Below are positions 1-64,000 of a DNA stretch of 64,000 nucleotides, in pieces (positions within the stretch are counted from its first letter, which is position 1; every line of letters begins with the position of its first letter). The position numbers were made by a program, and so were the translations under genes. Source of the stretch: a virus (lineage: Duplodnaviria > Caudoviricetes). Under the pieces are notes generated by a model. The model was not told the DNA's origin and did no database searches. It worked only from the letters and a program-made list of their open reading frames with translations. Where the stretch lies: positions 1 through 64,000 of IMG/VR virus record IMGVR_UViG_3300032232_001064; one strand, 5' to 3'.

Positions 1-2
1 AG

Positions 3-1205
3 GGTGTCACTGGCGTGCAGGGTGTTACCGGTGTGCAGGGTGTCACAGGACCCATAGGCGTGACAGGGCCTGTTGGTGCGACAGGGCCTGTTGGCGTTAC
101 CGGTGTTCAGGGTGTCACTGGTGTGCAGGGTGTCACCGGTGTTCAAGGCGTTACCGGACCTACCGGGCCAATTTACAGACCTGGATACACGTTCTCCGCA
201 ACTACCAACGATGCTGATCCAGGTGGCGGAGTCTTTAAATTCAATAACGGACTCATCGGATCAGTTACAAACATCTTCATAGACAATGTCGATACCGGAA
301 ACGTGACACAGACATCGTGGTACGACATCTGGGACGATTCGACGTCTGCACTCAAAGGCGTGTTGACGTTTTTTACTTCAAACGCAACGACCGGCACTAT
401 TCAGTGCACCTTTAGAGTCGCCGGCACGGTTACGGTTGCTGCCGGATATTACAAAATTCCAGTCGCATTTGTAAGTGGAACATTGCCGACTGACAACACA
501 GTCTATTACATCAACTTTGACTCAAATGGAGACGCCGGTACGCAGGGTGTGACCGGGGCGACAGGTCCACAAGGAGCTGTTGGTGCTACTGGCGCTGGAG
601 TGTCTGGTGCAGCCGGCGCGGTAGGTGCGACGGGGCCCGCAGGCGCAACGGGTCCTGCCGGTGCGACTGGTCCGCAAGGTGTCACTGGACCAGACGGAGT
701 TACAGGTGTCACTGGCCCAGCAGGCGTGCAGGGTGTTACAGGTGCGACCGGTCCGCAGGGCACTATAGGCGCGACTGGTCCGCAGGGCACTGTAGGCGCG
801 ACTGGTCCTATCGGTCCTCAGGGGACAACCGGCGTTACTGGGCCAGCTGCCGGTGGCTCAATCACTTTTTCCATCATTGGACAGCCCATTGTCGGCAACG
901 GACCGCGATGGTACGCTCCAGTTTCTGGAACCATTCAGAAAGTAGTGCTTTCAGCCGGCGTGGCACCTATCGGCGGAACAGTTACAGCCGACGTGTTCAT
1001 CGACGAGTTCGATGCCGGTGGTTCAATTTTCACACCAAGTCCAATTCCCACTCTTACGAGCGGAATGTACTCAACCCATCCCGGGGTCACTCCAACAATC
1101 ACCTCATTCGTGAGTGGTGATTACTTTACGGTGCGTGTTTTAGCATCGGCAGGAACGATTGTTGGAAGCGACATCACGGTAACTATCACATACCTCGGAG
1201 TCTAA
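3..1205 (+). CDS. Collagen-like (Gly-X-Y) virion fibre protein, 5'-truncated by the window edge
   Basis: Frame open from position 3. Two Gly-X-Y tracts (GVTGVQ repeats at the start; [11 protein letters not shown] at ~535-855) flank a globular domain, with a C-terminal beta-rich domain. Confidence 0.85.
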
Positions 1206-1206
1206 G

Positions 1207-2052
1207 ATGCCTGGATTCACAAGTCGCGACAACATCATTTACAACAACACCGTTCTCGGTCAGCAAGAGTCCTATGGATTTTACAAAGTAGGAGCAGCGA
1301 CTACAGTTGTTGCTGGAAACTGGTATTCTCTTTGGACTTCAGCAGGACAGCCCGGGGTAGGAACAAACGTATCTGGCGCAACAATTTCCAATGTTGGCAG
1401 TCAGACAGCTGGCGCGATCTGGGTCAATGATCAAGCAGCGGCTTACAAGTTTCTGGTTTCTTTTGGAGCGACATCGACTCAACCGATCACGCTAATGCTG
1501 TACGACCGTCTTTCAGTTTCTGCAACACAGGCTTTAACTCCTGTCGGCAACCGTGCATTGACTGCAGCCTTGAGTAGCCCAAACCGCTATAACGGCGGCA
1601 CAGGCCAAGCACCCGCAGTAAATAACCAAGTATGGTTAGAGGTAACTACAGCAATAACTGGAACTGGAACTGTCACAGCACAGAACTACACAGCCGCAGA
1701 TGGCACAACCAATGCCGGCAGCGCTGTTCCGCTACCTGCGTTGGCTGTCACAGGAATGGTGCGGCTCGCCTTGAACGCCTCCAAGCGAGGAATTACTTCA
1801 ATGGGAACAGGTACAGTAGCTGCTTCCGCACTCAGCACAGCAACTATTACAGCTGGTGTTGCCAATGTTGTTTTGATTAGACCCATCGCGACAATCTCTC
1901 TCGCAACCAACCAGTGGAATGAAATTTCACTACTCGATGACACAATGGGTCTGCCACGTGTCTACGATGGCGCAACGCTCGGGCTTGCGTATCAGGCTGG
2001 TAGCACGGTCGGCCCGACAGTCCAAGGTTATCTAAACATGGTATGGGGATGA
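1207..2052 (+). CDS. Putative virion structural protein (281 aa, Thr/Ala/Gly-rich)
   Basis: Tightly packed after the collagen gene; beta-rich composition typical of tail/fibre accessory proteins. Confidence 0.6.
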   Translation: MPGFTSRDNIIYNNTVLGQQESYGFYKVGAATTVVAGNWYSLWTSAGQPGVGTNVSGATISNVGSQTAGAIWVNDQAAAYKFLVSFGATSTQPITLMLYDRLSVSATQALTPVGNRALTAALSSPNRYNGGTGQAPAVNNQVWLEVTTAITGTGTVTAQNYTAADGTTNAGSAVPLPALAVTGMVRLALNASKRGITSMGTGTVAASALSTATITAGVANVVLIRPIATISLATNQWNEISLLDDTMGLPRVYDGATLGLAYQAGSTVGPTVQGYLNMVWG

Positions 2053-2055
2053 ATT

Positions 2056-2358
2056 ATGAATCGCGGCCAGAGAAAAACTTTTCAAAGAACTCGTAAAAAG
2101 TTTAAAGTGGATCGTTTTGGTTACGATTCCACTTTACCGCTCACGCAGTTTCAGAGCATGGATCGAGGCATTAGCCAGAGTGTCTTTGGCTTGCCGAGTA
2201 ACGTTCTTCCTATGAGGTTTTATATGCAGTTGGCTTCTTTCTGGGGACAAGACATGACCCCTGGCTCAATTTCTACCTCTTTTCCATCTGGTCTTGTTGC
2301 TGGGCGTAGCGTCACCCAATCAGCAGGAACACAGTCTGTCAATTTGTTTCAGATCTAA
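2056..2358 (+). CDS. Hypothetical protein (100 aa)
   Basis: Fills the gap; its stop overlaps the next ATG (TAATG). Confidence 0.55.
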   Translation: MNRGQRKTFQRTRKKFKVDRFGYDSTLPLTQFQSMDRGISQSVFGLPSNVLPMRFYMQLASFWGQDMTPGSISTSFPSGLVAGRSVTQSAGTQSVNLFQI

Positions 2359-2762
2359 TGGCTACGTACACACTCGGCGTTCGATCAGCTGTTTCTGTTT
2401 CCGGCGCACCAGGAACTTCAAATGTGAGAATAAGAACCTCGACGTTGAACGCTTTTGATAAAGATTTGATCTTGTGTTTTCTCTATGCAAAAGGCGGCGA
2501 CACGTCGGGTCTTCCGTCTGGGTTTACCAGAATCGTCAACACCACTAATGTTAAGATTGGTTGGATTCGGTATCTTGCTTCAAACGCACCGTCTTCGTAC
2601 AGATGCACAGACGGCGACAATGATCAAGGAATTTTCATGCAGATGGTAACGTGCTTCACTGAAACGCTCGATAACACGTTCATCATCAACGGCACGGTCG
2701 GCGGTCCGGTCATCGCAAAAACGTCCGCTTTAGAAATCCACACACAAGCAACAGACACGTAA
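2358..2762 (+). CDS. Hypothetical virion-associated protein (134 aa)
   Basis: Translationally coupled; small beta-type sequence (GD-like 'DKDLILCFLY' strand). Confidence 0.55.
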   Translation: MATYTLGVRSAVSVSGAPGTSNVRIRTSTLNAFDKDLILCFLYAKGGDTSGLPSGFTRIVNTTNVKIGWIRYLASNAPSSYRCTDGDNDQGIFMQMVTCFTETLDNTFIINGTVGGPVIAKTSALEIHTQATDT

Positions 2763-2770
2763 GGATCGAA

Positions 2771-3238
2771 ATGGCAACTGGTCACTGGGTTACAAATAAA
2801 GGCAAGCTGTACATCGCTTCAGGCAACTTTGTTGACGCGAGCGGAACATGGCGAATGGGCTTGATCAAAGATGCGCAGCCGGCAGCGTACGACACACAAG
2901 CTGAAGTTCAACAACTGAACTTCGTAAGCGATCTCTTGTCAAGCGGAACCGGAACTGCGGTTGAAGCTACGTTCAGCGGATACGTGCGCAAAACTTTGGC
3001 TTCGCTGACTCTTGAAGAAGATGACACAAATAACCGCATCAACTTTAAAGCCACATCTGTGACTTGGACTGCAGCAGGAAGCGGCAACACTCTTTACGGT
3101 GCTTTCATCTATGACACTTCGGTAGGTTCTGCTGACACTTCATATCCGCTGATTTCCGTGGACTGGTTCATCACACCTGTAGCCACCAATGGCGGCGACG
3201 TCACCTACACCATCACGGATCTTTATCGGTTGACATAG
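2771..3238 (+). CDS. Small phage structural/minor tail protein (155 aa)
   Basis: AAGGA-type RBS; pattern 'EATFSGYVRKTL...DDTNNR..F.A.SVTW...YGAFIYD...TNGGD' typical of phage virion proteins. Confidence 0.7.
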   Translation: MATGHWVTNKGKLYIASGNFVDASGTWRMGLIKDAQPAAYDTQAEVQQLNFVSDLLSSGTGTAVEATFSGYVRKTLASLTLEEDDTNNRINFKATSVTWTAAGSGNTLYGAFIYDTSVGSADTSYPLISVDWFITPVATNGGDVTYTITDLYRLT

Positions 3239-3240
3239 TC

Positions 3241-3432
3241 ATGTCTGTCTATAAAGCTTTTGTGGATGGGGCTGAGGTTTGGTCACAAACGGTTGACTTT
3301 TATCAGGGTGTTGTGCTTTTCCCAGATCAATACTTGCATCGACCTTCTAGTGGTGAAATCACGTTGATGTTCGACGACGAGACTATCTCCGTTTTGCGAC
3401 CACTAGAAGTTGATGAACCGATAGGAGAATAG
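3241..3432 (+). CDS. Hypothetical protein (63 aa)
   Basis: Operon-like spacing between neighbours. Confidence 0.5.
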   Translation: MSVYKAFVDGAEVWSQTVDFYQGVVLFPDQYLHRPSSGEITLMFDDETISVLRPLEVDEPIGE

Positions 3433-3438
3433 TTCTTT

Positions 3439-3819
3439 ATGACTCTTGGCTTTTCAACGGCTGCAAGAGCCGCGCGGATGAATGCTCTGGCGACACAGGC
3501 TGGATCAAACGCATGGTTGAGAATATACTCGGGGACGCGTCCAGCTACAGGAGGGACTGCGACCACGCTTCTGGTTGAACTGCAATGTACGACAACGCTT
3601 GCTCCCACGACCTCTACCGCCACGATAACACTAAACCCTTTTTCGACTGCTCTTATCTTAAATAGTGGAACAGCAACTTGGTTTAGGATTGCAACTTCGG
3701 CAAGTGTTGCCGTGATAGACGGCCAGTACGGTACAGACTTACAAGGATCAACGGCAACATTTGTTCAAGGTAGTCAGACCGCATTAACCTCATTCACGTT
3801 GACAGACGGCAATCCATAA
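3439..3819 (+). CDS. Small phage virion protein (126 aa)
   Basis: Pattern 'LRIYSGTRPA...GTATWFRI...VIDG..G.DL...SFTLTDGN' of a common phage structural family. Confidence 0.7.
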   Translation: MTLGFSTAARAARMNALATQAGSNAWLRIYSGTRPATGGTATTLLVELQCTTTLAPTTSTATITLNPFSTALILNSGTATWFRIATSASVAVIDGQYGTDLQGSTATFVQGSQTALTSFTLTDGNP

Positions 3820-3840
3820 AATCTAAAAAAGGATGCCAGT

Positions 3841-5967
3841 ATGGCCTATCCCACATTTGTAGCGGCTTCAGCGCTTAGATCGACAGGAAACGGCTCTACT
3901 CTCTCAGCAGCTTGGCCGACCCATCAAATAGGTGACCTAGCCTTTTTAGCAGTTGAACGAGACACAGGAACAACCTCTCTTTCGACAGCGAACGGTTTTG
4001 TGATTTTTGGATCACAGATAACCGCCACAGGAACAACCTTGACAGTTTTCTACTGTCGTGCCACTTCGGCTGCAATGCCTGCTCCTGTTATTGCTTCTGG
4101 AACCGATCACCTTGCTGCTGTCATGGTGACGTTCAGAAACGCTGCGCTTCCTAGAATCAGTGCTACCTCTACAAAGAACACAGCGTCAACTAGTTTGACG
4201 ATGCCGTCGATCACAACAGAGATTGCAACAAGTCTTGTTGTTGGGTTCGCATCTACTTCTTTAGACAATGCTGGCAGCTGGGTCAGCGCCATAACAAACG
4301 CGAACCTGACAAGCATCACTGAACGTTTCGACAACGGAACAAGTTCTGGTAACGGTGGCGGTCTTCTTGTCTGGACCGGACAAAAGGCTGTCGCTGGGTC
4401 AACAGGAACCACGGCCGTCACTGTAACTTCTTCGACAAATGCCATGCTGACTTTGGCTTTGGCTGAAAGATTGCCGGGTTACGCCGTTAGCTATAGCAGC
4501 GGCCTAGGAACCGCGCCAACAATCGGTCTGGCTGTAACCTGGGACAGAGATTTAGATAACACCGGGTCAGGCACAATTGTCCAGGTCATAAGTGGAAACG
4601 CCGCTTCAGGACAAGTAATTGTTCAACCTAATGACATCGGCATTGACGGATCGCCGTATGGCGCAGGTGCTTCGATCTTCAGTGCTGGACTGGCTTGGCA
4701 AGCTCAAGTCACAGCAGTCGCTACAGAAGGTGTTCTTGCGTACCGCAGCACAGACATTGATTCTTTTTTTCCGGTAGATACAACTACTTCTACTGGGTCT
4801 GTAACTGTTTCCGCGACAGGCGTGACCATTGATGGTCAGGTTGGTTCGGTTAGTTTAGCTGGAAACGCTAACCCTGTTTCTCGGCTTATAACGGCGCAGC
4901 CCGGGACCCTATCTGTTGATGGTGGATCTACCTCTTGCACTATTGTTCTAAATCTTTTTATATATGGTTCTACAGCTACATTAAATGCTGTAACTCGTAC
5001 TGTAAGTGCAGATGGGCAATATTTGATTGGAGGCATGGACGGTGGAGACACCTACAATGTCTCATTTACAACCGTAACGAACAATATCGGATACTTTCCA
5101 AAGGAAGGCGACGTTTTAACCTTTGCTTCCATTGAAAACACTGGACTGGGAACCATAGTTGAAGTCGTTTCTTACGATGGTGTAAGCGGCGTTTTGCACA
5201 TTGATCCACTGAATGACACGCAGTCCGAAGAATCGGTTTCTGGTGCAACGATTGTCGATTTTGGTGGGTCTGGAGGTTGGCTCGCCAACTGCATCGGCTC
5301 TGTATTAAGAAACCAAAGACTGCGTAATGGTGATGCTTTTTATGGTGGCTTAAATAGCCTTAAAGCTTACGTTGAAGTAGTCGGTGTAGAAGGAGCCATA
5401 GATCCTGGTCTCTCTGCAGTCCCACAGTTCTTTGAGTCGTCTGTTGCTGATCTCGATTTTTCATCTTTAACAGCAGAAATACTTGGAAACTACTTAATAG
5501 AAAAAGCTGATCCAGATGATTTTCTTATTGAGGGAATTTCTGGAAACGTCTTGGTTCCACAACCACAAACCATAGACGCTCAATCAAGTGAACTCAGCTT
5601 TGACTCACCAGGCGGTGTAGTTAGGCTCGACACAGCTATCTCAGCTCAACCTGCACAAATCGGATTGACTCCTATTCGCGGTCGATACAACTATCGAACC
5701 GCAGATATCTACACGCCGCCGATTCCTGGCTACACTACAGACGCAAAGGCCATGGTGATCCGCTGGTTTGTCAGAACCGGAACGTCTGATACTTTTACAG
5801 TCCAGCCTGGTGTAACACCATTAACTGCTCAAACATCCGTTGGAATGTCAATAGTTACAGCAGAAAGATTTGACAGTTCAAAGGGAGCGAATTCGCTGTC
5901 CGCCACGCCTTCAACTGAATCTGGAGACGCCGGAAATAACTACGGCTTCACCATAATTATTCAGTAG
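3841..5967 (+). CDS. Modular minor tail/fibre-like protein (708 aa) with internal duplication
   Basis: Ser/Thr-rich beta modules; duplicated segment LDNTGSGTIVQV / IENTGLGTIVEV. Confidence 0.65.
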   Translation: MAYPTFVAASALRSTGNGSTLSAAWPTHQIGDLAFLAVERDTGTTSLSTANGFVIFGSQITATGTTLTVFYCRATSAAMPAPVIASGTDHLAAVMVTFRNAALPRISATSTKNTASTSLTMPSITTEIATSLVVGFASTSLDNAGSWVSAITNANLTSITERFDNGTSSGNGGGLLVWTGQKAVAGSTGTTAVTVTSSTNAMLTLALAERLPGYAVSYSSGLGTAPTIGLAVTWDRDLDNTGSGTIVQVISGNAASGQVIVQPNDIGIDGSPYGAGASIFSAGLAWQAQVTAVATEGVLAYRSTDIDSFFPVDTTTSTGSVTVSATGVTIDGQVGSVSLAGNANPVSRLITAQPGTLSVDGGSTSCTIVLNLFIYGSTATLNAVTRTVSADGQYLIGGMDGGDTYNVSFTTVTNNIGYFPKEGDVLTFASIENTGLGTIVEVVSYDGVSGVLHIDPLNDTQSEESVSGATIVDFGGSGGWLANCIGSVLRNQRLRNGDAFYGGLNSLKAYVEVVGVEGAIDPGLSAVPQFFESSVADLDFSSLTAEILGNYLIEKADPDDFLIEGISGNVLVPQPQTIDAQSSELSFDSPGGVVRLDTAISAQPAQIGLTPIRGRYNYRTADIYTPPIPGYTTDAKAMVIRWFVRTGTSDTFTVQPGVTPLTAQTSVGMSIVTAERFDSSKGANSLSATPSTESGDAGNNYGFTIIIQ

Positions 5968-6569
5968 CCAAAGAACGTTCCGTAGAACGCGCGCTGATCG
6001 CAGCCATTTTCTGGCGCCTTTCGCATGTCTTCAACAGTGCCGAAGCTGCCGAGCCATTGACACAGCGTATCCGCCTTTAGCTCGTGCGGGTGGCCAGGAT
6101 GCGGTGGAATGTCGATCCACTCAAACAACCGCACCGTTCGAGCAAGAGTGCGCGCGTTATGAATGACGCGTGCCGGGTCCTCTGTATGCTGAAGAACGTT
6201 GTAAATCCATGCCTCGTCAAATCGAACGCCTTGTAGCGCAGTAACCTCGCTAAGTGTTTCACCAGGCTCAGAGACGAATTCAACGCCAGCGACTTCATAT
6301 CTGGTTCTAATCCATGCTGGGAAATTGCACGGATCCGCAACAACGCGTCGACCGCCGCTGTGGCACTTGAGAAGAATCGATGTAGGACCGCCACCGATGT
6401 CAATCACTGACTTTCCAGCGAGATCATAGTACGGCCAATGCTCGCCGTCTGTAATGTTGACCATCCCCATACGATGCGCATAGGTGATCTGCTTCGTTTC
6501 CTCAGCAAACGTGTTGGTGCAGTCGCCCCACCATTTCCGCTCGTACTCTTGATTCTCATGCCATGTCAT
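5961..6569 (-). CDS. Class I SAM-dependent methyltransferase (small-molecule/sugar type)
   Basis: Motif I 'VIDIGGGP', acidic 'VVADP', and 'YNVLQHTEDP' typical of Methyltransf_11/23-like enzymes. Confidence 0.8.
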   Translation of the reverse strand: MTWHENQEYERKWWGDCTNTFAEETKQITYAHRMGMVNITDGEHWPYYDLAGKSVIDIGGGPTSILLKCHSGGRRVVADPCNFPAWIRTRYEVAGVEFVSEPGETLSEVTALQGVRFDEAWIYNVLQHTEDPARVIHNARTLARTVRLFEWIDIPPHPGHPHELKADTLCQWLGSFGTVEDMRKAPENGCDQRAFYGTFFGY

Positions 6570-6637
6570 GATTGAATACTACATTGGTTTAGCAGACAAA
6601 TGCGTTCTCAAAAGAGTGTTCCATGTAGAATATTTCC

Positions 6638-7738
6638 ATGGGTCGCATTCATCTTGTTGGGTTGCCGCATACACAGTTCGATGACGTAAACTTTTCATTC
6701 TGCGCATTCACAGCAAAGGCCGTGAGACTTGCGCGAATGCTTCGAGCTGCAGGACGCGAAGTTGTAGTCTACTGGGGCGGTGACATGGCCGATGTCTCGC
6801 TTCTTTCCGTCGAAGAACAGCAAAAATACTTCGGCACTTGGGAACCTAACCAATTGCCGTCGATTGAATGGAACGGAAAATTGCCATACTGGCAACAGTT
6901 TCACGTTCGCGCACTGGGCGCAATAAACGATCGACTAGACGGTGACGACATCATCGGTTTTATCGGCGGATCAATCTCTTATGAGCTAATTGACCGTTTC
7001 AAGCAGACCCATACAGTGATTGAACCAGGAGTTGGATATGAAGGTATCCACTTGGACACGTTCGCCTGTTATGAGTCATACGCTTGGATGCATAATCGCT
7101 ATGGCGCATATAACATCGGAGACGGTCGCGCGTTTGATACTGTGATTCCGAACGCTGTTGTTCCGGATGAGTGGGAAATGTCGGAATCGAAAGGATATGC
7201 GCTTTTCGTAGGGCGACTGATCTCACGAAAAGGCCCGCACGCTGCAGCCCGCATTGCGAATGAGTCTGGACTAAAGCTTCTTCTTGCTGGCGGTGGAGTC
7301 GCAAGCCAAGAGCCAGGGCGCATCGTGGCAACAGACGGCACAATTATTGAAGGTGATGTCGAGCATGTTGGTGCTGTTGTAGGAGACGCGCGGCGCAAAT
7401 TGTTTGCAGGCGCCGAAGTATTTATTTGTCCGACGCTCTACATCGGCCCGTGGGAAGGCGTGCACGCCGAGGCGATGATGTCAGGCGTCGGCGTTGCTGC
7501 ACCTGACTACGGCGTATTCACTGAAACATTGCCAGAGGTGAATCGGTATCGGTCGCTACGACAAGCGCTTGTCAGTGTTGAAAATGCAAGAGCGACACGA
7601 GGCGAGGAATGGCGTCAGCGCGCGATCGACATCTGTGGGACAGAAGTTTGCACAGCAAAATACGATAAGTGGATCGACCAGTTAGAATCTCTTCGCGGTG
7701 GCCGACTCGGCTGGTACGACCTTTCACCGTCTCGATAA
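6638..7738 (+). CDS. GT-B glycosyltransferase (GT4-like)
   Basis: 'LFVGRLISRKG', 'PTLYIGPWEGVHAEAMMSG..V...DYGVFTE' nucleotide-sugar-binding region. Confidence 0.85.
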   Translation: MGRIHLVGLPHTQFDDVNFSFCAFTAKAVRLARMLRAAGREVVVYWGGDMADVSLLSVEEQQKYFGTWEPNQLPSIEWNGKLPYWQQFHVRALGAINDRLDGDDIIGFIGGSISYELIDRFKQTHTVIEPGVGYEGIHLDTFACYESYAWMHNRYGAYNIGDGRAFDTVIPNAVVPDEWEMSESKGYALFVGRLISRKGPHAAARIANESGLKLLLAGGGVASQEPGRIVATDGTIIEGDVEHVGAVVGDARRKLFAGAEVFICPTLYIGPWEGVHAEAMMSGVGVAAPDYGVFTETLPEVNRYRSLRQALVSVENARATRGEEWRQRAIDICGTEVCTAKYDKWIDQLESLRGGRLGWYDLSPSR

Positions 7739-7780
7739 AAGACACCCAACTACGCGCACTGACAACTGGAGACAGAGAAA

Positions 7781-7933
7781 ATGAAAGACCTGCAGCTCGA
7801 CATCAACAACATTGTTAGCAGCTTGACTCGGCAGATCTCAGAACAAGCACAAAAGATCGCTGTTCTTGAGGCGACTGTCGACGCTCTCAACAACGAGCTC
7901 GACTCGATTGAACAGTCGACGGACGAAGATTAG
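7781..7933 (+). CDS. Small coiled-coil protein (50 aa; not in ORF track)
   Basis: ATG at 7781 after GGAGA; reads MKDLQLDINNIVSSLTRQISEQAQKIAVLEATVDALNNELDSIEQSTDED*, heptad pattern. Confidence 0.55.
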   Translation: MKDLQLDINNIVSSLTRQISEQAQKIAVLEATVDALNNELDSIEQSTDED

Positions 7934-8409
7934 TCTGGCTTTTTAGCCTTATTTTTAGCCTTGGCGCGCGCGGTGTGATACGCGGTAACGGCGTTCGCGC
8001 TTGTGCGACTTCTCCAAGTGAACTCGCATTCTTCGCACTTGACTAGCTTCATTGTCGCCCAGCGGCCACCTTCAGGCGTCGGTGCAATGACGACAACTAG
8101 CTTCGACGGTCGCGCGCCGCAGTACGGGCAATTTGGAAAGCGAGTTCGACGCACCTCTTTGCCGTCAAATGTGACCGACAGTGCGCGTCGTATCTCAGCT
8201 TCGTCCTTACCGCCCCAAACGCCCCAAAGTTCTTTGTTTTCCAGAGCGTACTTAAGACACTTGTCACGGACGGGACAAGAAAAGCACAGGTTGCGCGCGT
8301 CGTATTTTTCTCGCGGGACGCTTGAGAAAAACAGTGGAGCCATGTGTTTGTTTTCCGGCTGCGCGCAGGTACCGGACTCTTGCCACGAGTGATCTCTTAT
8401 TCCTGCCAC
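7930..8409 (-). CDS. whiB: WhiB-family Fe-S transcription factor with C-terminal zinc ribbon
   Basis: Four Cys (C-x-C..C-x5-C) plus 'WGVWGG' turn; extra CPYC...CEEC.F.W ribbon. Confidence 0.9.
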   Translation of the reverse strand: MAGIRDHSWQESGTCAQPENKHMAPLFFSSVPREKYDARNLCFSCPVRDKCLKYALENKELWGVWGGKDEAEIRRALSVTFDGKEVRRTRFPNCPYCGARPSKLVVVIAPTPEGGRWATMKLVKCEECEFTWRSRTSANAVTAYHTARAKAKNKAKKPD

Positions 8410-8744
8410 CGGAGCTCCGCCAACGTGATCTCAAAGAGGTCGTCGGTCGTATCTCCGTTGTAGGTCATTCCATCGTCGTCGCACAGTGACAGATCAAGTG
8501 AATCGTCGACATATCCCGCATATGTAAATGTAATGTCGGCAGATTCGGCAAGCTTGTAGCCTTCTCCAAGCGTAACCGCAATTCCGTCACGCTGAAGAGC
8601 TGAAGCAAGCGCACGCTTTACTACATCGTGCTCAATATCGACGTGGGTCAGCGTGTAATACGCGGTTGATGAATCCGAAAGCTCGCCGAAACTGTCTCCA
8701 GTCCACTCGAGCCAGAGCGATTCACCAATTCTTGAATCTTTCAT
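8397..8744 (-). CDS. Hypothetical acidic protein (115 aa)
   Basis: ORF overlapping whiB start; upstream TACAAT element. Confidence 0.6.
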   Translation of the reverse strand: MKDSRIGESLWLEWTGDSFGELSDSSTAYYTLTHVDIEHDVVKRALASALQRDGIAVTLGEGYKLAESADITFTYAGYVDDSLDLSLCDDDGMTYNGDTTDDLFEITLAELRWQE

Positions 8745-8844
8745 GGTAAGAGGTATTGTATACCGTACGGCGGTCGAACTAGCGCCATATCGACATGCAA
8801 ATGCGCCTCGTTGAAGGGCTTAGAGAGGGACAGAGGGCCTCTAA

Positions 8845-9351
8845 TTACGGGGCAAACCCGTCCTGATGCGGCCACACGTACTCGTAGGTTGCCGGCGCGG
8901 TGCCGCTGTCCTCGGCCCATCCGAACTGGCTGTACCAGTCGTAGTTTTTGCACAGCAACGCTGTCCGATGCGACGAACACAGCGTCTCGAAGTACGCTTT
9001 GTCAGTCATCCACGGCGGGAGAACCATTGCCGAGTCGATGCGGCCAAGCTGCACAGCAGTGTCGTAGGTATGCAAGATTTTTGGCAACATGGTCGACTTG
9101 TAGCCGCGCGACTTCCATTCGACGTACGTTGCTGCCATGTACGCGACAAACGCGGATTCGTAGCCTCGCCACATTCGAACGACAGGATGCGTCGTCCAGC
9201 CTTTTGGCGTCCGGTGATTTCCATCGGGATCTAGCTCGGTGATCGTCAGCAGACACTGCCACGCTTCGAGCGTTTGCTTGTGCAAGCGTTTGTTGTCGAG
9301 CACTGATGCTGTCTCGACAAACGAGTCGGTAGAGATGAGAAAAGACTGCAA
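8845..9351 (-). CDS. Pyrimidine-dimer DNA glycosylase/endonuclease V-like (MSMEG_6728-type) protein
   Basis: 'LDNKRLHKQTLEA.Q', 'HP...MWRGYE', 'SHRTALL.K..DWY' motifs; TTG start after AAGGAG. Confidence 0.8.
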   Translation of the reverse strand: MQSFLISTDSFVETASVLDNKRLHKQTLEAWQCLLTITELDPDGNHRTPKGWTTHPVVRMWRGYESAFVAYMAATYVEWKSRGYKSTMLPKILHTYDTAVQLGRIDSAMVLPPWMTDKAYFETLCSSHRTALLCKNYDWYSQFGWAEDSGTAPATYEYVWPHQDGFAP

Positions 9352-9391
9352 GCGTCACTCCTTGTTTGCGTCGTTGCGTTGAAACTATATA

Positions 9392-10639
9392 TTACTTAGT
9401 TTCAAAGTACGTTTTACGCACGAAGGATCGACTGAATCCTTTGTCCGTTTCAAGCAGGTACTCGCGATCGCCGATCAACTGTCCTTGTGGCCCGTTGGGT
9501 TGGCCGTCAAGTGCGGCAACAGTTGCCTCGCCGATCCACGTAGCGGCCTGCACAGCAACGGCCTTACCCCATGTCGCGCCGAGGGCGGAGTAGTTCTTTG
9601 CCTCGACAAATGACCAATCGTCAGGAAGTCCTTGAATTCTTGCAGCCTCACGATGCGTGATGCGGCGTGGTAGCGTCGGATGGACGATATGGTCCATGGC
9701 TCCACCGGTTAGCACGTGACAGAATGAATCAGCATCCCAGCGAACAGCTGTCGAGAATCCAAGATAGAAATCCTTTCTACGAACTTTCTCTTCTTGACTA
9801 AGCCATGACTGCGGGAACTTGTCGCCGTTCTTTTCGACAGCTTGCTTAAGCGCGCCGGCAAGATCGACCATCGGACCCCACCCGTCATTGCCGATGATCT
9901 CAAAGATCTCGTCAATTCGTCTGGTGTCCATGCTGATCTTGTTCATGTGGCCGTCGACGATACCCGTTTTAGTCCGAAGGCCGGCAACAAATGGACTAGG
10001 CTCTGACTGGCCATAGCTTTGCGGCTCCCACTGGACTTCGAGGTTCTCGAGGTCGCCGATGATGTCTCTCATTCGAGGAATCTCGGTGGGATTCGTCACT
10101 GATGCGCCAAACGGCATTCCTTGCTCGACAGCTACCCAAAAATAGCGCATCCGGTATGAGAATCCACCGACCTGCAGGTTGTTGTGCTTTACGTGGTACA
10201 GGTCATACTTCTTACCTGACAGTTCTTCAAGCATGTTGCGATATTGAAGCATCACGGCGCGACCTTGCGTATACGCCTGCTGCACACACTCGAACACTAC
10301 GATCTTTGGCTTTACGCGAGCTGCGTAGCGCATGAATGCGCGCGTGTGCTCGTGCGCAGCCGAGTCAGGTCCGCGCTTATCAGCGCCTGACCACACAGAC
10401 CAGCCAGAACATGGTGGACATCCGATGACAGCGTCTACGTTTGCTGTGGGCCAGTCGTTCGGATCGTCACCAAACGCGGCACTCCAGTTGTCGCCCAGAT
10501 GATGTCTGTTCAACTCGGCGACAGGGTTGCCAAAGTTCAATGTCCCAGTGCGGAGCTGCATCTCCATGCCGGACTTGACAAAGCCAAGACTCATGAACGC
10601 AGCTAGTCCATTGCAGTCGATAAATGTGTGATCGCTCAT
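9392..10639 (-). CDS. DNA cytosine-C5 methyltransferase homolog with degenerate SAM-binding motifs
   Basis: Motif IV GCPPCSG, VI FECVQ, VIII SYRMRYFW, IX ITHREAARIQGLPDDW and X WGKAV present; motif I is DCNGLAAF rather than DxFxGxGG. Start moved to ATG 10639 (GGAG upstream; aligns with MTase N-terminus). Confidence 0.85.
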   Translation of the reverse strand: MSDHTFIDCNGLAAFMSLGFVKSGMEMQLRTGTLNFGNPVAELNRHHLGDNWSAAFGDDPNDWPTANVDAVIGCPPCSGWSVWSGADKRGPDSAAHEHTRAFMRYAARVKPKIVVFECVQQAYTQGRAVMLQYRNMLEELSGKKYDLYHVKHNNLQVGGFSYRMRYFWVAVEQGMPFGASVTNPTEIPRMRDIIGDLENLEVQWEPQSYGQSEPSPFVAGLRTKTGIVDGHMNKISMDTRRIDEIFEIIGNDGWGPMVDLAGALKQAVEKNGDKFPQSWLSQEEKVRRKDFYLGFSTAVRWDADSFCHVLTGGAMDHIVHPTLPRRITHREAARIQGLPDDWSFVEAKNYSALGATWGKAVAVQAATWIGEATVAALDGQPNGPQGQLIGDREYLLETDKGFSRSFVRKTYFETK

Positions 10640-10671
10640 TGCGTGCTCCGTATGCGGACGATGATACTTAC

Positions 10672-10680
10672 AACCTATCA
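10672..10680 (-). promoter_or_regulatory. Extended -10 promoter candidate (TGATAGGTT)
   Basis: TGnTAnnnT in the gap upstream of the MTase homolog. Confidence 0.35.
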
Positions 10681-10697
10681 TGGCCCGGGGGAGAACA

Positions 10698-11009
10698 TTA
10701 CATGAGCAGGCTGTTTTCCTTGATACCGACCTCGTAGCCGCACGCGGCGTATCCCGCAATGTCTGTCCAAGTGTCTGGCTGGAATCCAGCGCCCGCGGCG
10801 TATCTAGCCATCTTCACTCCGACCATCGCCATCGCAACATCTTCACGTGAAAACTTGCGATCGAATAGCACTGTCCAGATCCTGGCGATCTTTTCGAAGT
10901 TGTCCTCTGGCCCGCCGTACTGCTCATCACGTTGGCCAGAGATGATACGTGCAACTTCGAGTAGCATTTCCTCACGCGCACTTTTCTTGCTGACGGCTGG
11001 CTTTGTCAT
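10698..11009 (-). CDS. DUF6378-like all-alpha (NTP-pyrophosphatase-like) protein
   Basis: 'R.EQYG.PEDNF..IA..W...DVAM.M..VKMAR...DTW.DIAGYAA' pattern. Confidence 0.75.
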   Translation of the reverse strand: MTKPAVSKKSAREEMLLEVARIISGQRDEQYGGPEDNFEKIARIWTVLFDRKFSREDVAMAMVGVKMARYAAGAGFQPDTWTDIAGYAACGYEVGIKENSLLM

Positions 11010-11227
11010 ACTGGCCGCACCTTTGGGTCAACCTTAATTCGTGCTACATACGAGATCCTGTACATCGGCGGATCGTATTTTGAAGATTCGCGTGTGAGGT
11101 GCATTTCAGCGTCAGTTGGCAGCATCGCGGTTTCATCATCTACGATTACGCGCCACTCTTCAACGAGAGCCTTGATCGCTTCGTCCATAGTCGCGCCCGT
11201 TTCTTCGATTGTCACCGTGACTCTCAT
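11006..11227 (-). CDS. Hypothetical protein (73 aa)
   Basis: 4-nt overlaps with both neighbours. Confidence 0.6.
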   Translation of the reverse strand: MRVTVTIEETGATMDEAIKALVEEWRVIVDDETAMLPTDAEMHLTRESSKYDPPMYRISYVARIKVDPKVRPV

Positions 11228-11442
11228 GATCCGCTTTCCTCTTCGTATTCCGCTAGATCTTTGAACATGGCGCTGTCCCCAAATCCAAGGCGCCGGTAGT
11301 CAAGGCCGCCGTCGACAAACACCCGTGTCTGCGAATCTGGCGGGCAACTGCACGTGACGAAATCGTGAACATGCTTGGATTCGATCGTTGTGTTGCAGTG
11401 AGCACAGTGAACTGCGTTGCGCTTTAGACGGCGACTACTCAT
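11224..11442 (-). CDS. Small Cys/His-rich zinc-binding protein (DUF7695-like)
   Basis: 'CAHCNTTIESKHVHDFVTCSC...VDGG.DY.R' pattern. Confidence 0.7.
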   Translation of the reverse strand: MSSRRLKRNAVHCAHCNTTIESKHVHDFVTCSCPPDSQTRVFVDGGLDYRRLGFGDSAMFKDLAEYEEESGS

Positions 11443-11684
11443 AGTTCTGCTACTTTCTTTTCAAGCCGGTACGGAGCATGTCGCGCACCGGATACGTAGG
11501 GAAGTCTTAGGTCAATTGTCGTGACGTGTACATCGCCGTCTTTTACGTCGATCACTCGGACAAGCCGCCCGTTGTGTATCTTTCCGGCCGCGGTTTTATA
11601 AGCATCGAACTTTACGCGGAGAACGTCACCGGTTTTAAGGTCACTGGCCGAAACATCAGCCCACAAGGAGTTCACAGCGCTCAT
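11439..11684 (-). CDS. Hypothetical SH3/Tudor-like small protein
   Basis: 'LKTGDVLRV...GRLVRVIDVKDGDVHV'; start at ATGA overlap with the upstream gene. Confidence 0.55.
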   Translation of the reverse strand: MSAVNSLWADVSASDLKTGDVLRVKFDAYKTAAGKIHNGRLVRVIDVKDGDVHVTTIDLRLPYVSGARHAPYRLEKKVAEL

Positions 11685-12154
11685 CGCTGAGGACACTGCA
11701 CTTCAGTGCACGCTGACGTGTCATAGTCGTCGAGAGCCCGAGCGCACTGTGCGCACTTCATTCCTGTATCAAGAACTCGGTATCCCTTTTTCTGTCGATC
11801 AGCGTTGAGCTGCATCTTGTTCAAGTATGCGAGGTCAAGTTCGTCGTCTGTTGCGCCAGCTGCGCACAGAATGTTCGCGACAAAGTGCAGAACATCGACG
11901 CATTCTTTGAGGATTTCACGACGATCGGCGTACGGGTCGTCGTGCTGCCACGGCTTCCAAGAAATTGCCTTACGCACCTCGGCAAGTTCGTCGTCAATGG
12001 CAAGCATGTTCCAACGAATATACTCGATGAGTGCGCGAAGATTTTCTGGTTCGTCGCTGTGAAAGACTGTGTAATCGACTCCGTAGGCTGTTTGCTGCAA
12101 CTTTCGCGTAGCGTCTAGCCACTTGTGAAACAGGTAGTTGTTTGTCTCGCTCAA
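11681..12154 (-). CDS. Dimeric dUTPase/dCTPase-like (MazG superfamily) pyrophosphatase with C-terminal Cys cluster
   Basis: 'DELAE.....WKPW.....EILKECVDVLHF.AN' motif; 'N..RQ..GY' end; C-terminal CxxC..C..C. Confidence 0.8.
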   Translation of the reverse strand: MSETNNYLFHKWLDATRKLQQTAYGVDYTVFHSDEPENLRALIEYIRWNMLAIDDELAEVRKAISWKPWQHDDPYADRREILKECVDVLHFVANILCAAGATDDELDLAYLNKMQLNADRQKKGYRVLDTGMKCAQCARALDDYDTSACTEVQCPQR

Positions 12155-13161
12155 AACCCTAGCTCCTTGATCAATGCTTCGACAGAGTCATCGACCTTAG
12201 GCGTCGATGATAGAAAATCTTTTCGTTGCGCCATGGCGATCTCGAACCTGTCGATCTGTGACATGTCCTCGATGGTTGACGGTAAGCACGTCCATGATTC
12301 GCCAAGCCAGCTCGCCGACCGCCAGTCGGTCGCTACGACAGTGCCGGTGTTTACAGCTTGGATCATGCGAGGATTCCACCATAAAAGCCCTCCGTCGCTC
12401 GGAGCAATCATAACACCAGAGCACGTCAAAAGCCGTGCCTCAATGGCGTCATCAATCTCACCTTTGTGTTCTTTGGCCGGCATCCAATTCCAAGTGAGCC
12501 CGTGTTTCACAGTCTCGAACCACTTTGACTTCGGCGTGTCGACGCACCAGAATGGACTTCTACCTCCTGGCAAAAAGCCACCGCCGACCTTGACTAACGC
12601 GGCGTCGACGTTGATAGCAACCACGGACGACGGGTCAGCATCAATACGTCTAGCGACATCAGTGTTGCTTACGCCAACAGACGCCGGAAAGATTGTTCGC
12701 GGCGTCCAACCAGTAAGCATTCGCGCGGCTGTCCAGTCGAGTCGCGCGCGTAGCTCGGTATCATCGAGAACGGCGCCATAGCCCTTTCTAGCGCGGTAGA
12801 GAGGCTTGACAAGATTGTCTGGCACACGATTTATCGCGCGAAAACTGGCCGGGATTTTGTCTGGGTCCGGTGCGTCAATCAGTAGCCGCAACTTCTCGCT
12901 ATAGAAAAGAGAGTCTATTACGCTAAGTGCACCGTAGGCGTTGTTTGCACTAAGACTCAGGACTGGCGATACTCCAACAATGACAGAGTCGTACTCGTCG
13001 AATTCCGTAGCGTCTTTTGCAATCCACGGTTCACGATGATCGACTTCAATGTCTGCTTTTTGAAGTAACTTGGCGACAGCACCAGAGAATGTAGCATTCC
13101 TCTTTGCCAAACGTGCAGATGTCTGAGGAGCTGCCATTCCGGTGATAAGAACTTTTTTCAT
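12151..13161 (-). CDS. GT-B glycosyltransferase-like protein resembling T4 beta-glucosyltransferase
   Basis: N-terminal 'KVLITGM', 'EFDEYDSVIV', 'LLIDAP', C-terminal 'WWNPRMIQAVNTGTVVATD', read by eye as parallel to T4 BGT motifs. Confidence 0.6.
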   Translation of the reverse strand: MKKVLITGMAAPQTSARLAKRNATFSGAVAKLLQKADIEVDHREPWIAKDATEFDEYDSVIVGVSPVLSLSANNAYGALSVIDSLFYSEKLRLLIDAPDPDKIPASFRAINRVPDNLVKPLYRARKGYGAVLDDTELRARLDWTAARMLTGWTPRTIFPASVGVSNTDVARRIDADPSSVVAINVDAALVKVGGGFLPGGRSPFWCVDTPKSKWFETVKHGLTWNWMPAKEHKGEIDDAIEARLLTCSGVMIAPSDGGLLWWNPRMIQAVNTGTVVATDWRSASWLGESWTCLPSTIEDMSQIDRFEIAMAQRKDFLSSTPKVDDSVEALIKELGF

Positions 13162-13901
13162 TACGCGTTGTCATTCTGTTGTTGGATATAGACAGACGGG
13201 ATTCCTACATCAAATGCCTCAACGTCAAACAGTGACGTGTCGACGCTCATGATTTGGTCAAGGTGCGGACCGATCTTAATTTCTGCACCGTCATTTGTGA
13301 TGTGACTATTCAGAAACGCGCGAGAAAGCACACTCGAGGCGACCTCAGTGTCGAATACGAGTGGTCCGCACCAGACTACAGATTCGCGAGTGAGTGGCCA
13401 GACATCTTCTTGGTTGATTTCAACGCCTTCAACGTATGAGTACAGTCCGCTAGGACGCAGCCTGACTCTCGTGAACCTAGCTGCCTTGTCAAGCTCGACA
13501 TACCTGATCCCGACGGCGTCACAGTCCGTTCTTCTTACAGTGTCGGCCATTTCTACAATGGTGTCGGTATTCATGATGTTGTCGCTCATCAAAAGCATCG
13601 TCTTTTTCGAAAGAACTTGTTCAATCCCGAGCATCGCTGCATGGCCAGGGCCAAATGGATGCTCTTGAACTATGGTCGAAACCCAGGGACCGTATTCTGC
13701 AGTGATCTGCTCAATGTCGTCGGCGTTGCTCGGCGAAACAACAATGGTCACATGGTCTACTTGCGCGGCGTCAGCGTATTGAATTGCGTATTTCAGTAGC
13801 GGAATGCCGTTCAATTCAAGAAGTGGCTTAAAGAATGGCTTTGCTAGTCCTTCCATCCGTTGACCACGACCTGCCGCAAGTATTACTGCTTCCAATGCCA
13901 T
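13161..13901 (-). CDS. Sugar-phosphate nucleotidyltransferase (NTP_transferase)
   Basis: 'VILAAGRGQRM...KPLLELNGIPLL', 'QEHP.GPGHA', 'MSDN' motifs. Confidence 0.85.
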   Translation of the reverse strand: MALEAVILAAGRGQRMEGLAKPFFKPLLELNGIPLLKYAIQYADAAQVDHVTIVVSPSNADDIEQITAEYGPWVSTIVQEHPFGPGHAAMLGIEQVLSKKTMLLMSDNIMNTDTIVEMADTVRRTDCDAVGIRYVELDKAARFTRVRLRPSGLYSYVEGVEINQEDVWPLTRESVVWCGPLVFDTEVASSVLSRAFLNSHITNDGAEIKIGPHLDQIMSVDTSLFDVEAFDVGIPSVYIQQQNDNA

Positions 13902-14401
13902 TCCTGCTTTGCCCAGATAAAGTCCCAGCCTGCAAGCATTGCAGGCCTGTGACCCTCGATCCTGTCGTCGACGTACGTTCCAGTGTCGCTGATGTTTTGC
14001 ATGATCATGAGCCGGTCGTCTGTCGAGATGCTCGACGCGAGTAGCGCATGGTGGTCTAATCCCAGTTCCGACAGGATGGTCTTAGCGACCTCCTGGGTTG
14101 CACCAGTCACATAAAAGACCTGAGTGTCGTTGCGCTGTTCGAGCGCGGCCATGATCTGCGCGAAAGGAAGAGCATTTCGCTTGACTGCGCCGCTCTTCAG
14201 TACCTTTACGTACTCGCGTGTCTTTGTCGCATGGAGTTGCTCAGCGAGTTCATACGAGCCAACCGCACCTGGCAGCCACGTGTTCCACGGATGACCCCAA
14301 GCTTCGAGCGGCATGTCAACGCCGATGTGCTTGTACGATTCGCGCACAAGTTCACGTGAGTCAATGAGAACGCCGTCAATGTCTGAACACCAATACTTCA
14401 T
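13883..14401 (-). CDS. HAD-superfamily phosphatase
   Basis: Motif I 'DIDGVL', motif II 'VTG', motif IV 'YVDD'. Confidence 0.85.
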   Translation of the reverse strand: MKYWCSDIDGVLIDSRELVRESYKHIGVDMPLEAWGHPWNTWLPGAVGSYELAEQLHATKTREYVKVLKSGAVKRNALPFAQIMAALEQRNDTQVFYVTGATQEVAKTILSELGLDHHALLASSISTDDRLMIMQNISDTGTYVDDRIEGHRPAMLAGWDFIWAKQEWHWKQ

Positions 14402-14403
14402 TT

Positions 14404-15171
14404 TTATCTCCGTTCAATCGCTCTATCGAGAACAGAAAGCACAGATTTTACCGAGTTCGGCATGTTCTGAATGACGTATGGAAGAGCACGAACCACGTGG
14501 ATAGTCGCCCACGCTTCGCCGACTGCGAAAAGCTCATCATCGGCTATCGCCTTTTTGAGATCTCGCCTTGTAAAGGCTGAAAAACCGGTTGCGTACTTGG
14601 CGTGCTCCCAACCGCACGCGCTTTGCAGCATTTTTCCGATGTCGACAGCCGGTGAATCCGGGACTACCTCAGTTGCTTGGATTGGATCAATGAGAACTTT
14701 ACCAAAGCCTGGTCTGTACATCACGTTTTCAGCTGTCGGATCGCCGTGCGTCAATGCGTGGTGCATCTCAAATGCGCCGGCGGCTGCTGTCTCTGCGTCA
14801 CTCAGTATCTGACTTTTTGTTGTGTCTGAAATTATACCACTTAGCCACGTATCTATCGTGATCTGCATCTTCTCGAGAAGTAGACCAAGAGTCGACTGTG
14901 TAGGTGGTGCGACCGGAGGTTGAATCCAAACGTAGCTACGAAGCATCTCGACCATCTCGCTCGGATCAACTTCCCAGTAGTCGATGAACTCTAGCTTTTC
15001 CATGATGTATCCATCGGAAAGAAGAGCATAGACATGGGGAAACATTGAACCGACGCTATGTATGACGATCCACTCGCCCTGCGCGCGCGTTCTTGCGCCG
15101 TCGCCGCCTTGCTTGGTGACGGTGTGTCCGTCGCCGTTATTGGTGACTACCGCGCCGGACAATCCTCTCAT
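14404..15171 (-). CDS. APH/choline-kinase-like small-molecule kinase
   Basis: Brenner motif 'HGDPTAENV', 'LIDP', 'DIGKMLQS'. Confidence 0.85.
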   Translation of the reverse strand: MRGLSGAVVTNNGDGHTVTKQGGDGARTRAQGEWIVIHSVGSMFPHVYALLSDGYIMEKLEFIDYWEVDPSEMVEMLRSYVWIQPPVAPPTQSTLGLLLEKMQITIDTWLSGIISDTTKSQILSDAETAAAGAFEMHHALTHGDPTAENVMYRPGFGKVLIDPIQATEVVPDSPAVDIGKMLQSACGWEHAKYATGFSAFTRRDLKKAIADDELFAVGEAWATIHVVRALPYVIQNMPNSVKSVLSVLDRAIERR

Positions 15172-16409
15172 GAGAACGCACTCTCGATCATCACCTCAGC
15201 GGTCTTTCGAGGATCGTTTCTTGTGCGAAGAACTTCGCGGTTGTGCTGCGCGATTGCGATGTGGTCAGCTTCTGGGATTTCAAGGCATGTCTGAAATGCG
15301 TCAGCGCACTTCTTGATTACCTCTATTCCTTCGTCTTTTACAAGACGACCCTGCGTCGGGGAACCTTTATACCAGTCGAGCACCATCATACGGAACTGAG
15401 AATCTGAAAGGTGGCCGGGCACGATACAGAGTGCGCCGGCATCTGCGGCCTCAAGCGTCGAGTATTCGACAAGCCCGCGCGCGAAATTGTGCGCGGTCAA
15501 ATTCATGTGAACGCGGAACCGCTGAGCGATCTTTGACGAATCAACATAGTTCCCGAGGTACCGAACAAGCGCGTGACCTTCGACACGCGCATCCCACGGA
15601 TACGGCGTGATGATATTGCCGTCGGTTCGTTCAGTCTCTGTATCGAGATTCTTGTGATAACGAAGCACCTTCGCGCCAAAGTGTTCTCTAAGAAGTTCAT
15701 AGACGATGAACGTCGGCGACGGGCCAAGTCCGACAGAGCATGATCCCCAGACCTCAACGGTGACGTCTGGGTCTAGGAACACGCCGGTCATAGCGACAAC
15801 AGGCTGCCCCTTGTTGTAGATAAACCGGCCTGACGTGCCAACGATCTTTTCGCGCTGGACCGGGGCGTCGATCTCGAACTTCGGGATATAGGGCATAGGA
15901 CCCTTAATCCAATCGACAGCCTTGAAAATGTCATTGCTATAGAGCGCAGAATCTTCGCTCATCGTGACAAGCTTGGTCCCACGCGATGGCGACTCAAGAA
16001 GCTTCGCAACGAACGGCACATCTTTGTCCGGGTAGAACGAACCGTGCAGCGACGTTGTCCACGGGGTCTTGGTCCGTAGGAGCGCGTCGACGTACTCAGG
16101 CAACGCGCCGCCACCTGCCTTTATCGCGGTCTTGTCGTGAAGCGGGATCTTAATTTCTGGAAGTACAACCATGTCATAGGTGTCAAGGCATTGAACAATG
16201 TCGACTGTTTTGACTGTGACGTCGGGAGCTTCACTCCACCACCGTCCACCAGGCTGTGGCTTTCCCCACGACGAACGCGCACGACCACTCTTCGTGTACG
16301 ACACGACATCTGCTTCGTGACCAAGTGCCTTGAATCCGTAACGCAGACGAAACGCCCACGCCGTCGGTCCCTTTACTCCAGGCTCTGGCTCAAGAATAGC
16401 GACTTTCAT
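15168..16409 (-). CDS. GT-B glycosyltransferase resembling T4 alpha-glucosyltransferase
   Basis: N-terminal 'GPT.WA..LR..F...GHEADVV' and C-terminal 'VEYSTLEAADAGALC', matching by eye T4 AGT 'G.T.F......GHEV' and 'LEY..LE..ACG'. Confidence 0.7.
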   Translation of the reverse strand: MKVAILEPEPGVKGPTAWAFRLRYGFKALGHEADVVSYTKSGRARSSWGKPQPGGRWWSEAPDVTVKTVDIVQCLDTYDMVVLPEIKIPLHDKTAIKAGGGALPEYVDALLRTKTPWTTSLHGSFYPDKDVPFVAKLLESPSRGTKLVTMSEDSALYSNDIFKAVDWIKGPMPYIPKFEIDAPVQREKIVGTSGRFIYNKGQPVVAMTGVFLDPDVTVEVWGSCSVGLGPSPTFIVYELLREHFGAKVLRYHKNLDTETERTDGNIITPYPWDARVEGHALVRYLGNYVDSSKIAQRFRVHMNLTAHNFARGLVEYSTLEAADAGALCIVPGHLSDSQFRMMVLDWYKGSPTQGRLVKDEGIEVIKKCADAFQTCLEIPEADHIAIAQHNREVLRTRNDPRKTAEVMIESAFS

Positions 16410-16444
16410 TCCATCTCCAAAACGTCTTTATCTCTTCAGTGTGT

Positions 16445-16453
16445 AAGCTATCA
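16445..16453 (-). promoter_or_regulatory. Extended -10 promoter candidate (TGATAGCTT)
   Basis: TGnTAnnnT upstream of the AGT-like gene, downstream of a hairpin. Confidence 0.35.
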
Positions 16454-16491
16454 CGGATTGATTGGCGAATCATGCAAAGCTCGCCAAAATG

Positions 16492-16539
16492 CAACGTGGA
16501 GGGCGTACTCGTTTGCACGAGCAGAGGCCCTCCACGTTG
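16492..16539 (-). terminator. Hairpin/terminator after the SSB-like gene
   Basis: 13-bp inverted repeat caacgtggagggc/gccctccacgttg with inner ctcgt-GCAA-acgag stem-loop (minus strand), followed by CATTTT. Confidence 0.6.
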
Positions 16540-16555
16540 ACTGGGTGTTCTTGGC

Positions 16556-17134
16556 TCAGAACGGAGCGCTGGGCGGAGTGTCGCCTGCAGCCGCCGGCTG
16601 CTCGGCAACTGCCTCAACGACAGGTGCAGGGGCCGGTGCAGGGGCCGGTGCGGGTGCCGGTGCAGGGGCCGGTGCGGGTGCCGGTGCAGGCGCAGGAGCG
16701 GGTGCCGCTGCAGCCACAGTGCCGGCTGCCGTTGTGGCGTAGTACGCCTTGACCTCGTTCTTCTTCTGTCCCTGCCACACACGGCTGCCGACCTGTGCGC
16801 GGAACGAGCGTCCCTTGAGCGCCTGCTCGATCTGAGCGTTGGTCGGGTTGGTCGAGAAGAATTCACGACCCAGGCCGAGTGCGCCCATCTTGCGGAAGAA
16901 AATGCCGAGCGCGTTGGGGTTGTCGGTCGAGACGACCAGGTTGTCCCACACGAGGCGCTTGGCGTGCGCGCCGGTGAGGACCTGCGCCTTGATGGCGAAC
17001 ATCGTCTTGCCGGTCTGTGTCTGCTTGGCGGTTGCCTCCATGATTGTGAGGTCGTAGTCGCCGTCGGGCAGCGGATCATAGCTGCCGACGTCGCCTGCGT
17101 CCTTGATGAGGTCGCCCCAGTTGAGTGTGCTCAT
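16556..17134 (-). CDS. DUF669-like ssDNA-binding protein
   Basis: 'YDPLPDGDY.L.I..A','R.VWDNL', OB-fold-like core, (Ala-Pro)n linker, C-terminal ...DTPPSAPF tail. Confidence 0.75.
   Translation of the reverse strand: MSTLNWGDLIKDAGDVGSYDPLPDGDYDLTIMEATAKQTQTGKTMFAIKAQVLTGAHAKRLVWDNLVVSTDNPNALGIFFRKMGALGLGREFFSTNPTNAQIEQALKGRSFRAQVGSRVWQGQKKNEVKAYYATTAAGTVAAAAPAPAPAPAPAPAPAPAPAPAPAPAPAPVVEAVAEQPAAAGDTPPSAPF
16622..16706 (-). repeat. (Ala-Pro) dipeptide tandem repeat, about 14 copies
   Basis: GCN-CCN hexamer array. Confidence 0.9.
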
Positions 17135-17158
17135 TGGAATGTGTCTTTCTCTTGTTGC

Positions 17159-17929
17159 TTACTTGGACTTTGCTGTGGACGTGGGCGCCGCTGCGCGGGG
17201 CCCGAAGACGATGTCGAGCATGTTTTCGACACCGAGATTTTGCTGCTCTACGATCTTACCGAGCCTGCCTTGAACGCGCTCACCGGCTTCATACTGCGCA
17301 GTGCGCTCGACGTACATGCGTCGTGCCTTGTACGGCGGTTGCGTCGGGTCCTGGCTCGGAAATTCCTCGACGGACAGAGCGCCAAGGATATCATAGAAGT
17401 AGGGCGCCTGGATCGCAAGCTGTCCCTGAAGATACGGACGATACCGACCGTCCTGGCCTTGACGCGCCATGGCTGTTAGCACGACTGCCTCGAGCGGGTT
17501 GACAGGGTGCATCGTGAGGTCACGAAGATCGCGAAGAAGAGCACCCATGTGACGAAGAAGTTCGCCCCACTGCTGCATCTGCATCTGATTCTTGCCGGCG
17601 ATGTTGTCAACGCACTTGACCTGAAGCTCTGACACTGAGTCGATGATCAACGACTTGAACTGATGCTTGCCCAGCTGCAGCCACTGGTACGCCTTGAGCA
17701 CCGTGTCATACTGCGTGACGTTCACGACGCAAGTGTCCCAGGTGCCGTCAGCGACGGGCGGTTCCTCGCGAAGCGGGTCCCAGTACTTGACGTTGATCGG
17801 CAAGAACCGGTGTCCACCTTCCACGTCGAGCATCAGCCGAGGATACGGAGCTGTGACCGCAAATGTCGACTTACCGACCTTGGATTCACCGTAGACCATG
17901 ATGGTCAACGATCTCTGTACTTCTGCCAT
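17159..17929 (-). CDS. Sak4/AAA_24-like P-loop ATPase (recombination)
   Basis: Walker A 'YGESKVGKST', 'LDVEGG', Walker B 'LIIDS'. Confidence 0.8.
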   Translation of the reverse strand: MAEVQRSLTIMVYGESKVGKSTFAVTAPYPRLMLDVEGGHRFLPINVKYWDPLREEPPVADGTWDTCVVNVTQYDTVLKAYQWLQLGKHQFKSLIIDSVSELQVKCVDNIAGKNQMQMQQWGELLRHMGALLRDLRDLTMHPVNPLEAVVLTAMARQGQDGRYRPYLQGQLAIQAPYFYDILGALSVEEFPSQDPTQPPYKARRMYVERTAQYEAGERVQGRLGKIVEQQNLGVENMLDIVFGPRAAAPTSTAKSK

Positions 17930-18888
17930 TATTCACTTCCTTTCATCTCTGGGGTCTTGTAGTAGTCATACGGATCGCCGGCCGAGTACAGCTCGACAAT
18001 CGCGTGCTCCGCCGCACTGCCGTCGTCAAACAACGGGCACACAGCAAAGAAATTGCACTTCCACTTGCAGTCTCGACTCGGACGCGGATACGCCACATAG
18101 TGGTGATCGCCTCCTTCGTCAAGCGCCTTGCGTACGGCCATCATGTCTCGGACTTCTCCATGAAGCCGGTTCCAGAATGCACGCAATGCGAACGTGTTGT
18201 GTCGAACTTCGATCTGATCATAGAACGGCGGCTTTGCGTTTGCGGTACGCTTGACCTTTTTGAGCATCGTGAAGATGCCGCCATCGCAACGTTCGCCCTC
18301 GGGATTATTCGCTGCTTCAAGGATCATGTACGTGAGGATCTGCTCGTTCATGTGTGCCATGGAACCGAATTCAGCGAACGAACCGCCAACGGTCTTGAAG
18401 TCACGGAAGAGTCGAACACCGTCAGCCTTGCGACGAACACGCATGTCGAGCTTGCCTTGCAGCTCGACTTGGCCACCGAACATCGGCATCGCAATGATTT
18501 CCTCTGTCGAGATCATCTCGAGCTCGGCGTCAATCCCGTCTTCGTCAACCCACTGGAGGTATCCTTCGAGCATGATGCGTCCAAGTTCGGCCTCAGTGTC
18601 GAGTTCGTTTGTGTCACGAAATGACTGGCGAAGAAGGTCGCGATCGTTTTCCACGTGAGCCGCGTACGCATCCAAGAGTGGAATATTCTTGGAGTAGTAG
18701 TCATCCAACGCGGCGTGTACCCGTGAACCGAGTGCGAGCGCGCCGGTGAAATTCTGCTGGAGAGGCTTTAGGTTGCGGTAGTAGTTCAACCACCACTTCC
18801 GTCGGCAATCCTTAAATGTCTGGATTTCACTGTTCGAGATGCGGATAGGCCCGCGAACCTCGACAGGTGTTTCGATGATGTCTGTCAC
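17929..18888 (-). CDS. PD-(D/E)XK Cas4-like/RecB-family exonuclease
   Basis: 'SEIQTFKDCRRKW', 'GKLD', 'DFKT', 'Q...Y', C-terminal 'C.W.C.F..VC'. Confidence 0.85.
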   Translation of the reverse strand: MTDIIETPVEVRGPIRISNSEIQTFKDCRRKWWLNYYRNLKPLQQNFTGALALGSRVHAALDDYYSKNIPLLDAYAAHVENDRDLLRQSFRDTNELDTEAELGRIMLEGYLQWVDEDGIDAELEMISTEEIIAMPMFGGQVELQGKLDMRVRRKADGVRLFRDFKTVGGSFAEFGSMAHMNEQILTYMILEAANNPEGERCDGGIFTMLKKVKRTANAKPPFYDQIEVRHNTFALRAFWNRLHGEVRDMMAVRKALDEGGDHHYVAYPRPSRDCKWKCNFFAVCPLFDDGSAAEHAIVELYSAGDPYDYYKTPEMKGSE

Positions 18889-20681
18889 TTGCGACCTTTC
18901 TCGTCCTTGAGCATGTCAAGAAGCCTTGCCTTGTCTTTCACGATCTGTTCGAAGTTATCGGCCTTCGTGTCGAGCACTTGAATCACGCGCTCCTCGATTG
19001 TGCCCTCAGTGACATAGTCGATGATGAGAACAGAATCGTGAATTTCGCTACCGATGCGGTGCACGCGATCGAGCGCCTGCTTGTAATCAACAAGCGACCA
19101 AGGGCGCTGAAGCATCACCATCTGCCGTGCGGCCGTAAGCGTCACGCCGACGCCTCCAGCCTGTGCCGTAAACAGAATCCACTTGATGCGGCCGTTTTGG
19201 AAATCGTCGATCGCCTGTTGACGTTCGTCCTCGGACTGCGCGCCGGTGATCAACCCATGCGGAATCTTTGCCTTTGTCATTTCATCGCTAAGCAACTCGA
19301 TAAGCTGGCGTGACACGGCGCAGACCGCAACAGAATCATCGCCAAAGTCGCCATTCTTGATGTCGTCCATCAGCGCGTCGACCTTGCATGACGGTGCGGT
19401 TAGCTGCACCTCTGTGGTGCCATCAAACTCGTCGACGGAAATCTCGGCGTATGAACTAGCGAACTGCAGCAACCGGATAGTCTGCGTCAATGGACTAGGA
19501 GCAGTAAGTGCGTCCCCACCTTCAAGTTCTGCAATCATGAGATCGCGCATCTGCTGATACGCTTTCTTTTGCTTTGTCGACATCTCGACATCGCGGCGTT
19601 CCTTGATGACAGGCGGCAGCCACGGCAACACACGTGCTTTCAACATGCGCCGCATACGTGGATTGATTGACGAGTAGAACTCGGATTCCATGTGAGGCTT
19701 GACACCGATGACCATGAGACCGCCAAAGGCGTTCATCATGGTGTCGACCATGCGATCAATCCATCGAGTCTTGCTCGGCCAATCTTCCGGCGAAATCCAG
19801 TGCAAGATCGCCCAGAGGTCGAGAACGTTGTTCGCAATTGGCGTACCTGTGAGAGCAAATCGAATGTCAGCGTCACCGGTTGCAGCCCAAAGCGCACGCG
19901 TCTGCTTGCTCTTCGGTTCCTTTGACCGGTGAATCTCATCAGCTACGACCGCTTTGAAGTCAATGCAGTTCAACTCACGACGATGAACTTCGCAGCGGTT
20001 TTCAGTGACCTTGTCGTCGTGCCCGCCGCAGGCAACGCAGCGCGCAAGCGCGACGGATCCGTAGGATGCGAGCTTCGAGTGAGCGCGAAGAGATTCCCAG
20101 TTGATAACGAACACGTCAGCGTTCTCTTCGAATTGCTTACGCCGAGCAGTAGCAGAACCGCTGATCACCTGCACGTTAGTGCCAGGCCACCACATCTCGA
20201 ATTCGCGCTTCCAGTTCTTCTTCAGCGTGTTTGGGCAGACGACTAGCGCGGGGAAGACTTCTCCGCCTCGGTCTTGAATCTCTTTCAAGGCGCGGATTGT
20301 CTGCGCGGTCTTTCCCAGACCCGGCTCGTCGGCCAGAAGTGCCCGACGCGCCGTAGCCAGAAACTGGACGCCTGCGCGTTGGTGCGGGAACAGTTTCTCA
20401 TCGCCCTCTGCATCTTCTAGATCACGCAACTCGTTGCACGGGTTGATTCTTGTTGTAACTTCGTTCGAAGCCCAGGCCGTGAGCCGTGGACCGATCTGAA
20501 GTTCTGTCTTGAAGACTGAACGAAGCGCCAAGCATGTCGACCACGCGAGTGGGGCACTCCAGTGCTTGTCAGTCGCTGACCATGTCGCGCCTGGAATGCT
20601 CTTGCAGAGCTCCTTGTAGCGCCACTCTGTGTCGATCTTGATCTTCGTCCCTGCGTCATTCAGTTCTACGTCAACCGGCAT
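18885..20681 (-). CDS. SNF2-family helicase with N-terminal HARP-like domain
   Basis: 'LADEPGLGKT', 'VADEIH', 'LTGTP', 'QALDRVHRIG'. Confidence 0.9.
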   Translation of the reverse strand: MPVDVELNDAGTKIKIDTEWRYKELCKSIPGATWSATDKHWSAPLAWSTCLALRSVFKTELQIGPRLTAWASNEVTTRINPCNELRDLEDAEGDEKLFPHQRAGVQFLATARRALLADEPGLGKTAQTIRALKEIQDRGGEVFPALVVCPNTLKKNWKREFEMWWPGTNVQVISGSATARRKQFEENADVFVINWESLRAHSKLASYGSVALARCVACGGHDDKVTENRCEVHRRELNCIDFKAVVADEIHRSKEPKSKQTRALWAATGDADIRFALTGTPIANNVLDLWAILHWISPEDWPSKTRWIDRMVDTMMNAFGGLMVIGVKPHMESEFYSSINPRMRRMLKARVLPWLPPVIKERRDVEMSTKQKKAYQQMRDLMIAELEGGDALTAPSPLTQTIRLLQFASSYAEISVDEFDGTTEVQLTAPSCKVDALMDDIKNGDFGDDSVAVCAVSRQLIELLSDEMTKAKIPHGLITGAQSEDERQQAIDDFQNGRIKWILFTAQAGGVGVTLTAARQMVMLQRPWSLVDYKQALDRVHRIGSEIHDSVLIIDYVTEGTIEERVIQVLDTKADNFEQIVKDKARLLDMLKDEKGRK

Positions 20682-20711
20682 TCATGTCACCTCTTCTCGT
20701 TAGCGAGGATG

Positions 20712-20720
20712 ACTATACCA
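20712..20720 (-). promoter_or_regulatory. Extended -10 promoter candidate (TGGTATAGT)
   Basis: In the 87-bp AT-rich gap upstream of the helicase; gap also has an 8-bp inverted repeat atactaag/cttagtat. Confidence 0.45.
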
Positions 20721-20768
20721 CATACTAAGTCAAATGTATGACGCTTGCAAAATTTTTCTTAGTATCTT

Positions 20769-21239
20769 TTACTGAAGTAGTCTGCGAGGCGTCCAACCGT
20801 GCTTTGCCAGATACAGCAAGGCGTGGCGAATCGCGTCAAGTGCGTGTCCTTCGCCTCCACGGTGCCAGTACTCAAGCTTTTTAAGCGCTTCGTTTGGAAA
20901 CATGCGCTTTGCGTCTGCAGGTGACTGCAGCACAATGCAGTCCGGGTCGATTCCGTTGCTCAAAAGCAGATACTTCAAGATGCCGATCTGCTCAAGGCTG
21001 AACGGCGCCTGCGAATTCTTGACCGTCTGCGCGTTGATCGTGAATCGCTCGCAGACTATTTCGAGGTCGGCGCCAAGCACCATAGCGTCGGTGATCGCGC
21101 GCAAGATTGGCACGTGGTACTCGCGCATCATGTACTCACCAGAGTACAAAAGCTCAGGCTCTCCGTCTGCAAACTTAAACACGCAGATACCGCTCTTCTT
21201 GCCCGGGTCTACTGAAAGTACTAGTCTGTTCACGTCCAT
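20769..21239 (-). CDS. RuvC-like Holliday junction resolvase
   Basis: 'SVDPGKKSG', 'IVCE.F', 'HALDAIRH' RNase H-fold acidic residues. Confidence 0.8.
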   Translation of the reverse strand: MDVNRLVLSVDPGKKSGICVFKFADGEPELLYSGEYMMREYHVPILRAITDAMVLGADLEIVCERFTINAQTVKNSQAPFSLEQIGILKYLLLSNGIDPDCIVLQSPADAKRMFPNEALKKLEYWHRGGEGHALDAIRHALLYLAKHGWTPRRLLQ

Positions 21240-21556
21240 ACCACCCTAGCTACTCCAGCTCGAACGAGCATGCTCTCACACTTCTTGCATGGCTTTGACG
21301 GTGCTGGTTCGCCGTCCGCGCCAACTCTCGCAATGTAGACGTGCGCGCCGGTCGCACGCGAACCGGCAGCAATGATAGCGCCAAATTCCGCGTGGATGTG
21401 CGACACACGCCAAGCGGTGCTTGGGTCACCGACCTTCTTATTTGTCGCCATCGCGATGATACGACCGTTCTTGGCGACGACACATCCATGACGATGTCTA
21501 CACTTGCTCTTAGCTGCAAGCTGCAGCGCCTTTGTCATGTACTTACTTACCGCCAT
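21230..21556 (-). CDS. Small zinc-dependent cytidine/dCMP deaminase-like protein
   Basis: 'HAE' and 'SKPCKKC'; start placed at ATG overlapping polymerase TGA. Confidence 0.8.
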   Translation of the reverse strand: MAVSKYMTKALQLAAKSKCRHRHGCVVAKNGRIIAMATNKKVGDPSTAWRVSHIHAEFGAIIAAGSRATGAHVYIARVGADGEPAPSKPCKKCESMLVRAGVARVVWT

Positions 21557-23379
21557 CAGTATTTGTCTCCCCACGTCTCAAGCGGACCGTCGACGTCAGC
21601 AGTTAGCGGCACAGCCCAACCTTCACGCGTTGTCATGCATTCACGAACAACTTGCATGATCTCGCGGGCGTCCTTGCGCGGCGCCTGTAGCACGATTTCG
21701 TCGTGCACTGGAACGATCAGCATCTCAGTCAGATCTGCTTGGTCGAGCTTTACGAGGTTCGCCTTGAAAACCTCCGCGGCACCACCTTGAATGAGATAGT
21801 TGACAAGCGTGTACACGCGACCTTCGTCGCAAGGAAGTCGCCGACCTGTCCAAGTATAGACGTAGCCTTGGCCTTCCTCGCGAACACGACGCATCCCAAT
21901 GTCTTCAATCTGTCGCTGGAAGTACGCCATTCCAGGGAATCGACGATCAAACTCGTCTGACGTGTGCTTCATTGCGGATTCGTGGACGCCGGCGGTAAGC
22001 GCCTGTTTCGCAACGCCGGCACCGTAAAGACGGCCATAGATCATGCTCTTGATAAGGCCACGGCGCTTATCGGATTTCTGCATGTCTGGCTCGCTGTACA
22101 CTTCACGGCCGATCTCGGTGAACGGATCAGAGCCGGTGCTATCTGCGACGTTGAACAGCGAGATCAGGTTTTCGTCGTTAGAGAGACTCGCAAACATTCT
22201 GAACTCGACCTGGTCAAGGTCAGAGGTGATGATGACGTGATCGTCGTCCTTCGGAATGAAGGCACGACGAACCGTTGCGTCACCCTTTGGCAGTGTTTGA
22301 AGCGCCGGGTTCGTAATCGACATGCGACTTGTTCGAGCGCCGAGCGTCTTTACAGACGGATGCACAAAGCCGTCAACAGATTCAGTCAAGAAGTTGCTGA
22401 AGTACGTGTTCGCAAGCTTGTCAGCCTTGCGCTGCTTAAGAACAGTGTCGGCAAGTGTCTTGACTTCGTCGTTGCCGTCGCGAAGAAGAATCTTCAGCTG
22501 ATCTTTAGTGCATGACTTTTGCCCAGTCGGCGTTGTTTCCGTAATCTCTGCACCAAGGCGCTCGAAAAGCCGAACGAGCTGGACGTTGCTCGTGATCGAC
22601 ACACCTTCATACTTTTGCTTGGCCCACGTCTTTACGCTATTAGTGTATGCGCTCAGCTCATCATACTTCTGGCGTGAGTAGCCAAGGTCAACGCGTGCGC
22701 CGTTGATTTCCATGCGTGTGACGATTCGCCGCGCGGCCATTTCCAGCTCGTACGGACGGCTATACGCGCCGCTAGGGCCGCACTTGTCCCAGAACATTTC
22801 CCACAGTCTGGTCGTCAGCACGCAGTCGAGAGCGCCATATGACCAGTACGGTTGAAAGTTTGTCGGAACTGTTCCCCACGTCCAACCGTTCTTTACGAGC
22901 TCGGTATCGAGCGTCTCTTGAAGAGCCACAGCGCGACTATCGACGTGCAACGCCGCAAGACGCTTTAGCGCGCCGGAACCAAGAGGATCTACGACATGCG
23001 CCATGATCATTGTGTCATGCGCTCTATGCCACGGAATATCCCACCGAGACTGGACATCGAACCATCGCGCCTCAAAGGCGATGTTGTGGCAGATCAACGG
23101 ACCATCGAACTTGTTCATGGCCTCATAGAACACACCTGACCATTCGTCCCACGGAATCGACCAGCCCTGCTCACCGTCACCGACTTGCACAAGTCGAAGC
23201 CGGCCGTGCCATGGAGAAAACGCATGGTCTCGAGGGTTGCCGGGCAGTTCTCCGGTTTCAGTGTCGACAGCCAGCGCGTTGTGCGGCCGTCTTTGCCCAA
23301 TCCAGTGGATGAACTCCGCAGCCTTTTCGACATTGTCGACCAGATGAAGCTGGACGTTGGAAAGATCAGTCGTTGTCAT
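21556..23379 (-). CDS. polA: Family A DNA polymerase (3'-5' exonuclease + polymerase, no 5'-3' exo)
   Basis: Exo 'AVDTETG', 'HNIAFE', 'Y..LD'; motif A 'SDLDQVEFR', motif B 'RGLIKSMIYG', motif C 'VHDEI'. Start moved to ATG 23379. Confidence 0.95.
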   Translation of the reverse strand: MTTTDLSNVQLHLVDNVEKAAEFIHWIGQRRPHNALAVDTETGELPGNPRDHAFSPWHGRLRLVQVGDGEQGWSIPWDEWSGVFYEAMNKFDGPLICHNIAFEARWFDVQSRWDIPWHRAHDTMIMAHVVDPLGSGALKRLAALHVDSRAVALQETLDTELVKNGWTWGTVPTNFQPYWSYGALDCVLTTRLWEMFWDKCGPSGAYSRPYELEMAARRIVTRMEINGARVDLGYSRQKYDELSAYTNSVKTWAKQKYEGVSITSNVQLVRLFERLGAEITETTPTGQKSCTKDQLKILLRDGNDEVKTLADTVLKQRKADKLANTYFSNFLTESVDGFVHPSVKTLGARTSRMSITNPALQTLPKGDATVRRAFIPKDDDHVIITSDLDQVEFRMFASLSNDENLISLFNVADSTGSDPFTEIGREVYSEPDMQKSDKRRGLIKSMIYGRLYGAGVAKQALTAGVHESAMKHTSDEFDRRFPGMAYFQRQIEDIGMRRVREEGQGYVYTWTGRRLPCDEGRVYTLVNYLIQGGAAEVFKANLVKLDQADLTEMLIVPVHDEIVLQAPRKDAREIMQVVRECMTTREGWAVPLTADVDGPLETWGDKY

Positions 23380-23875
23380 TGTTGTCGTCCCTATCCCAGA
23401 AAATAGTGTAGTCGATGCCAGTCTCTTTGAGATACGCAAACACTAGTTCAGGTCGTCTATGAGCGTCATTCTCACTCGCGCGGCAGACGACACGGCGTAT
23501 TCCAGAGTTGCTGATGAGCTTGGCGCACTGCATGCAAGGAACGCCAGTGACGTACAACGTACCACCATCGATGCTCGATCGGTCGACATACAGCAAAGCG
23601 TTCGCCTCCGCGTGGATGGCGGGGCACAGGTCATACGTGTTGTCGAGTGTCCCCTCGCCTCTCGCTCGAGGGCACCACCCAGAACACATGCCGTCGTGAG
23701 GCCACGAAGCAGCAGGCCCGTTGTAGCCTGTTGCTGCGATCCGCTGGTTTCCTGAAACGATGACGGCGCCGATTCGGGCGCGAGAGCAGCGTGACTTTTT
23801 TGCTACGACGTCAGCTACAGCTATCCAGGTATCGTCCCACGAAGGAATGTCATCATTCGTCGTCTTCTGTGTCAT
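23366..23875 (-). CDS. dCMP deaminase (ComEB/DCD type)
   Basis: 'C.R..IGAVIV...TGYNG', 'HAEANA', 'PCMQCAK.I'. Confidence 0.9.
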   Translation of the reverse strand: MTQKTTNDDIPSWDDTWIAVADVVAKKSRCSRARIGAVIVSGNQRIAATGYNGPAASWPHDGMCSGWCPRARGEGTLDNTYDLCPAIHAEANALLYVDRSSIDGGTLYVTGVPCMQCAKLISNSGIRRVVCRASENDAHRRPELVFAYLKETGIDYTIFWDRDDNNDND

Positions 23876-24053
23876 ATTGTTCCTCGTCCGACACCTCGTT
23901 CATTCCCATGACGAGCATTCTCGCTACGAGTTCCAGGGCGTCTCTTCGTGTAAATCCGGCTCGGCGCAGTGTCACATACATCTCATGCATGCTGATTGCC
24001 GCCTCTTCCATCGGCGATGCGTACTCGTAATCGTCATCGCCGTTGTTGCTCAT
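23853..24053 (-). CDS. Hypothetical protein (66 aa)
   Basis: 'HE.Y..L..AGFTR..AL.L' small phage helical protein. Confidence 0.65.
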   Translation of the reverse strand: MSNNGDDDYEYASPMEEAAISMHEMYVTLRRAGFTRRDALELVARMLVMGMNEVSDEEQYDTEDDE

Positions 24054-24913
24054 GTCGCGTTCTTTTGACTGTTCTTATAGAACGCAGAGATCATCGAATC
24101 TGCGTACCAAGCTTCGGCATTGCCAAGAGACTCGTACGCTCTTTGCGAGTAGACAGCTGCAAGTGCGGTCTGCGCCATAGTCTTAATATTATCCCACGAT
24201 GAACCAACGATCGGTGGAGGCGGTGACACAATCTCAGTCTTTTGAAGCTGCGTCGCCGCTTCGAAATTCGTCTCGTAGATGTGAAGCGAACCGACGTGGT
24301 GAGCATACTGACCAGGCTCAATCCCGAGGACACTGGCCATTGCGATCTGCACTCGCGTGAACTGAAAGAAATCATACGCGGCGCCAAGCCACACGTCGTT
24401 CGACCGCATGTACACGCTCATGTTGAGCTTTCCATTGCGTATCCGAAACTGATGCATGACGGTGCACGGGTAGTCTCGCTTATGCGGAGTGTTGTCCTTA
24501 GACGGATCCCAAAGCGTGACGACCGCCTGCCGCGAATCAGTGTCATTTTTGAGCTTTTCGATCACAGCTTCATACTGTCCGCTGGTTCGCGTACCGTACG
24601 ACCCGTGAAACTTGCCGTCTTCTTCTGCGTAGTTCTTAAACTGCGGACCGATCGCGATCACGGTTTCCGGTACCGCAACTCCGCCGAGAAGTTGGCACGC
24701 TTCGACGGCACCAATGCCTGCGACCGGGTTGCGCTTGACGCCGACGGGCAATGTCGCAAAGACGTTGTCGATGTAGACAACCGCGTCTTCAATCTCAAGA
24801 GTGCCGAGCCCTCGAGGAGCTACTCGGTCGCCGTAGATAAGGACATGGTTGACAAGATCAACATAGCCGTTGACGCCGTCTTCGATTTCAATGGACTTTA
24901 TGGAAGCTCCCAA
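24050..24913 (-). CDS. Thymidylate-synthase-fold enzyme with Asp specificity residue (probable dCMP hydroxymethylase/methylase)
   Basis: 'DSRQAV', catalytic 'PCT', 'MRSNDVWLGAAYDFFQF', 'SLHIY'. Confidence 0.85.
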   Translation of the reverse strand: MGASIKSIEIEDGVNGYVDLVNHVLIYGDRVAPRGLGTLEIEDAVVYIDNVFATLPVGVKRNPVAGIGAVEACQLLGGVAVPETVIAIGPQFKNYAEEDGKFHGSYGTRTSGQYEAVIEKLKNDTDSRQAVVTLWDPSKDNTPHKRDYPCTVMHQFRIRNGKLNMSVYMRSNDVWLGAAYDFFQFTRVQIAMASVLGIEPGQYAHHVGSLHIYETNFEAATQLQKTEIVSPPPPIVGSSWDNIKTMAQTALAAVYSQRAYESLGNAEAWYADSMISAFYKNSQKNAT

Positions 24914-25902
24914 TGCGCAAACCTTTCACTGTGAATCTTGTCGTTGAGTGCGAAACTTTCAATCGCTAGACCGTACTCGAACTTATCTCGATGATGAAAG
25001 CGTCGTACGTATTGCGGATGAGGCAGCACGCTATAGCCGTGAGCATGCAGTCCACACGAACGAACTTCTCGCTCGGCCATCCGACCAAGAGCGACGATTT
25101 GTGGACAGCCTAGCGCACCCCACAGCTCTACGAGACGCGCGTCATGAACGTCGCCTGCATTGACAATTCCAACGCTGCGCCACAGACTTTCGGGAAGCGC
25201 GCTCAAAAGAAAGTCGCCAGAGTTTCCGTCAACTGGCATAAATGGAAGGCATGTTACCGACGGGTCATTTCGCTTGTCGCCGACAAGAAGAACTGTAGGC
25301 ATTGCAGATCCGATGTATTCAGGAAATTGAGCAAGAGGCTTCGTAAACTCTGAAACGATCGACGCCACGTGAACAATGTCGGCGGCAAGTGCGCTGAGGT
25401 TGTCTAGTCCTTCTGGTGGAACTACCTCTTGTGCGTTGAATGAACTCATTGTCGCGGCTGACTCGTATCTTGAGAGAATCCCACGAAGGTCTGACGATGA
25501 CACAAAGTCGTCACCGCGAGACGCCAACCTACTCACGATAACATCAAGCGGCTGATGAACCCAGAACTGTGCCACACCACGTGACGCAAGAAACAGCTCT
25601 ACCCAACGCCAACCTGCGACCCCGAGCAGGCCATAGCCGTCTTTGTTTGTTTCTGGCCGCTTTGTCGGCGCGTATGTAATCTCGCCCCAGTGCCACCTAT
25701 CGGCGATCGCGTCCTCGCGCCACGTGTCGAGGTTTTCAATCGAGATGGCGTACTCAGTGAGCGCCCAACGCCTCGTAAGCTCGTCAGGGCGTCCTTTATG
25801 GAACTCTAGAACCTTACTCGACGACGCGTCGAGCAGCTTCTTGATCTCAAGAGCAAGCGAGGACTTACCAGATGCGTCGGTACCCTCAAGTACAATGAAC
25901 AT
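24898..25902 (-). CDS. dNMP (thymidylate-kinase-like) kinase fused to a uracil-DNA-glycosylase-like domain
   Basis: P-loop 'EGTDASGKSS', 'DRWHWGE..Y'; C-terminal 'LVGD','PF....SG.FL','IVALG..A','HPQYVRRF'. Confidence 0.8.
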   Translation of the reverse strand: MFIVLEGTDASGKSSLALEIKKLLDASSSKVLEFHKGRPDELTRRWALTEYAISIENLDTWREDAIADRWHWGEITYAPTKRPETNKDGYGLLGVAGWRWVELFLASRGVAQFWVHQPLDVIVSRLASRGDDFVSSSDLRGILSRYESAATMSSFNAQEVVPPEGLDNLSALAADIVHVASIVSEFTKPLAQFPEYIGSAMPTVLLVGDKRNDPSVTCLPFMPVDGNSGDFLLSALPESLWRSVGIVNAGDVHDARLVELWGALGCPQIVALGRMAEREVRSCGLHAHGYSVLPHPQYVRRFHHRDKFEYGLAIESFALNDKIHSERFAHWELP

Positions 25903-25929
25903 TCGTCTCTCCGTTATAGGTCTGAAGCC

Positions 25930-25938
25930 AGTATAACA
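25930..25938 (-). promoter_or_regulatory. Extended -10 promoter candidate (TGTTATACT)
   Basis: Upstream of kinase gene; GGAG RBS follows. Confidence 0.45.
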
Positions 25939-25961
25939 CAGGTGCGGTTTGGGTTGATGAT

Positions 25962-26438
25962 CTACGGGATCACTTCGACACGGTAGGCAGCTTCAATCGC
26001 TTTGTCGAGCTTCGACGCATCGGCCATAAGTCGTTGCGCAACATGCGTCAGGTATCGCGCGCCGCTGTCGTCGTACTTGTAGAGTGCTTCGAGAACGGCA
26101 TTTGGGTCATCGCTCACCTGAGCCCAGTTACGGTCTTTCTCTGGAAATATTACACCTGCCGCGAGTGAAGGACTGCAGACTTCGCACGGTACTAAATCGC
26201 GAGGGTTGTTGATGTTTCCAACAGGAATTTCCGTGAGGTTGTAGCGCTTTACGAGGTGACACGCGCCGGCATGGTACACCACAGAGACGCCAACTCGAGA
26301 AAGCACATATGACCCATTCTCGGTCTTGTACAGCTCAAACTCGATCCATCGAAGTGAGTCACGGCGCCAAGACGACGATTTACCGAGTAGCTTGCCGTTG
26401 AACTGTAATGTTCTGTCGCCGTCTTTGACCTGAATCAT
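25962..26438 (-). CDS. Conserved-type phage hypothetical protein (158 aa)
   Basis: Clean ORF with GAAGGA RBS; 'RW.EF.LYKT..GSYVL'. Confidence 0.65.
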   Translation of the reverse strand: MIQVKDGDRTLQFNGKLLGKSSSWRRDSLRWIEFELYKTENGSYVLSRVGVSVVYHAGACHLVKRYNLTEIPVGNINNPRDLVPCEVCSPSLAAGVIFPEKDRNWAQVSDDPNAVLEALYKYDDSGARYLTHVAQRLMADASKLDKAIEAAYRVEVIP

Positions 26439-26502
26439 TGTCTGTTGTCATCCTTCCAGAGATCTATCCACATTGTAATCTATTCACGACGCGCTGTGCG
26501 CA

Positions 26503-27411
26503 TTAACTCGCTGGAAAGCAGCGCTCGTACAGCACGTCAATGTTTTCGTGGAAAGTATTCTGAGCAACCCAGCTTCGAGCAACATTTGTTATGAGTGCTA
26601 CTTCAGAGATGTCCGGCCTTGCTCGCGCGTTTGGATTGTTTTTAAGGTACCGAGCGATCTGCATATCGCATTGATTCGCAAGCGCATCGTCAATGACAGC
26701 CTGGGTCATCTTTGTTTCTGAGAAAAACTGATTGACAACCGTGGCAATTTCGTCGATGCTGTTGTCCCACGGTGAATCAGCGACGAGCTTCCACTCGATG
26801 AGAAGTCGCAGTAGTTCAAAGAATGTTCTTGCCGTTTTCGGCATGTTGTTCTCGTTGACGTCAAAATCTTCTTTACTCGGGTCAGCAAGTATTGCGTAGA
26901 AAAGATGACCAACATTGTCAACAGAAATGATCGGAGCGTACGTCTTAATGTCTCCCATTGACCCTACTAGTGTGCTGTTGAAGATATCGGAGACTGCAGA
27001 GTCAGTTGCTCTTGTAAAAACGTATGGCCCTTTCATTGACGTGTCGCAGCGGCCCGATGACAGGTCCTGTGTAGATCGTGAGCCAGTAAACGTAAATATT
27101 CCTGTTGAAGAACTTGGTGGTATTGCCAAGTATCTTGAAGCATCTGCGTGATCAATGCTATTTATCGAATAGGTTGTGCCGTTGTAGTCCAGCGTGTACG
27201 TATAGGTCTTCACCAACCCGCTAAGGCCAAGAAAGATGTTTCCTCTATCGTCGACAAAAAGACCGCTAGGCTTGTCATAAGTAGGACGAGGGCCACGGTT
27301 AACTGTGATCGAGTATTCGCTCGGATCTATAGCCGTGTATGTCGTCGCCGGTGTTGATAGCCCGTCATGTTGAACGACAAAGATACTTGCATAGTCGTTT
27401 AGAGCCGTCAT
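26503..27411 (-). CDS. Hypothetical protein downstream of tail fibre (302 aa)
   Basis: ATGA-type overlap with fibre gene; last gene of the structural operon. Confidence 0.7.
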   Translation of the reverse strand: MTALNDYASIFVVQHDGLSTPATTYTAIDPSEYSITVNRGPRPTYDKPSGLFVDDRGNIFLGLSGLVKTYTYTLDYNGTTYSINSIDHADASRYLAIPPSSSTGIFTFTGSRSTQDLSSGRCDTSMKGPYVFTRATDSAVSDIFNSTLVGSMGDIKTYAPIISVDNVGHLFYAILADPSKEDFDVNENNMPKTARTFFELLRLLIEWKLVADSPWDNSIDEIATVVNQFFSETKMTQAVIDDALANQCDMQIARYLKNNPNARARPDISEVALITNVARSWVAQNTFHENIDVLYERCFPAS

Positions 27412-29639
27412 AACATCGCCACCTTTTGCTTAAGTTCTTCTATCTCTTTGTACAGGTCTTGGATCAATGCAAGCATCGGTGGAATCATGATCGGCGCACT
27501 CCAACCCTCTGCTTCGCCGTCATCATTTATGTCGCACGCGATAGGGTATTTGTCAATAAGAGTGTCAGCGATAAATCCAGGAATATCCATTCCTTTTCGC
27601 TTATCGCCTTCAATTAAGATCTCGTCTTTGTACTTGAATTGGACAACTTCGATGTCCAGAAGTCTTTTAGGATCAAGATCACTATTTGTAAGCGGAATAA
27701 TGTCTCGTTTGTACCTTGCCGCGCTGCTAAATCTGCAAAGCGTTCCGCCTGTTGTTGCATTGCCCCAATAGGCCGCGGCCGCAGCACTAGTCGACAACGT
27801 CGATGTATTAAAGAATGAGGCAGCAGCAAGCTGACCAGAGCACGTGTCGCCTACGTCGCTTCGAAGAAACGAACTTGCGTGCAAGGTGTCTAGCTTGTCG
27901 GCGTCAAGCCCTGTACCAGCGCCGTCATTCTCAGATGTCCAAATTTTAGCGCCTACACCCGTTGAAGACCAAAACGGTGACACGCCGTCTGTGTAAAAGC
28001 CGTCATTGGTCGCCGCAAACCTATAGGCTGGCGCTGCTGCGCTGCCGTTACCTGTTGCTCTAACCGCAGCCCCTGTTGCGAGACCAGTCACTGTGACCGT
28101 GGCCCCTGTCACGGCACCAGTCGCAGCGACAGAGGCACCTGATATAGCGCCAGTCGTTGCGATCGGCAGTCCTACAAGGCTAATGCCGGCCGGGCCGACG
28201 GTGATATTCGGCGTTCCTGTATCGACTCTGCCGACAAATCCAGTCGAAGCACTCAACGAAAAGTTGATGCCCGTATTTCTGTTAGCTCCTGCGCTTCCAT
28301 AGATGATGTTAGCACCCATGTATATCGCGTCATTGAGGTTGAGGCACGTACCAGTTATACCTACGACAACCGACGATCCAGTGACCACACCAACTCTAAT
28401 TGCTCCAGTGTTTGGAGTCAGTAGAAATGGTGCAGTAGCTTGACTGCCTTTTGCGACACCAGAGTAGACTTGACCTGTATTGCTAATGTGAAGCGACGTA
28501 ATGTCATTACCGCCAACATCAAGCGATCCGTCATTGCTGATTTTAAGAGGCGCTGCATCAAAGCCGGATACACCGGCGCCGGCCCAAATGTTCCCAAGCG
28601 GTGAAATATGCAATGACTCCGCATCGTTGCCGCCAATGTCGATCTGGCCTGTCGGAGAAACTTTAAACTCGCCAGTGCCGGCGGCTGTGCCGATCGTAAT
28701 GCCGCCGCTATTGGTTATGAAAAGCGCGGTACTCTCGATTGTTCCGACTGCGTCAGTTACCGCTCCGGTTTCTGTATTGGCTACTCGGATCGTGTTCGAT
28801 GTCACAGCTGTGACAACAAATGTGCCGTTATAGCCAGCAGGCGCGAGGCCAGAGATGGTTACAGCATCGCCGGCGACAAGTGCGTGAGTCGCAGTTGTCG
28901 TATACGTAACACTTCCTGCAGCCGGGCTACTCGGCGTGACGGCGCTCGTCGTGTAGTCACGTCGCGGTCCGATTCGCACATCGCCCGTCGTGTCAATACG
29001 GAATTCTGCATCAGCGAATGAAACACCGCCGGTCCACACTTGACCAGCGTTGTTGACTCGTAGCCAGTTCGGAGACGTGCCGACAGACAGTTCACCAGTT
29101 GCCGACACTTGAAACGGAGCGGTCGAGTATGTAGCTGAGCCGAAGTAGATACCAGTGTCTTTTACGAAGAATGTCGCCGCACCGGAACCAGCCTGCAACG
29201 TTCCTGTGATCGTGACAATTGCAGAAAGCGTTCCTGTCGTGATCTTTCCTGCATTGAGGTTAGCGATGGCCGCGTTGCCGAGGCCGAATGCCGTCCACTG
29301 CTCGGTCGCACCGACAAGTTCCCATCGTGAGATCGCGTTGTCGTTGTCGGTGTCAAACCATAGGTCGCCGATGACGTAAGCGCCGCCGACAGGTTCGGTT
29401 GCTTGTCTATAGATCGCATTTTTGCCGTCAGCTGTTGCTTGAATGAAGTTGTTGACCTCATTGCTCAGCTCGCCAAAGTCGACTTGATTCGGCGCAATCA
29501 TCGTTCCGATGATTACACGTTGACCAATACTTCTCGGCGCCGGCCGACGCCGAACGGTGCTGAGGTTTGCCTCTGCTGTAAGAAAGCGCTGCGTGAACGT
29601 GCGGCGACTGCGGCGTAAGTTACTGGCCAACTGCGTCAA
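27408..29639 (-). CDS. Tail fibre/spike with C-terminal intramolecular chaperone (peptidase S74-like)
   Basis: Beta-repeat shaft, 'LDADKLD' motif, 'SAARYKRDI..L...F.YK...GFIA' and terminal coiled coil. Confidence 0.85.
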   Translation of the reverse strand: MTQLASNLRRSRRTFTQRFLTAEANLSTVRRRPAPRSIGQRVIIGTMIAPNQVDFGELSNEVNNFIQATADGKNAIYRQATEPVGGAYVIGDLWFDTDNDNAISRWELVGATEQWTAFGLGNAAIANLNAGKITTGTLSAIVTITGTLQAGSGAATFFVKDTGIYFGSATYSTAPFQVSATGELSVGTSPNWLRVNNAGQVWTGGVSFADAEFRIDTTGDVRIGPRRDYTTSAVTPSSPAAGSVTYTTTATHALVAGDAVTISGLAPAGYNGTFVVTAVTSNTIRVANTETGAVTDAVGTIESTALFITNSGGITIGTAAGTGEFKVSPTGQIDIGGNDAESLHISPLGNIWAGAGVSGFDAAPLKISNDGSLDVGGNDITSLHISNTGQVYSGVAKGSQATAPFLLTPNTGAIRVGVVTGSSVVVGITGTCLNLNDAIYMGANIIYGSAGANRNTGINFSLSASTGFVGRVDTGTPNITVGPAGISLVGLPIATTGAISGASVAATGAVTGATVTVTGLATGAAVRATGNGSAAAPAYRFAATNDGFYTDGVSPFWSSTGVGAKIWTSENDGAGTGLDADKLDTLHASSFLRSDVGDTCSGQLAAASFFNTSTLSTSAAAAAYWGNATTGGTLCRFSSAARYKRDIIPLTNSDLDPKRLLDIEVVQFKYKDEILIEGDKRKGMDIPGFIADTLIDKYPIACDINDDGEAEGWSAPIMIPPMLALIQDLYKEIEELKQKVAML

Positions 29640-31839
29640 CCTTCCACTCTGGAATCAGAAGAACCTCGACGCCTTCAGGAAATGCAACACCGTCTGGCAC
29701 CGAAACTTTTACGTTCTCGATCTTGCGGACGATCAACGTGTCGCGAATCTCGAGGTCGCTCGCAAGACGCATTTTCACAAATGCATCGTCAACGATGACA
29801 GCGCACCAGTCACCAGGTTTGTATGTTCCTACGATCGGTGAGATCGAACCGTTGATCGAGATCTTTATGTCAGACACTGGAGGGCGAAATTCGTCTAAGT
29901 ACCGCTGCGCTTGGCTATACAGCACGGCCTCGTCCGCCTCATCTTGCTTTGTCTCGTCGAGGTCAAGAAGTGGCCAACCAGAGAGCAGAAGATCTGTAGC
30001 TGTCGCCGCCGCATACGGTTGGCTAATGTCATCGCCGAGGTCGCTGACGTTGCCGACAACAAAGAATCGAGTAGCCGCGTTTTCAGCAGACTCGTCAATC
30101 GTCACCTCATTGACATTGCCTGGGTACTCGAACACGAACTTGTCAGCACCGTATCGGCTAAGTGGTGCAACCTCGCCAGCGGCCGGCGGGTTTGGAAAGT
30201 TGATCGGTAGAAACACGAACGTGCGCGTAAATGACCCAGTGACCGGATCATAGTCGCAGTCAACACGGTACTCAAAGCCGTCGATGACGTCAGAGTATTG
30301 GTCAAGTTCTTCGCCGATTGACCGAAGTTCATAGCCACGGTATGTCTTATTGTCGACCTTGACCGTGCTGTAGTCGCTCGTTGAGTAGTCAAACCCGATG
30401 TCTGAATATCCGGGATATGCACCGTACGTGCCACTTATTGCTTGTGGGTACACCGTTCCGGATCCGGAGACAGTCGTCAACGCAATGTCTGGAGACACGA
30501 CGTACGGATAGTACGTAAACTTTCTCGATGCCTGTGCCGAGCCTGTTGCTGTAGTAACAGCCGTCGTAGTAGCATTTGTCACGCTAAATGTGTACGGCGC
30601 GACATCGACGTGAATGTCCGTCACGGTGAATGACCCGTTGTATCCAGCCGGGGCGGTGCCAGAGACAACGACCGTGTCGCCAACGATCAGCGAATGCGGT
30701 GCGTCTACTGTATACGTGACCTTACCAGCCGTAGGCGAGCTAGGAGTGACGGCAGTGACATTGAATGTCGGAATTGACACGATCTGATGCGAACCGTTGA
30801 ATACGACATACGTGTCAGTAGAACCATCGACTCCACTTATCTCGATGCGCTGGCCGGCGGTGAATCCATGAGCAACAGACGTTGTCAACGTTGCGACATT
30901 GCTAGTAAGCTGCTTTTTAGTGATCGTTCTTGTCACGCCTGTGACAGCAGTGCTCGCGACGTCTGTTGCAGTTTTAGCGTACGAGATCGTGTTTTCGGTT
31001 ACTGATTGAATCTCAAAGTCGCCGTTGAACGTGGCGTCTAGGTTTTGTACCGAGACAGACTGCCCTGGGATCAGCTCGTGATCTAGTAGCGTCGTAATCG
31101 TTGCGACGTTGCCAGTCAACTGCTTATTTGTGATCGAGTACGAATATCCAGCACTTGGTTGAATATCGCCGTTCGGGAACGAGATATCAGAAAAGTCGAT
31201 GCCCATCTCGTCGATCAACGCTCGAATATACTCGTACGTGTCGACGCGCACTTTGACTGTTGTGTTCGAGTGAATTCCGTCAGGAAGCCCAGGCACGGTG
31301 ACTGTAAATGTCGTACTACTTAGACCTGGAGAAAGAATCGTGTAGTAGCCGTTGAATTGAAAGTTTCCGACCTCGTAAAACTCAAGCTTGACAGGTCCAC
31401 CAGCTGAAAACGGAAATGACGCGAAGTCCAAACCGACCGCCGTAAGACCAGAGCCGCCGGTTGTTACTGCTGTTGCACTGAAGTCGTGACTATACGTCTT
31501 CCAGATATTTCTATGGTGAAGGTAGCTTGTGAACTCGGACGCGTTGACGCTCAGAGTCTTCGAAGACGCCGCGTATGACCGACTCCATATGATTCCGCCC
31601 CAAACGCACGCATCGTTTCTTACAACATACAATGCAGTCCTTCCTGGCATTGTGTTGTTGTAGAGACTCAGTGCCGCGGTATCATCGAATACACCGATGC
31701 TTCCTGAAAAAGAACCAGCGCTTTTCAACGCTCTTTCATACGAAACACCGATAAAAGGAATCTCTGCAAGAACGGTATTTGTCATCAGATCAACTGTGAA
31801 ATACCGATATGTTGGAACTATCGAATCAAATGTCGACAT
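29620..31839 (-). CDS. Minor tail/baseplate hub protein with inserted beta modules
   Basis: Position after Dit; 'YRY...DL.T..VLAE.P...VSY.R.L..AGSFS' N-terminus and 'D.AATR' C-terminal region. Confidence 0.75.
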   Translation of the reverse strand: MSTFDSIVPTYRYFTVDLMTNTVLAEIPFIGVSYERALKSAGSFSGSIGVFDDTAALSLYNNTMPGRTALYVVRNDACVWGGIIWSRSYAASSKTLSVNASEFTSYLHHRNIWKTYSHDFSATAVTTGGSGLTAVGLDFASFPFSAGGPVKLEFYEVGNFQFNGYYTILSPGLSSTTFTVTVPGLPDGIHSNTTVKVRVDTYEYIRALIDEMGIDFSDISFPNGDIQPSAGYSYSITNKQLTGNVATITTLLDHELIPGQSVSVQNLDATFNGDFEIQSVTENTISYAKTATDVASTAVTGVTRTITKKQLTSNVATLTTSVAHGFTAGQRIEISGVDGSTDTYVVFNGSHQIVSIPTFNVTAVTPSSPTAGKVTYTVDAPHSLIVGDTVVVSGTAPAGYNGSFTVTDIHVDVAPYTFSVTNATTTAVTTATGSAQASRKFTYYPYVVSPDIALTTVSGSGTVYPQAISGTYGAYPGYSDIGFDYSTSDYSTVKVDNKTYRGYELRSIGEELDQYSDVIDGFEYRVDCDYDPVTGSFTRTFVFLPINFPNPPAAGEVAPLSRYGADKFVFEYPGNVNEVTIDESAENAATRFFVVGNVSDLGDDISQPYAAATATDLLLSGWPLLDLDETKQDEADEAVLYSQAQRYLDEFRPPVSDIKISINGSISPIVGTYKPGDWCAVIVDDAFVKMRLASDLEIRDTLIVRKIENVKVSVPDGVAFPEGVEVLLIPEWKVDAVGQ

Positions 31840-31860
31840 GTTCGTCTCTCCATGATGTCG

Positions 31861-33057
31861 CTAACCTATCCAGCCGGACCTATAGAAAATCCTAAGTGTT
31901 GCAGTAGAATTCACTGCGCCTTGATCTACAAACTTTATCTCATTCACGCCTGAACTAAGTGTTATCCAGTCGGTCAGTGTGTCGACATACGTACGCGCGC
32001 CAAGTGTTACTCCATTGAGCGCTACTTCTTTAGTGTACGTGTCGATCTCGAGAATGTCCTTATCTCGTGACACTAAGCCAGTGACTGCTGAAGGACCAAA
32101 GTTTGTCGCCGTGACGCTGTACTTGAATGTTGTTGTTGTTGGCGTATCAGTTACTTCAAAGACACCGTTTGCAGATGATCCAACGTTTTCTACAACAACT
32201 ATGTCACCTGGAACCAGCCCGTGAGCTGTGGATGTTGTCAATGTTGCGACATTAGCGACGATTTGTGCTGTAGTTACTGACCAGGATCCAGCTTCTCGAA
32301 GAGGTGAAACTATTGTCAGCACGGTACTTGTTGTTGTGTTTTTTATTGTTGCCGGCGCTGTGATCGGCCCAGCGACCTCAAGGAACATAGTGACGGCTGT
32401 ATTTCCAAGATTTTGGATCTGCACGGCGCCTGTCGCAGACGTCGAATTGTTGAAGCACGGCAAAGTGACGATGTCATAGCCGTCAACATCTGCGTTGTTC
32501 CAAGAATATTTGACAGGATCGGCGGCTCGTAGTCCAACTGAAAACTCCGTACGGCCTTTCGCGTTGACTGTTTGAAGCTCTGGACGTCCGCTAAGCCGTA
32601 CGTACGACGCGCGCGTGGGATTCTCGTTTGTCTTCAGCCAAGCGCCACGACGAACAAGATCCAGTTCACGAATAAACGTGTCTCGAGCGGCCGGAAGATA
32701 CTGCGGTTCTGGTGGAAGAATCACACCCTTTAGAGTTATCTGCCGCGCAGCCCATCTTCCTGATGCATCATATGAACCGTCGCCCCAGCCTCTTGGCACG
32801 TCTGGAAGTTCCGGATCAGGATGCTGCCACCAGCCCTCGATGTCAGTGCAAACCCAGATGACGTTGTTACTGTCAATCTTGTTGAGCACAAGGCTGCCGA
32901 TTGAAACGTCCTGCTGGAGCTTCATGCCGGTGAACACCGGCGGAGGTAGCGGAGTCAGTGACTTATTGACTACGGCCGTTTCTCTACCCTGCTCAGTAAA
33001 CGCAGGATACGCGCCGTCGCCATACCCTCCTGCACCGTACGCGGGATACGTAGCCAT
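31861..33057 (-). CDS. Distal tail (Dit-like) protein
   Basis: 'GW...P......R.WGDG...GRWAAR.ITL.G', 'F..GLRA.DP.KY', ends 'YRSGW'. Confidence 0.75.
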   Translation of the reverse strand: MATYPAYGAGGYGDGAYPAFTEQGRETAVVNKSLTPLPPPVFTGMKLQQDVSIGSLVLNKIDSNNVIWVCTDIEGWWQHPDPELPDVPRGWGDGSYDASGRWAARQITLKGVILPPEPQYLPAARDTFIRELDLVRRGAWLKTNENPTRASYVRLSGRPELQTVNAKGRTEFSVGLRAADPVKYSWNNADVDGYDIVTLPCFNNSTSATGAVQIQNLGNTAVTMFLEVAGPITAPATIKNTTTSTVLTIVSPLREAGSWSVTTAQIVANVATLTTSTAHGLVPGDIVVVENVGSSANGVFEVTDTPTTTTFKYSVTATNFGPSAVTGLVSRDKDILEIDTYTKEVALNGVTLGARTYVDTLTDWITLSSGVNEIKFVDQGAVNSTATLRIFYRSGWIG

Positions 33058-33073
33058 CTAAGTACCTTCGCGC

Positions 33074-33694
33074 TTACGCCACGTCGCCGTGGGTAATGTT
33101 TGTTGTTCCGCCTGTGGACAGCCCGAGGTCAGTAAACTGAAGCCAGCTTCCAGCCTTCGGTGTTAGTGTTCCAGAAGCTACAGAAACTTGAAGAGGTAGG
33201 CGACCTGTGGCCGTGCCTTTTAAGATCATCCCTTTAGCACGTATGACATAAATTGCTGCCGTGTTTCCACCAGTAATCGCCTTGTTTGTTGTCGAGTTGA
33301 ACTCGTTAACGCCAGTGTACGATGTCGACGTTCCAACGACTGTTTCAAGTGAAACCTGCACGTTTGCTTGAAAGAGTGTTGCCGCTGTTGCAGCCCAGCC
33401 AAGTGTGATCGCGCCGGTAGCAGAGTTTGCCACGCGCAAGAAGTACTCGAAGGCGTAAAGACGATTCAAAGTCAAGTTCGGAGAAACGCCATATGCGTTT
33501 GTCGCAACAGTTGTGATCGCTGCGCCGTCAGTTGCTCTGTAGAAAAATTGAGTGTTTGCAAGTTGATAACTCGTTGCAGCACTTGAATACTTGAATCGGC
33601 CATCCAGCGCGTTGATGACTGCGTTGAGAGTAGTTCCCCAAGTGAGGTCACCGTTGTTCGGGATCGGTGTCACACCGTCAATGAGATTTGCCAT
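33074..33694 (-). CDS. Hypothetical minor tail protein (206 aa)
   Basis: Between tape measure and Dit; 'WG..LN....ALD' N-terminus. Confidence 0.65.
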   Translation of the reverse strand: MANLIDGVTPIPNNGDLTWGTTLNAVINALDGRFKYSSAATSYQLANTQFFYRATDGAAITTVATNAYGVSPNLTLNRLYAFEYFLRVANSATGAITLGWAATAATLFQANVQVSLETVVGTSTSYTGVNEFNSTTNKAITGGNTAAIYVIRAKGMILKGTATGRLPLQVSVASGTLTPKAGSWLQFTDLGLSTGGTTNITHGDVA

Positions 33695-33728
33695 GTTCGC
33701 TCCGTTTCAGCGTTGAAGTAATCATAAC

Positions 33729-36700
33729 CTACGCAGCTCCTCGACGAAGCTGGAAGGCAAGTTGTCGCGACACCATCGCCGCAAGTTCAGCCTCGTCCAT
33801 GCCCTTAGACGGATAGACATTCAAGTGGATTATGGTGCCACCGGAACGGTCTCTATTTAGCGGATCATTTTTAACCATCTCTGCTAGACCACTTTGTTTC
33901 ATGATCTGCATCGCGCGCGCTTGGTTCGTCAATGGAATTATGGCCTCACGACCTGCTTCACCTATAAGAGCCAGAGTCGCTTTATTGACAATTCCACCAT
34001 CAGCAAAAAGAGGGATATCTGGCACATCAAAGCCTTTGCCGCCAATGAGCGGCACCCAGTCTGGAATGTGGAACGACAACTTTCCGACCGTGTTGTTCCA
34101 CACGCTTGCTACAGCGTTGAACGCGGATTTGGCCGCGTTTTTTATTCCGTCAAAGAGTCCAGATGCGAATTTACTTATTCTGTCGGGTATGCCTTTGACA
34201 AAGTTGACAATGTTGTCGATTCGATCGCTGACCCAGTCTTTTGCCTCTGTCATTTTGTCTTTGATCCAATAGAAGCCTCTCGCAAAGCCCGTGGCTATTC
34301 TTCCAGTAAGTCCAGAGACAAAACCAACAATGTCGCCGATTCTGTCACTGACCCAATTTTTTGCCTCGGTCATCTTGGTCTTTATCCAAGAAAACCCATC
34401 GGCGAACGCTGAACCGATGCGCCCTGGAAGGTTAATGAAAAAGTTGACTACATCAGTGATTCGAAGCGCAATCCAGTCTTTCACTGCTGTGAACTTTGTA
34501 CGTAGCCACATGAAGCCATCTGCGAATGCTTCTCCAAGTCGACTGGGCAGCCCTCTATAAAACGCGATGATGTCAAGAATGCGTTGCCAGAGCCAATCTT
34601 TTACTTCAGTGAACTTGTCACGTAGCCACATGAAGCCATCTGCGAATGCCGCACCGATCTTGCCTGGAAGACCGGTAAAGAAGTCGATGACGTCAAGAAT
34701 CCGTGCCCAAAGCCAGTTTTTTACGGCGATAAACTTATCGCGTAGCCACATGAAGCCATCAGCAAAGGCTGCGCCAATCTTGCTAGGTAGGTTCTTGAAG
34801 AAGTCAATGACCGCAACAAACGCATTGACAATAAAGTCTTTACCGGCGCTAAAGGCTTTTTTAATGTATTCCCAGACTTTGGAAAATGCTCCACTTATTT
34901 TATTCCAGATGTCAATAAAGAATGTCTTTATGGCACCCCATACCAAGAAGAACGCGTCTTTAATAGCTCTCCAAGCGGCTGAAAAGTGTTTCTTGACACC
35001 GTCCATGTCGCCTCTAAAAAGAGAAAAGATCCCTTGAACGACTTCCCACATGGCTGAAAAGATTTTTATGACAGCAGCGACGATTGGGATGAAAAACTTT
35101 ATTGCAGCTTTCAGTCGATCGATGACAATCAACAGTCCAAACTTGATGATCGGAACTACATATTTACCGAGCACGTCGCCGATAGTCTTAAATATGCTAT
35201 TAAGACTCTTCATAGCGCCTTCGGTTCCACCGAATTTGCTAAGAACGTCGTCAAGCACCGCCTTTATTTCGTTGAATGCGTCAACAAGTGCGCCCCAAAC
35301 GACGTCTACAAGATCTTTAATCGCCTTCCTAAAGACCTCGCTCTTTTTGTACGCCATGACAAGGATAGCAACCACCGCAGCTATAGCTGCTACGACCGCT
35401 AGGCCGATACCGGCGCCTCCACCGAACAGCATTCCAATACCCTCAAACGCCTTAATGAGGAAGCCCACTATCTTTACAGCTTTGAGTATGTATCCGCCGA
35501 TAACTCTAAATACGAATCCCACTGCCTTGCTCATGAGACGAAAAGCTTTAACGCCTCCCATGATTCCTGCTGCAAACAAAAGAACCTTTTGCACAGACTC
35601 ATTGCCAAAGACTTTATTGACAACACCTAGTGCTTTTGTCAAGATGCCAAAGAAAACTTCTAGTGACTTTGTCTCAGTGAATTGCTTAAAGAAAATAACT
35701 GCTTGATCTGCAAAATCGGCCAAGTACGGCGATCCTGATGTAAGCGTGTCGATGATCGTCCCAACGTCTGGAACAACGTCCTTGATCTTGTCGGCAAACG
35801 TGCCGATACTTTGGTTATCACCGAGCTTGAGAAATTCCTTGACAACAGTTGTCGCAAGTGATCCAAGCTTCTCGGTGTTCTTTGAAGTGTCGAGGAAGAA
35901 CTTTTCAAGTCGACCGTCTTTAAGAAGTTTGTCCGTGAACTCGCTGAATTTCTTTGTAGCGCCCTCAAACGAGTCCATGAGCAACTGGCCACCGCTACCT
36001 GGGCCGGCGGCAGCTTCGCCGATATCCTTAAGGCCTTCCCAGATATTTCTAAAAATTCTTCCAAGTTGCTTGGCTACGTCGCCGGCCTTCATGAACATGT
36101 CACGAAGTTCGCCAGTCTTATTCTTAGTTTCTAGTGTCTCTTTCCAGCCCGTTGTTAGGGTCGCAATCCATCCTGAAAATTCAGTGATCAGCGGGCCGGC
36201 TGCTGTAAGCAGCGAAAGCATCATGTCGTACAGGTTGCCGAAAGCTGTACCCAGATCTTTAATGACTACATTGTTCGTTTCGCCGATTTCTTCAAGCTCG
36301 CTCAGGTTCGACGACTCGGTGACTACGTCAGCAAGGTTGACGGCAACTTCACCGATTGCCTTGCCCGTCTCTTGGAACATAGGCACAAGAACGGGAAAAA
36401 GCTTATCAACAAGCGTCTGCATCGCCTGCGTCAATAGCGGAAATAGATCCTTACCGGCAGCAGCACGAAGTTCTTTAAACTTGCCTTTGATAGAAACTAT
36501 GTACTTTACGAAGTCTTGAGCTTCTTTTGAAAGATCGGCAAGCGGATCTGCGCCTCCGCCGGCTGCGGCAGTTCCCTTTTTAGCGTCTGCTAGCGCTTCT
36601 TCAGCATCGACCTGCGAGCGTAGCGCATCGCGCTCAGCCCTGGCTTTCGCATCCGTTGCTTCTTCTACGGCCTCGGTTGCGGCGACGACTTCTTTTGAAC

Positions 36701-37538
36701 CTTCAACACCAGCCGCATTGGCTGCGGCGGTTTCCTTTGCAAGATCCGAATTGCGATCCTTGGCTCGACGAAGGTTTAGATCGGCCTCTGCATACGCGAG
36801 TTCTGCCTCACGACGCGCTCTTGAGTTCGGCGGAAGATCTTGTACTCTTGCAAGCCGCTCACGAGCTTTCTCGAGTTCGATCGCTGCTTTCTTTTCGCTG
36901 ATCGCAGCGTCTTCAGCGTCAAAGTTGAGTTGTTGGAGACTTTCAGCAGCGCTCTTTCGCGCTTCAGTTAGCCGATCTTCAGCGTCCGCAAGGTTCTCAT
37001 CTGCCCGTGCGAGCGCCTCTCTATTCGATTCAAGAACTCTTGCTAGATTCTTTTCAGCTGTTTCAATTTGTTTTTGTTGATTAGCTCCACCGCCGCCGCT
37101 CTTTTGTTTTCCAAGCGCTTTTATTGCAGCGCCGACACCGCCAAAAGCAACCTTGGCGACAATTGCCGCCTGTGCTATTGAAGCTAGAACGCCTGGTATG
37201 ACAATAAGAGCAGGAATTGCCGCGCCTGCCTGGGCGACCAAAGCAACAAAACCAGATACCAAGCTCGAGATTCCACTGATAGCAACACTGATTGCTGGCC
37301 CGAGAAAGTACCCGGTGGTCACCATCTTAGAAAAGGCGTCGTTGGCTGCTAGAGCTTCTTTCTTAAAACTAGAAAGTCCGCCAGAACCCTGACTTAACCC
37401 TCGCGTAAAAGAACTACCAGCTTTATTGCCAGACTCAGCGAACTTCCCGTCCATGCCGCTAAGACTTTTGTCGACGCTGTCTTTAAAGCCTTTCGTCAAC
37501 GCACGGACGACAATAAACGCGTCACCGATTATCGCCAC
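33729..37538 (-). CDS. Tape measure protein (1269 aa)
   Basis: Long helical Ala/Gly/Lys-rich ORF after tail chaperones; aromatic periodic repeats; C-terminal 'FADGGIV...GEAGREAIIPL'. Confidence 0.92.
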   Translation of the reverse strand: MAIIGDAFIVVRALTKGFKDSVDKSLSGMDGKFAESGNKAGSSFTRGLSQGSGGLSSFKKEALAANDAFSKMVTTGYFLGPAISVAISGISSLVSGFVALVAQAGAAIPALIVIPGVLASIAQAAIVAKVAFGGVGAAIKALGKQKSGGGGANQQKQIETAEKNLARVLESNREALARADENLADAEDRLTEARKSAAESLQQLNFDAEDAAISEKKAAIELEKARERLARVQDLPPNSRARREAELAYAEADLNLRRAKDRNSDLAKETAAANAAGVEGSKEVVAATEAVEEATDAKARAERDALRSQVDAEEALADAKKGTAAAGGGADPLADLSKEAQDFVKYIVSIKGKFKELRAAAGKDLFPLLTQAMQTLVDKLFPVLVPMFQETGKAIGEVAVNLADVVTESSNLSELEEIGETNNVVIKDLGTAFGNLYDMMLSLLTAAGPLITEFSGWIATLTTGWKETLETKNKTGELRDMFMKAGDVAKQLGRIFRNIWEGLKDIGEAAAGPGSGGQLLMDSFEGATKKFSEFTDKLLKDGRLEKFFLDTSKNTEKLGSLATTVVKEFLKLGDNQSIGTFADKIKDVVPDVGTIIDTLTSGSPYLADFADQAVIFFKQFTETKSLEVFFGILTKALGVVNKVFGNESVQKVLLFAAGIMGGVKAFRLMSKAVGFVFRVIGGYILKAVKIVGFLIKAFEGIGMLFGGGAGIGLAVVAAIAAVVAILVMAYKKSEVFRKAIKDLVDVVWGALVDAFNEIKAVLDDVLSKFGGTEGAMKSLNSIFKTIGDVLGKYVVPIIKFGLLIVIDRLKAAIKFFIPIVAAVIKIFSAMWEVVQGIFSLFRGDMDGVKKHFSAAWRAIKDAFFLVWGAIKTFFIDIWNKISGAFSKVWEYIKKAFSAGKDFIVNAFVAVIDFFKNLPSKIGAAFADGFMWLRDKFIAVKNWLWARILDVIDFFTGLPGKIGAAFADGFMWLRDKFTEVKDWLWQRILDIIAFYRGLPSRLGEAFADGFMWLRTKFTAVKDWIALRITDVVNFFINLPGRIGSAFADGFSWIKTKMTEAKNWVSDRIGDIVGFVSGLTGRIATGFARGFYWIKDKMTEAKDWVSDRIDNIVNFVKGIPDRISKFASGLFDGIKNAAKSAFNAVASVWNNTVGKLSFHIPDWVPLIGGKGFDVPDIPLFADGGIVNKATLALIGEAGREAIIPLTNQARAMQIMKQSGLAEMVKNDPLNRDRSGGTIIHLNVYPSKGMDEAELAAMVSRQLAFQLRRGAA
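34180..34860 (-). repeat. 40-aa (120-nt) tandem repeats in tape measure
   Basis: Identical 20-mer cgtagccacatgaagccatc at 34501, 34621 and 34741; FADGFMWLR unit. Confidence 0.9.
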
Positions 37539-37589
37539 GTGTACTCGCCTCCTTGCGTTACGTCAAACAGAATTCTACAACGAATTAGA

Positions 37590-38036
37590 CTACCCTAGTG
37601 GAGCGTCAATTCCGGCGCCAAAAGGTAGTCTAGATGCGGTATTCGGTGTCGTTGCGGGGATAAAGCGTTTTGGAGGAATGGCAAATGCCTTGTCCTCCAT
37701 CTCGACAGGCACCGGCACGTCGCCGATGTCGTCGTCGTGGCTGAGTTCGTCGCCGATCTCTGACGGATCAAAACCTGAAGTAGACGCGCTCTTTCCATAG
37801 TCATAGTTGCGACCATACATTTCTTGATACAGAGTTGTACGGACGTTTTCTTTGACGTCCAAAGCTTCTTTAGTAGAAGACGACGTCACATCTTCTTCGA
37901 AAATGAAATGAATAACGTCAAGCATGTCGCTTAGAAGAAGTTCTGCTAGTCGAACATTTGACATTATCGCTTTGCCGTTAACATACGGCCAGAGGTCTAT
38001 TGCCCAGCGGGTGAGACCTCTGACCGTGTCGTAGGG
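37590..38036 (-). CDS. Tail assembly chaperone, post-frameshift (GT) part
   Basis: -1 frame open from just after a TGA at ~38040 through PYDTVRGLTRWAIDLWPYVNGKAI into the 37964 ORF; no good RBS at ATG 37964. Confidence 0.65.
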   Translation of the reverse strand, partial: PYDTVRGLTRWAIDLWPYVNGKAIMSNVRLAELLLSDMLDVIHFIFEEDVTSSSTKEALDVKENVRTTLYQEMYGRNYDYGKSASTSGFDPSEIGDELSHDDDIGDVPVPVEMEDKAFAIPPKRFIPATTPNTASRLPFGAGIDAPLG

Positions 38037-38350
38037 CGCTCACCGTACGTCTCCATCAACCATGACACGATCTCCATGAGCTGCTCGATCGTGACGATTC
38101 GATCGGGATCCATGCACAGTGTTGAAAAGCGAGCAGCACTCTCAGGAAGAAGAACAAAGTCAAAGAAATCAGTGATGACCTGCGCGTTTGCCGCGGCATC
38201 ATTTTCATCTGCAGACCGTGTAGCAAGGTCAAGCATGACCTTGCCCGGAATCTGCGCGCGGCACTGGAAGTCTTCGCCGTACAGCTTAAATGAAATTGCC
38301 TCACTGTTGTCAGCTGTTACAGGTGAGCCAAAGTCTCTAAACTTTGTCAT
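37997..38350 (-). CDS. Tail assembly chaperone (G)
   Basis: ATG 38350 after GGAG; ends ...YGERPTTRSEVSPAGQ*; position before tape measure. Confidence 0.75.
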   Translation of the reverse strand: MTKFRDFGSPVTADNSEAISFKLYGEDFQCRAQIPGKVMLDLATRSADENDAAANAQVITDFFDFVLLPESAARFSTLCMDPDRIVTIEQLMEIVSWLMETYGERPTTRSEVSPAGQ

Positions 38351-38459
38351 TTTCACATCTCCATGTGTGTCGTGGTATGTCGTGTAGACATCCGTCTGCT
38401 GGTAATTGTATACTGTCGTCTTCTTTGTAGTTGAAAAACTACACGTCACTCAGCGATGA

Positions 38460-38846
38460 CTATATTAGAGCCAGCGGCAGGTTATCTGTAAGATACTTGT
38501 TCCCGCGGGTGCCAGGGTGCATAACTACGTGAGTGTATACCATTCCACCGCGGCCACGAAACTTCAGCATGTGTGGCGGCTTTGAAACGATCACGTGTGG
38601 CTTTGTGCCTTCGTGCGCCATTAGTGCATAACTCAAAGGTGAGCCGACGCGGACTCCAGGTCCTATGGCGCTTCGATCAAAGTTCTTATTTATAGAAATC
38701 TTCAACGCGCCTGTTCTGGAGCCGGCCTGCGCCTTGGCCGCCATCATAACTTTATTCGCGCGAGATTCCATGTTGCGTCCGACCATACCTGATCTGCTAT
38801 TTAGCATATGATCAAGTTCTGCATAGCGCCAAACTATTACTGTCAC
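38460..38846 (-). CDS. HK97 gp10-like neck/tail-completion protein
   Basis: 'RTGALK.SI', 'YA..AHEGT.PH', 'V.HPGT.GN.YL'. Confidence 0.8.
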   Translation of the reverse strand: MTVIVWRYAELDHMLNSRSGMVGRNMESRANKVMMAAKAQAGSRTGALKISINKNFDRSAIGPGVRVGSPLSYALMAHEGTKPHVIVSKPPHMLKFRGRGGMVYTHVVMHPGTRGNKYLTDNLPLALI

Positions 38847-39355
38847 GGCACTGCCATCGTCAACTGCAACGTGACTAGTTGAAATCCACCTTCTGGAGGA
38901 GGAAGTTCCAGTGTCCCGATGGTTCCAATAGAAAAACCGAGTGACTCATCCCACATATCAAGTTCGTTGATTGACTGAAGCAAGATCCACGAGTCGATCG
39001 CACTGATCCGTGACGCGTCCTCGATAGCTGTTGCGGCAGGAGGACGACCGCCGGCGCCAACCGTGGGAATCTGTCTTGCAACAGTGATCAGCACAACAAC
39101 TGTGCGTGGCATGTTGCATTTTTGCGGCATCGACTCCTGTGACCCAGGTGGACCAAGATACCCCTGCACAAGCGTCACCGTGAGTTGCTCGCAGTCAATC
39201 GCGGACTGTCCTGTTGCCCAATAACGTCGTGACGGCAGCGGCATCGAATACGACGCGTACGTGTTTATCACGCGCTCGAGGATACCGTCCATCATGTCGG
39301 CGATGTTCATTGCGTCGGGTGAGACGCCTGAGATGTCGATGAGCGCCACGATCAC
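38843..39355 (-). CDS. Tail terminator/head-tail connector
   Basis: Position; 'DCEQL.V', 'R..P' pattern of actinophage neck proteins. Confidence 0.65.
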   Translation of the reverse strand: MIVALIDISGVSPDAMNIADMMDGILERVINTYASYSMPLPSRRYWATGQSAIDCEQLTVTLVQGYLGPPGSQESMPQKCNMPRTVVVLITVARQIPTVGAGGRPPAATAIEDASRISAIDSWILLQSINELDMWDESLGFSIGTIGTLELPPPEGGFQLVTLQLTMAVP

Positions 39356-40728
39356 ACCACCGAGTACGCGTTGATTGCCGAACCAGACAGCGCCACGCGG
39401 AGGTTTCCAGAGCAGACGTAAGTGTAGTCTTGGCCACCTGAAATGTTCGGTCGGACAGCGTAAAGATCCCAGGTACCTGGGTCGATCATGCCGAGCACGG
39501 CAAGTGTCTCGCTATAGCCGATCGTGATCGCGATTCTGTTATCGCTACTTGTCGAAGTCACGGTTCCAGATGCGGACGTTTCTGCGACATTGGCTGCAGT
39601 TTTTTGGTACTGAACAGTTGTTGGAGAAGGCACATTGTGAACCACGTATGAACCGTTGAATGTCGCATCGACGCCAGCGACAGTTATCTGCACTCCCGGA
39701 TACAGCCCGTGCGCCGTTGACGTTGTGAGAATTGCCATGTTGCTGGTCAACTCTTTGCGTGCAACAGTCGATGAGGACGTTGTCGGGTCGCTGATGATAG
39801 CGGCCGCGGCTGCTAAAACCGCTGTCGTGGTTTCAGAGTAGTTATTGATGCGGACCTCAGGAGTCCATCCGCTACCGTCTATGAAGAATGATGCGTTGAT
39901 GTCAGACAACGCAACGTCAATTCCACCTGTTCCGCTTGTTGCAGCTGTGACATTGATATCGAGGTCGCTCGTTGCGAGCTTTCGATCCTTAGGAGTGTTC
40001 CGTCGTGCGCGAGGAACGTCAGGAGAAAATACCCGGGCCTTTGCTCGCGCCTTGTCGGGATTTACTGACTTAAGAAACATGTCGACAACGTACAGACCAG
40101 TGCGAAGGTCTTCGACAAAGTCCTGTGAATCGAGCAGCGTGTATGAGACACCCTGTCGAGCGATTGATGTAACGCGTTGCGGAAGTTCGCAGACATCACC
40201 TGACCACAACTTAGCGAACTCGATCGCAAGCGTGCGTGCGGCCATCTTTCCAAGTGTCGGCGGTTCAATGCCGTACGAGTATGTGATCTCAATGTTGCAC
40301 GGGGTCCACGGAACGCCGACCGCCGCCTGCATCGTCGAGTGGTCGACAAGATAATACTTATTCGGACTGATGATCTTGCCGGACCGGTCGCGCACTGTGT
40401 GAATCTTAGTCACAGGCCGTCCACGCAGTCGAATTCGCGACGATGACGTTGTGCCATCGGCAGTTATGCCTTCATAGAAGTCGAGGTTGTCGCTGTAGAA
40501 GTTAGCGACGTCTCCGTCAACAAGCACGGCCTGGGTATTATTGGTCGACGGGCCATAGCGATACACGCGACCGGCGCAGATATAGCGCTCAGTGACAGTG
40601 GTGATGCCGCTGTACTTGCGACCGGACAGCGCCCACATAAGGTTCGACGCAGCTTTTGCCGCCTCGTATGAAAATTCGGTTTCTGCGTACGCCCCGAGTT
40701 CCTCAGGAGTGACCCACAGGTTCGACAT
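39352..40728 (-). CDS. Head-to-tail adaptor with C-terminal extension
   Basis: 'AS..MWALSGR.Y', 'LP.RVTS..RQGVS', 'RTGL..VD.FL..VNP' plus appended beta module. Confidence 0.75.
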   Translation of the reverse strand: MSNLWVTPEELGAYAETEFSYEAAKAASNLMWALSGRKYSGITTVTERYICAGRVYRYGPSTNNTQAVLVDGDVANFYSDNLDFYEGITADGTTSSSRIRLRGRPVTKIHTVRDRSGKIISPNKYYLVDHSTMQAAVGVPWTPCNIEITYSYGIEPPTLGKMAARTLAIEFAKLWSGDVCELPQRVTSIARQGVSYTLLDSQDFVEDLRTGLYVVDMFLKSVNPDKARAKARVFSPDVPRARRNTPKDRKLATSDLDINVTAATSGTGGIDVALSDINASFFIDGSGWTPEVRINNYSETTTAVLAAAAAIISDPTTSSSTVARKELTSNMAILTTSTAHGLYPGVQITVAGVDATFNGSYVVHNVPSPTTVQYQKTAANVAETSASGTVTSTSSDNRIAITIGYSETLAVLGMIDPGTWDLYAVRPNISGGQDYTYVCSGNLRVALSGSAINAYSVV

Positions 40729-40758
40729 CTTTCCTCGTCTTTCTCAGTGCAGACTGAA

Positions 40759-40797
40759 ACGGCGCGTCCTATGTATTCTATACACAGAACGCGCCGT
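40759..40797 (-). terminator. Hairpin after major tail gene
   Basis: acggcgcgt/acgcgccgt 9-bp arms with inner tgtat/ataca stem. Confidence 0.5.
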
Positions 40798-40815
40798 CTA
40801 CAGTTAGGTGCTTGA

Positions 40816-41874
40816 TTAGACTGTCGGATCGAGCGCCGATGCGATGATGAAGTCGATCGGCAGATCAGCGTTGTAGTTGACGTTACCAGGCGTGTTGTAC
40901 GCTGTGGTCGAAATTTGCGTAGCAGCAGCGAAGTCATTGACGTCGCGGCTACCGGCCGTGCAAGTCGCCGTACCAGTGGCGGCACCGGCAGCGATTGTGC
41001 CGGTTGCTGCTGTGTTGTACGTGAACGTTGTCGTTGTCGGTGCGGCGACAATCGTGAACGTGCCGTTCAACGGAGCAAACGTCGTGGTAAGTCCGGAAAC
41101 CACAACAGTGTCGCCAGCCACGAAGCCGTGGGCAGCTGCCGTCGTGATTGTGGCGAGCGTACCTGTACGACCGGCGTTGTTGATCGTCGCAATGATGTCC
41201 GGGTGCCAGGTGTAGAAGCCCTTGCGACCGGTGGGAGCCCAGCTTGCACGAGCGTACGAGTACGGACGCTCCACTGCTGTCGGGAATTCCCAGCGATCAT
41301 CGAGGCCGTTGGCAAACGCGGTATTTCCAAGAGCGTAGCCTTCGAATGTTGTGGCGATCATGCCGTTTTCGATCACACGGTCACCGGACAGGCGGAGGCG
41401 GCAGTACGGGAACACCCAGTAGAAGTAGGGGTTGCTTGCCGCGCGCTTGCCGCTCGCTACCGCGAACGACCACACCTCAATCGCAACACCGAGACCAGCC
41501 GGGTCGTCGCCTACGGCAGGAGATGCCCAGCCGATGCTCTTGCGGTTGGGAACGGAGAACGTTCCGTAGTTCTTACGAAGTAGCAGACCACCAGAGATAA
41601 GGTTGGTAAGCTCGGGATCGGGTTCGCAGATGGCGAGTTCCATGGTCACGCGCTTCAGCGTGTCAGGCGACTGATACGAAACGCAGATTGTGCCGTTAGC
41701 GGACTTCTCTACGATTTCATCGCCTTGTTCGTACTCAGGCGTAAACGACAGACGCATGAACGCGCTGGTCGTGTAGCTATCGCCATCGTTGTTCAGCAAG
41801 TTACCAGCGGCATCAAGACGCGTGACGCGAATTGATACGCCCTGAATACTCGCGGCATAGTCTTGAGTTGCCAT
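40816..41874 (-). CDS. Major tail (tube) protein with appended beta module
   Basis: 'R.TRLD..G', 'E..G.EI..K.A.G..C', 'Y.YWVFP' pattern of actinophage tube proteins. Confidence 0.8.
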   Translation of the reverse strand: MATQDYAASIQGVSIRVTRLDAAGNLLNNDGDSYTTSAFMRLSFTPEYEQGDEIVEKSANGTICVSYQSPDTLKRVTMELAICEPDPELTNLISGGLLLRKNYGTFSVPNRKSIGWASPAVGDDPAGLGVAIEVWSFAVASGKRAASNPYFYWVFPYCRLRLSGDRVIENGMIATTFEGYALGNTAFANGLDDRWEFPTAVERPYSYARASWAPTGRKGFYTWHPDIIATINNAGRTGTLATITTAAAHGFVAGDTVVVSGLTTTFAPLNGTFTIVAAPTTTTFTYNTAATGTIAAGAATGTATCTAGSRDVNDFAAATQISTTAYNTPGNVNYNADLPIDFIIASALDPTV

Positions 41875-41898
41875 CTGATTCTCCTCAGTAAAGGTGTG

Positions 41899-42993
41899 TT
41901 ACGCAGTCAAGTTGACTTTGACAGCGAGGTGGATCGAAGGATCGAAGTACGCCGCGGCTGGCCGCATCGCCTTGATCTTCATGTCGTTCTTGTTACCTGA
42001 TACATCATATCCCTGTGCCAGACTGTCGTTTGTGACGGTGATCTCGCCCAGGAATGCGTGTACAGCTCCTGTTGCGTAGATCCACTTTGCCGTGTCGCTA
42101 CCTTGCATCTGCGCTGTCGCGTAGCCGGTAGGCGCAGTTGCTGTGAAGTTAGACGTGGTCTTGGCAAATGTAAACGTCGTGCTGTTTACAACTGTCACAG
42201 TGTAGATACCACCAAAGTCGACTGCACCGACAATAGCGTCGATGTCGACCGATTCGCCGGTAACTAGGTAGTGCGGCGTCGCGGTCACGACCGTAACCAG
42301 GTTTCCACCTGATACAGCGACTGTAGAGATATTTGTGTGCGGGCCGTCACCGGTATAGCCGGAGCCGATAACACACGGCGTGCCTGTTGCGGTTTGAATG
42401 TGCTCTTTACCCTCACTATGGATAAACACACCGCTGTTTGTAGCGATCAAAAAGAAAGCGTCACGGGTGAGGTGAATCACTCCGTGCTCGCCTGCAGGCG
42501 ACATTTCGCCGGCGTAGTGCTCAAGAAGCGACATCGCGCGGGTCGGCGAAAACGCGGCACCTGCACCGATAACTGTGACTGTCGACTTCGATAGATAGAC
42601 GTTAGGAAGCGACTTCGCGAGAATGATCTCGCCGTTCCAGAGTTCGTATTCGAGCGCCTTCTGAGTACAACCCTCAAGTTGTTTTGTGACGCGGTCGAAG
42701 CGATCTTCACCAGGAATATCAAATGTCGAACGCTGATCTTCTACTTCAATAAAGATAGGCTCGACGCGCTCGTAAATTGCCACGCCGGGGTTTGAAGAAA
42801 TGACGAATGACACATTCGAGGTTTCGTCCCAGTTGCGGACGTAGTTCGGTCGTGTGAGGTATTCTTGCGAAAACCCACGAACCCAGCGGTTGCCTGTGTC
42901 GCTGTCGTCAGTAAGTGTAGGCTTGGCATAGGCAAATAGGCCAAATTCAGTGGGCTCAATTTTCGGAGCTTTTTGGATTCCATTGAATGCCAT
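41899..42993 (-). CDS. Minor capsid/head-decoration-type protein with inserted beta module
   Basis: Follows major capsid; 'E..LW.G', 'G.IH', 'TA.GTP.V.GSGY' pattern. Confidence 0.6.
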   Translation of the reverse strand: MAFNGIQKAPKIEPTEFGLFAYAKPTLTDDSDTGNRWVRGFSQEYLTRPNYVRNWDETSNVSFVISSNPGVAIYERVEPIFIEVEDQRSTFDIPGEDRFDRVTKQLEGCTQKALEYELWNGEIILAKSLPNVYLSKSTVTVIGAGAAFSPTRAMSLLEHYAGEMSPAGEHGVIHLTRDAFFLIATNSGVFIHSEGKEHIQTATGTPCVIGSGYTGDGPHTNISTVAVSGGNLVTVVTATPHYLVTGESVDIDAIVGAVDFGGIYTVTVVNSTTFTFAKTTSNFTATAPTGYATAQMQGSDTAKWIYATGAVHAFLGEITVTNDSLAQGYDVSGNKNDMKIKAMRPAAAYFDPSIHLAVKVNLTA

Positions 42994-43036
42994 GATCCCT
43001 GGTCCTTACTTATTCGTTCGAGTAACAAATTCGTCT

Positions 43037-43068
43037 TGGGGAGGTGCCCCTTGCGGAGCACCTCCCCA
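43037..43068 (-). terminator. GC-rich hairpin with GCAA tetraloop after major capsid gene
   Basis: Minus strand ggggaggtgctcc-GCAA-ggggcacctcccc; no U-tract. Confidence 0.6.
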
Positions 43069-43088
43069 GCGACGATAGTTGCTTTGGA

Positions 43089-44930
43089 TCAGTACTCGAT
43101 CGCGGCGGCTGTGGCGCCACCAGTGGTGTCACGGAGGGCGGCAGCCACACCGTTGACGCTCACTGTCGAGGTGATCTTCAGGGACTCGACGCCGACCTTG
43201 GCGACACCTTCGAAGGTCTCAACGAACATGCGGTAGTCGTTGGTTCCGAGGAGGGTAGAGTCGCGGACGATGCCCAGGTCGAGAGTACCGCCGTCGAGGA
43301 ACAGGAACGTGCCCTCGGCGAAGATGTACCAGTCGAACGAGTCCGGGAACTCGAGCATCGCGCCAGCGCTCTGTGCACCGAACACTGTCATGTCAGGCGA
43401 CCAAGTGATGTCCACGCCGCGAACCGCGAGGTAGCCCTCGATCTCCGCGTCGGTCGCCGCGATGCTATTGTCACCGGGCATCGCGAGCGCGAGGTCAGCA
43501 CGCATGGCGTTCTTTACCCAGGCGGGAGCGACTACGGTGAGCTGCATGTTGGGATCGAGACGGTGACGGCTGCGGTACGCAGCAGCTGCACGGCCGATCT
43601 GCACGAGGTAGTCGCGAGCAACGCCGATGAGGCTCGTCGACGTCACAGCTGTCGAGCCAGCGTCGAGCTTCGACACTAGATACTGCTCAGCTTCGCGAGC
43701 GTGCTGGATAAGAGCAAGCTCGTTGTGACGGGCGATGAGTTCCGGGTACGCACGTGTCATGAGGTTGCCGAACTTGAGCTGTAGGGTCACAGCGTCGGTC
43801 GCGACAGTGGTCTCAGTAGCAGCCGAGACGCTGAGGCTGTTCTTCACGGTGGTGCCGGGGCTGGTATCAACCACGTTCGTCCACACGCCGATGGCCGAGT
43901 CGTAGTCGCTGAGCACGGGCGGGACGATGTAGCGGATACCGCCACGGTCGGCCTGGAAGCGGGGAAGCGAGTCGCGGATCGGACGCTCGTTCGTACCGAA
44001 ACCGAAGATGTCGTACTTGACCTCGAACGGTGTGCTGTGGCCACCTGAAGCGACTAGGGCCTCGGGGCTAGCAACTGCCTTGATCTTGCTGACGTTGGTG
44101 TCGGTGTCTTGGTTGAGGATCCGGGCTTCCGGATACTTGGTCGTGAGTGACGCCACGATGTGCTGTTCGCCGTCGCCGCCCTTTACACGGCGAAGACCGT
44201 GTAGACGTGCGGCCATGGCCTCGGCGACTTCAGTGGCTGAGCTCATCTGCGAGCCGGCGGTGTATCCAGGAATGTCAGCGCCTGCGGTGATGACCACCGG
44301 AGCCGTTGCCTTCTGGATCGGACGACGGTCAGCAGGAGCCTGGATCTCTACTTCGAGAGCTCCGTCTTCGGCTGCGGCAGTCATTGGTGCCTCCTGATCT
44401 TTCTGCTCTTCCTGAGCTACTTCAGTGTTGGTGAGTTCGGCCACTTCGGCCACTTCGACAGCAGCTTCCGCTACGGCCGGTGTTTCTGTACTTGCTACTT
44501 CTTCGGTCGAAAGCTCAGATGCTTCCACAGTCTCAGTTGACGCCATAGCAGGAGCAGCCGGAGCTGTCTTCTTCTCCTCTTCCTCTGACGCAGGAGTCTC
44601 AGCGGCGGGCATCTCTTCAGCTGCCGGCTTCTCCTCTTCGCCTTCGCCTTCGTAGGCTTCAGGCATATCTTCCTCGACGGCTGCATGTACACGGCTGGCT
44701 GCCTCGGCTGCACGAGCTGTAAGCTCCTGAGCCTGGGCCTCGCGACGCTTTGCCTCGCCGCGCACCGTGTCAAGCATGTCGGCAAGAGTCGTCATGGTCT
44801 CAACTGTTTCTGGGGTAGGATCTTCGCCCTCGACCGTATCGAACTCGGTCACAATCGCGGTTTGCAGCTCGACGATTTGGTCGTCGGTCAGCGTGTCAAT
44901 CGTGTCGAGCATCTGCTTGATACGGTCCAC
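43089..44930 (-). CDS. Major capsid protein with N-terminal scaffold (delta) region
   Basis: Coiled-coil/acidic N-terminal ~190 aa then capsid-like domain ('LVASGG', 'RDSLPRFQADRGG', 'LDLGIVRDSTL..TNDY..F.ETFEG'); strong SD AGGAGG. Confidence 0.88.
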   Translation of the reverse strand: MDRIKQMLDTIDTLTDDQIVELQTAIVTEFDTVEGEDPTPETVETMTTLADMLDTVRGEAKRREAQAQELTARAAEAASRVHAAVEEDMPEAYEGEGEEEKPAAEEMPAAETPASEEEEKKTAPAAPAMASTETVEASELSTEEVASTETPAVAEAAVEVAEVAELTNTEVAQEEQKDQEAPMTAAAEDGALEVEIQAPADRRPIQKATAPVVITAGADIPGYTAGSQMSSATEVAEAMAARLHGLRRVKGGDGEQHIVASLTTKYPEARILNQDTDTNVSKIKAVASPEALVASGGHSTPFEVKYDIFGFGTNERPIRDSLPRFQADRGGIRYIVPPVLSDYDSAIGVWTNVVDTSPGTTVKNSLSVSAATETTVATDAVTLQLKFGNLMTRAYPELIARHNELALIQHAREAEQYLVSKLDAGSTAVTSTSLIGVARDYLVQIGRAAAAYRSRHRLDPNMQLTVVAPAWVKNAMRADLALAMPGDNSIAATDAEIEGYLAVRGVDITWSPDMTVFGAQSAGAMLEFPDSFDWYIFAEGTFLFLDGGTLDLGIVRDSTLLGTNDYRMFVETFEGVAKVGVESLKITSTVSVNGVAAALRDTTGGATAAAIEY

Positions 44931-45000
44931 TGTCCCTCCTCCGGGCCAGTCAGGACAGCGCAGGTTTGCGCTGTCTCGGGGTTCTGTCCAAGGGAGGGAC
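44931..45000 (-). promoter_or_regulatory. Structured 5' leader of capsid mRNA with anti-Shine-Dalgarno
   Basis: mRNA GUCCCUCC (45000-44993) complementary to GGAGGGAC SD (44939-44932); internal 9-bp hairpin 44954-44975. Confidence 0.5.
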
Positions 45001-45039
45001 TCTCATACACTGACGCATGGAGGCACTCACCTGTTGAAT

Positions 45040-45048
45040 ACAATAACA
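45040..45048 (-). promoter_or_regulatory. Extended -10 promoter candidate (TGTTATTGT)
   Basis: About 110 nt upstream of capsid start, upstream of the structured leader. Confidence 0.35.
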
Positions 45049-45054
45049 TAAGTT

Positions 45055-45627
45055 CTATGTAAGCAATCTTAAAAGTGTGCTCATCTCGGACGACACCTCT
45101 CTTTGAGAAAAGAGGTCGCTGCCGCCCTGGTAGCCGCGAAGCTTGCCGGTTGCTTCGTCCGCGTCTTCTTTGCCGATCTTTGCTTCGACGCGCTTTGTCA
45201 TCTCTTCAATGAGATCTTTCAGCACTGGCGGCAGGTCGGAAAACTTTACTTTGGCGGTGTCTTGACCAAAAGGCAGCGGAAGGTTGGCCATCACTTGGCC
45301 TAAAAGCCTTGCAGATTCACGCACATTCTCAAGAGATTGCGAGTTTAGTGCGCCAGTATCGAGTCTTTCAAGCAACGACTTAAGCTGTTGCGCCGACGAA
45401 GCAGCTTGCTTATAGTTGCCGGCGTTCAGCATGATGTCAAGTTCTTCAGCGCGTTCAAGAGATCGTTGTAGCCCAGACACGCCAAGGTTTTCCTTGATAC
45501 GCGCAAGGACCACACGGAATTTGCCCTTAGCGTCTCGGGGTTGATCCTTGCCAGACGTGTAGATCGTGTTCTCACGATCGTATTTTGCCGCAGCTAAAAC
45601 TGCATCTGGACTAAAAGCCTCAGTCAT
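45055..45627 (-). CDS. Hypothetical head-associated protein (190 aa)
   Basis: Between protease and capsid; 'DQPRDAKGKF' motif. Confidence 0.7.
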   Translation of the reverse strand: MTEAFSPDAVLAAAKYDRENTIYTSGKDQPRDAKGKFRVVLARIKENLGVSGLQRSLERAEELDIMLNAGNYKQAASSAQQLKSLLERLDTGALNSQSLENVRESARLLGQVMANLPLPFGQDTAKVKFSDLPPVLKDLIEEMTKRVEAKIGKEDADEATGKLRGYQGGSDLFSQREVSSEMSTLLRLLT

Positions 45628-48600
45628 TTCTTGCCTACCAGTCCATCAGGAATCAGAGCAAATCTGCAGGTTCCAAGAGGTTCGACAGGCATTGCAAGAA
45701 TCTTGCACTCAGAGCCACCGGCGTACAAGATGCAGTTGCTGCAATTTACGCCTATCTCTGAATTTTTGTTCTCGCTTGCTGGAGTGTATCCAGCCCAAAC
45801 GCCGGTGTCGTCCTCGTTAAACTTGCCGTATTTGCCGGCAATGTCAATCAGCGCCTTAGCGAGATCGCTTTCTTCAGCGATGACTGTTCCAGAACCAGCA
45901 ACTAGTGCTTGATCAGCTAACGCCTTGGGGATATCGACTTCATCAGTTGCCGCTGCAGCCGACTTCTTGTCTTTCTTAGCAGCGTTGATGTTGTCGATCA
46001 TGTTCGGATACGGCCTACCGGCTTTCTTAGCAGCTGCCTTTGCTGCGGCCTTTTGCGCCGGCGTTAGCGGAGTGCTTTCATCTTTTGGATTATCTTTTTC
46101 CCAAACCTTCTTGTCATCACTCTTGTTCGCAAGTTCAGCCCGCGCAGCCGCGACTCGCGCCTTCAACACAGCGACCTCCGGCGTGCTCGTCGCTGTTTCG
46201 ACAGTCGAACGAGCTGAAGCAACACGAGCCTGCAGGTCGTCAACGACATTGTCGTCGATGAGCCCAGCAGTCTTCCACCCCTCGGGGATCAAATCGGCCT
46301 TCTTAAGCGCGCGCGCACGCTTCATGATGTGACGCCGAACAGCTGCACGCTTGCTAGGCTTGGAGCGACCGTACGCTTGAATTGCGTCTTTTAGCTCAGC
46401 AACATCGCGGATCGGGTAAGAACCGTCGGGAAGTGCTTTTCCTTCGCCAGCAAGCTTTTCACGGGTCTTGGTCGAGATGTACCCAAGCTCATCATACGGA
46501 ATACCTGCACGCATCTTGATCGCTAGTGCCTCGGCCTTAGCTGAAAGATCTGCAACGTGCGGAGTATCTTTTGATCCGTTGCGCAGCGCGCGGATCTGGT
46601 CAAGTGTCGAAAGCCCGGCGTGCTCCTCGAGCTTTTCGAGACGCTTTGACAGTTCCTGCAGCGGATCCGTCTTCATCTTTGCAAGCGTCATAGCGCCGGC
46701 CGCAACGAGCGCGTACACCTGGCCACTCGCAACACGAGCGCGAGCGATTGGGAATCCGGGAACGTTGACTTGACAGACTGCCACAAGTTCAAGAGAACCC
46801 TTGATCGGGCGCCAGTCACCAGAAGGGGCTGAAGCGCGTAGCGCTCGAACCTGCTCTGGTCCAGCACCAGGCCGCAAGCTTCCAGCAACCCAGATGCCGT
46901 GCGCATCTTCTCCGGCGTGTACATCTGCGATCGCTGAGCCGGTGTCGTCGTAGTGGCGAGCCGCCTCGACAGCACTTGCCTCCAACGACGCATGCCCGCC
47001 GCTTAGAGTGAGTTGACCGACAGGGTAGTCCTTGCCGTTGTCGGCGCGGACTACGCCTGTGTGAAAGTACGCGTAGTTACTCTTGCTACGCGGAGGTTTG
47101 GTGCCGAACGCCATACCGATGTGGTCAACGTGCCAAGCAGCGATATGACCGAAGACGCGACCGGTGTCGTCTACAGTTAGCGGAGTCGGTCCTGTGAGCT
47201 TGGGGTTTTCAAACCATTCGGCAGGTGGAACGACAGGAATCGCATCAGCGATCATGCCGCACGCTACCAAGGCGTTTGCATCGAGTTCGTCGACCGAATC
47301 GACGTATACTCCGTCTGGAACATTTGCCATTTCGGCCTCCTGTGGACCTTGATTGCCGGCATCTTCGGCGATATAAATCTTGCATTCTTCGAATGCTGGC
47401 TTGGGAACGATAGTAACCGCCATCACTCGTGCCTTATCGACACTGATCTTCGAGTTGCTGATCTTCTTACTCGAAGCCTCGTCGTTTTCGTCCTCGTCTT
47501 TGTCTTCACTCGCCTCGAACTTGTCGAGGTCTGCAGAGACACCGCTGATGAATTTTTCACGGACTAGTCTTTCGGCTTCGCGACCGTACGCTCCGTAGTC
47601 AAACACACCGTGCGCGTTTCCAATGCCGCCGTCAATTCGCTCCATGTGATCAATGCGGCCGACAACGACTGAGCCGTCGTGCCCGTCACCGGTCTTGATC
47701 TGCCACAGTAGAGGCAGCGGAAGCGTGCGCGTGTTGATCGAACCCTTTCTAAAGATTCGACCATCGCCTGTCTCAGTATCTTCTGGAATTACAAGAGGAA
47801 TGACAAACTTTGCTCCGTACATCGGAGTCTCGATCCCGTTGCCGCTAGCGACGACTACACGATTCTTCGCATCTGCAATAGCGGCTCTGAGTCTTGCTTG
47901 CTCGATCACTTGAGCTTCGTCTGCGACATCAAATGCAGTAAACGCACTTGAACGGATATTCCGCTTGCCGACGTTGAACTTACTACCAGTCCACACGCCG
48001 GTTGCTTCCTTGTGGCGAAGTGCGCAGTAGCCTTTTGCGCGAACGCCCATGTACTTAATGAGGTGATGATAGCAACGCGTCCAGTCGCCAGGAGTGTTCC
48101 AGCGGATCTTCAACGCGCCGCGGCCATAGAGCCAGTAGTGACGTAGCTTTTCGGCATTGCCTCTGTTGCGATCAGCTCCACCTTCTGCAAGAAGAGGATT
48201 GATCTCAGCAGTCTGCAGTTCGAGAAGTCTTTTTCCAATGCTGCTAAGTTCAAGGTGTGCCGACGCTGTGACTACACTGTCGACCTGCTGAAGAACGTCT
48301 TGGTAGACCTCTTCGTTCAATGCAACGACAGGCGGTGGCGTCGCTGACTTGAGGTCAGACATGATCTGCTCATCCTGAACCCACTTGCCGTCAACACGCT
48401 TAAATGTTGTCGGTACCGTCGAGTTCGTCGACGCCGGAATTACAGCGACGAGATCCATGACAGCGGCGGGGTCATCAGGCGAAACAACTGCAATGTGAAG
48501 AGGCTGCACATCGCTTGTTTCAGGCGTCAGCGGCTCACCAAGGCCTTCAACAGGCTTTTGCTCAGCATCTACTTCAGGCTTTTCAGTCGTCGCAGCTGAA

Positions 48601-50300
48601 GTGATCGGGCTGTACCAGAGACTATTTCCAGGTTTCTTGAGCCAATTCTGAAGAAGAGGATGGTCGTATGCACTGTCGTATAGACGATGACCAGACGACT
48701 TTTCAAGACCCTTAAGGTAGTCGCTGCGCTCATGTTTCGGAGCATTGTCGCCAGGAGCTTGAACCGTCTTTGGCCCGTTTGCTGTGCTTCCTGCTGGCGT
48801 GGCGGGCGCGTTGGCTGGTTGAACTTTTCCACGCTGCGACGCGACCCACGCAGGGAAGTCAGAAATGATCTGCTGAAGATCAGCCGGACCAAGAGCCGGT
48901 AGTCCGCCAGGAATAGTGGCATTCGGTCGATCAATTGGCGCTCGCGGCTGGCCAAGAATTCCAGACGTATCGAGTGGCGCTTGATCTGTCTTCGGGTCCT
49001 CAGGTTGTTGCACCATTGTCGGAACGTTTTCAGGAGCGTACGCCTCTGTCTGCGTGGCCGGAACTTCCTGAGTCGAACCGTCGTCCATTTTCACGGTCAC
49101 GGTGCCGGTCTGCTGGTTGATTCTCGTGATGCTACCGGTCTTTGTCGGATCACCGCCGACAGAAACACGACCGCCCATCTTCGCGAACTTGCCGCCCTTA
49201 TCGCGGACTTGGCGCTTAGCGTTTGCTGCACGCTCTTTCGGAGTGTAGCCGTCAGGTGTAGCACTAGTCGGAGGAGCGGGAGGAAGCACTTCACCGGCCG
49301 CTATGATTGTCGAATCGACAAGTACCCAGTCAATTTCATCAGCGGCAGCGGCAACAAGTTCGGCCTCATAGTCGTCGAGGTCTTCGACCTGCACAGACGT
49401 GAACGGTCGCTCCTGAAGTCGTGCAGAAATGATCAAGGCAGATTCAGGATCAATAAGTATGTGATGCTTTTCGCACGTATCGTGTGGATGATCCAGCGAC
49501 CGGTCGAAGGTCGCAATGTCGGAACCTGAATGTCCTAGATCGTCCCAGCCGGCTCCGTCCCAAACGAACGCTTGGCCTTCTTGGTTGATCATATATAGAC
49601 GATCAATTCCGGCGCCGTCAAGTCGAACTCGTGCCGCAAACTCAGGCGCGTTTGGTTGGCCCTCGTATGCGCGACCCATCTCGAACATGTCGATATCTGT
49701 GCCGTAGTTTTCGTAGATATCTTCATTGTTCTTGGATACGAAGCCGCCTGCAGATACGGCCTTATTCTCGCGCTCGACGATCTGCTTAGCCCACTTCCAC
49801 GCCGCGTCGCCGCCCCAAAGAGCCCACGCAATCCGTCCGTTCGAGGGATAGTTCTTATGACCGGGTCTGTACCCAGGTGCCTTCTTGTCGACCTCGTGTC
49901 GCGGGAAGTACTTCGCAATGTGACGTACCTTATTGAGTCCGATCTGGCCACCGTTTGCAAGTATGCGTGCGGTGTTCAGTCCGACAGGAGTCCCGCCGCG
50001 ATGATGCTCCTTGTGCCATTCAAGGGCCTTTTTAGCCTCTTCCTGAGCACCCTTAGGAATTGTGTACATCCTAGCAGAAGCGGTAATTGTCTGCACTGAA
50101 AGATCAGAAAGTGCGCCGGCAGCTAGCTCAGAATGAATATCATCTGCTTGCTGAACATCTTGGTTCCACGGCTGTAGCACGAGAAGGTCAGACAGCAGTC
50201 CGACCTCTTCAACCATATTCATTAGCTTGTCGATAACGACGGCGTTAGACCCATCAGCAAAAAGCGCGTAGCGCTCTGCTTCTCCGTAGAGCTCGATCAT
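45624..50300 (-). CDS. Capsid maturation protease polyprotein (1558 aa)
   Basis: Actinophage protease-like region 'PED.ETGDGR.F...LPLPLLWQ...GHDGSVVVGRID', 'SGDWR...LEL.A...VN.PGFP', plus multiple accessory domains. Confidence 0.8.
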   Translation of the reverse strand: MIELYGEAERYALFADGSNAVVIDKLMNMVEEVGLLSDLLVLQPWNQDVQQADDIHSELAAGALSDLSVQTITASARMYTIPKGAQEEAKKALEWHKEHHRGGTPVGLNTARILANGGQIGLNKVRHIAKYFPRHEVDKKAPGYRPGHKNYPSNGRIAWALWGGDAAWKWAKQIVERENKAVSAGGFVSKNNEDIYENYGTDIDMFEMGRAYEGQPNAPEFAARVRLDGAGIDRLYMINQEGQAFVWDGAGWDDLGHSGSDIATFDRSLDHPHDTCEKHHILIDPESALIISARLQERPFTSVQVEDLDDYEAELVAAAADEIDWVLVDSTIIAAGEVLPPAPPTSATPDGYTPKERAANAKRQVRDKGGKFAKMGGRVSVGGDPTKTGSITRINQQTGTVTVKMDDGSTQEVPATQTEAYAPENVPTMVQQPEDPKTDQAPLDTSGILGQPRAPIDRPNATIPGGLPALGPADLQQIISDFPAWVASQRGKVQPANAPATPAGSTANGPKTVQAPGDNAPKHERSDYLKGLEKSSGHRLYDSAYDHPLLQNWLKKPGNSLWYSPITSAATTEKPEVDAEQKPVEGLGEPLTPETSDVQPLHIAVVSPDDPAAVMDLVAVIPASTNSTVPTTFKRVDGKWVQDEQIMSDLKSATPPPVVALNEEVYQDVLQQVDSVVTASAHLELSSIGKRLLELQTAEINPLLAEGGADRNRGNAEKLRHYWLYGRGALKIRWNTPGDWTRCYHHLIKYMGVRAKGYCALRHKEATGVWTGSKFNVGKRNIRSSAFTAFDVADEAQVIEQARLRAAIADAKNRVVVASGNGIETPMYGAKFVIPLVIPEDTETGDGRIFRKGSINTRTLPLPLLWQIKTGDGHDGSVVVGRIDHMERIDGGIGNAHGVFDYGAYGREAERLVREKFISGVSADLDKFEASEDKDEDENDEASSKKISNSKISVDKARVMAVTIVPKPAFEECKIYIAEDAGNQGPQEAEMANVPDGVYVDSVDELDANALVACGMIADAIPVVPPAEWFENPKLTGPTPLTVDDTGRVFGHIAAWHVDHIGMAFGTKPPRSKSNYAYFHTGVVRADNGKDYPVGQLTLSGGHASLEASAVEAARHYDDTGSAIADVHAGEDAHGIWVAGSLRPGAGPEQVRALRASAPSGDWRPIKGSLELVAVCQVNVPGFPIARARVASGQVYALVAAGAMTLAKMKTDPLQELSKRLEKLEEHAGLSTLDQIRALRNGSKDTPHVADLSAKAEALAIKMRAGIPYDELGYISTKTREKLAGEGKALPDGSYPIRDVAELKDAIQAYGRSKPSKRAAVRRHIMKRARALKKADLIPEGWKTAGLIDDNVVDDLQARVASARSTVETATSTPEVAVLKARVAAARAELANKSDDKKVWEKDNPKDESTPLTPAQKAAAKAAAKKAGRPYPNMIDNINAAKKDKKSAAAATDEVDIPKALADQALVAGSGTVIAEESDLAKALIDIAGKYGKFNEDDTGVWAGYTPASENKNSEIGVNCSNCILYAGGSECKILAMPVEPLGTCRFALIPDGLVGKK

Positions 50301-51025
50301 TGTTCAGCACCCTCGCTCTTAGTAGATTCATCAGTGATCGGGCCACCAACGGCCCACGCGTCACATGTGCGGCTTGCCGCGCACTTGAAATCGAATGCCT
50401 CACAGTAGCCAAGTTCGGCCGCATCAATTGCGTCCCACGCATTCTGCCTACTGGAGTCGCCTTGCTCGAGCCCGCTCGCGATGCAGTCTCTCATCTTCGT
50501 AGTGACCACAAAAAAGACGCAATTACCGCAGAGACTCTTTTTTGCTTCGTCAGGAGTTACCGACCAGTTGTCAGCTTTTTGCTGCCAAAATTCGTCGTTG
50601 TCTTCGTTCGGATTTAGAGGACCGTACGCAGCGGCTTTTATTGCGCGTTTGCGATTCTTTAGGTTGACTGTGATGTCCGATGTTGCGACAGGGCACTTGT
50701 CGTCGGCAGCCGCCGTGACAGCGCTTTTCGCAGGCTTCTGTTGAATTCGATCAACAGGGATTGACATCTGCATTTTGTCATATTGATCAATGAACTCAGC
50801 ATCGACAAAGTCTAGAGAGTACTTTGGATCGTCAATGTCATTGATGAACTCCGCATCAACCTTTATCCAACCACCGCGCTCGCGGACAAATGTCGCGCGC
50901 TTTTCAATGCTTGAAAAAACTAGGTATTCGACCTCGCCAGTGTCTGTATCTTCTACTGCATACAGGTCATCGCCTTGTTGCAATTGCTGTGGCCACCTAA
51001 GTTTTTGACCGGTATCTGTAGTCAC
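50297..51025 (-). CDS. Hypothetical protein with C-terminal 4-Cys HiPIP-like domain
   Basis: 'CGNC.FF...GYC..FDFKCAASRTCDAW'. Confidence 0.7.
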   Translation of the reverse strand: MTTDTGQKLRWPQQLQQGDDLYAVEDTDTGEVEYLVFSSIEKRATFVRERGGWIKVDAEFINDIDDPKYSLDFVDAEFIDQYDKMQMSIPVDRIQQKPAKSAVTAAADDKCPVATSDITVNLKNRKRAIKAAAYGPLNPNEDNDEFWQQKADNWSVTPDEAKKSLCGNCVFFVVTTKMRDCIASGLEQGDSSRQNAWDAIDAAELGYCEAFDFKCAASRTCDAWAVGGPITDESTKSEGAEQ

Positions 51026-51393
51026 TTTTCGGTGTCCTTACTTGAATCATCAGCGATTTTGACGCCAGGAATGTCGTCATCCTCGATTGCTCTAATCATA
51101 TACTCAACGCCACCGCTCGAGAATTTAAAGAGACCCTGTTCTTCGCTAAAGACAAACTTTGAGTTTTTGTCTAGAGGATACTGTCCTTGCCCTGTTGGAC
51201 TGACGATCATTACAGCGCCGTTCGGGCCGTACATTAAAGAATTAGGCGATTTGCTTAGATCATATGCAGCGTAGATGACACGTTTTCTACCGTCATACGC
51301 GCCAGACAGGCACTCGAAAATTGCTACTTCAGAAAGTTCATTTCTGTCAGCATTCGGCCCAGACGTGTCGAGTAGCTTTAGTTTACGAGTCAT
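51022..51393 (-). CDS. Hypothetical protein (123 aa)
   Basis: Operon-packed ORF. Confidence 0.6.
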   Translation of the reverse strand: MTRKLKLLDTSGPNADRNELSEVAIFECLSGAYDGRKRVIYAAYDLSKSPNSLMYGPNGAVMIVSPTGQGQYPLDKNSKFVFSEEQGLFKFSSGGVEYMIRAIEDDDIPGVKIADDSSKDTEK

Positions 51394-51411
51394 GCTTAGA
51401 TTCTCCCACGA

Positions 51412-54400
51412 CTAGCGGTAAGCTGGACCGAATTTCTTCAATCCACCGGAGCTTCCATATAGGTAATTAACAATCATTGTTCTGACATCGTCTGGGAGAT
51501 CAAGACGAAGCATTACTAGAAGAGCGTCGTACACATCCTCTCCACTCATTTGACCGCCCCTAAACGCGTACATAATCGCATCGACTGTTTTAAGACGATC
51601 TTGAGCTAGGTCAAATCCTGCTAGTTCCTCACCTGAATGTCCGTATTTTCCAAACTTTACCCATTTAGGACTGTCAGGATCTAAAGCTTGTACTTCTTGA
51701 AGACCAAGTATTGCAAGTCTTCTTGGCTCAGTACTGTTGAAACTCTCTATGCGAAAGACTAATGGAGTGCCGTTGCCTGTTGTTTTGTACGCAATAATTT
51801 GACCTGTCTTTGGATTGTAGAGTGCGATCTTTGGGACGCCTGTTACGCCACCCAAATTATCCATGCCCCAAAGGTCGTAGTTATTAGAAAGAGGGCCGTT
51901 TCGATCGTCTCTTGCCGATTCAATAAAGTCACGAGCGTTCGGCGCGTCCTCTACTAAGCGCTCTCCAAATTTTTCAAGTTCTGCTTTCTCAAAACGGCCT
52001 CTTTCAGTTACTGGTCCTCGTCCTGCGATTCCAATGAAATCTTCAATTGGGATTCCGTTGATTTCGGAGACGTTTCTTTGTCTAAGAAGATCAAGGACCA
52101 CAGTTCTTTGGTCTTCACTGACAACGATGGCTGTTGCGTCCAACAGCGACGCGTGGTTCTTGAGCATAAACTCGTAGTATCCAGTGCCAATGTTAGCAAG
52201 ATAGTCGTCATGTGCTGCGGTAGCGCCAAATAGATCATCGCTGTTGGCCCACGTGTCAACTCTACGAAGCACTTTGTGATCATCGAAGATCACTGTAGCT
52301 GTTCCAGAATATGTTAGGTGCTCGTCTATGAGATGCGGACTCTGCATCTCTCCTTTTTGAGAAAGAAACACGTAGTCACCTGCACCTGACTTAAGGTCGT
52401 CAGACGTGCTAAGACCTTCGTAAATGAGTCCAAGTTGGAATCGCTGAGCCGCTGACATCAAAGCTCCCGGGCTGTTGTCCCCGTTCAAAATGATGTTTAC
52501 AAGATATTCGGCTTTTCTTTCAGCTGTTACGCCATGCAGACTAAAGTCGTGAGTTAGACCGCTTAATTTAGTTTTTTCAATGATCTTGTCAGCTAACTCT
52601 TGTGGACCGAGAACGTCGATAAAACCAGATGAGTTGGTTCTGACTGTAAAGTCTTCAGGTGCTACGCCAAAATCTTTTTTAATCTGAGCAAGGTAGTATT
52701 CTGCATCAGTTGGATTTCGAACTCCAGAAAGTGATCGTATGAGTTTTTTTCCAACAGCAAGATGAAGATCAGCCGGCGCGGCCTGACGTGGTTCTTTGAC
52801 CCCTAACACAGCAAGCGCGTCTTGGACTGCCTCGTCTGACGGATACGTTTCACTAAACTCTATGTTGACAGCGTTAGCCGTCACACTAGGTTTCTGGCCA
52901 TGCAGTTGCGAAAAATCTCTTGGCATCGCAACGATACGAAATCGCTTGTCAGGATCGAGATACTCAAATGCTTCTGTATTTGCGCCGTACACGTAATCAG
53001 ACCAAGACATTTTGCTTGGGTCTGAACTAAATGTTCCTGATACAGGATCGAATGTTCTGTATTCGATTCCTGAACCTTCTTTATGCTGTTTCCATCCGTC
53101 TTTTTTGCCACGCGCCTTGTTGTAGAGCTTAAATCCAGTAGCTTCAGTAAGCTTTAATGTCATTACGTGGCGAAGTTCCTGTCCACCGAGGTCGTCCGAC
53201 TTTGAGCCGAACCTCTCAAGTACGCTGACTTTTACCACAAGGTCCTCAATGTCATCGCCGTCGACAAGTGACGCCATGATCGCTTGCGGCGTCCCTGACG
53301 TCTTACTCATTGCCTCTTGAAGCGACCCAGAACCTTCAATGTGCGATGAACTAAAGTCACCGATAGGAAGCACGTTTGGATCGACTTCAGGTGCTTCTAC
53401 GGGCTCGGGCGCGACAGGTTCTGGAGTTTCAGTAGCGGGTGGCTTGTCTATTGATTCAAGACGAATTCTTGTTGTTGGAAGAAACTCTGTGATCTCGCCG
53501 TATTCTTCGTCAACAGAGAGTGGCATCATGTACGGCTCAACCGAAACGACGCGGTATTTGCCGTTTGACACGACAGACTCGACTTCGTAGGGGAGTGCTG
53601 ACGTTCCAGAAATATTAAATGCTTGAACACCATCAACTACGAGTACGACATCTCCAGTGTCCAAAAGCTGTGACTTAGCATAGTCAGACGGCGATCCTTG
53701 AAAAGCGCCATTGTCAAATTCTCTGACTACGTTTCCTAGGTTGTTCTCGAAAGTCCACGAAGACGGACGAAGATCGAACTCTTGGCCGACGTACGACAAC
53801 TGATGCAGCGGGTGCGATTCATCATTGAGCGGCACGTCAAACTTGACCCAACGGGCGTATGACGTGTTCTCTTTTACGCCAGCCGAACGCATTGCCCGCA
53901 GGAATGCTGACGCCGGCGTCATCTCTTTGTCAATCAGCGATGGATCGTCGTAGTACCGAGCAAGGTCAGTGTAGAACGACTCAGGCGTGAGCTTTCCTTT
54001 ACCGATCATGGTCATGTAGACGTAATCTTCAACGCCCGTTATCGGCTTGTCTTTTGGAGTTCTTTTGAATGTTGAAGTCTCCTTCATTGCTTCTTGCGGA
54101 CCAGCCTCTGTGAATATTGCTATTCCAGCGCGTAGGTTCTGCAGCAACGCGAATTCTTCTGATGCGGCATAGAGTGCGTCAGAATCTCCAAGCATTTCAA
54201 TCATCTCTATCGCATTTGTAGCTTCTTGATCAACTACTCCAGAATCTCTAAACTCAGCGAGGTGATTGACCCAATTTGCGGTGAACTCTGATCCAACGGC
54301 GTTCGGTCCCTCGGCGATCATCTTTTCGAGCAACTCTTTGTCGCGCGGTGTGTGATCTGGAGCGGCGTTCGAACCCTCCTGCGTGAGGTCGGGTGTCGCG

Positions 54401-57400
54401 ACGTGCGTACCGAGCTTTGTTGTCATTTCAGGCGTGTTGACTGGGGCGCCTGACGGAGGAGCGAAAGCTGGTTTTGGCTTCTCTTCAGCTTTTTTTATTG
54501 ATTCGATTTGGTCGTTATAGCCCCAAAATTCTGTTCCATCGCTATTGCGGATTACAAAACCCGGTTCGCCATTTTTGACATCATCTTGGATCTCGACAAC
54601 GGTGCCTGTTCTTAGATCACCACCTGTGGCACGATATGTGAGAGTGTCGCCGACGCTAAATCCGTACTTGCCGTCGTTTGGCGACGGCTTTAGCGGTCCA
54701 GGCTCGGCATCAGTCGCTGGTACTTGCTGAATTCCATTGCTTGGCGCCGGCTTGCGTTCCTCTTCGCCGCCGGCCCAAGCCTCTTCCTTTTTCTGCTCTT
54801 CGACATTCTCACGTAGAGCTTCTGTTGTACCGGCTTCAGGCTCTCCAGCCTCTCCTCCGCCTCCACTATCAGGCGCGGGGCCGGGTTCAACAACACCGAC
54901 GGGACCCTCGCCGTCATCACGGCCATTCATTTCTTCGAGCAGTCGTAGTTGCTCTTCGAGGTTCTTAGGCTTCTTACTTTCGGGAACCTTGCCAGTGTCC
55001 AGCCACGGAGAATTGTCGTCGCCTTCCTTGATCACAGTCAAGGTCTTTGTGTTCTTTGAAGTGGTGTTGGCCTTCGGGCCCCACTTACCTTTCTTGACCT
55101 TGTCCGGATCACGAGGATCGACGTCTTGAATGATGTAGACGTTGATGTAGTCTGCTTCATTGTAGCGAATAACGGTTCCAGCAAATCCCCACTTGTCTCG
55201 GACACGCATGCCGGGAGTGATGAAGATTCCTTCCTTGCTATAGCCGAGGCCGCTGCCGTCAGGAGGAAGACCCTTTCCGATCGGACGGTCAGCGAAGAGA
55301 CGATGCAAGTTAGTGATGCTCGCACGAGTGAATATAGTGTTTGGTCCCTTTTCAGGCAACCCGTCGAGCTTGGCGCTGAGATCTTGAAGCTCGCTTGCGG
55401 CCTCTTCGAACGTGATGTCGCCCTTTGTATAGCGATCAGCGATGTCAAGTGCTTCGTTAAGAAGGTCCTTGAACTGCTTCGTTTGGCTTGGCATTCCCTT
55501 TAGAGCATCGAGTGTGTCATTGAGATCTGCAACGATCTCTGACATTTGCTCGTCGAATTCGGGAGTGTTGACAGGCGGCAGACTACCAGTCGGCTCTACA
55601 CCGTCCGGCGTCTCAGGGGTACCGGTTTCGCCGGCAGAAACTTCCTCATGAGGAACTTCAGGTGTGGCGGCATTTCGCTCTTCTGTAGACTGCAGCTCTG
55701 CGTTGAGCTTCGCGTCGACAGCCTCAGCGACTTTTTCGTTGTAGAACGCCTGTGCCTCTTCGAGAGTCTTCTTGTTTCCAACATTGACGTTGTCAACTGT
55801 GACGTCCCAATTGCCGTAGTAGTCTTCGCGCAGGTAGCTTGATTCGTTGCCCTTAGCGTCCCACTCACCGTCACCATTGTCAACAAGTTCGTACTTGTCG
55901 AGCTCAGCTTTACGAACAGCTGGGTCAATGGCGGCAGGCGCCTCAGGAGCTTGCGGAGTCTCTACAACTTCAGGCGCATTAGGCGCTTCAGATACCTCAG
56001 GTACCTCAGGCGCTTCAGGTGCCTGCGGAGTTTCTGGAACCTCCGGCGCGTTAGGTGCCTCGGGTGCGCCAGGTGGCGGAAGGTCAACGGCGGGACCTGT
56101 CGGCGGAGCCATGAAATCAACGGGCTCGCCTGTCGGCGGCGCGAATCCTTCAGGCACGTTCTTGCCCGGAACATTCGGCAACTCGTCGTCATTCGATGTG
56201 TAGCCATAGACCCAGTCCAGCGCACCAGGATCGAGACGCTTCTTAGCGCGAGTTACAGCGACATACGCGAGACGCATTTCTTCGGGAGACGGCATGATCG
56301 TCTCGCCAGTGTTCTTGTCAATGCGCGGGCCCCAGAAGTCGTCATAGATCTTGACATTGTCCCATTCAAGACCCTTTGAGCGGTGTGCTGTCGTGACAAC
56401 AACATCGATGCCTTCATCTCCACCTGAAAGCGATTTCTTCAGCTTGTTGACTGCATCCGCTCGGCCTTCAGGGGACGAAACGCTGCGAACCCAGGTCTTG
56501 TTGTCCTTATTCCAAGCAAATCCAGCAGCTTTGATCTGATCTTTTACGTCAAACGTGGCGCCACCAAGAGCGATGGTGTCGCCAGTTACAGAGTAGTTCA
56601 ACGGGCCCTTTGGCGTATCAACGACAAGGCCACTCATGCCGCTGCTCATGTCTACAGCATCGACAAGATCGACTGGCTTTGCTTTACCGTCTTCACCGCC
56701 CTTATGGACTTTGACCCGGCTAAGCATGTCGTTTAGACCGTCGATACCAATCTCGTCGATCAGGTCTACGAACAGTTTGAGGCGGCGATTTTCGCCGTCT
56801 TTCGCATCCTTGAGAACCTCATCCCAGGAACGGTACTGCGCCAATTCATCGCTTATATTCTTTGGCTTTTCAGCAGGGAAGGCACCGTCCATCAGCCAAC
56901 GAGCTGTGTCGCTGAAGTCCTCAAGGCTGTTCTTGTAGTTAGCAGAAACGCCAACCGTACGACCAAGTTCGAGTTGATCAAAGATCGCCTTTATGGCACC
57001 GGCGTTTGAACGCACGAGCACGGCATCTGCGTTGTCCATCGATCCACGGTCAACTATTTCGCCATCAGGCCCAGCACCCTCGATGCGGTACTTTGAACCT
57101 AGAAGCGACAAGAACCTGTTGCCGATTCCAGCGACTTGAGGACCAAATCTCCAAGACTTCGTCAGTGGTAGATCGTGAGTTGCCTCGACCTTTTGAAGTT
57201 CGTCTTCCGCTCCACGGAATGCGTAAATCGCTTGATTGCCGTCGCCGACATACACCTTTTGGATGCTCTGGTCGGCGATAACCTTACCGATGACGGGGTT
57301 GATGTCTTGTGCTTCGTCGAAGAAGATTGTATTGGCAGGAGTCTTAAGCCCGGCGCCCTGCTTTGACAGATCGGGACGAGAAAGAGCCCACATCTTAGTG

Positions 57401-60400
57401 ACGTGCGTGTTTGTGACTGGTAGCCAACCTTTGGGATCGTTTAGGTCGTCCCACATCATGTTTGCCCAGTCGACGAGCTCCTGTGGCGGATCGACTAGAT
57501 CGAAGTGGCGCGGACTAATTTCATCATCGGCACTGATTCCAAAGTTGTTGATCCCTTTCTTTACGAGAGCGACGGTCTCGCGAGGGGTCAGTGTCTGCTC
57601 TTCGTCAGTGCCACGATTTATCGTGATACTTGTGATACCAAAGCGCTTTGCAACTTCAGACGGAAAGACATTTGACTTATTATTTTTACGCTTGTCAGTG
57701 ATATCTTTGCCGACAGCAGCCCAAGCAATTGAGTCAGCGGTACGCGCTTCAACGTTGTCTGGGAACTTTCCAGCAGCTTCTTCTTGGATTCCCTTGTTGA
57801 ATGCTACGTAGATGATTCGATCTTTTGGCTTTTCCTTCTTGAATCGACGCGCAATAAGCTGAAGCGTGCTTGTCTTTCCAGTTCCAGCAAGTGCACGAAC
57901 AACCGTGTCTTCGCCTGTCATCACAGCATCGATGATCTCGCGCTGCTGTTCTGTCGGCGGGAACTTTTCATCAGCGTACGGATCGCGTACATCAACGCCG
58001 TCACCGCTATGGTGGTCAATGTTTTGCGATCCAGCAAGGCTAGACGGCAAGCCGTCAGGGTCCACGCCGTCGTCCGGCTGCGGCGTCGCAGCTTTGATGA
58101 GATCGTCGGGGTCAGGCGTCGAGCACGGGCCGTTTGATCCGATGGAGGCGGTTAGTCCGGCAGTGCCGCAGTTCCAAGCGGCGGCGACAGCCTTGTCCAT
58201 CTCGTACTGAGCAAGATCGTCTTTGTACTGCTCAAGTGCTGCGTCATACTCGGCCTTATCGAGCTTTCTTGCTTCGAATCTGCCGTCAGCGTCCAGTAGA
58301 TCTGTAGGCGTGTCCGGCTTATCAATAGCACGTGTAAGCATCGCGTCGATGATGTTCCAAGACGCTTCGGCATCGACATCAGCACTGTGCCAGCCAGAGA
58401 TGCCGACATTTAGGTAGTCAGCAACCGGGCCAAGAGACTTACTTGCGCGGATCTGACCAGAAGATGTCTCAATGAAAGGCCCGTCTGGATTGGCCTTTGT
58501 CCACTTTGGAAGCGTAGAACCTGCCATGTCCATCGAGTCGATGGTGCCGGCGATGTTCATCTCTAGACCCTGCTCACTCAGCGTTCGCTGAAGAACCTCA
58601 AGATCAAATGGCACGTTTTGGCCACCGAGAATTGGGCTTTCGCCTGCGAACTCAATGAACTGCCTGTGAGCTTCGGCCATGCTCATTTGCTGTGCCAAGA
58701 ACTCGTCTGTAACAGGCTGTCCATCACCTTGGAAAAGGTTGTCTCTTGACCAACCAGAAAGGCGGAACTCAGGATTCATGTAGACGTTGAATCGCTCGAC
58801 AACCTTTCCGTCGCGGACGCGAACAGCGCCAAGTTGCACAGGTCGATTCAGCTCGTCCGGAGTGTCTGCTGTGCGGATTCCTGTAGTCTCATAATCAAAG
58901 AAAACCATTTCTGTGCCACGAATGACATCAGCTGCTTCTTGCCAGTTGTCGACACCTGTCAGCATTTCTTCCATCTGACCAGTGAAGCCACCTTGCTTTG
59001 GCTTCTTTGGCGCAGACGGACGGTGAAGTGCAGGCTTATCGCCCTTTGGCGGCAAAGTGCTGCCACGAGCAGCGTCGATTGTTGTCGACTCGTTCCACTC
59101 TTTGCGTTGTGATTCGTGCCCGGGGTAATAGCCCTGAACGCTTACCTTGCCCTTAGGAGTGGACTCGTCGCGGAAGACTTTTTCAATGACGAAAGAATCT
59201 CCGGCTGTGATGTCTCCAGGCTGAAGGTCCTGCGCCTCAAAGCCCATGGACTCCGTGAGCGGTACGGGTTCGGGGAAGAGGTTCGGATCTTCATTTCCTT
59301 CAGGAAGGTTGAACCGATCGATGATGTCTTGACGGCGAGACTTCAACTTATCTTTGATCAGCGCCGCTTGCTCTGGATCGCTGATCATCTGATCAACCAT
59401 CTCGTCAATGCGAGACGGTGCGATGTCTCTGACCTTCATCGCACCGATGCGAAGCTGCTCGTCTGTCGCGCCTTCGAACACCCGGGCCGCTTGCGGATAC
59501 GTATCAGGATCACGCATGATGTCGAGGTGGTTCGCGTTACGAGCGAAGAGCCCACCCTTAGGCTTTCCTGTTGCCGACCAAATAAGAGTGCCGCCCTGGT
59601 CAACGCGAACGGGCTCTCCATTCTTGTCGAGAACGATGTTTGTTGAACCATCGGCAACATAGCCAATAACGTCGTAGTTTCCTAGCCACGCGTCAACAAC
59701 AAAGTCCTCGCGAACTGCATCAAGAATCTTCGAATCATTGACGTCCATCGCGTCGATAAAGCCGCTAGTGTCAGCATTTGGAACTAGAGGAGAGACGATT
59801 CTAAGTTCGCCGTTCTTGTCTCCTAGTCCGGTGCCTGCAACGTTGACGCCGAGTTCTTCATAGAATGACGCGGCAAGCGCCTCTACCTCAGCGTGCGATT
59901 GCGACCTAGGAACCTTTACATAGTACTCATTGCCTTGCGGATCCCTAAAGAACCCACCTTGGTTGCTACCAGTTCCAGCTGCAAACTGTTTCCAGTTTTC
60001 CATCCCAGTGTACGCAATTTTGCTGGGAGCTTTTTGTTCTTGAGCACTCGGCGCGTTAGGAGTTTCTTCTGGAACAGCAGTTTCTACAACCTCTTGTGCA
60101 GAAGGCTGTTTCGGCGTGCGGCGAACTTGCACGACGTATTCATCGCCGGTTTTCCCATAGGCTAGAGGTTGCTTGCGCACAGAAACTACTTCAAGATCGC
60201 CATATCCGAAGTGCTCATTTTCAGGGAACCACGAGAATTTTTTAGCCTCGATCGAATCAAGTTCTCCAGGTAGCGCTTCAAAAACTACACGAGAGCCTGG
60301 ACGACCAGCGTGGATCATCTGCGAATCCCATGATCCATCTGTAAGATCGCGGTCTCCCCAGGACCTAGGCTCAAACCCGAACCTTGAACCTTCAGTCGTA

Positions 60401-63400
60401 TATAGATCAAGAAGATCTGAATCATTGTTATCTACATAGACAACGCGATACAGAGGTACTTCATTTGGCTTTGCTGCAGCCTTCGTCAAACGGAAGAAGT
60501 GGCCGACGGTATCGCCGCGTTCGAACGGAAGGTAGCCATTAAGAATGTCATTACGCTCTCGATTGAAGTGGTCGAAGCCACCGTAGTCTGCGCCTATTTG
60601 ATCGTAAAGTTGCTTTGCTTCGTTGACAAGATTCTCGTCAACATTAGTATCGTCGCCGCCAATATGCCTAAAGATCGCATTGAAAATTTGATCAGTACTC
60701 TCTTCAGAGCCGGGTCTTGGCCACGGCGTCTTGAGGTGCTCTTCAATGCCTGAATCGCCGCCGTCGAGAGAAAGCAACATTCCCCAGAAGCCAGCGAATG
60801 CCGCATTCTCTTCTGAATTTTTACTTAGAGCGTACGGTAGAAGTTTTTCAAGAGTATTCTCAAGATCTCTTCCAATATTCCAACTCGTAGGCTCTTTAGT
60901 TAGGTCTTGCAGATCTTGTAGAACCTTGCCTATTTCGGCGTATTTGTCGTTTGTCTCGACAAAATCCATGATTTCATGAGTCACGCGATCGACGTTCGCG
61001 GCAAATGGCGTCATCTTTGGCTGCTGACGAATCTCCGGCTCGCGAAGTCGCTCCAGCGTTTCGTTCGTTACCGGAATTTCATTGCGGAACGGGTTTGACT
61101 CAGGCTTATCAAGCATGCCGGTGACTTCGGCATTGATCCGCTCAACGTTGGTCATTTCGCGGTTTGGATCGAGCTTTGAGTCATATATTGCCGCGACAAT
61201 CAAGTCACCGTCATGGCCTTGGTTGTTGATCGCCTCGAACAGGGCCTCGGCTTTTACAGATTCTGGACCATCTCTGAACTCAAGTGTTCCTGATCCTGAA
61301 GCCGGTTCTCCGTTACTTGAAGGAAGAATAGCCTCTTTAAGAGCCTGGGCCAGTTCGTCGACTTCAAACATAGAGGAAAGTACGACGGGGTCGTCTGTAA
61401 AGTCTGCACTCTTCTCGTTTGTGCGTCCCTGCGGTTGGTACTCTCTAAAGATATCTACCTTGTACGCGCCAGGAGGCGTGTCCATGATGCTGTCAAATGC
61501 AGCGTCAAACGCTGATTTATCCATGGTGTCGTCCACTGACGCATCGTTTACCTCTACAGGTAGCGCGTCAATCTTGTCAACGATAAATGTACGATCTTCT
61601 CCGTCACCATGGCTAAATCCAACAACATTAGTAGTTCCAGTGTTTGGATTGGTGTAGATGCGTTCCGGAGTGAACACACGTTCTTTTCCGTTATAGTCAA
61701 ACCGAATTGGTGACTTGCTTCCTATAGCATCTTCAATTTGCGAACGAAGATTGCCGACTGTTTCGCCGATAAGAGGCGATGCGTCTTCCGGGATTTCTGG
61801 AGCGGTCTTCTTTTCGACCATCTTTTCGACAGTAAACGTTCGCTTTTCGCCGCTATCATCAATGCCGATGACATTGGTGTTTCCGGTCTGATTGTTGACC
61901 CACGAGCCAGTCGGCGTGAATGTGCGCTCTTTACCGTTGTAGTCGAATCGAACCTGAGTGCCGTCGGCGATTGCTTGTTCGATCTGCGCGATCTTGTCCT
62001 GTGGCGACTTCCCGGTAATATCTCTTGGGCTACCTGTCGGCAGCGCAGCAGCAGCAGGTTCAGCGGCCTCCGGAGCGTTTACTTCTGGAGCGACCTGTTC
62101 GGGAGCGCCGGCTTCAGCCTGCTTTAGAATATCGTCAATCGTGTCCGCGACCGCAGGGTGCAGCTCACCGCGATCGCGCATGGCGAGAATCTCATCGGCT
62201 GTGAAGTATCCAGCGTCAGTTGTTTCATAGCCGTCGATCTTGTACTTGTCTTTGTCCTCAGGCTTGATATCAGCGATGACAGTGCTGTATCCCCAACCGG
62301 GCTCGACTTGGTTTACATGCACACCCTTTACTTCAGGTGTGTAGTCGAGGTTCATGTTCAGCTCTTCGCTGAGTTCCTCGAGTGCAGTTCCTACGGGATC
62401 ATTCGCAGAGTCGCGGTCCTTGTACGCGCCGCCTGGGAAGCCCCACTTGCCGCCGCCACCGGACACCCACGTCGCACGCTTGCCAAGCATGTAGCGGGGG
62501 ACACCGTCTTCGCCTACGGTGCGAGGAAGAATGCCGGCGCCACCGTACTTACCCCAGTAGCGCTTTCCGTTTTCAGCGAAGTAGTAACCTTCGCCGTTTT
62601 CGTCTGACTTTGTGTCGCCTTCAAGTGGAATGAACAGCGGCAATACGGGAGGCGTCAAACTTCCATCACGAATTTGATCGGCTGTGCCCCATGAGTAGCC
62701 GTAGCCAACCGCGATCCCGTCCTTGTCGGCGCGGATCGTTCCACCGTTCCAAGAGATCGGCTTAGCCGGCTCGGGCTCGGGTGTCGGCGCGGTCTCTGCA
62801 GGCTTTTCGAGCTCTGGAATATCAGCAGCAGGGGCATCACGCAGTGACGGATCAAGACCGGCGCTTTCCACCTGATCTTGCGTCAGAGGATCGCCGCTCG
62901 GGTCGGTGTACTCGCCCTTTGTAGCGTCCCAGCGCACTTCATCGCGATCAATTTTTGCAGCGCTCGGCGCTTCGGCAGCCGGAGGTAGCGTGGGCGGAGG
63001 AAGCGGTTGCTTTTGCTCGCCGGGCGTGGGCGGAGGAAGTACCTGACGCTCGGCTACGCTAGGCGGAGGAAGTTGTTCTTTCTTCTGATCTTTGCCTTCG
63101 GGCGGGTAGATCTTCGTTTCAGGAAGAACGTCTACTTCTTTTGCGTTACGGACAGCTTCAATGTCTGCAACTAGATTTTCGTGCCCTGTACGATCCTCAG
63201 GCTTTGCGCGTGTACCATCGAGGACGCGACCGATGAGATCGCTCCACGTCTGTGCTCTTGAAAGCATGAATTCACGGAACTTAGACCCAAGCGGCGCATC
63301 GTCAGCGGCGTCAAGGGCGTCATCAGCCTTGTCCATGGCTCCTGAAACCATTGACGGTTCGTAGTCCGGCAGATCAACGCCAGCAAAGTCCTGCATCACA

Positions 63401-63999
63401 TAGGGGCTTTTGGCTTCACCAGAGATGTAGCCGGCACCATTTGGCGTAACTGAACTTGTTGTCTTGCCGTAAGGCGTGTCAAGTGCACGCTTAGCGTCGG
63501 CCATCCGATACCAAGTGTTCGTGCTGATGTAGTCGCCATCTGACATCGCCTGCACGAAGTTGCTTATATTCGTTGCAACGCTCAGAGAGATGCCGTTCGA
63601 GATGATCTGGTTGCTGTCCGTTGAGAAGTACGGACGATCAATTGTTCCACCGTCGAGACCTCCAGCCCATGCGACAAGGTCGGCTTTGCCGGCTTCATCT
63701 AGAATGCCAGGCGTGCCGTCAAACGACGCGTACGCAGGATCCTTTGAGACATTCTTAAGTAGCGCCTTGTACTGCTTAGGCGTAAACATGTCAGACTTGC
63801 TGTTGGCGATCTTCTTTCGAAGATCGTCTGTCGGGTTCTGACGAGCAAAGTCAACAGCCTTTTGCCACTCGGGATTGTCGAACGAAGAAAATGTCGGATT
63901 CTTTATCTGCTTCTGAATCCAAGCTTCAGCTTTCTTCTCTGAATAGCTTGGCTTTTCATCATAAAGCCGTTTCTTAAATTCTGCCTTAAAGCCGGGAGC
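51412..63999 (-). CDS. Giant multi-enzyme (polyvalent) head-operon protein, at least 4195 aa, N-terminus outside window
   Basis: The frame is open from 63999 (APGFKAEFKK...KSDMFTP) to TAG at 51412. Domains: Nudix, 2x WYL-like, ART, HipA/PI3K-like kinase, DEDDh exonuclease, UvrD-like helicase, second ART. Confidence 0.9.
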   Translation of the reverse strand, partial: APGFKAEFKKRLYDEKPSYSEKKAEAWIQKQIKNPTFSSFDNPEWQKAVDFARQNPTDDLRKKIANSKSDMFTPKQYKALLKNVSKDPAYASFDGTPGILDEAGKADLVAWAGGLDGGTIDRPYFSTDSNQIISNGISLSVATNISNFVQAMSDGDYISTNTWYRMADAKRALDTPYGKTTSSVTPNGAGYISGEAKSPYVMQDFAGVDLPDYEPSMVSGAMDKADDALDAADDAPLGSKFREFMLSRAQTWSDLIGRVLDGTRAKPEDRTGHENLVADIEAVRNAKEVDVLPETKIYPPEGKDQKKEQLPPPSVAERQVLPPPTPGEQKQPLPPPTLPPAAEAPSAAKIDRDEVRWDATKGEYTDPSGDPLTQDQVESAGLDPSLRDAPAADIPELEKPAETAPTPEPEPAKPISWNGGTIRADKDGIAVGYGYSWGTADQIRDGSLTPPVLPLFIPLEGDTKSDENGEGYYFAENGKRYWGKYGGAGILPRTVGEDGVPRYMLGKRATWVSGGGGKWGFPGGAYKDRDSANDPVGTALEELSEELNMNLDYTPEVKGVHVNQVEPGWGYSTVIADIKPEDKDKYKIDGYETTDAGYFTADEILAMRDRGELHPAVADTIDDILKQAEAGAPEQVAPEVNAPEAAEPAAAALPTGSPRDITGKSPQDKIAQIEQAIADGTQVRFDYNGKERTFTPTGSWVNNQTGNTNVIGIDDSGEKRTFTVEKMVEKKTAPEIPEDASPLIGETVGNLRSQIEDAIGSKSPIRFDYNGKERVFTPERIYTNPNTGTTNVVGFSHGDGEDRTFIVDKIDALPVEVNDASVDDTMDKSAFDAAFDSIMDTPPGAYKVDIFREYQPQGRTNEKSADFTDDPVVLSSMFEVDELAQALKEAILPSSNGEPASGSGTLEFRDGPESVKAEALFEAINNQGHDGDLIVAAIYDSKLDPNREMTNVERINAEVTGMLDKPESNPFRNEIPVTNETLERLREPEIRQQPKMTPFAANVDRVTHEIMDFVETNDKYAEIGKVLQDLQDLTKEPTSWNIGRDLENTLEKLLPYALSKNSEENAAFAGFWGMLLSLDGGDSGIEEHLKTPWPRPGSEESTDQIFNAIFRHIGGDDTNVDENLVNEAKQLYDQIGADYGGFDHFNRERNDILNGYLPFERGDTVGHFFRLTKAAAKPNEVPLYRVVYVDNNDSDLLDLYTTEGSRFGFEPRSWGDRDLTDGSWDSQMIHAGRPGSRVVFEALPGELDSIEAKKFSWFPENEHFGYGDLEVVSVRKQPLAYGKTGDEYVVQVRRTPKQPSAQEVVETAVPEETPNAPSAQEQKAPSKIAYTGMENWKQFAAGTGSNQGGFFRDPQGNEYYVKVPRSQSHAEVEALAASFYEELGVNVAGTGLGDKNGELRIVSPLVPNADTSGFIDAMDVNDSKILDAVREDFVVDAWLGNYDVIGYVADGSTNIVLDKNGEPVRVDQGGTLIWSATGKPKGGLFARNANHLDIMRDPDTYPQAARVFEGATDEQLRIGAMKVRDIAPSRIDEMVDQMISDPEQAALIKDKLKSRRQDIIDRFNLPEGNEDPNLFPEPVPLTESMGFEAQDLQPGDITAGDSFVIEKVFRDESTPKGKVSVQGYYPGHESQRKEWNESTTIDAARGSTLPPKGDKPALHRPSAPKKPKQGGFTGQMEEMLTGVDNWQEAADVIRGTEMVFFDYETTGIRTADTPDELNRPVQLGAVRVRDGKVVERFNVYMNPEFRLSGWSRDNLFQGDGQPVTDEFLAQQMSMAEAHRQFIEFAGESPILGGQNVPFDLEVLQRTLSEQGLEMNIAGTIDSMDMAGSTLPKWTKANPDGPFIETSSGQIRASKSLGPVADYLNVGISGWHSADVDAEASWNIIDAMLTRAIDKPDTPTDLLDADGRFEARKLDKAEYDAALEQYKDDLAQYEMDKAVAAAWNCGTAGLTASIGSNGPCSTPDPDDLIKAATPQPDDGVDPDGLPSSLAGSQNIDHHSGDGVDVRDPYADEKFPPTEQQREIIDAVMTGEDTVVRALAGTGKTSTLQLIARRFKKEKPKDRIIYVAFNKGIQEEAAGKFPDNVEARTADSIAWAAVGKDITDKRKNNKSNVFPSEVAKRFGITSITINRGTDEEQTLTPRETVALVKKGINNFGISADDEISPRHFDLVDPPQELVDWANMMWDDLNDPKGWLPVTNTHVTKMWALSRPDLSKQGAGLKTPANTIFFDEAQDINPVIGKVIADQSIQKVYVGDGNQAIYAFRGAEDELQKVEATHDLPLTKSWRFGPQVAGIGNRFLSLLGSKYRIEGAGPDGEIVDRGSMDNADAVLVRSNAGAIKAIFDQLELGRTVGVSANYKNSLEDFSDTARWLMDGAFPAEKPKNISDELAQYRSWDEVLKDAKDGENRRLKLFVDLIDEIGIDGLNDMLSRVKVHKGGEDGKAKPVDLVDAVDMSSGMSGLVVDTPKGPLNYSVTGDTIALGGATFDVKDQIKAAGFAWNKDNKTWVRSVSSPEGRADAVNKLKKSLSGGDEGIDVVVTTAHRSKGLEWDNVKIYDDFWGPRIDKNTGETIMPSPEEMRLAYVAVTRAKKRLDPGALDWVYGYTSNDDELPNVPGKNVPEGFAPPTGEPVDFMAPPTGPAVDLPPPGAPEAPNAPEVPETPQAPEAPEVPEVSEAPNAPEVVETPQAPEAPAAIDPAVRKAELDKYELVDNGDGEWDAKGNESSYLREDYYGNWDVTVDNVNVGNKKTLEEAQAFYNEKVAEAVDAKLNAELQSTEERNAATPEVPHEEVSAGETGTPETPDGVEPTGSLPPVNTPEFDEQMSEIVADLNDTLDALKGMPSQTKQFKDLLNEALDIADRYTKGDITFEEAASELQDLSAKLDGLPEKGPNTIFTRASITNLHRLFADRPIGKGLPPDGSGLGYSKEGIFITPGMRVRDKWGFAGTVIRYNEADYINVYIIQDVDPRDPDKVKKGKWGPKANTTSKNTKTLTVIKEGDDNSPWLDTGKVPESKKPKNLEEQLRLLEEMNGRDDGEGPVGVVEPGPAPDSGGGGEAGEPEAGTTEALRENVEEQKKEEAWAGGEEERKPAPSNGIQQVPATDAEPGPLKPSPNDGKYGFSVGDTLTYRATGGDLRTGTVVEIQDDVKNGEPGFVIRNSDGTEFWGYNDQIESIKKAEEKPKPAFAPPSGAPVNTPEMTTKLGTHVATPDLTQEGSNAAPDHTPRDKELLEKMIAEGPNAVGSEFTANWVNHLAEFRDSGVVDQEATNAIEMIEMLGDSDALYAASEEFALLQNLRAGIAIFTEAGPQEAMKETSTFKRTPKDKPITGVEDYVYMTMIGKGKLTPESFYTDLARYYDDPSLIDKEMTPASAFLRAMRSAGVKENTSYARWVKFDVPLNDESHPLHQLSYVGQEFDLRPSSWTFENNLGNVVREFDNGAFQGSPSDYAKSQLLDTGDVVLVVDGVQAFNISGTSALPYEVESVVSNGKYRVVSVEPYMMPLSVDEEYGEITEFLPTTRIRLESIDKPPATETPEPVAPEPVEAPEVDPNVLPIGDFSSSHIEGSGSLQEAMSKTSGTPQAIMASLVDGDDIEDLVVKVSVLERFGSKSDDLGGQELRHVMTLKLTEATGFKLYNKARGKKDGWKQHKEGSGIEYRTFDPVSGTFSSDPSKMSWSDYVYGANTEAFEYLDPDKRFRIVAMPRDFSQLHGQKPSVTANAVNIEFSETYPSDEAVQDALAVLGVKEPRQAAPADLHLAVGKKLIRSLSGVRNPTDAEYYLAQIKKDFGVAPEDFTVRTNSSGFIDVLGPQELADKIIEKTKLSGLTHDFSLHGVTAERKAEYLVNIILNGDNSPGALMSAAQRFQLGLIYEGLSTSDDLKSGAGDYVFLSQKGEMQSPHLIDEHLTYSGTATVIFDDHKVLRRVDTWANSDDLFGATAAHDDYLANIGTGYYEFMLKNHASLLDATAIVVSEDQRTVVLDLLRQRNVSEINGIPIEDFIGIAGRGPVTERGRFEKAELEKFGERLVEDAPNARDFIESARDDRNGPLSNNYDLWGMDNLGGVTGVPKIALYNPKTGQIIAYKTTGNGTPLVFRIESFNSTEPRRLAILGLQEVQALDPDSPKWVKFGKYGHSGEELAGFDLAQDRLKTVDAIMYAFRGGQMSGEDVYDALLVMLRLDLPDDVRTMIVNYLYGSSGGLKKFGPAYR

Positions 64000-64000
64000 A

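Follow-up and report, generated by a model that had tools for sequence, protein, structure and literature searches.

A giant multi-enzyme protein in the head operon of an uncultured actinophage: a probable head-packaged polyvalent effector

Introduction

Delivery of proteins packed into phage heads is a known idea. Polyvalent proteins (Iyer, Burroughs, Anand, de Souza and Aravind, 2017, PMC5512222) combine ADP-ribosyltransferase (ART), kinase, helicase, and nucleotide-metabolism domains in one polypeptide, are encoded with head genes, and are predicted to be delivered in a DNA-coupled manner. MuF polymorphic toxins of temperate phages carry an N-terminal head-associated domain, followed by variable C-terminal toxins including ARTs (Jamet et al., 2017, PMC5576092). 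Phage T4 packages the ART Alt into its head, from where it is ejected and modifies host proteins at entry; a short common N-terminal signal, the capsid-targeting sequence of ~10 residues, loads the different internal proteins of this phage and is cleaved in the course of gp21 processing (PMC9958956; PMC9026906). Processed ejection proteins provide a further precedent (PMC10052503).

Here, we describe a giant protein encoded by a phage of freshwater actinobacteria, an uncultured actinophage of the siphovirus type and about 130-145 kb in size. The protein strings about ten enzyme and sensor domains together in one real polypeptide. By its sequence it belongs to the polyvalent class, as it joins several unrelated effector domains and is encoded among head genes; delivery is predicted, and packaging is predicted as for T4 Alt. 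ArdC-N and MPTase-PolyVal, which feature in polyvalent proteins, occur in its relatives. In contrast to the polyvalent proteins described in PMC5512222, the giant protein has no MuF, portal, or Zn-ribbon anchor, and a DUF5824-like domain plus a QRRDR/MGGG module appear to take this place. Compared with MuF toxins, it lacks a MuF domain (Pfam) and a recognised immunity gene, is far larger, and carries many domains simultaneously. Whereas the T4 signal is a short peptide, the corresponding element of the giant protein is a folded ~90-aa module together with the DUF5824-like domain. The family of the giant protein and its shared putative loading module have not been described before.

A relative is found in Actinomycetia phage DSL-LC01 (OQ999401; PMC10611076), where the gene for the 3,289-aa protein WJZ48510 likewise lies between those for the portal and the protease. 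WJZ48510 shares the N-terminal domain (NTD; 47% identity), the first ART and the kinase (39%), and the C-terminal domain (CTD; 26%) with the giant protein, but has no BLAST match to residues ~2000-3960, which hold the exonuclease, the helicase, and the second ART. It is annotated as hypothetical only, and we found no discussion of it in the accessible sections of PMC10611076.

Results

An intact giant gene in the head operon

The analysed stretch of DNA (64,000 nucleotides, positions 1 to 64,000 of IMG/VR record IMGVR_UViG_3300032232_001064; hereafter, the window) contains most of a gene that follows the portal and Dps-like genes and precedes a protease-bearing gene and the major capsid gene. 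The initial annotation had placed it in the head operon upstream of the protease, which is correct and can now be extended by its position 3' of the portal and Dps genes and before the major capsid gene. The relevant features are:

51412..64000, minus strand: in-window part of the giant ORF, which continues past the window end to an ATG at 65247
51022..51393, minus strand: 123-aa gene directly after the giant gene, conserved at this place in relatives L007-L009; no family match
50297..51025, minus strand: highly conserved 242-aa cysteine-rich protein, annotated in DSL-LC01 as high-potential iron-sulfur protein
45624..50300, minus strand: 1,558-aa head protein with protease/MuF-like homology and a copy of the module
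43089..44930, minus strand: major capsid protein of 613 aa (phrog_777 at E 4e-88; 78% identical to its counterpart, the capsid protein of DSL-LC01)

The giant ORF is one minus-strand frame, previously seen to run open past the window edge and complete in the full 72.9-kb contig, where it extends from 51412 to 65247 and encodes 4,611 aa. Its ATG start codon at contig position 65247 lies beyond the window end, and residue numbers in the window equal those of the full protein minus 416. DSL-LC01 and four independent metagenome contigs retain the same succession of genes: portal, Dps/DUF5824, giant, a gene for ~100 aa, one for ~240 aa, the protease protein of ~1,400 aa, one for ~190 aa, and capsid. 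Residues 840-1244 of the 1,558-aa protein are homologous to capsid maturation protease or MuF-like fusion proteins of 987 actinophage records. A search of this protein against the PDB gave no match.

The source contig is a metagenome assembly and its GC content ranges from 0.476 to 0.555 across the window (2-kb steps), and the initial annotation had named an assembly chimera as a concern. We give a chimera or other artefact next to no weight: the frame is uninterrupted over 13.8 kb, a core of 1,800 residues aligns collinearly (48-54% identity) with giants whose contigs are independent and come from other samples, and the flanking synteny on those contigs is identical. The ORF is almost certainly not chimeric, because ~40 relatives of 2,830-7,986 aa keep the same gene order while shuffling their cargo domains. 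Megablast of the entire giant gene against phage nucleotide records returned no match.

Domain composition of the giant protein

At least nine domains were verified by Pfam, PHROG, PADLOC, PDB sequence search, fold search, and hhalign. From the N- to the C-terminus, the protein contains:

contig ~64350-65190, outside the window, minus strand: DUF5824-like NTD, aa ~20-120 (NTD homology)
same contig interval, minus strand: QRRDR/MGGG module, aa ~185-300 (homology)
62263..62598, minus strand: Nudix domain, aa 884-995 (RenU 6uuf; relatives with PF00293)
61561..62010, minus strand: two WYL-like units, aa 1080-1148 and 1169-1229 (Pfam, PADLOC)
60112..60609, minus strand: ART1, R-S-ExE ART fold, aa 1547-1712 (AF2 model with VIA, invariant columns)
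59281..60018, minus strand: atypical kinase-like domain of the CtkA/HipA/PI4KII/CotH type, aa 1744-1989 (Foldseek, VIA, invariant residues)
58351..58905, minus strand: DEDDh (RNase T/DnaQ-like) 3'-5' exonuclease, aa 2115-2299 (Pfam, phrog_192, PADLOC DEDDh)
56230..57981, minus strand: UvrD-like SF1 helicase, aa 2423-3006 (Pfam UvrD/UvrD_C/AAA_19, phrog_1967, FBH1 in the PDB)
54748..55650, minus strand: conserved segment, aa ~3200-3500, earlier called SH3-like units (BLAST map; in 22 of 40 relatives)
53515..53961, minus strand: ART2, a paralogue of ART1, aa ~3763-3911 (hhalign)
52015..53358, minus strand: family-defining CTD, aa 3964-4411 (246 clusters, almost always C-terminal)
52015-52599, minus strand: CTD core with probable DarT-like ART fold, aa 4217-4411 (AF2 pLDDT 74; Foldseek and VIA)
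51415..52014, minus strand: C-terminal tail, aa 4412-4611 (low model confidence; common to few relatives)

For the checked domains, all coordinates of the initial annotation fall within these ranges. Its domain list, its head-module position, and its assignment to the polyvalent proteins stand; its suggestions of a MuF domain and of linker cleavage are not supported, and it had overlooked a probable third, DarT-like ART.

The Nudix domain, the two WYL units, the exonuclease, and the helicase were all recovered where expected by PDB sequence search, Pfam, PHROG, and PADLOC. By fold homology the first of these is a Nudix hydrolase, matching RenU (6uuf) with E 1.8e-11 for the whole-protein query and 2.7e-13 for the segment. 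Its activity is uncertain, and the Nudix box diverges from GX5EX7REUXEEXGU: the EE pair remains, as does the E before it, but E stands in the R position and N in the G position, and the spacing is longer. The WYL units score 26 bits in Pfam (E 9e-6; cut-off 21.8) and are matched in two stretches by the PADLOC WYL model (E 1.8e-10); the neighbouring residues 1250-1500 form a 'TDDP' region. The exonuclease matches Pfam RNase_T with 41.8 bits (E 2e-10; cut-off 24). The helicase is supported by phrog_1967 (E 2e-84), by FBH1 (9xzj, E 4e-30), and by the Pfam models UvrD-helicase (41.5 bits; cut-off 23) and UvrD_C (39.1 bits; cut-off 25.6), and its Walker A motif, DEAQD box, and later motifs are legible in the sequence. 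In PMC5512222, UvrD helicases are mentioned only for giants of actinomycete plasmids.

Both ARTs of the initial annotation are likewise present, ART1 by its fold and invariant motif and ART2 by its hhalign similarity to ART1. The AlphaFold model of ART1 matches Tre1 (6drh_B; VIA Z 9.6, 135 aligned residues, rmsd 3.5), CPILE-a (5gtt; 8.5), HopU1 (3u0j; 8.1), and Vis (4xzj; 8.1). Across 20 family members, R1601, R1628, and E1676-x-E1678 do not vary, and S1629 follows R1628 in a PRS(F/W) motif conserved in the family consensus. In the alignment of ART2 with ART1 (hhalign probability 97.2%, E 3e-11), the R, S, and ExE positions coincide and read YAR, PSSW, and EVE in ART2. Membership in PF03496 was considered and rejected: the ADPrib_exo_Tox model has no match in the giant protein, and hhalign links the two ARTs only weakly (E 0.02-0.05) to domains of the PF03496 type in relatives; we therefore refer to ART1 and ART2 as R-S-ExE ART-fold domains.

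The kinase domain, also found where the initial annotation had located it, has an atypical CtkA/HipA/PI4K-like fold with invariant ATP-binding and catalytic-loop residues. Foldseek identifies CtkA (E 5e-6), and VIA ranks CtkA (Z 15.6), CotH (13.6), PI4KIIalpha (13.5), and HipA (11.7). Invariant in 20 family members are the GSNxGG loop, K1778, E1789, D1852-x4-N1857-x-D1859, N1870, and D1883. With these kinases the domain thus shares the fold (Z 11.7-15.6), the Gly-rich loop, the Lys and Glu residues, the catalytic Asp/Asn loop, and the metal-binding Asp; it differs by its distinctive D-A-W-L-x-N-x-D loop and by having no Pfam match, whereas stand-alone kinase paralogues in relatives match PF00454. 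The polyvalent proteins described in PMC5512222 carry a truncated Ser/Thr kinase instead.

Pro/Glu/Ala-rich linkers between the domains, noted before, are visible directly in the translation. The suggestion that the protein is cleaved at these linkers is unsupported, because a short-motif search found only low-complexity PEAP-type words and no recurrent motif; Pfam also detects no peptidase domain in the giant protein.

N-terminal modules shared with other head proteins

With the N-terminus recovered, the anticipated MuF domain (PF04233) was not found: neither residues 1-449 nor the rest of the protein has a Pfam or PHROG match to it, and it is homologues of the 1,558-aa protein, encoded by the next large gene, that are annotated as MuF-like. 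Present instead are the DUF5824-like NTD and, after it, the module of ~90 aa with the consensus QRRDRxGRFAxMGGG. The Pfam model of DUF5824 (PF19141) stays below threshold on the NTD; a comparison of the NTD profile with a profile of DUF5824 proteins gives an hhalign probability of 99.85% (E 8e-31) and a common DLLPxxHPxS...TASA motif. The adjacent Dps-like protein carries a DUF5824 part in common with the NTD. When neighbouring proteins were compared with the giant protein by BLAST, only this Dps/NTD match (E 0.012) and a 14-residue match in the 1,558-aa protein were obtained, and profile comparison later confirmed both. The latter corresponds to a divergent copy of the module at residues ~355-430 of the protease-bearing protein (QxRDKxGKFAKMGG; probability 96.1%, E 3e-9).

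The module is also located at the N-terminus of stand-alone kinase proteins of relatives, in a DUF5824 protein, and in the post-portal protein of DSL-LC01. Among proteins of 213-2,000 aa, 14 carry it, some of them with PI3_PI4-kinase, DUF5824, or WYL+KTSC Pfam domains. In Salinibacter phages, a DUF5824-like segment is encoded immediately upstream of the capsid gene. A feature search of the ESM Atlas with the NTD or the CTD yielded no usable matches.

Because the module is common to separate kinase genes of relatives and to the protease-bearing head protein, we consider it a candidate head-loading tag; it could serve oligomerisation or regulation instead of loading.

A conserved C-terminal domain with probable DarT-like fold

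Fold searches point to the CTD as the third ART of the giant protein, probably with a DarT-like fold. For the CTD core, DarT entries from four species head the rankings of Foldseek, with probabilities of 0.91-0.98 and E 0.025-0.06, and of VIA, with Z 6.3-7.7, a range that the tool calls common; the best of them aligns 149 of 208 residues at Z 7.7. The remaining matches to this region all belong to the ART superfamily: Tpt1, CC0527, SopF, CteC, pierisin, and cholera toxin. At least 90% of 45 sequences retain H4233, R4269, S4280, D4284, and E4359, whose spacing along the sequence appears to parallel that of R52/D54/S63/E152 in DarT1 (PMC11543638). The scores behind the assignment are moderate (Z 7.7; Foldseek E 0.03). 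The CTD profile had chance matches only to PDB sequences, leaving the assignment without sequence-profile support, and the CTD model gave nothing clear against the viral structures of BFVD.

DarT of the DarTG systems (PMC11543638; PMC5179494) is thus the best structural match to the CTD core, with similar spacing of H, R, S, and E. Unlike DarT, the CTD sits at the end of a giant phage protein, has no detectable sequence similarity to it, and has no partner of the macrodomain or NADAR type, as Pfam found neither a DarG macrodomain nor a NADAR antitoxin in the giant protein or its two downstream neighbours. We did not find this conserved domain described in the accessible sections of PMC5512222.

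Relatives share both ends and shuffle the cargo

The CTD ends the giant proteins of ~246 clusters (50% identity clustering), with members of up to 7,986 aa. Whereas the NTD invariably opens the protein and the CTD nearly always closes it, the Nudix, ART, helicase, and ArdC/MPTase-PolyVal domains in the middle are shuffled. Certain relatives carry PF00293 (Nudix) and PF03496 VIP2/C3-type domains, and ArdcN and MPTase-PolyVal are present in the more distant P0027-P0035. By analogy, a fixed NTD, shuffled cargo, and a fixed CTD are the architecture of delivered polymorphic effectors. The family is confined to uncultured phages and annotated only as hypothetical; among 50,697 phage records, DSL-LC01 alone has the NTD or the CTD. 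A scan of IMG/VR with the ART-kinase segment alone as query gave no relative. Phages of soil and enteric bacteria carry the ART-kinase pair as well.

Discussion

Our results suggest that the giant protein is probably a polyvalent multi-effector that is loaded into the phage head, ejected with the DNA, and active in the next host before phage gene expression. We infer the loading, ejection, and any proteolytic processing, as well as every target. The protein would be made late, alongside the head proteins, and loaded into the procapsid via its DUF5824-like domain and the ~90-aa beta-module, a route we infer from the presence of these elements in further proteins of this head operon. It would then be carried in the virion and ejected with the DNA into the next host, where its enzymes could act ahead of any phage gene expression. 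In this host, the two R-S-ExE ARTs and the CtkA/HipA-like kinase may modify proteins, the DarT-like ART may modify nucleic acid or protein, the Nudix domain may remove NAD/ADP-ribose-type nucleotides or caps, the WYL units may sense a ligand, and the exonuclease and helicase may process DNA ends. Packaging is favoured indirectly by the gene order strictly conserved in five independent relatives, by the NTD common with the Dps-like protein, and by the module in the protease-bearing head protein and separate kinases. Against delivery, a protein of ~500 kDa must unfold or be cut to pass the tail, and Pfam detects none of the typical anchor or processing domains of polyvalent proteins (MuF, portal fusion, MPTase, or other peptidase).

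The same missing MuF, portal fusion, and peptidase domains would fit a late cytoplasmic polyprotein that stays out of the virion and works inside the cell producing it, for example by shutting down host DNA metabolism and defence late in infection or by processing concatemeric DNA for packaging, with its place in the head operon reflecting co-regulation only. The helicase and exonuclease could serve DNA maturation, and DSL-LC01, the only carrier of the NTD or CTD among the phage records, is metagenome-assembled. We nevertheless regard this explanation as unlikely: fixed ends around shuffled cargo are the pattern of delivered effectors, the N-terminal modules recur in other proteins of the head operon, among them the protease-bearing one, ARTs and kinases that modify the host bring the greatest benefit at entry, and the ArdC-N and MPTase-PolyVal domains of relatives typify proteins transferred with DNA (PMC5512222). 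Less likely again is a mainly structural inner-body, core, or DNA-organising protein that either remains with the capsid or builds a conduit for ejection, its enzyme domains being secondary. Great size, long low-complexity linkers, and a head-module gene agree with such a role, and large internal proteins are found in T7, P22, and phiKZ-like phages (PMC8402733; PMC10052503). However, the catalytic residues of all enzyme domains are invariant across relatives, and cargo domains are gained, lost, and shuffled between close relatives of 2,830-7,986 aa, which therefore makes for a poor fit to a size-constrained structural part.

A further proposal comes from freshwater phages: ART genes in 24 of these, mostly actinophages, have been interpreted as VIP2-like "Trojan horse" toxins against eukaryotes that graze on infected cells (Kavagutti et al., 2019, PMC6802176), and relatives of the giant protein do carry VIP2/C3-type PF03496 domains. 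We consider a role of this kind very improbable here, where the ARTs are embedded in a head-operon giant with DNA enzymes, a kinase, and a Nudix domain, where Pfam finds no B-type domain for translocation or receptor binding, be it in the giant protein or in the neighbouring ones, and where the ART-kinase pair extends to phages of soil and enteric bacteria.

If the giant protein is packaged, as we favour, one particle would deliver three ART-fold enzymes together with kinase, Nudix hydrolase, exonuclease, and helicase domains before phage gene expression, which would be among the richest ready-made kits for takeover and anti-defence in one polypeptide. The common N-terminal modules offer a testable handle on how tailed-phage capsids choose protein cargo, and could be adapted as tags that bring foreign proteins into phage heads. 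Tentatively, and with considerably less confidence than in packaging itself, one might picture a dedicated, portable capsid-loading system, in which the DUF5824-like domain and the beta-module tag arbitrary enzymes for the head (Dps ferritin, stand-alone kinase, and polyvalent giants of up to ~8,000 aa), the protease-bearing assembly protein uses the same docking site, and the DarT-like CTD ADP-ribosylates host nucleic acid at entry. Such a system, if true, would be a functional analogue of encapsulin cargo-loading peptides or of the T4 capsid-targeting sequence. The DarT-like end domain, together with the recurrent pairing of ART and kinase, suggests that NAD-dependent chemistry takes place in the first seconds of infection, mirroring NAD-based bacterial defences. 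An R-S-ExE ART accompanies the kinase of the giant protein; Dolphis gp117 shows this pairing too, and so does the protein with the GodonK gp67 kinase module.

The giant gene within the head operon

The giant frame runs on the minus strand from position 51412 to the window end without a stop. On its source contig, a linear IMG/VR viral sequence of 72,859 bp (completeness ~50%, CheckV) whose bases 1-64000 make up the window, it starts with an ATG at 65247, just past the stop of the upstream gene, and encodes 4,611 residues; P0003 of the protein collection is identical to it. The major capsid protein shares 78% identity with that of DSL-LC01, an Actinomycetia phage whose 129-kb genome was assembled from Dishui Lake (PMC10611076), and has remoter kin in Microbacterium, Arthrobacter, Gordonia, and Mycobacterium phages. 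Gene order is identical in DSL-LC01, where a 3,289-aa hypothetical protein fills the giant's slot, and four independent metagenome contigs, each 102-140 kb long, keep the order of the head module too. The initial annotation was right to place the giant upstream of the protease gene in the head operon.

Genes of the head operon in minus-strand order (window positions unless stated)
Gene 1: portal, 583 aa
Gene 2: contig 65263-66366 (L002:5264-6367), beyond the window end, minus strand; Dps/ferritin domain (Pfam E 3.5e-15) fused to a DUF5824-like C-terminal half, 367 aa
Gene 3: 51412 to the window end and beyond, minus strand; giant gene
Gene 4: 123 aa
Gene 5: 50297-51025, minus strand; Cys-rich protein, 242 aa
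Gene 6: 45624-50300, minus strand; 1,558 aa, middle homologous to proteins that are named "capsid maturation protease" and "protease and MuF-like fusion" in 987 actinophage records
Gene 7: 190 aa
Gene 8: 43089-44930; major capsid gene
Gene 9 onward: 364-aa gene without assigned function, then major tail gene and adaptor

The 1,558-aa protease-bearing protein is a single ORF here; DSL-LC01 has three annotated ORFs (603, 851, and 183 aa). The 242-aa protein carries many invariant cysteines (CP..T.D, CGNC, GYCE.FDFKCAASRTCDAW) and shows 45-59% identity among five phages; its DSL-LC01 counterpart has the annotation high-potential iron-sulfur protein. Together with the upstream Dps ferritin and the Cys-rich inserts that DUF5824 (PF19141) proteins of relatives also have, it gives the head module an iron or Fe-S theme. 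The DUF5824-like half of the Dps fusion is homologous to the giant N-terminus, and the fusion protein may be a second head cargo.

Domains along the giant protein

The enzyme and WYL domains listed in the initial annotation were recovered by Pfam, PHROG, PADLOC, PDB sequence, profile, and fold searches.

Domains of the giant protein (residues of the full protein, i.e. P0001, its window part, plus 416)
884-995: Nudix; RenU, E 1.8e-11 / 2.7e-13
1080-1148 and 1169-1229: two WYL units; Pfam above cut-off, two PADLOC stretches
1547-1712: ADP-ribosyltransferase ART1; fold search
1744-1989: kinase-like; fold search
2115-2299: DEDDh exonuclease; Pfam RNase_T above cut-off, PHROG
2423-3006: UvrD helicase; Pfam above cut-off, PHROG, FBH1 E 4e-30
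~3763-3911: ART2; profile link to ART1

The Nudix box is divergent, with the Glu pair retained and the Arg and Gly positions substituted. Because Pfam gave no match to the ARTs and the kinase on the giant protein, the structure of residues 1480-2000 was predicted from an alignment of 20 family members (mean pLDDT 75). In fold searches, the kinase part of the model matched CtkA (Z 15.6), CotH (13.6), PI4KIIalpha (13.5), and HipA (11.7), and the part preceding it, ART1, matched the ART toxin Tre1 (Z 9.6), CPILE-a (8.5), HopU1 (8.1), and Vis (8.1). Invariant columns of the same alignment comprise R1601, R1628, and E1676-x-E1678 in ART1, with S1629 following R1628 in a conserved motif, and K1778, E1789, D1852, N1857, D1859, N1870, and D1883 in the kinase. 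ART2 is a paralogue of ART1 (profile comparison, probability 97.2%, E 3e-11) in which the Arg, Ser, and ExE positions align. GC content is 0.476-0.488 in the 2-kb steps of 50001-54000 and 60001-62000, and 0.527-0.555 in the other steps of 54001-64000; the low-GC steps overlie the C-terminal domain (CTD)/ART2 and WYL/ART1 segments and may reflect separate acquisition of modules.

N-terminal modules shared with other head-operon proteins

The MuF domain that the initial annotation had suggested looking for is absent from the recovered N-terminus by Pfam and PHROG. Prompted by a BLAST hint, we compared profiles of the N-terminal 400 residues of five giants and of the upstream-encoded DUF5824 proteins, which matched with a probability of 99.85% (E 8e-31) and have the motif DLLPxxHPxS...TASA in common. 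Behind it lies a second element (residues ~185-300), which opens with ARSxRAxLQRRDRxGRFAxMGGGF and runs on as a small module rich in beta structure. In related loci, PI3/PI4-kinase-like proteins with genes of their own have this QRRDR/MGGG module at the N-terminus, as does the post-portal protein of DSL-LC01, and a 726-aa protein has it behind its DUF5824 region. Each of the six protease-bearing head proteins contains a divergent form at a fixed site, ~residue 360 (probability 96.1%, E 3e-9; aa ~355-430 in the 1,558-aa protein of the window). A word-based search of longer proteins added 14 carriers, some with kinase, DUF5824, or WYL and KTSC Pfam domains.

In two relatives the PI3/PI4-kinase-like protein has its own gene, located just upstream of the giant gene (L008:5034-6626 and L009:4750-6621). 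In each case the protein begins with the module (QRRDRxGRFAEMGGGF), so that some phages have this cargo fused and others encode it separately. For the L009 gene, the start as called looks too far downstream. In Salinibacter phages, a DUF5824-like segment belongs to the protein whose gene directly precedes the capsid gene; in phage 4_17 (L011:5077-7596) this is an 839-aa hypothetical protein, and ~180 Salinibacter phage records have such a protein immediately upstream of the gene for the major head protein.

Fixed ends and variable cargo

The giant has ~40 relatives of 2,830-7,986 aa, in which the DUF5824-like N-terminal domain (NTD) always comes first and the CTD last. The ART1-kinase-exonuclease-helicase core is collinear among them (38-54% identity), whereas the Nudix module lies near the N-terminus here and near the C-terminus in relatives. 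Variable cargo includes KTSC, GNAT, and pentapeptide-repeat domains, ArdC-N with MPTase-PolyVal, and additional PF03496 ARTs, of which as many as four stand in tandem; the relatives P0012 (7,986 aa), P0011, P0013, and P0014 have up to four tandem PF03496-type ARTs and a second kinase-like copy. Among 50,697 phage records, the NTD or CTD was found only in DSL-LC01. Fixed ends, a collinear core, and shuffled cargo across relatives rule out the assembly chimera that the initial annotation had allowed for, and we give an artefact of any kind a negligible chance. Polymorphic effectors that are delivered into cells have this same architecture of fixed ends with shuffled cargo.

The CTD (residues 3950-4611), used as query in an exhaustive HMMER search, retrieved 246 representative clusters, and the match nearly always falls at the very C-terminal end of proteins 1,000-7,000 aa long. 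In an AlphaFold model (45 sequences, pLDDT 74, pTM 0.71), the conserved core (residues 4217-4411) ranked DarT from four species first in both structure aligners, at moderate scores (Foldseek probability 0.91-0.98; VIA Z 7.7 to E. coli DarT1, in an alignment of 149 residues that spans chain residues 1-190). All remaining matches to this core belong to the ART superfamily: Tpt1, CC0527, SopF, CteC, pierisin, and cholera toxin. At least 90% of the sequences keep H4233, R4269, S4280, D4284, and E4359, whose spacing resembles that of R52, D54, S63, and E152 of DarT1 (PMC11543638); a search of the PDB with the CTD sequence profile found no DarT. The modelled core probably adopts an ART-superfamily fold, and a DarT-like action on nucleic acid is considerably less probable.

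A candidate packaged multi-effector

The giant belongs to the class of polyvalent proteins (Iyer et al., PMC5512222). We lean, on indirect grounds, towards a protein that is packaged and ejected as a multi-effector: it is expressed along with the head genes, its enzymes would be useful mainly at entry, and its N-terminal modules recur in further proteins of the head operon, among them the one that bears the assembly protease. Cleavage at the linkers, as proposed in the initial annotation, found no support. In view of these shared modules and entry-stage enzymes, a late factor expressed with the head genes and left unpackaged seems unlikely, and we regard a mainly structural internal protein as more doubtful still. 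The "Trojan horse" anti-grazer role published for ARTs of freshwater actinophages (PMC6802176) is very improbable for this protein. The main value lies in the candidate cargo-loading modules and in how large and rich this undescribed family is.

The kinase-like module also occurs, at 29-33% identity, in two cultured phages, in gp117 of Pseudomonas phage Dolphis (L006, 1,222 aa) and in gp67 of Gordonia phage GodonK (L005, 1,479 aa), the latter encoded directly after the portal. Their annotations go no further than ADP-ribosyltransferase or hypothetical protein, and they might serve as experimental stand-ins.
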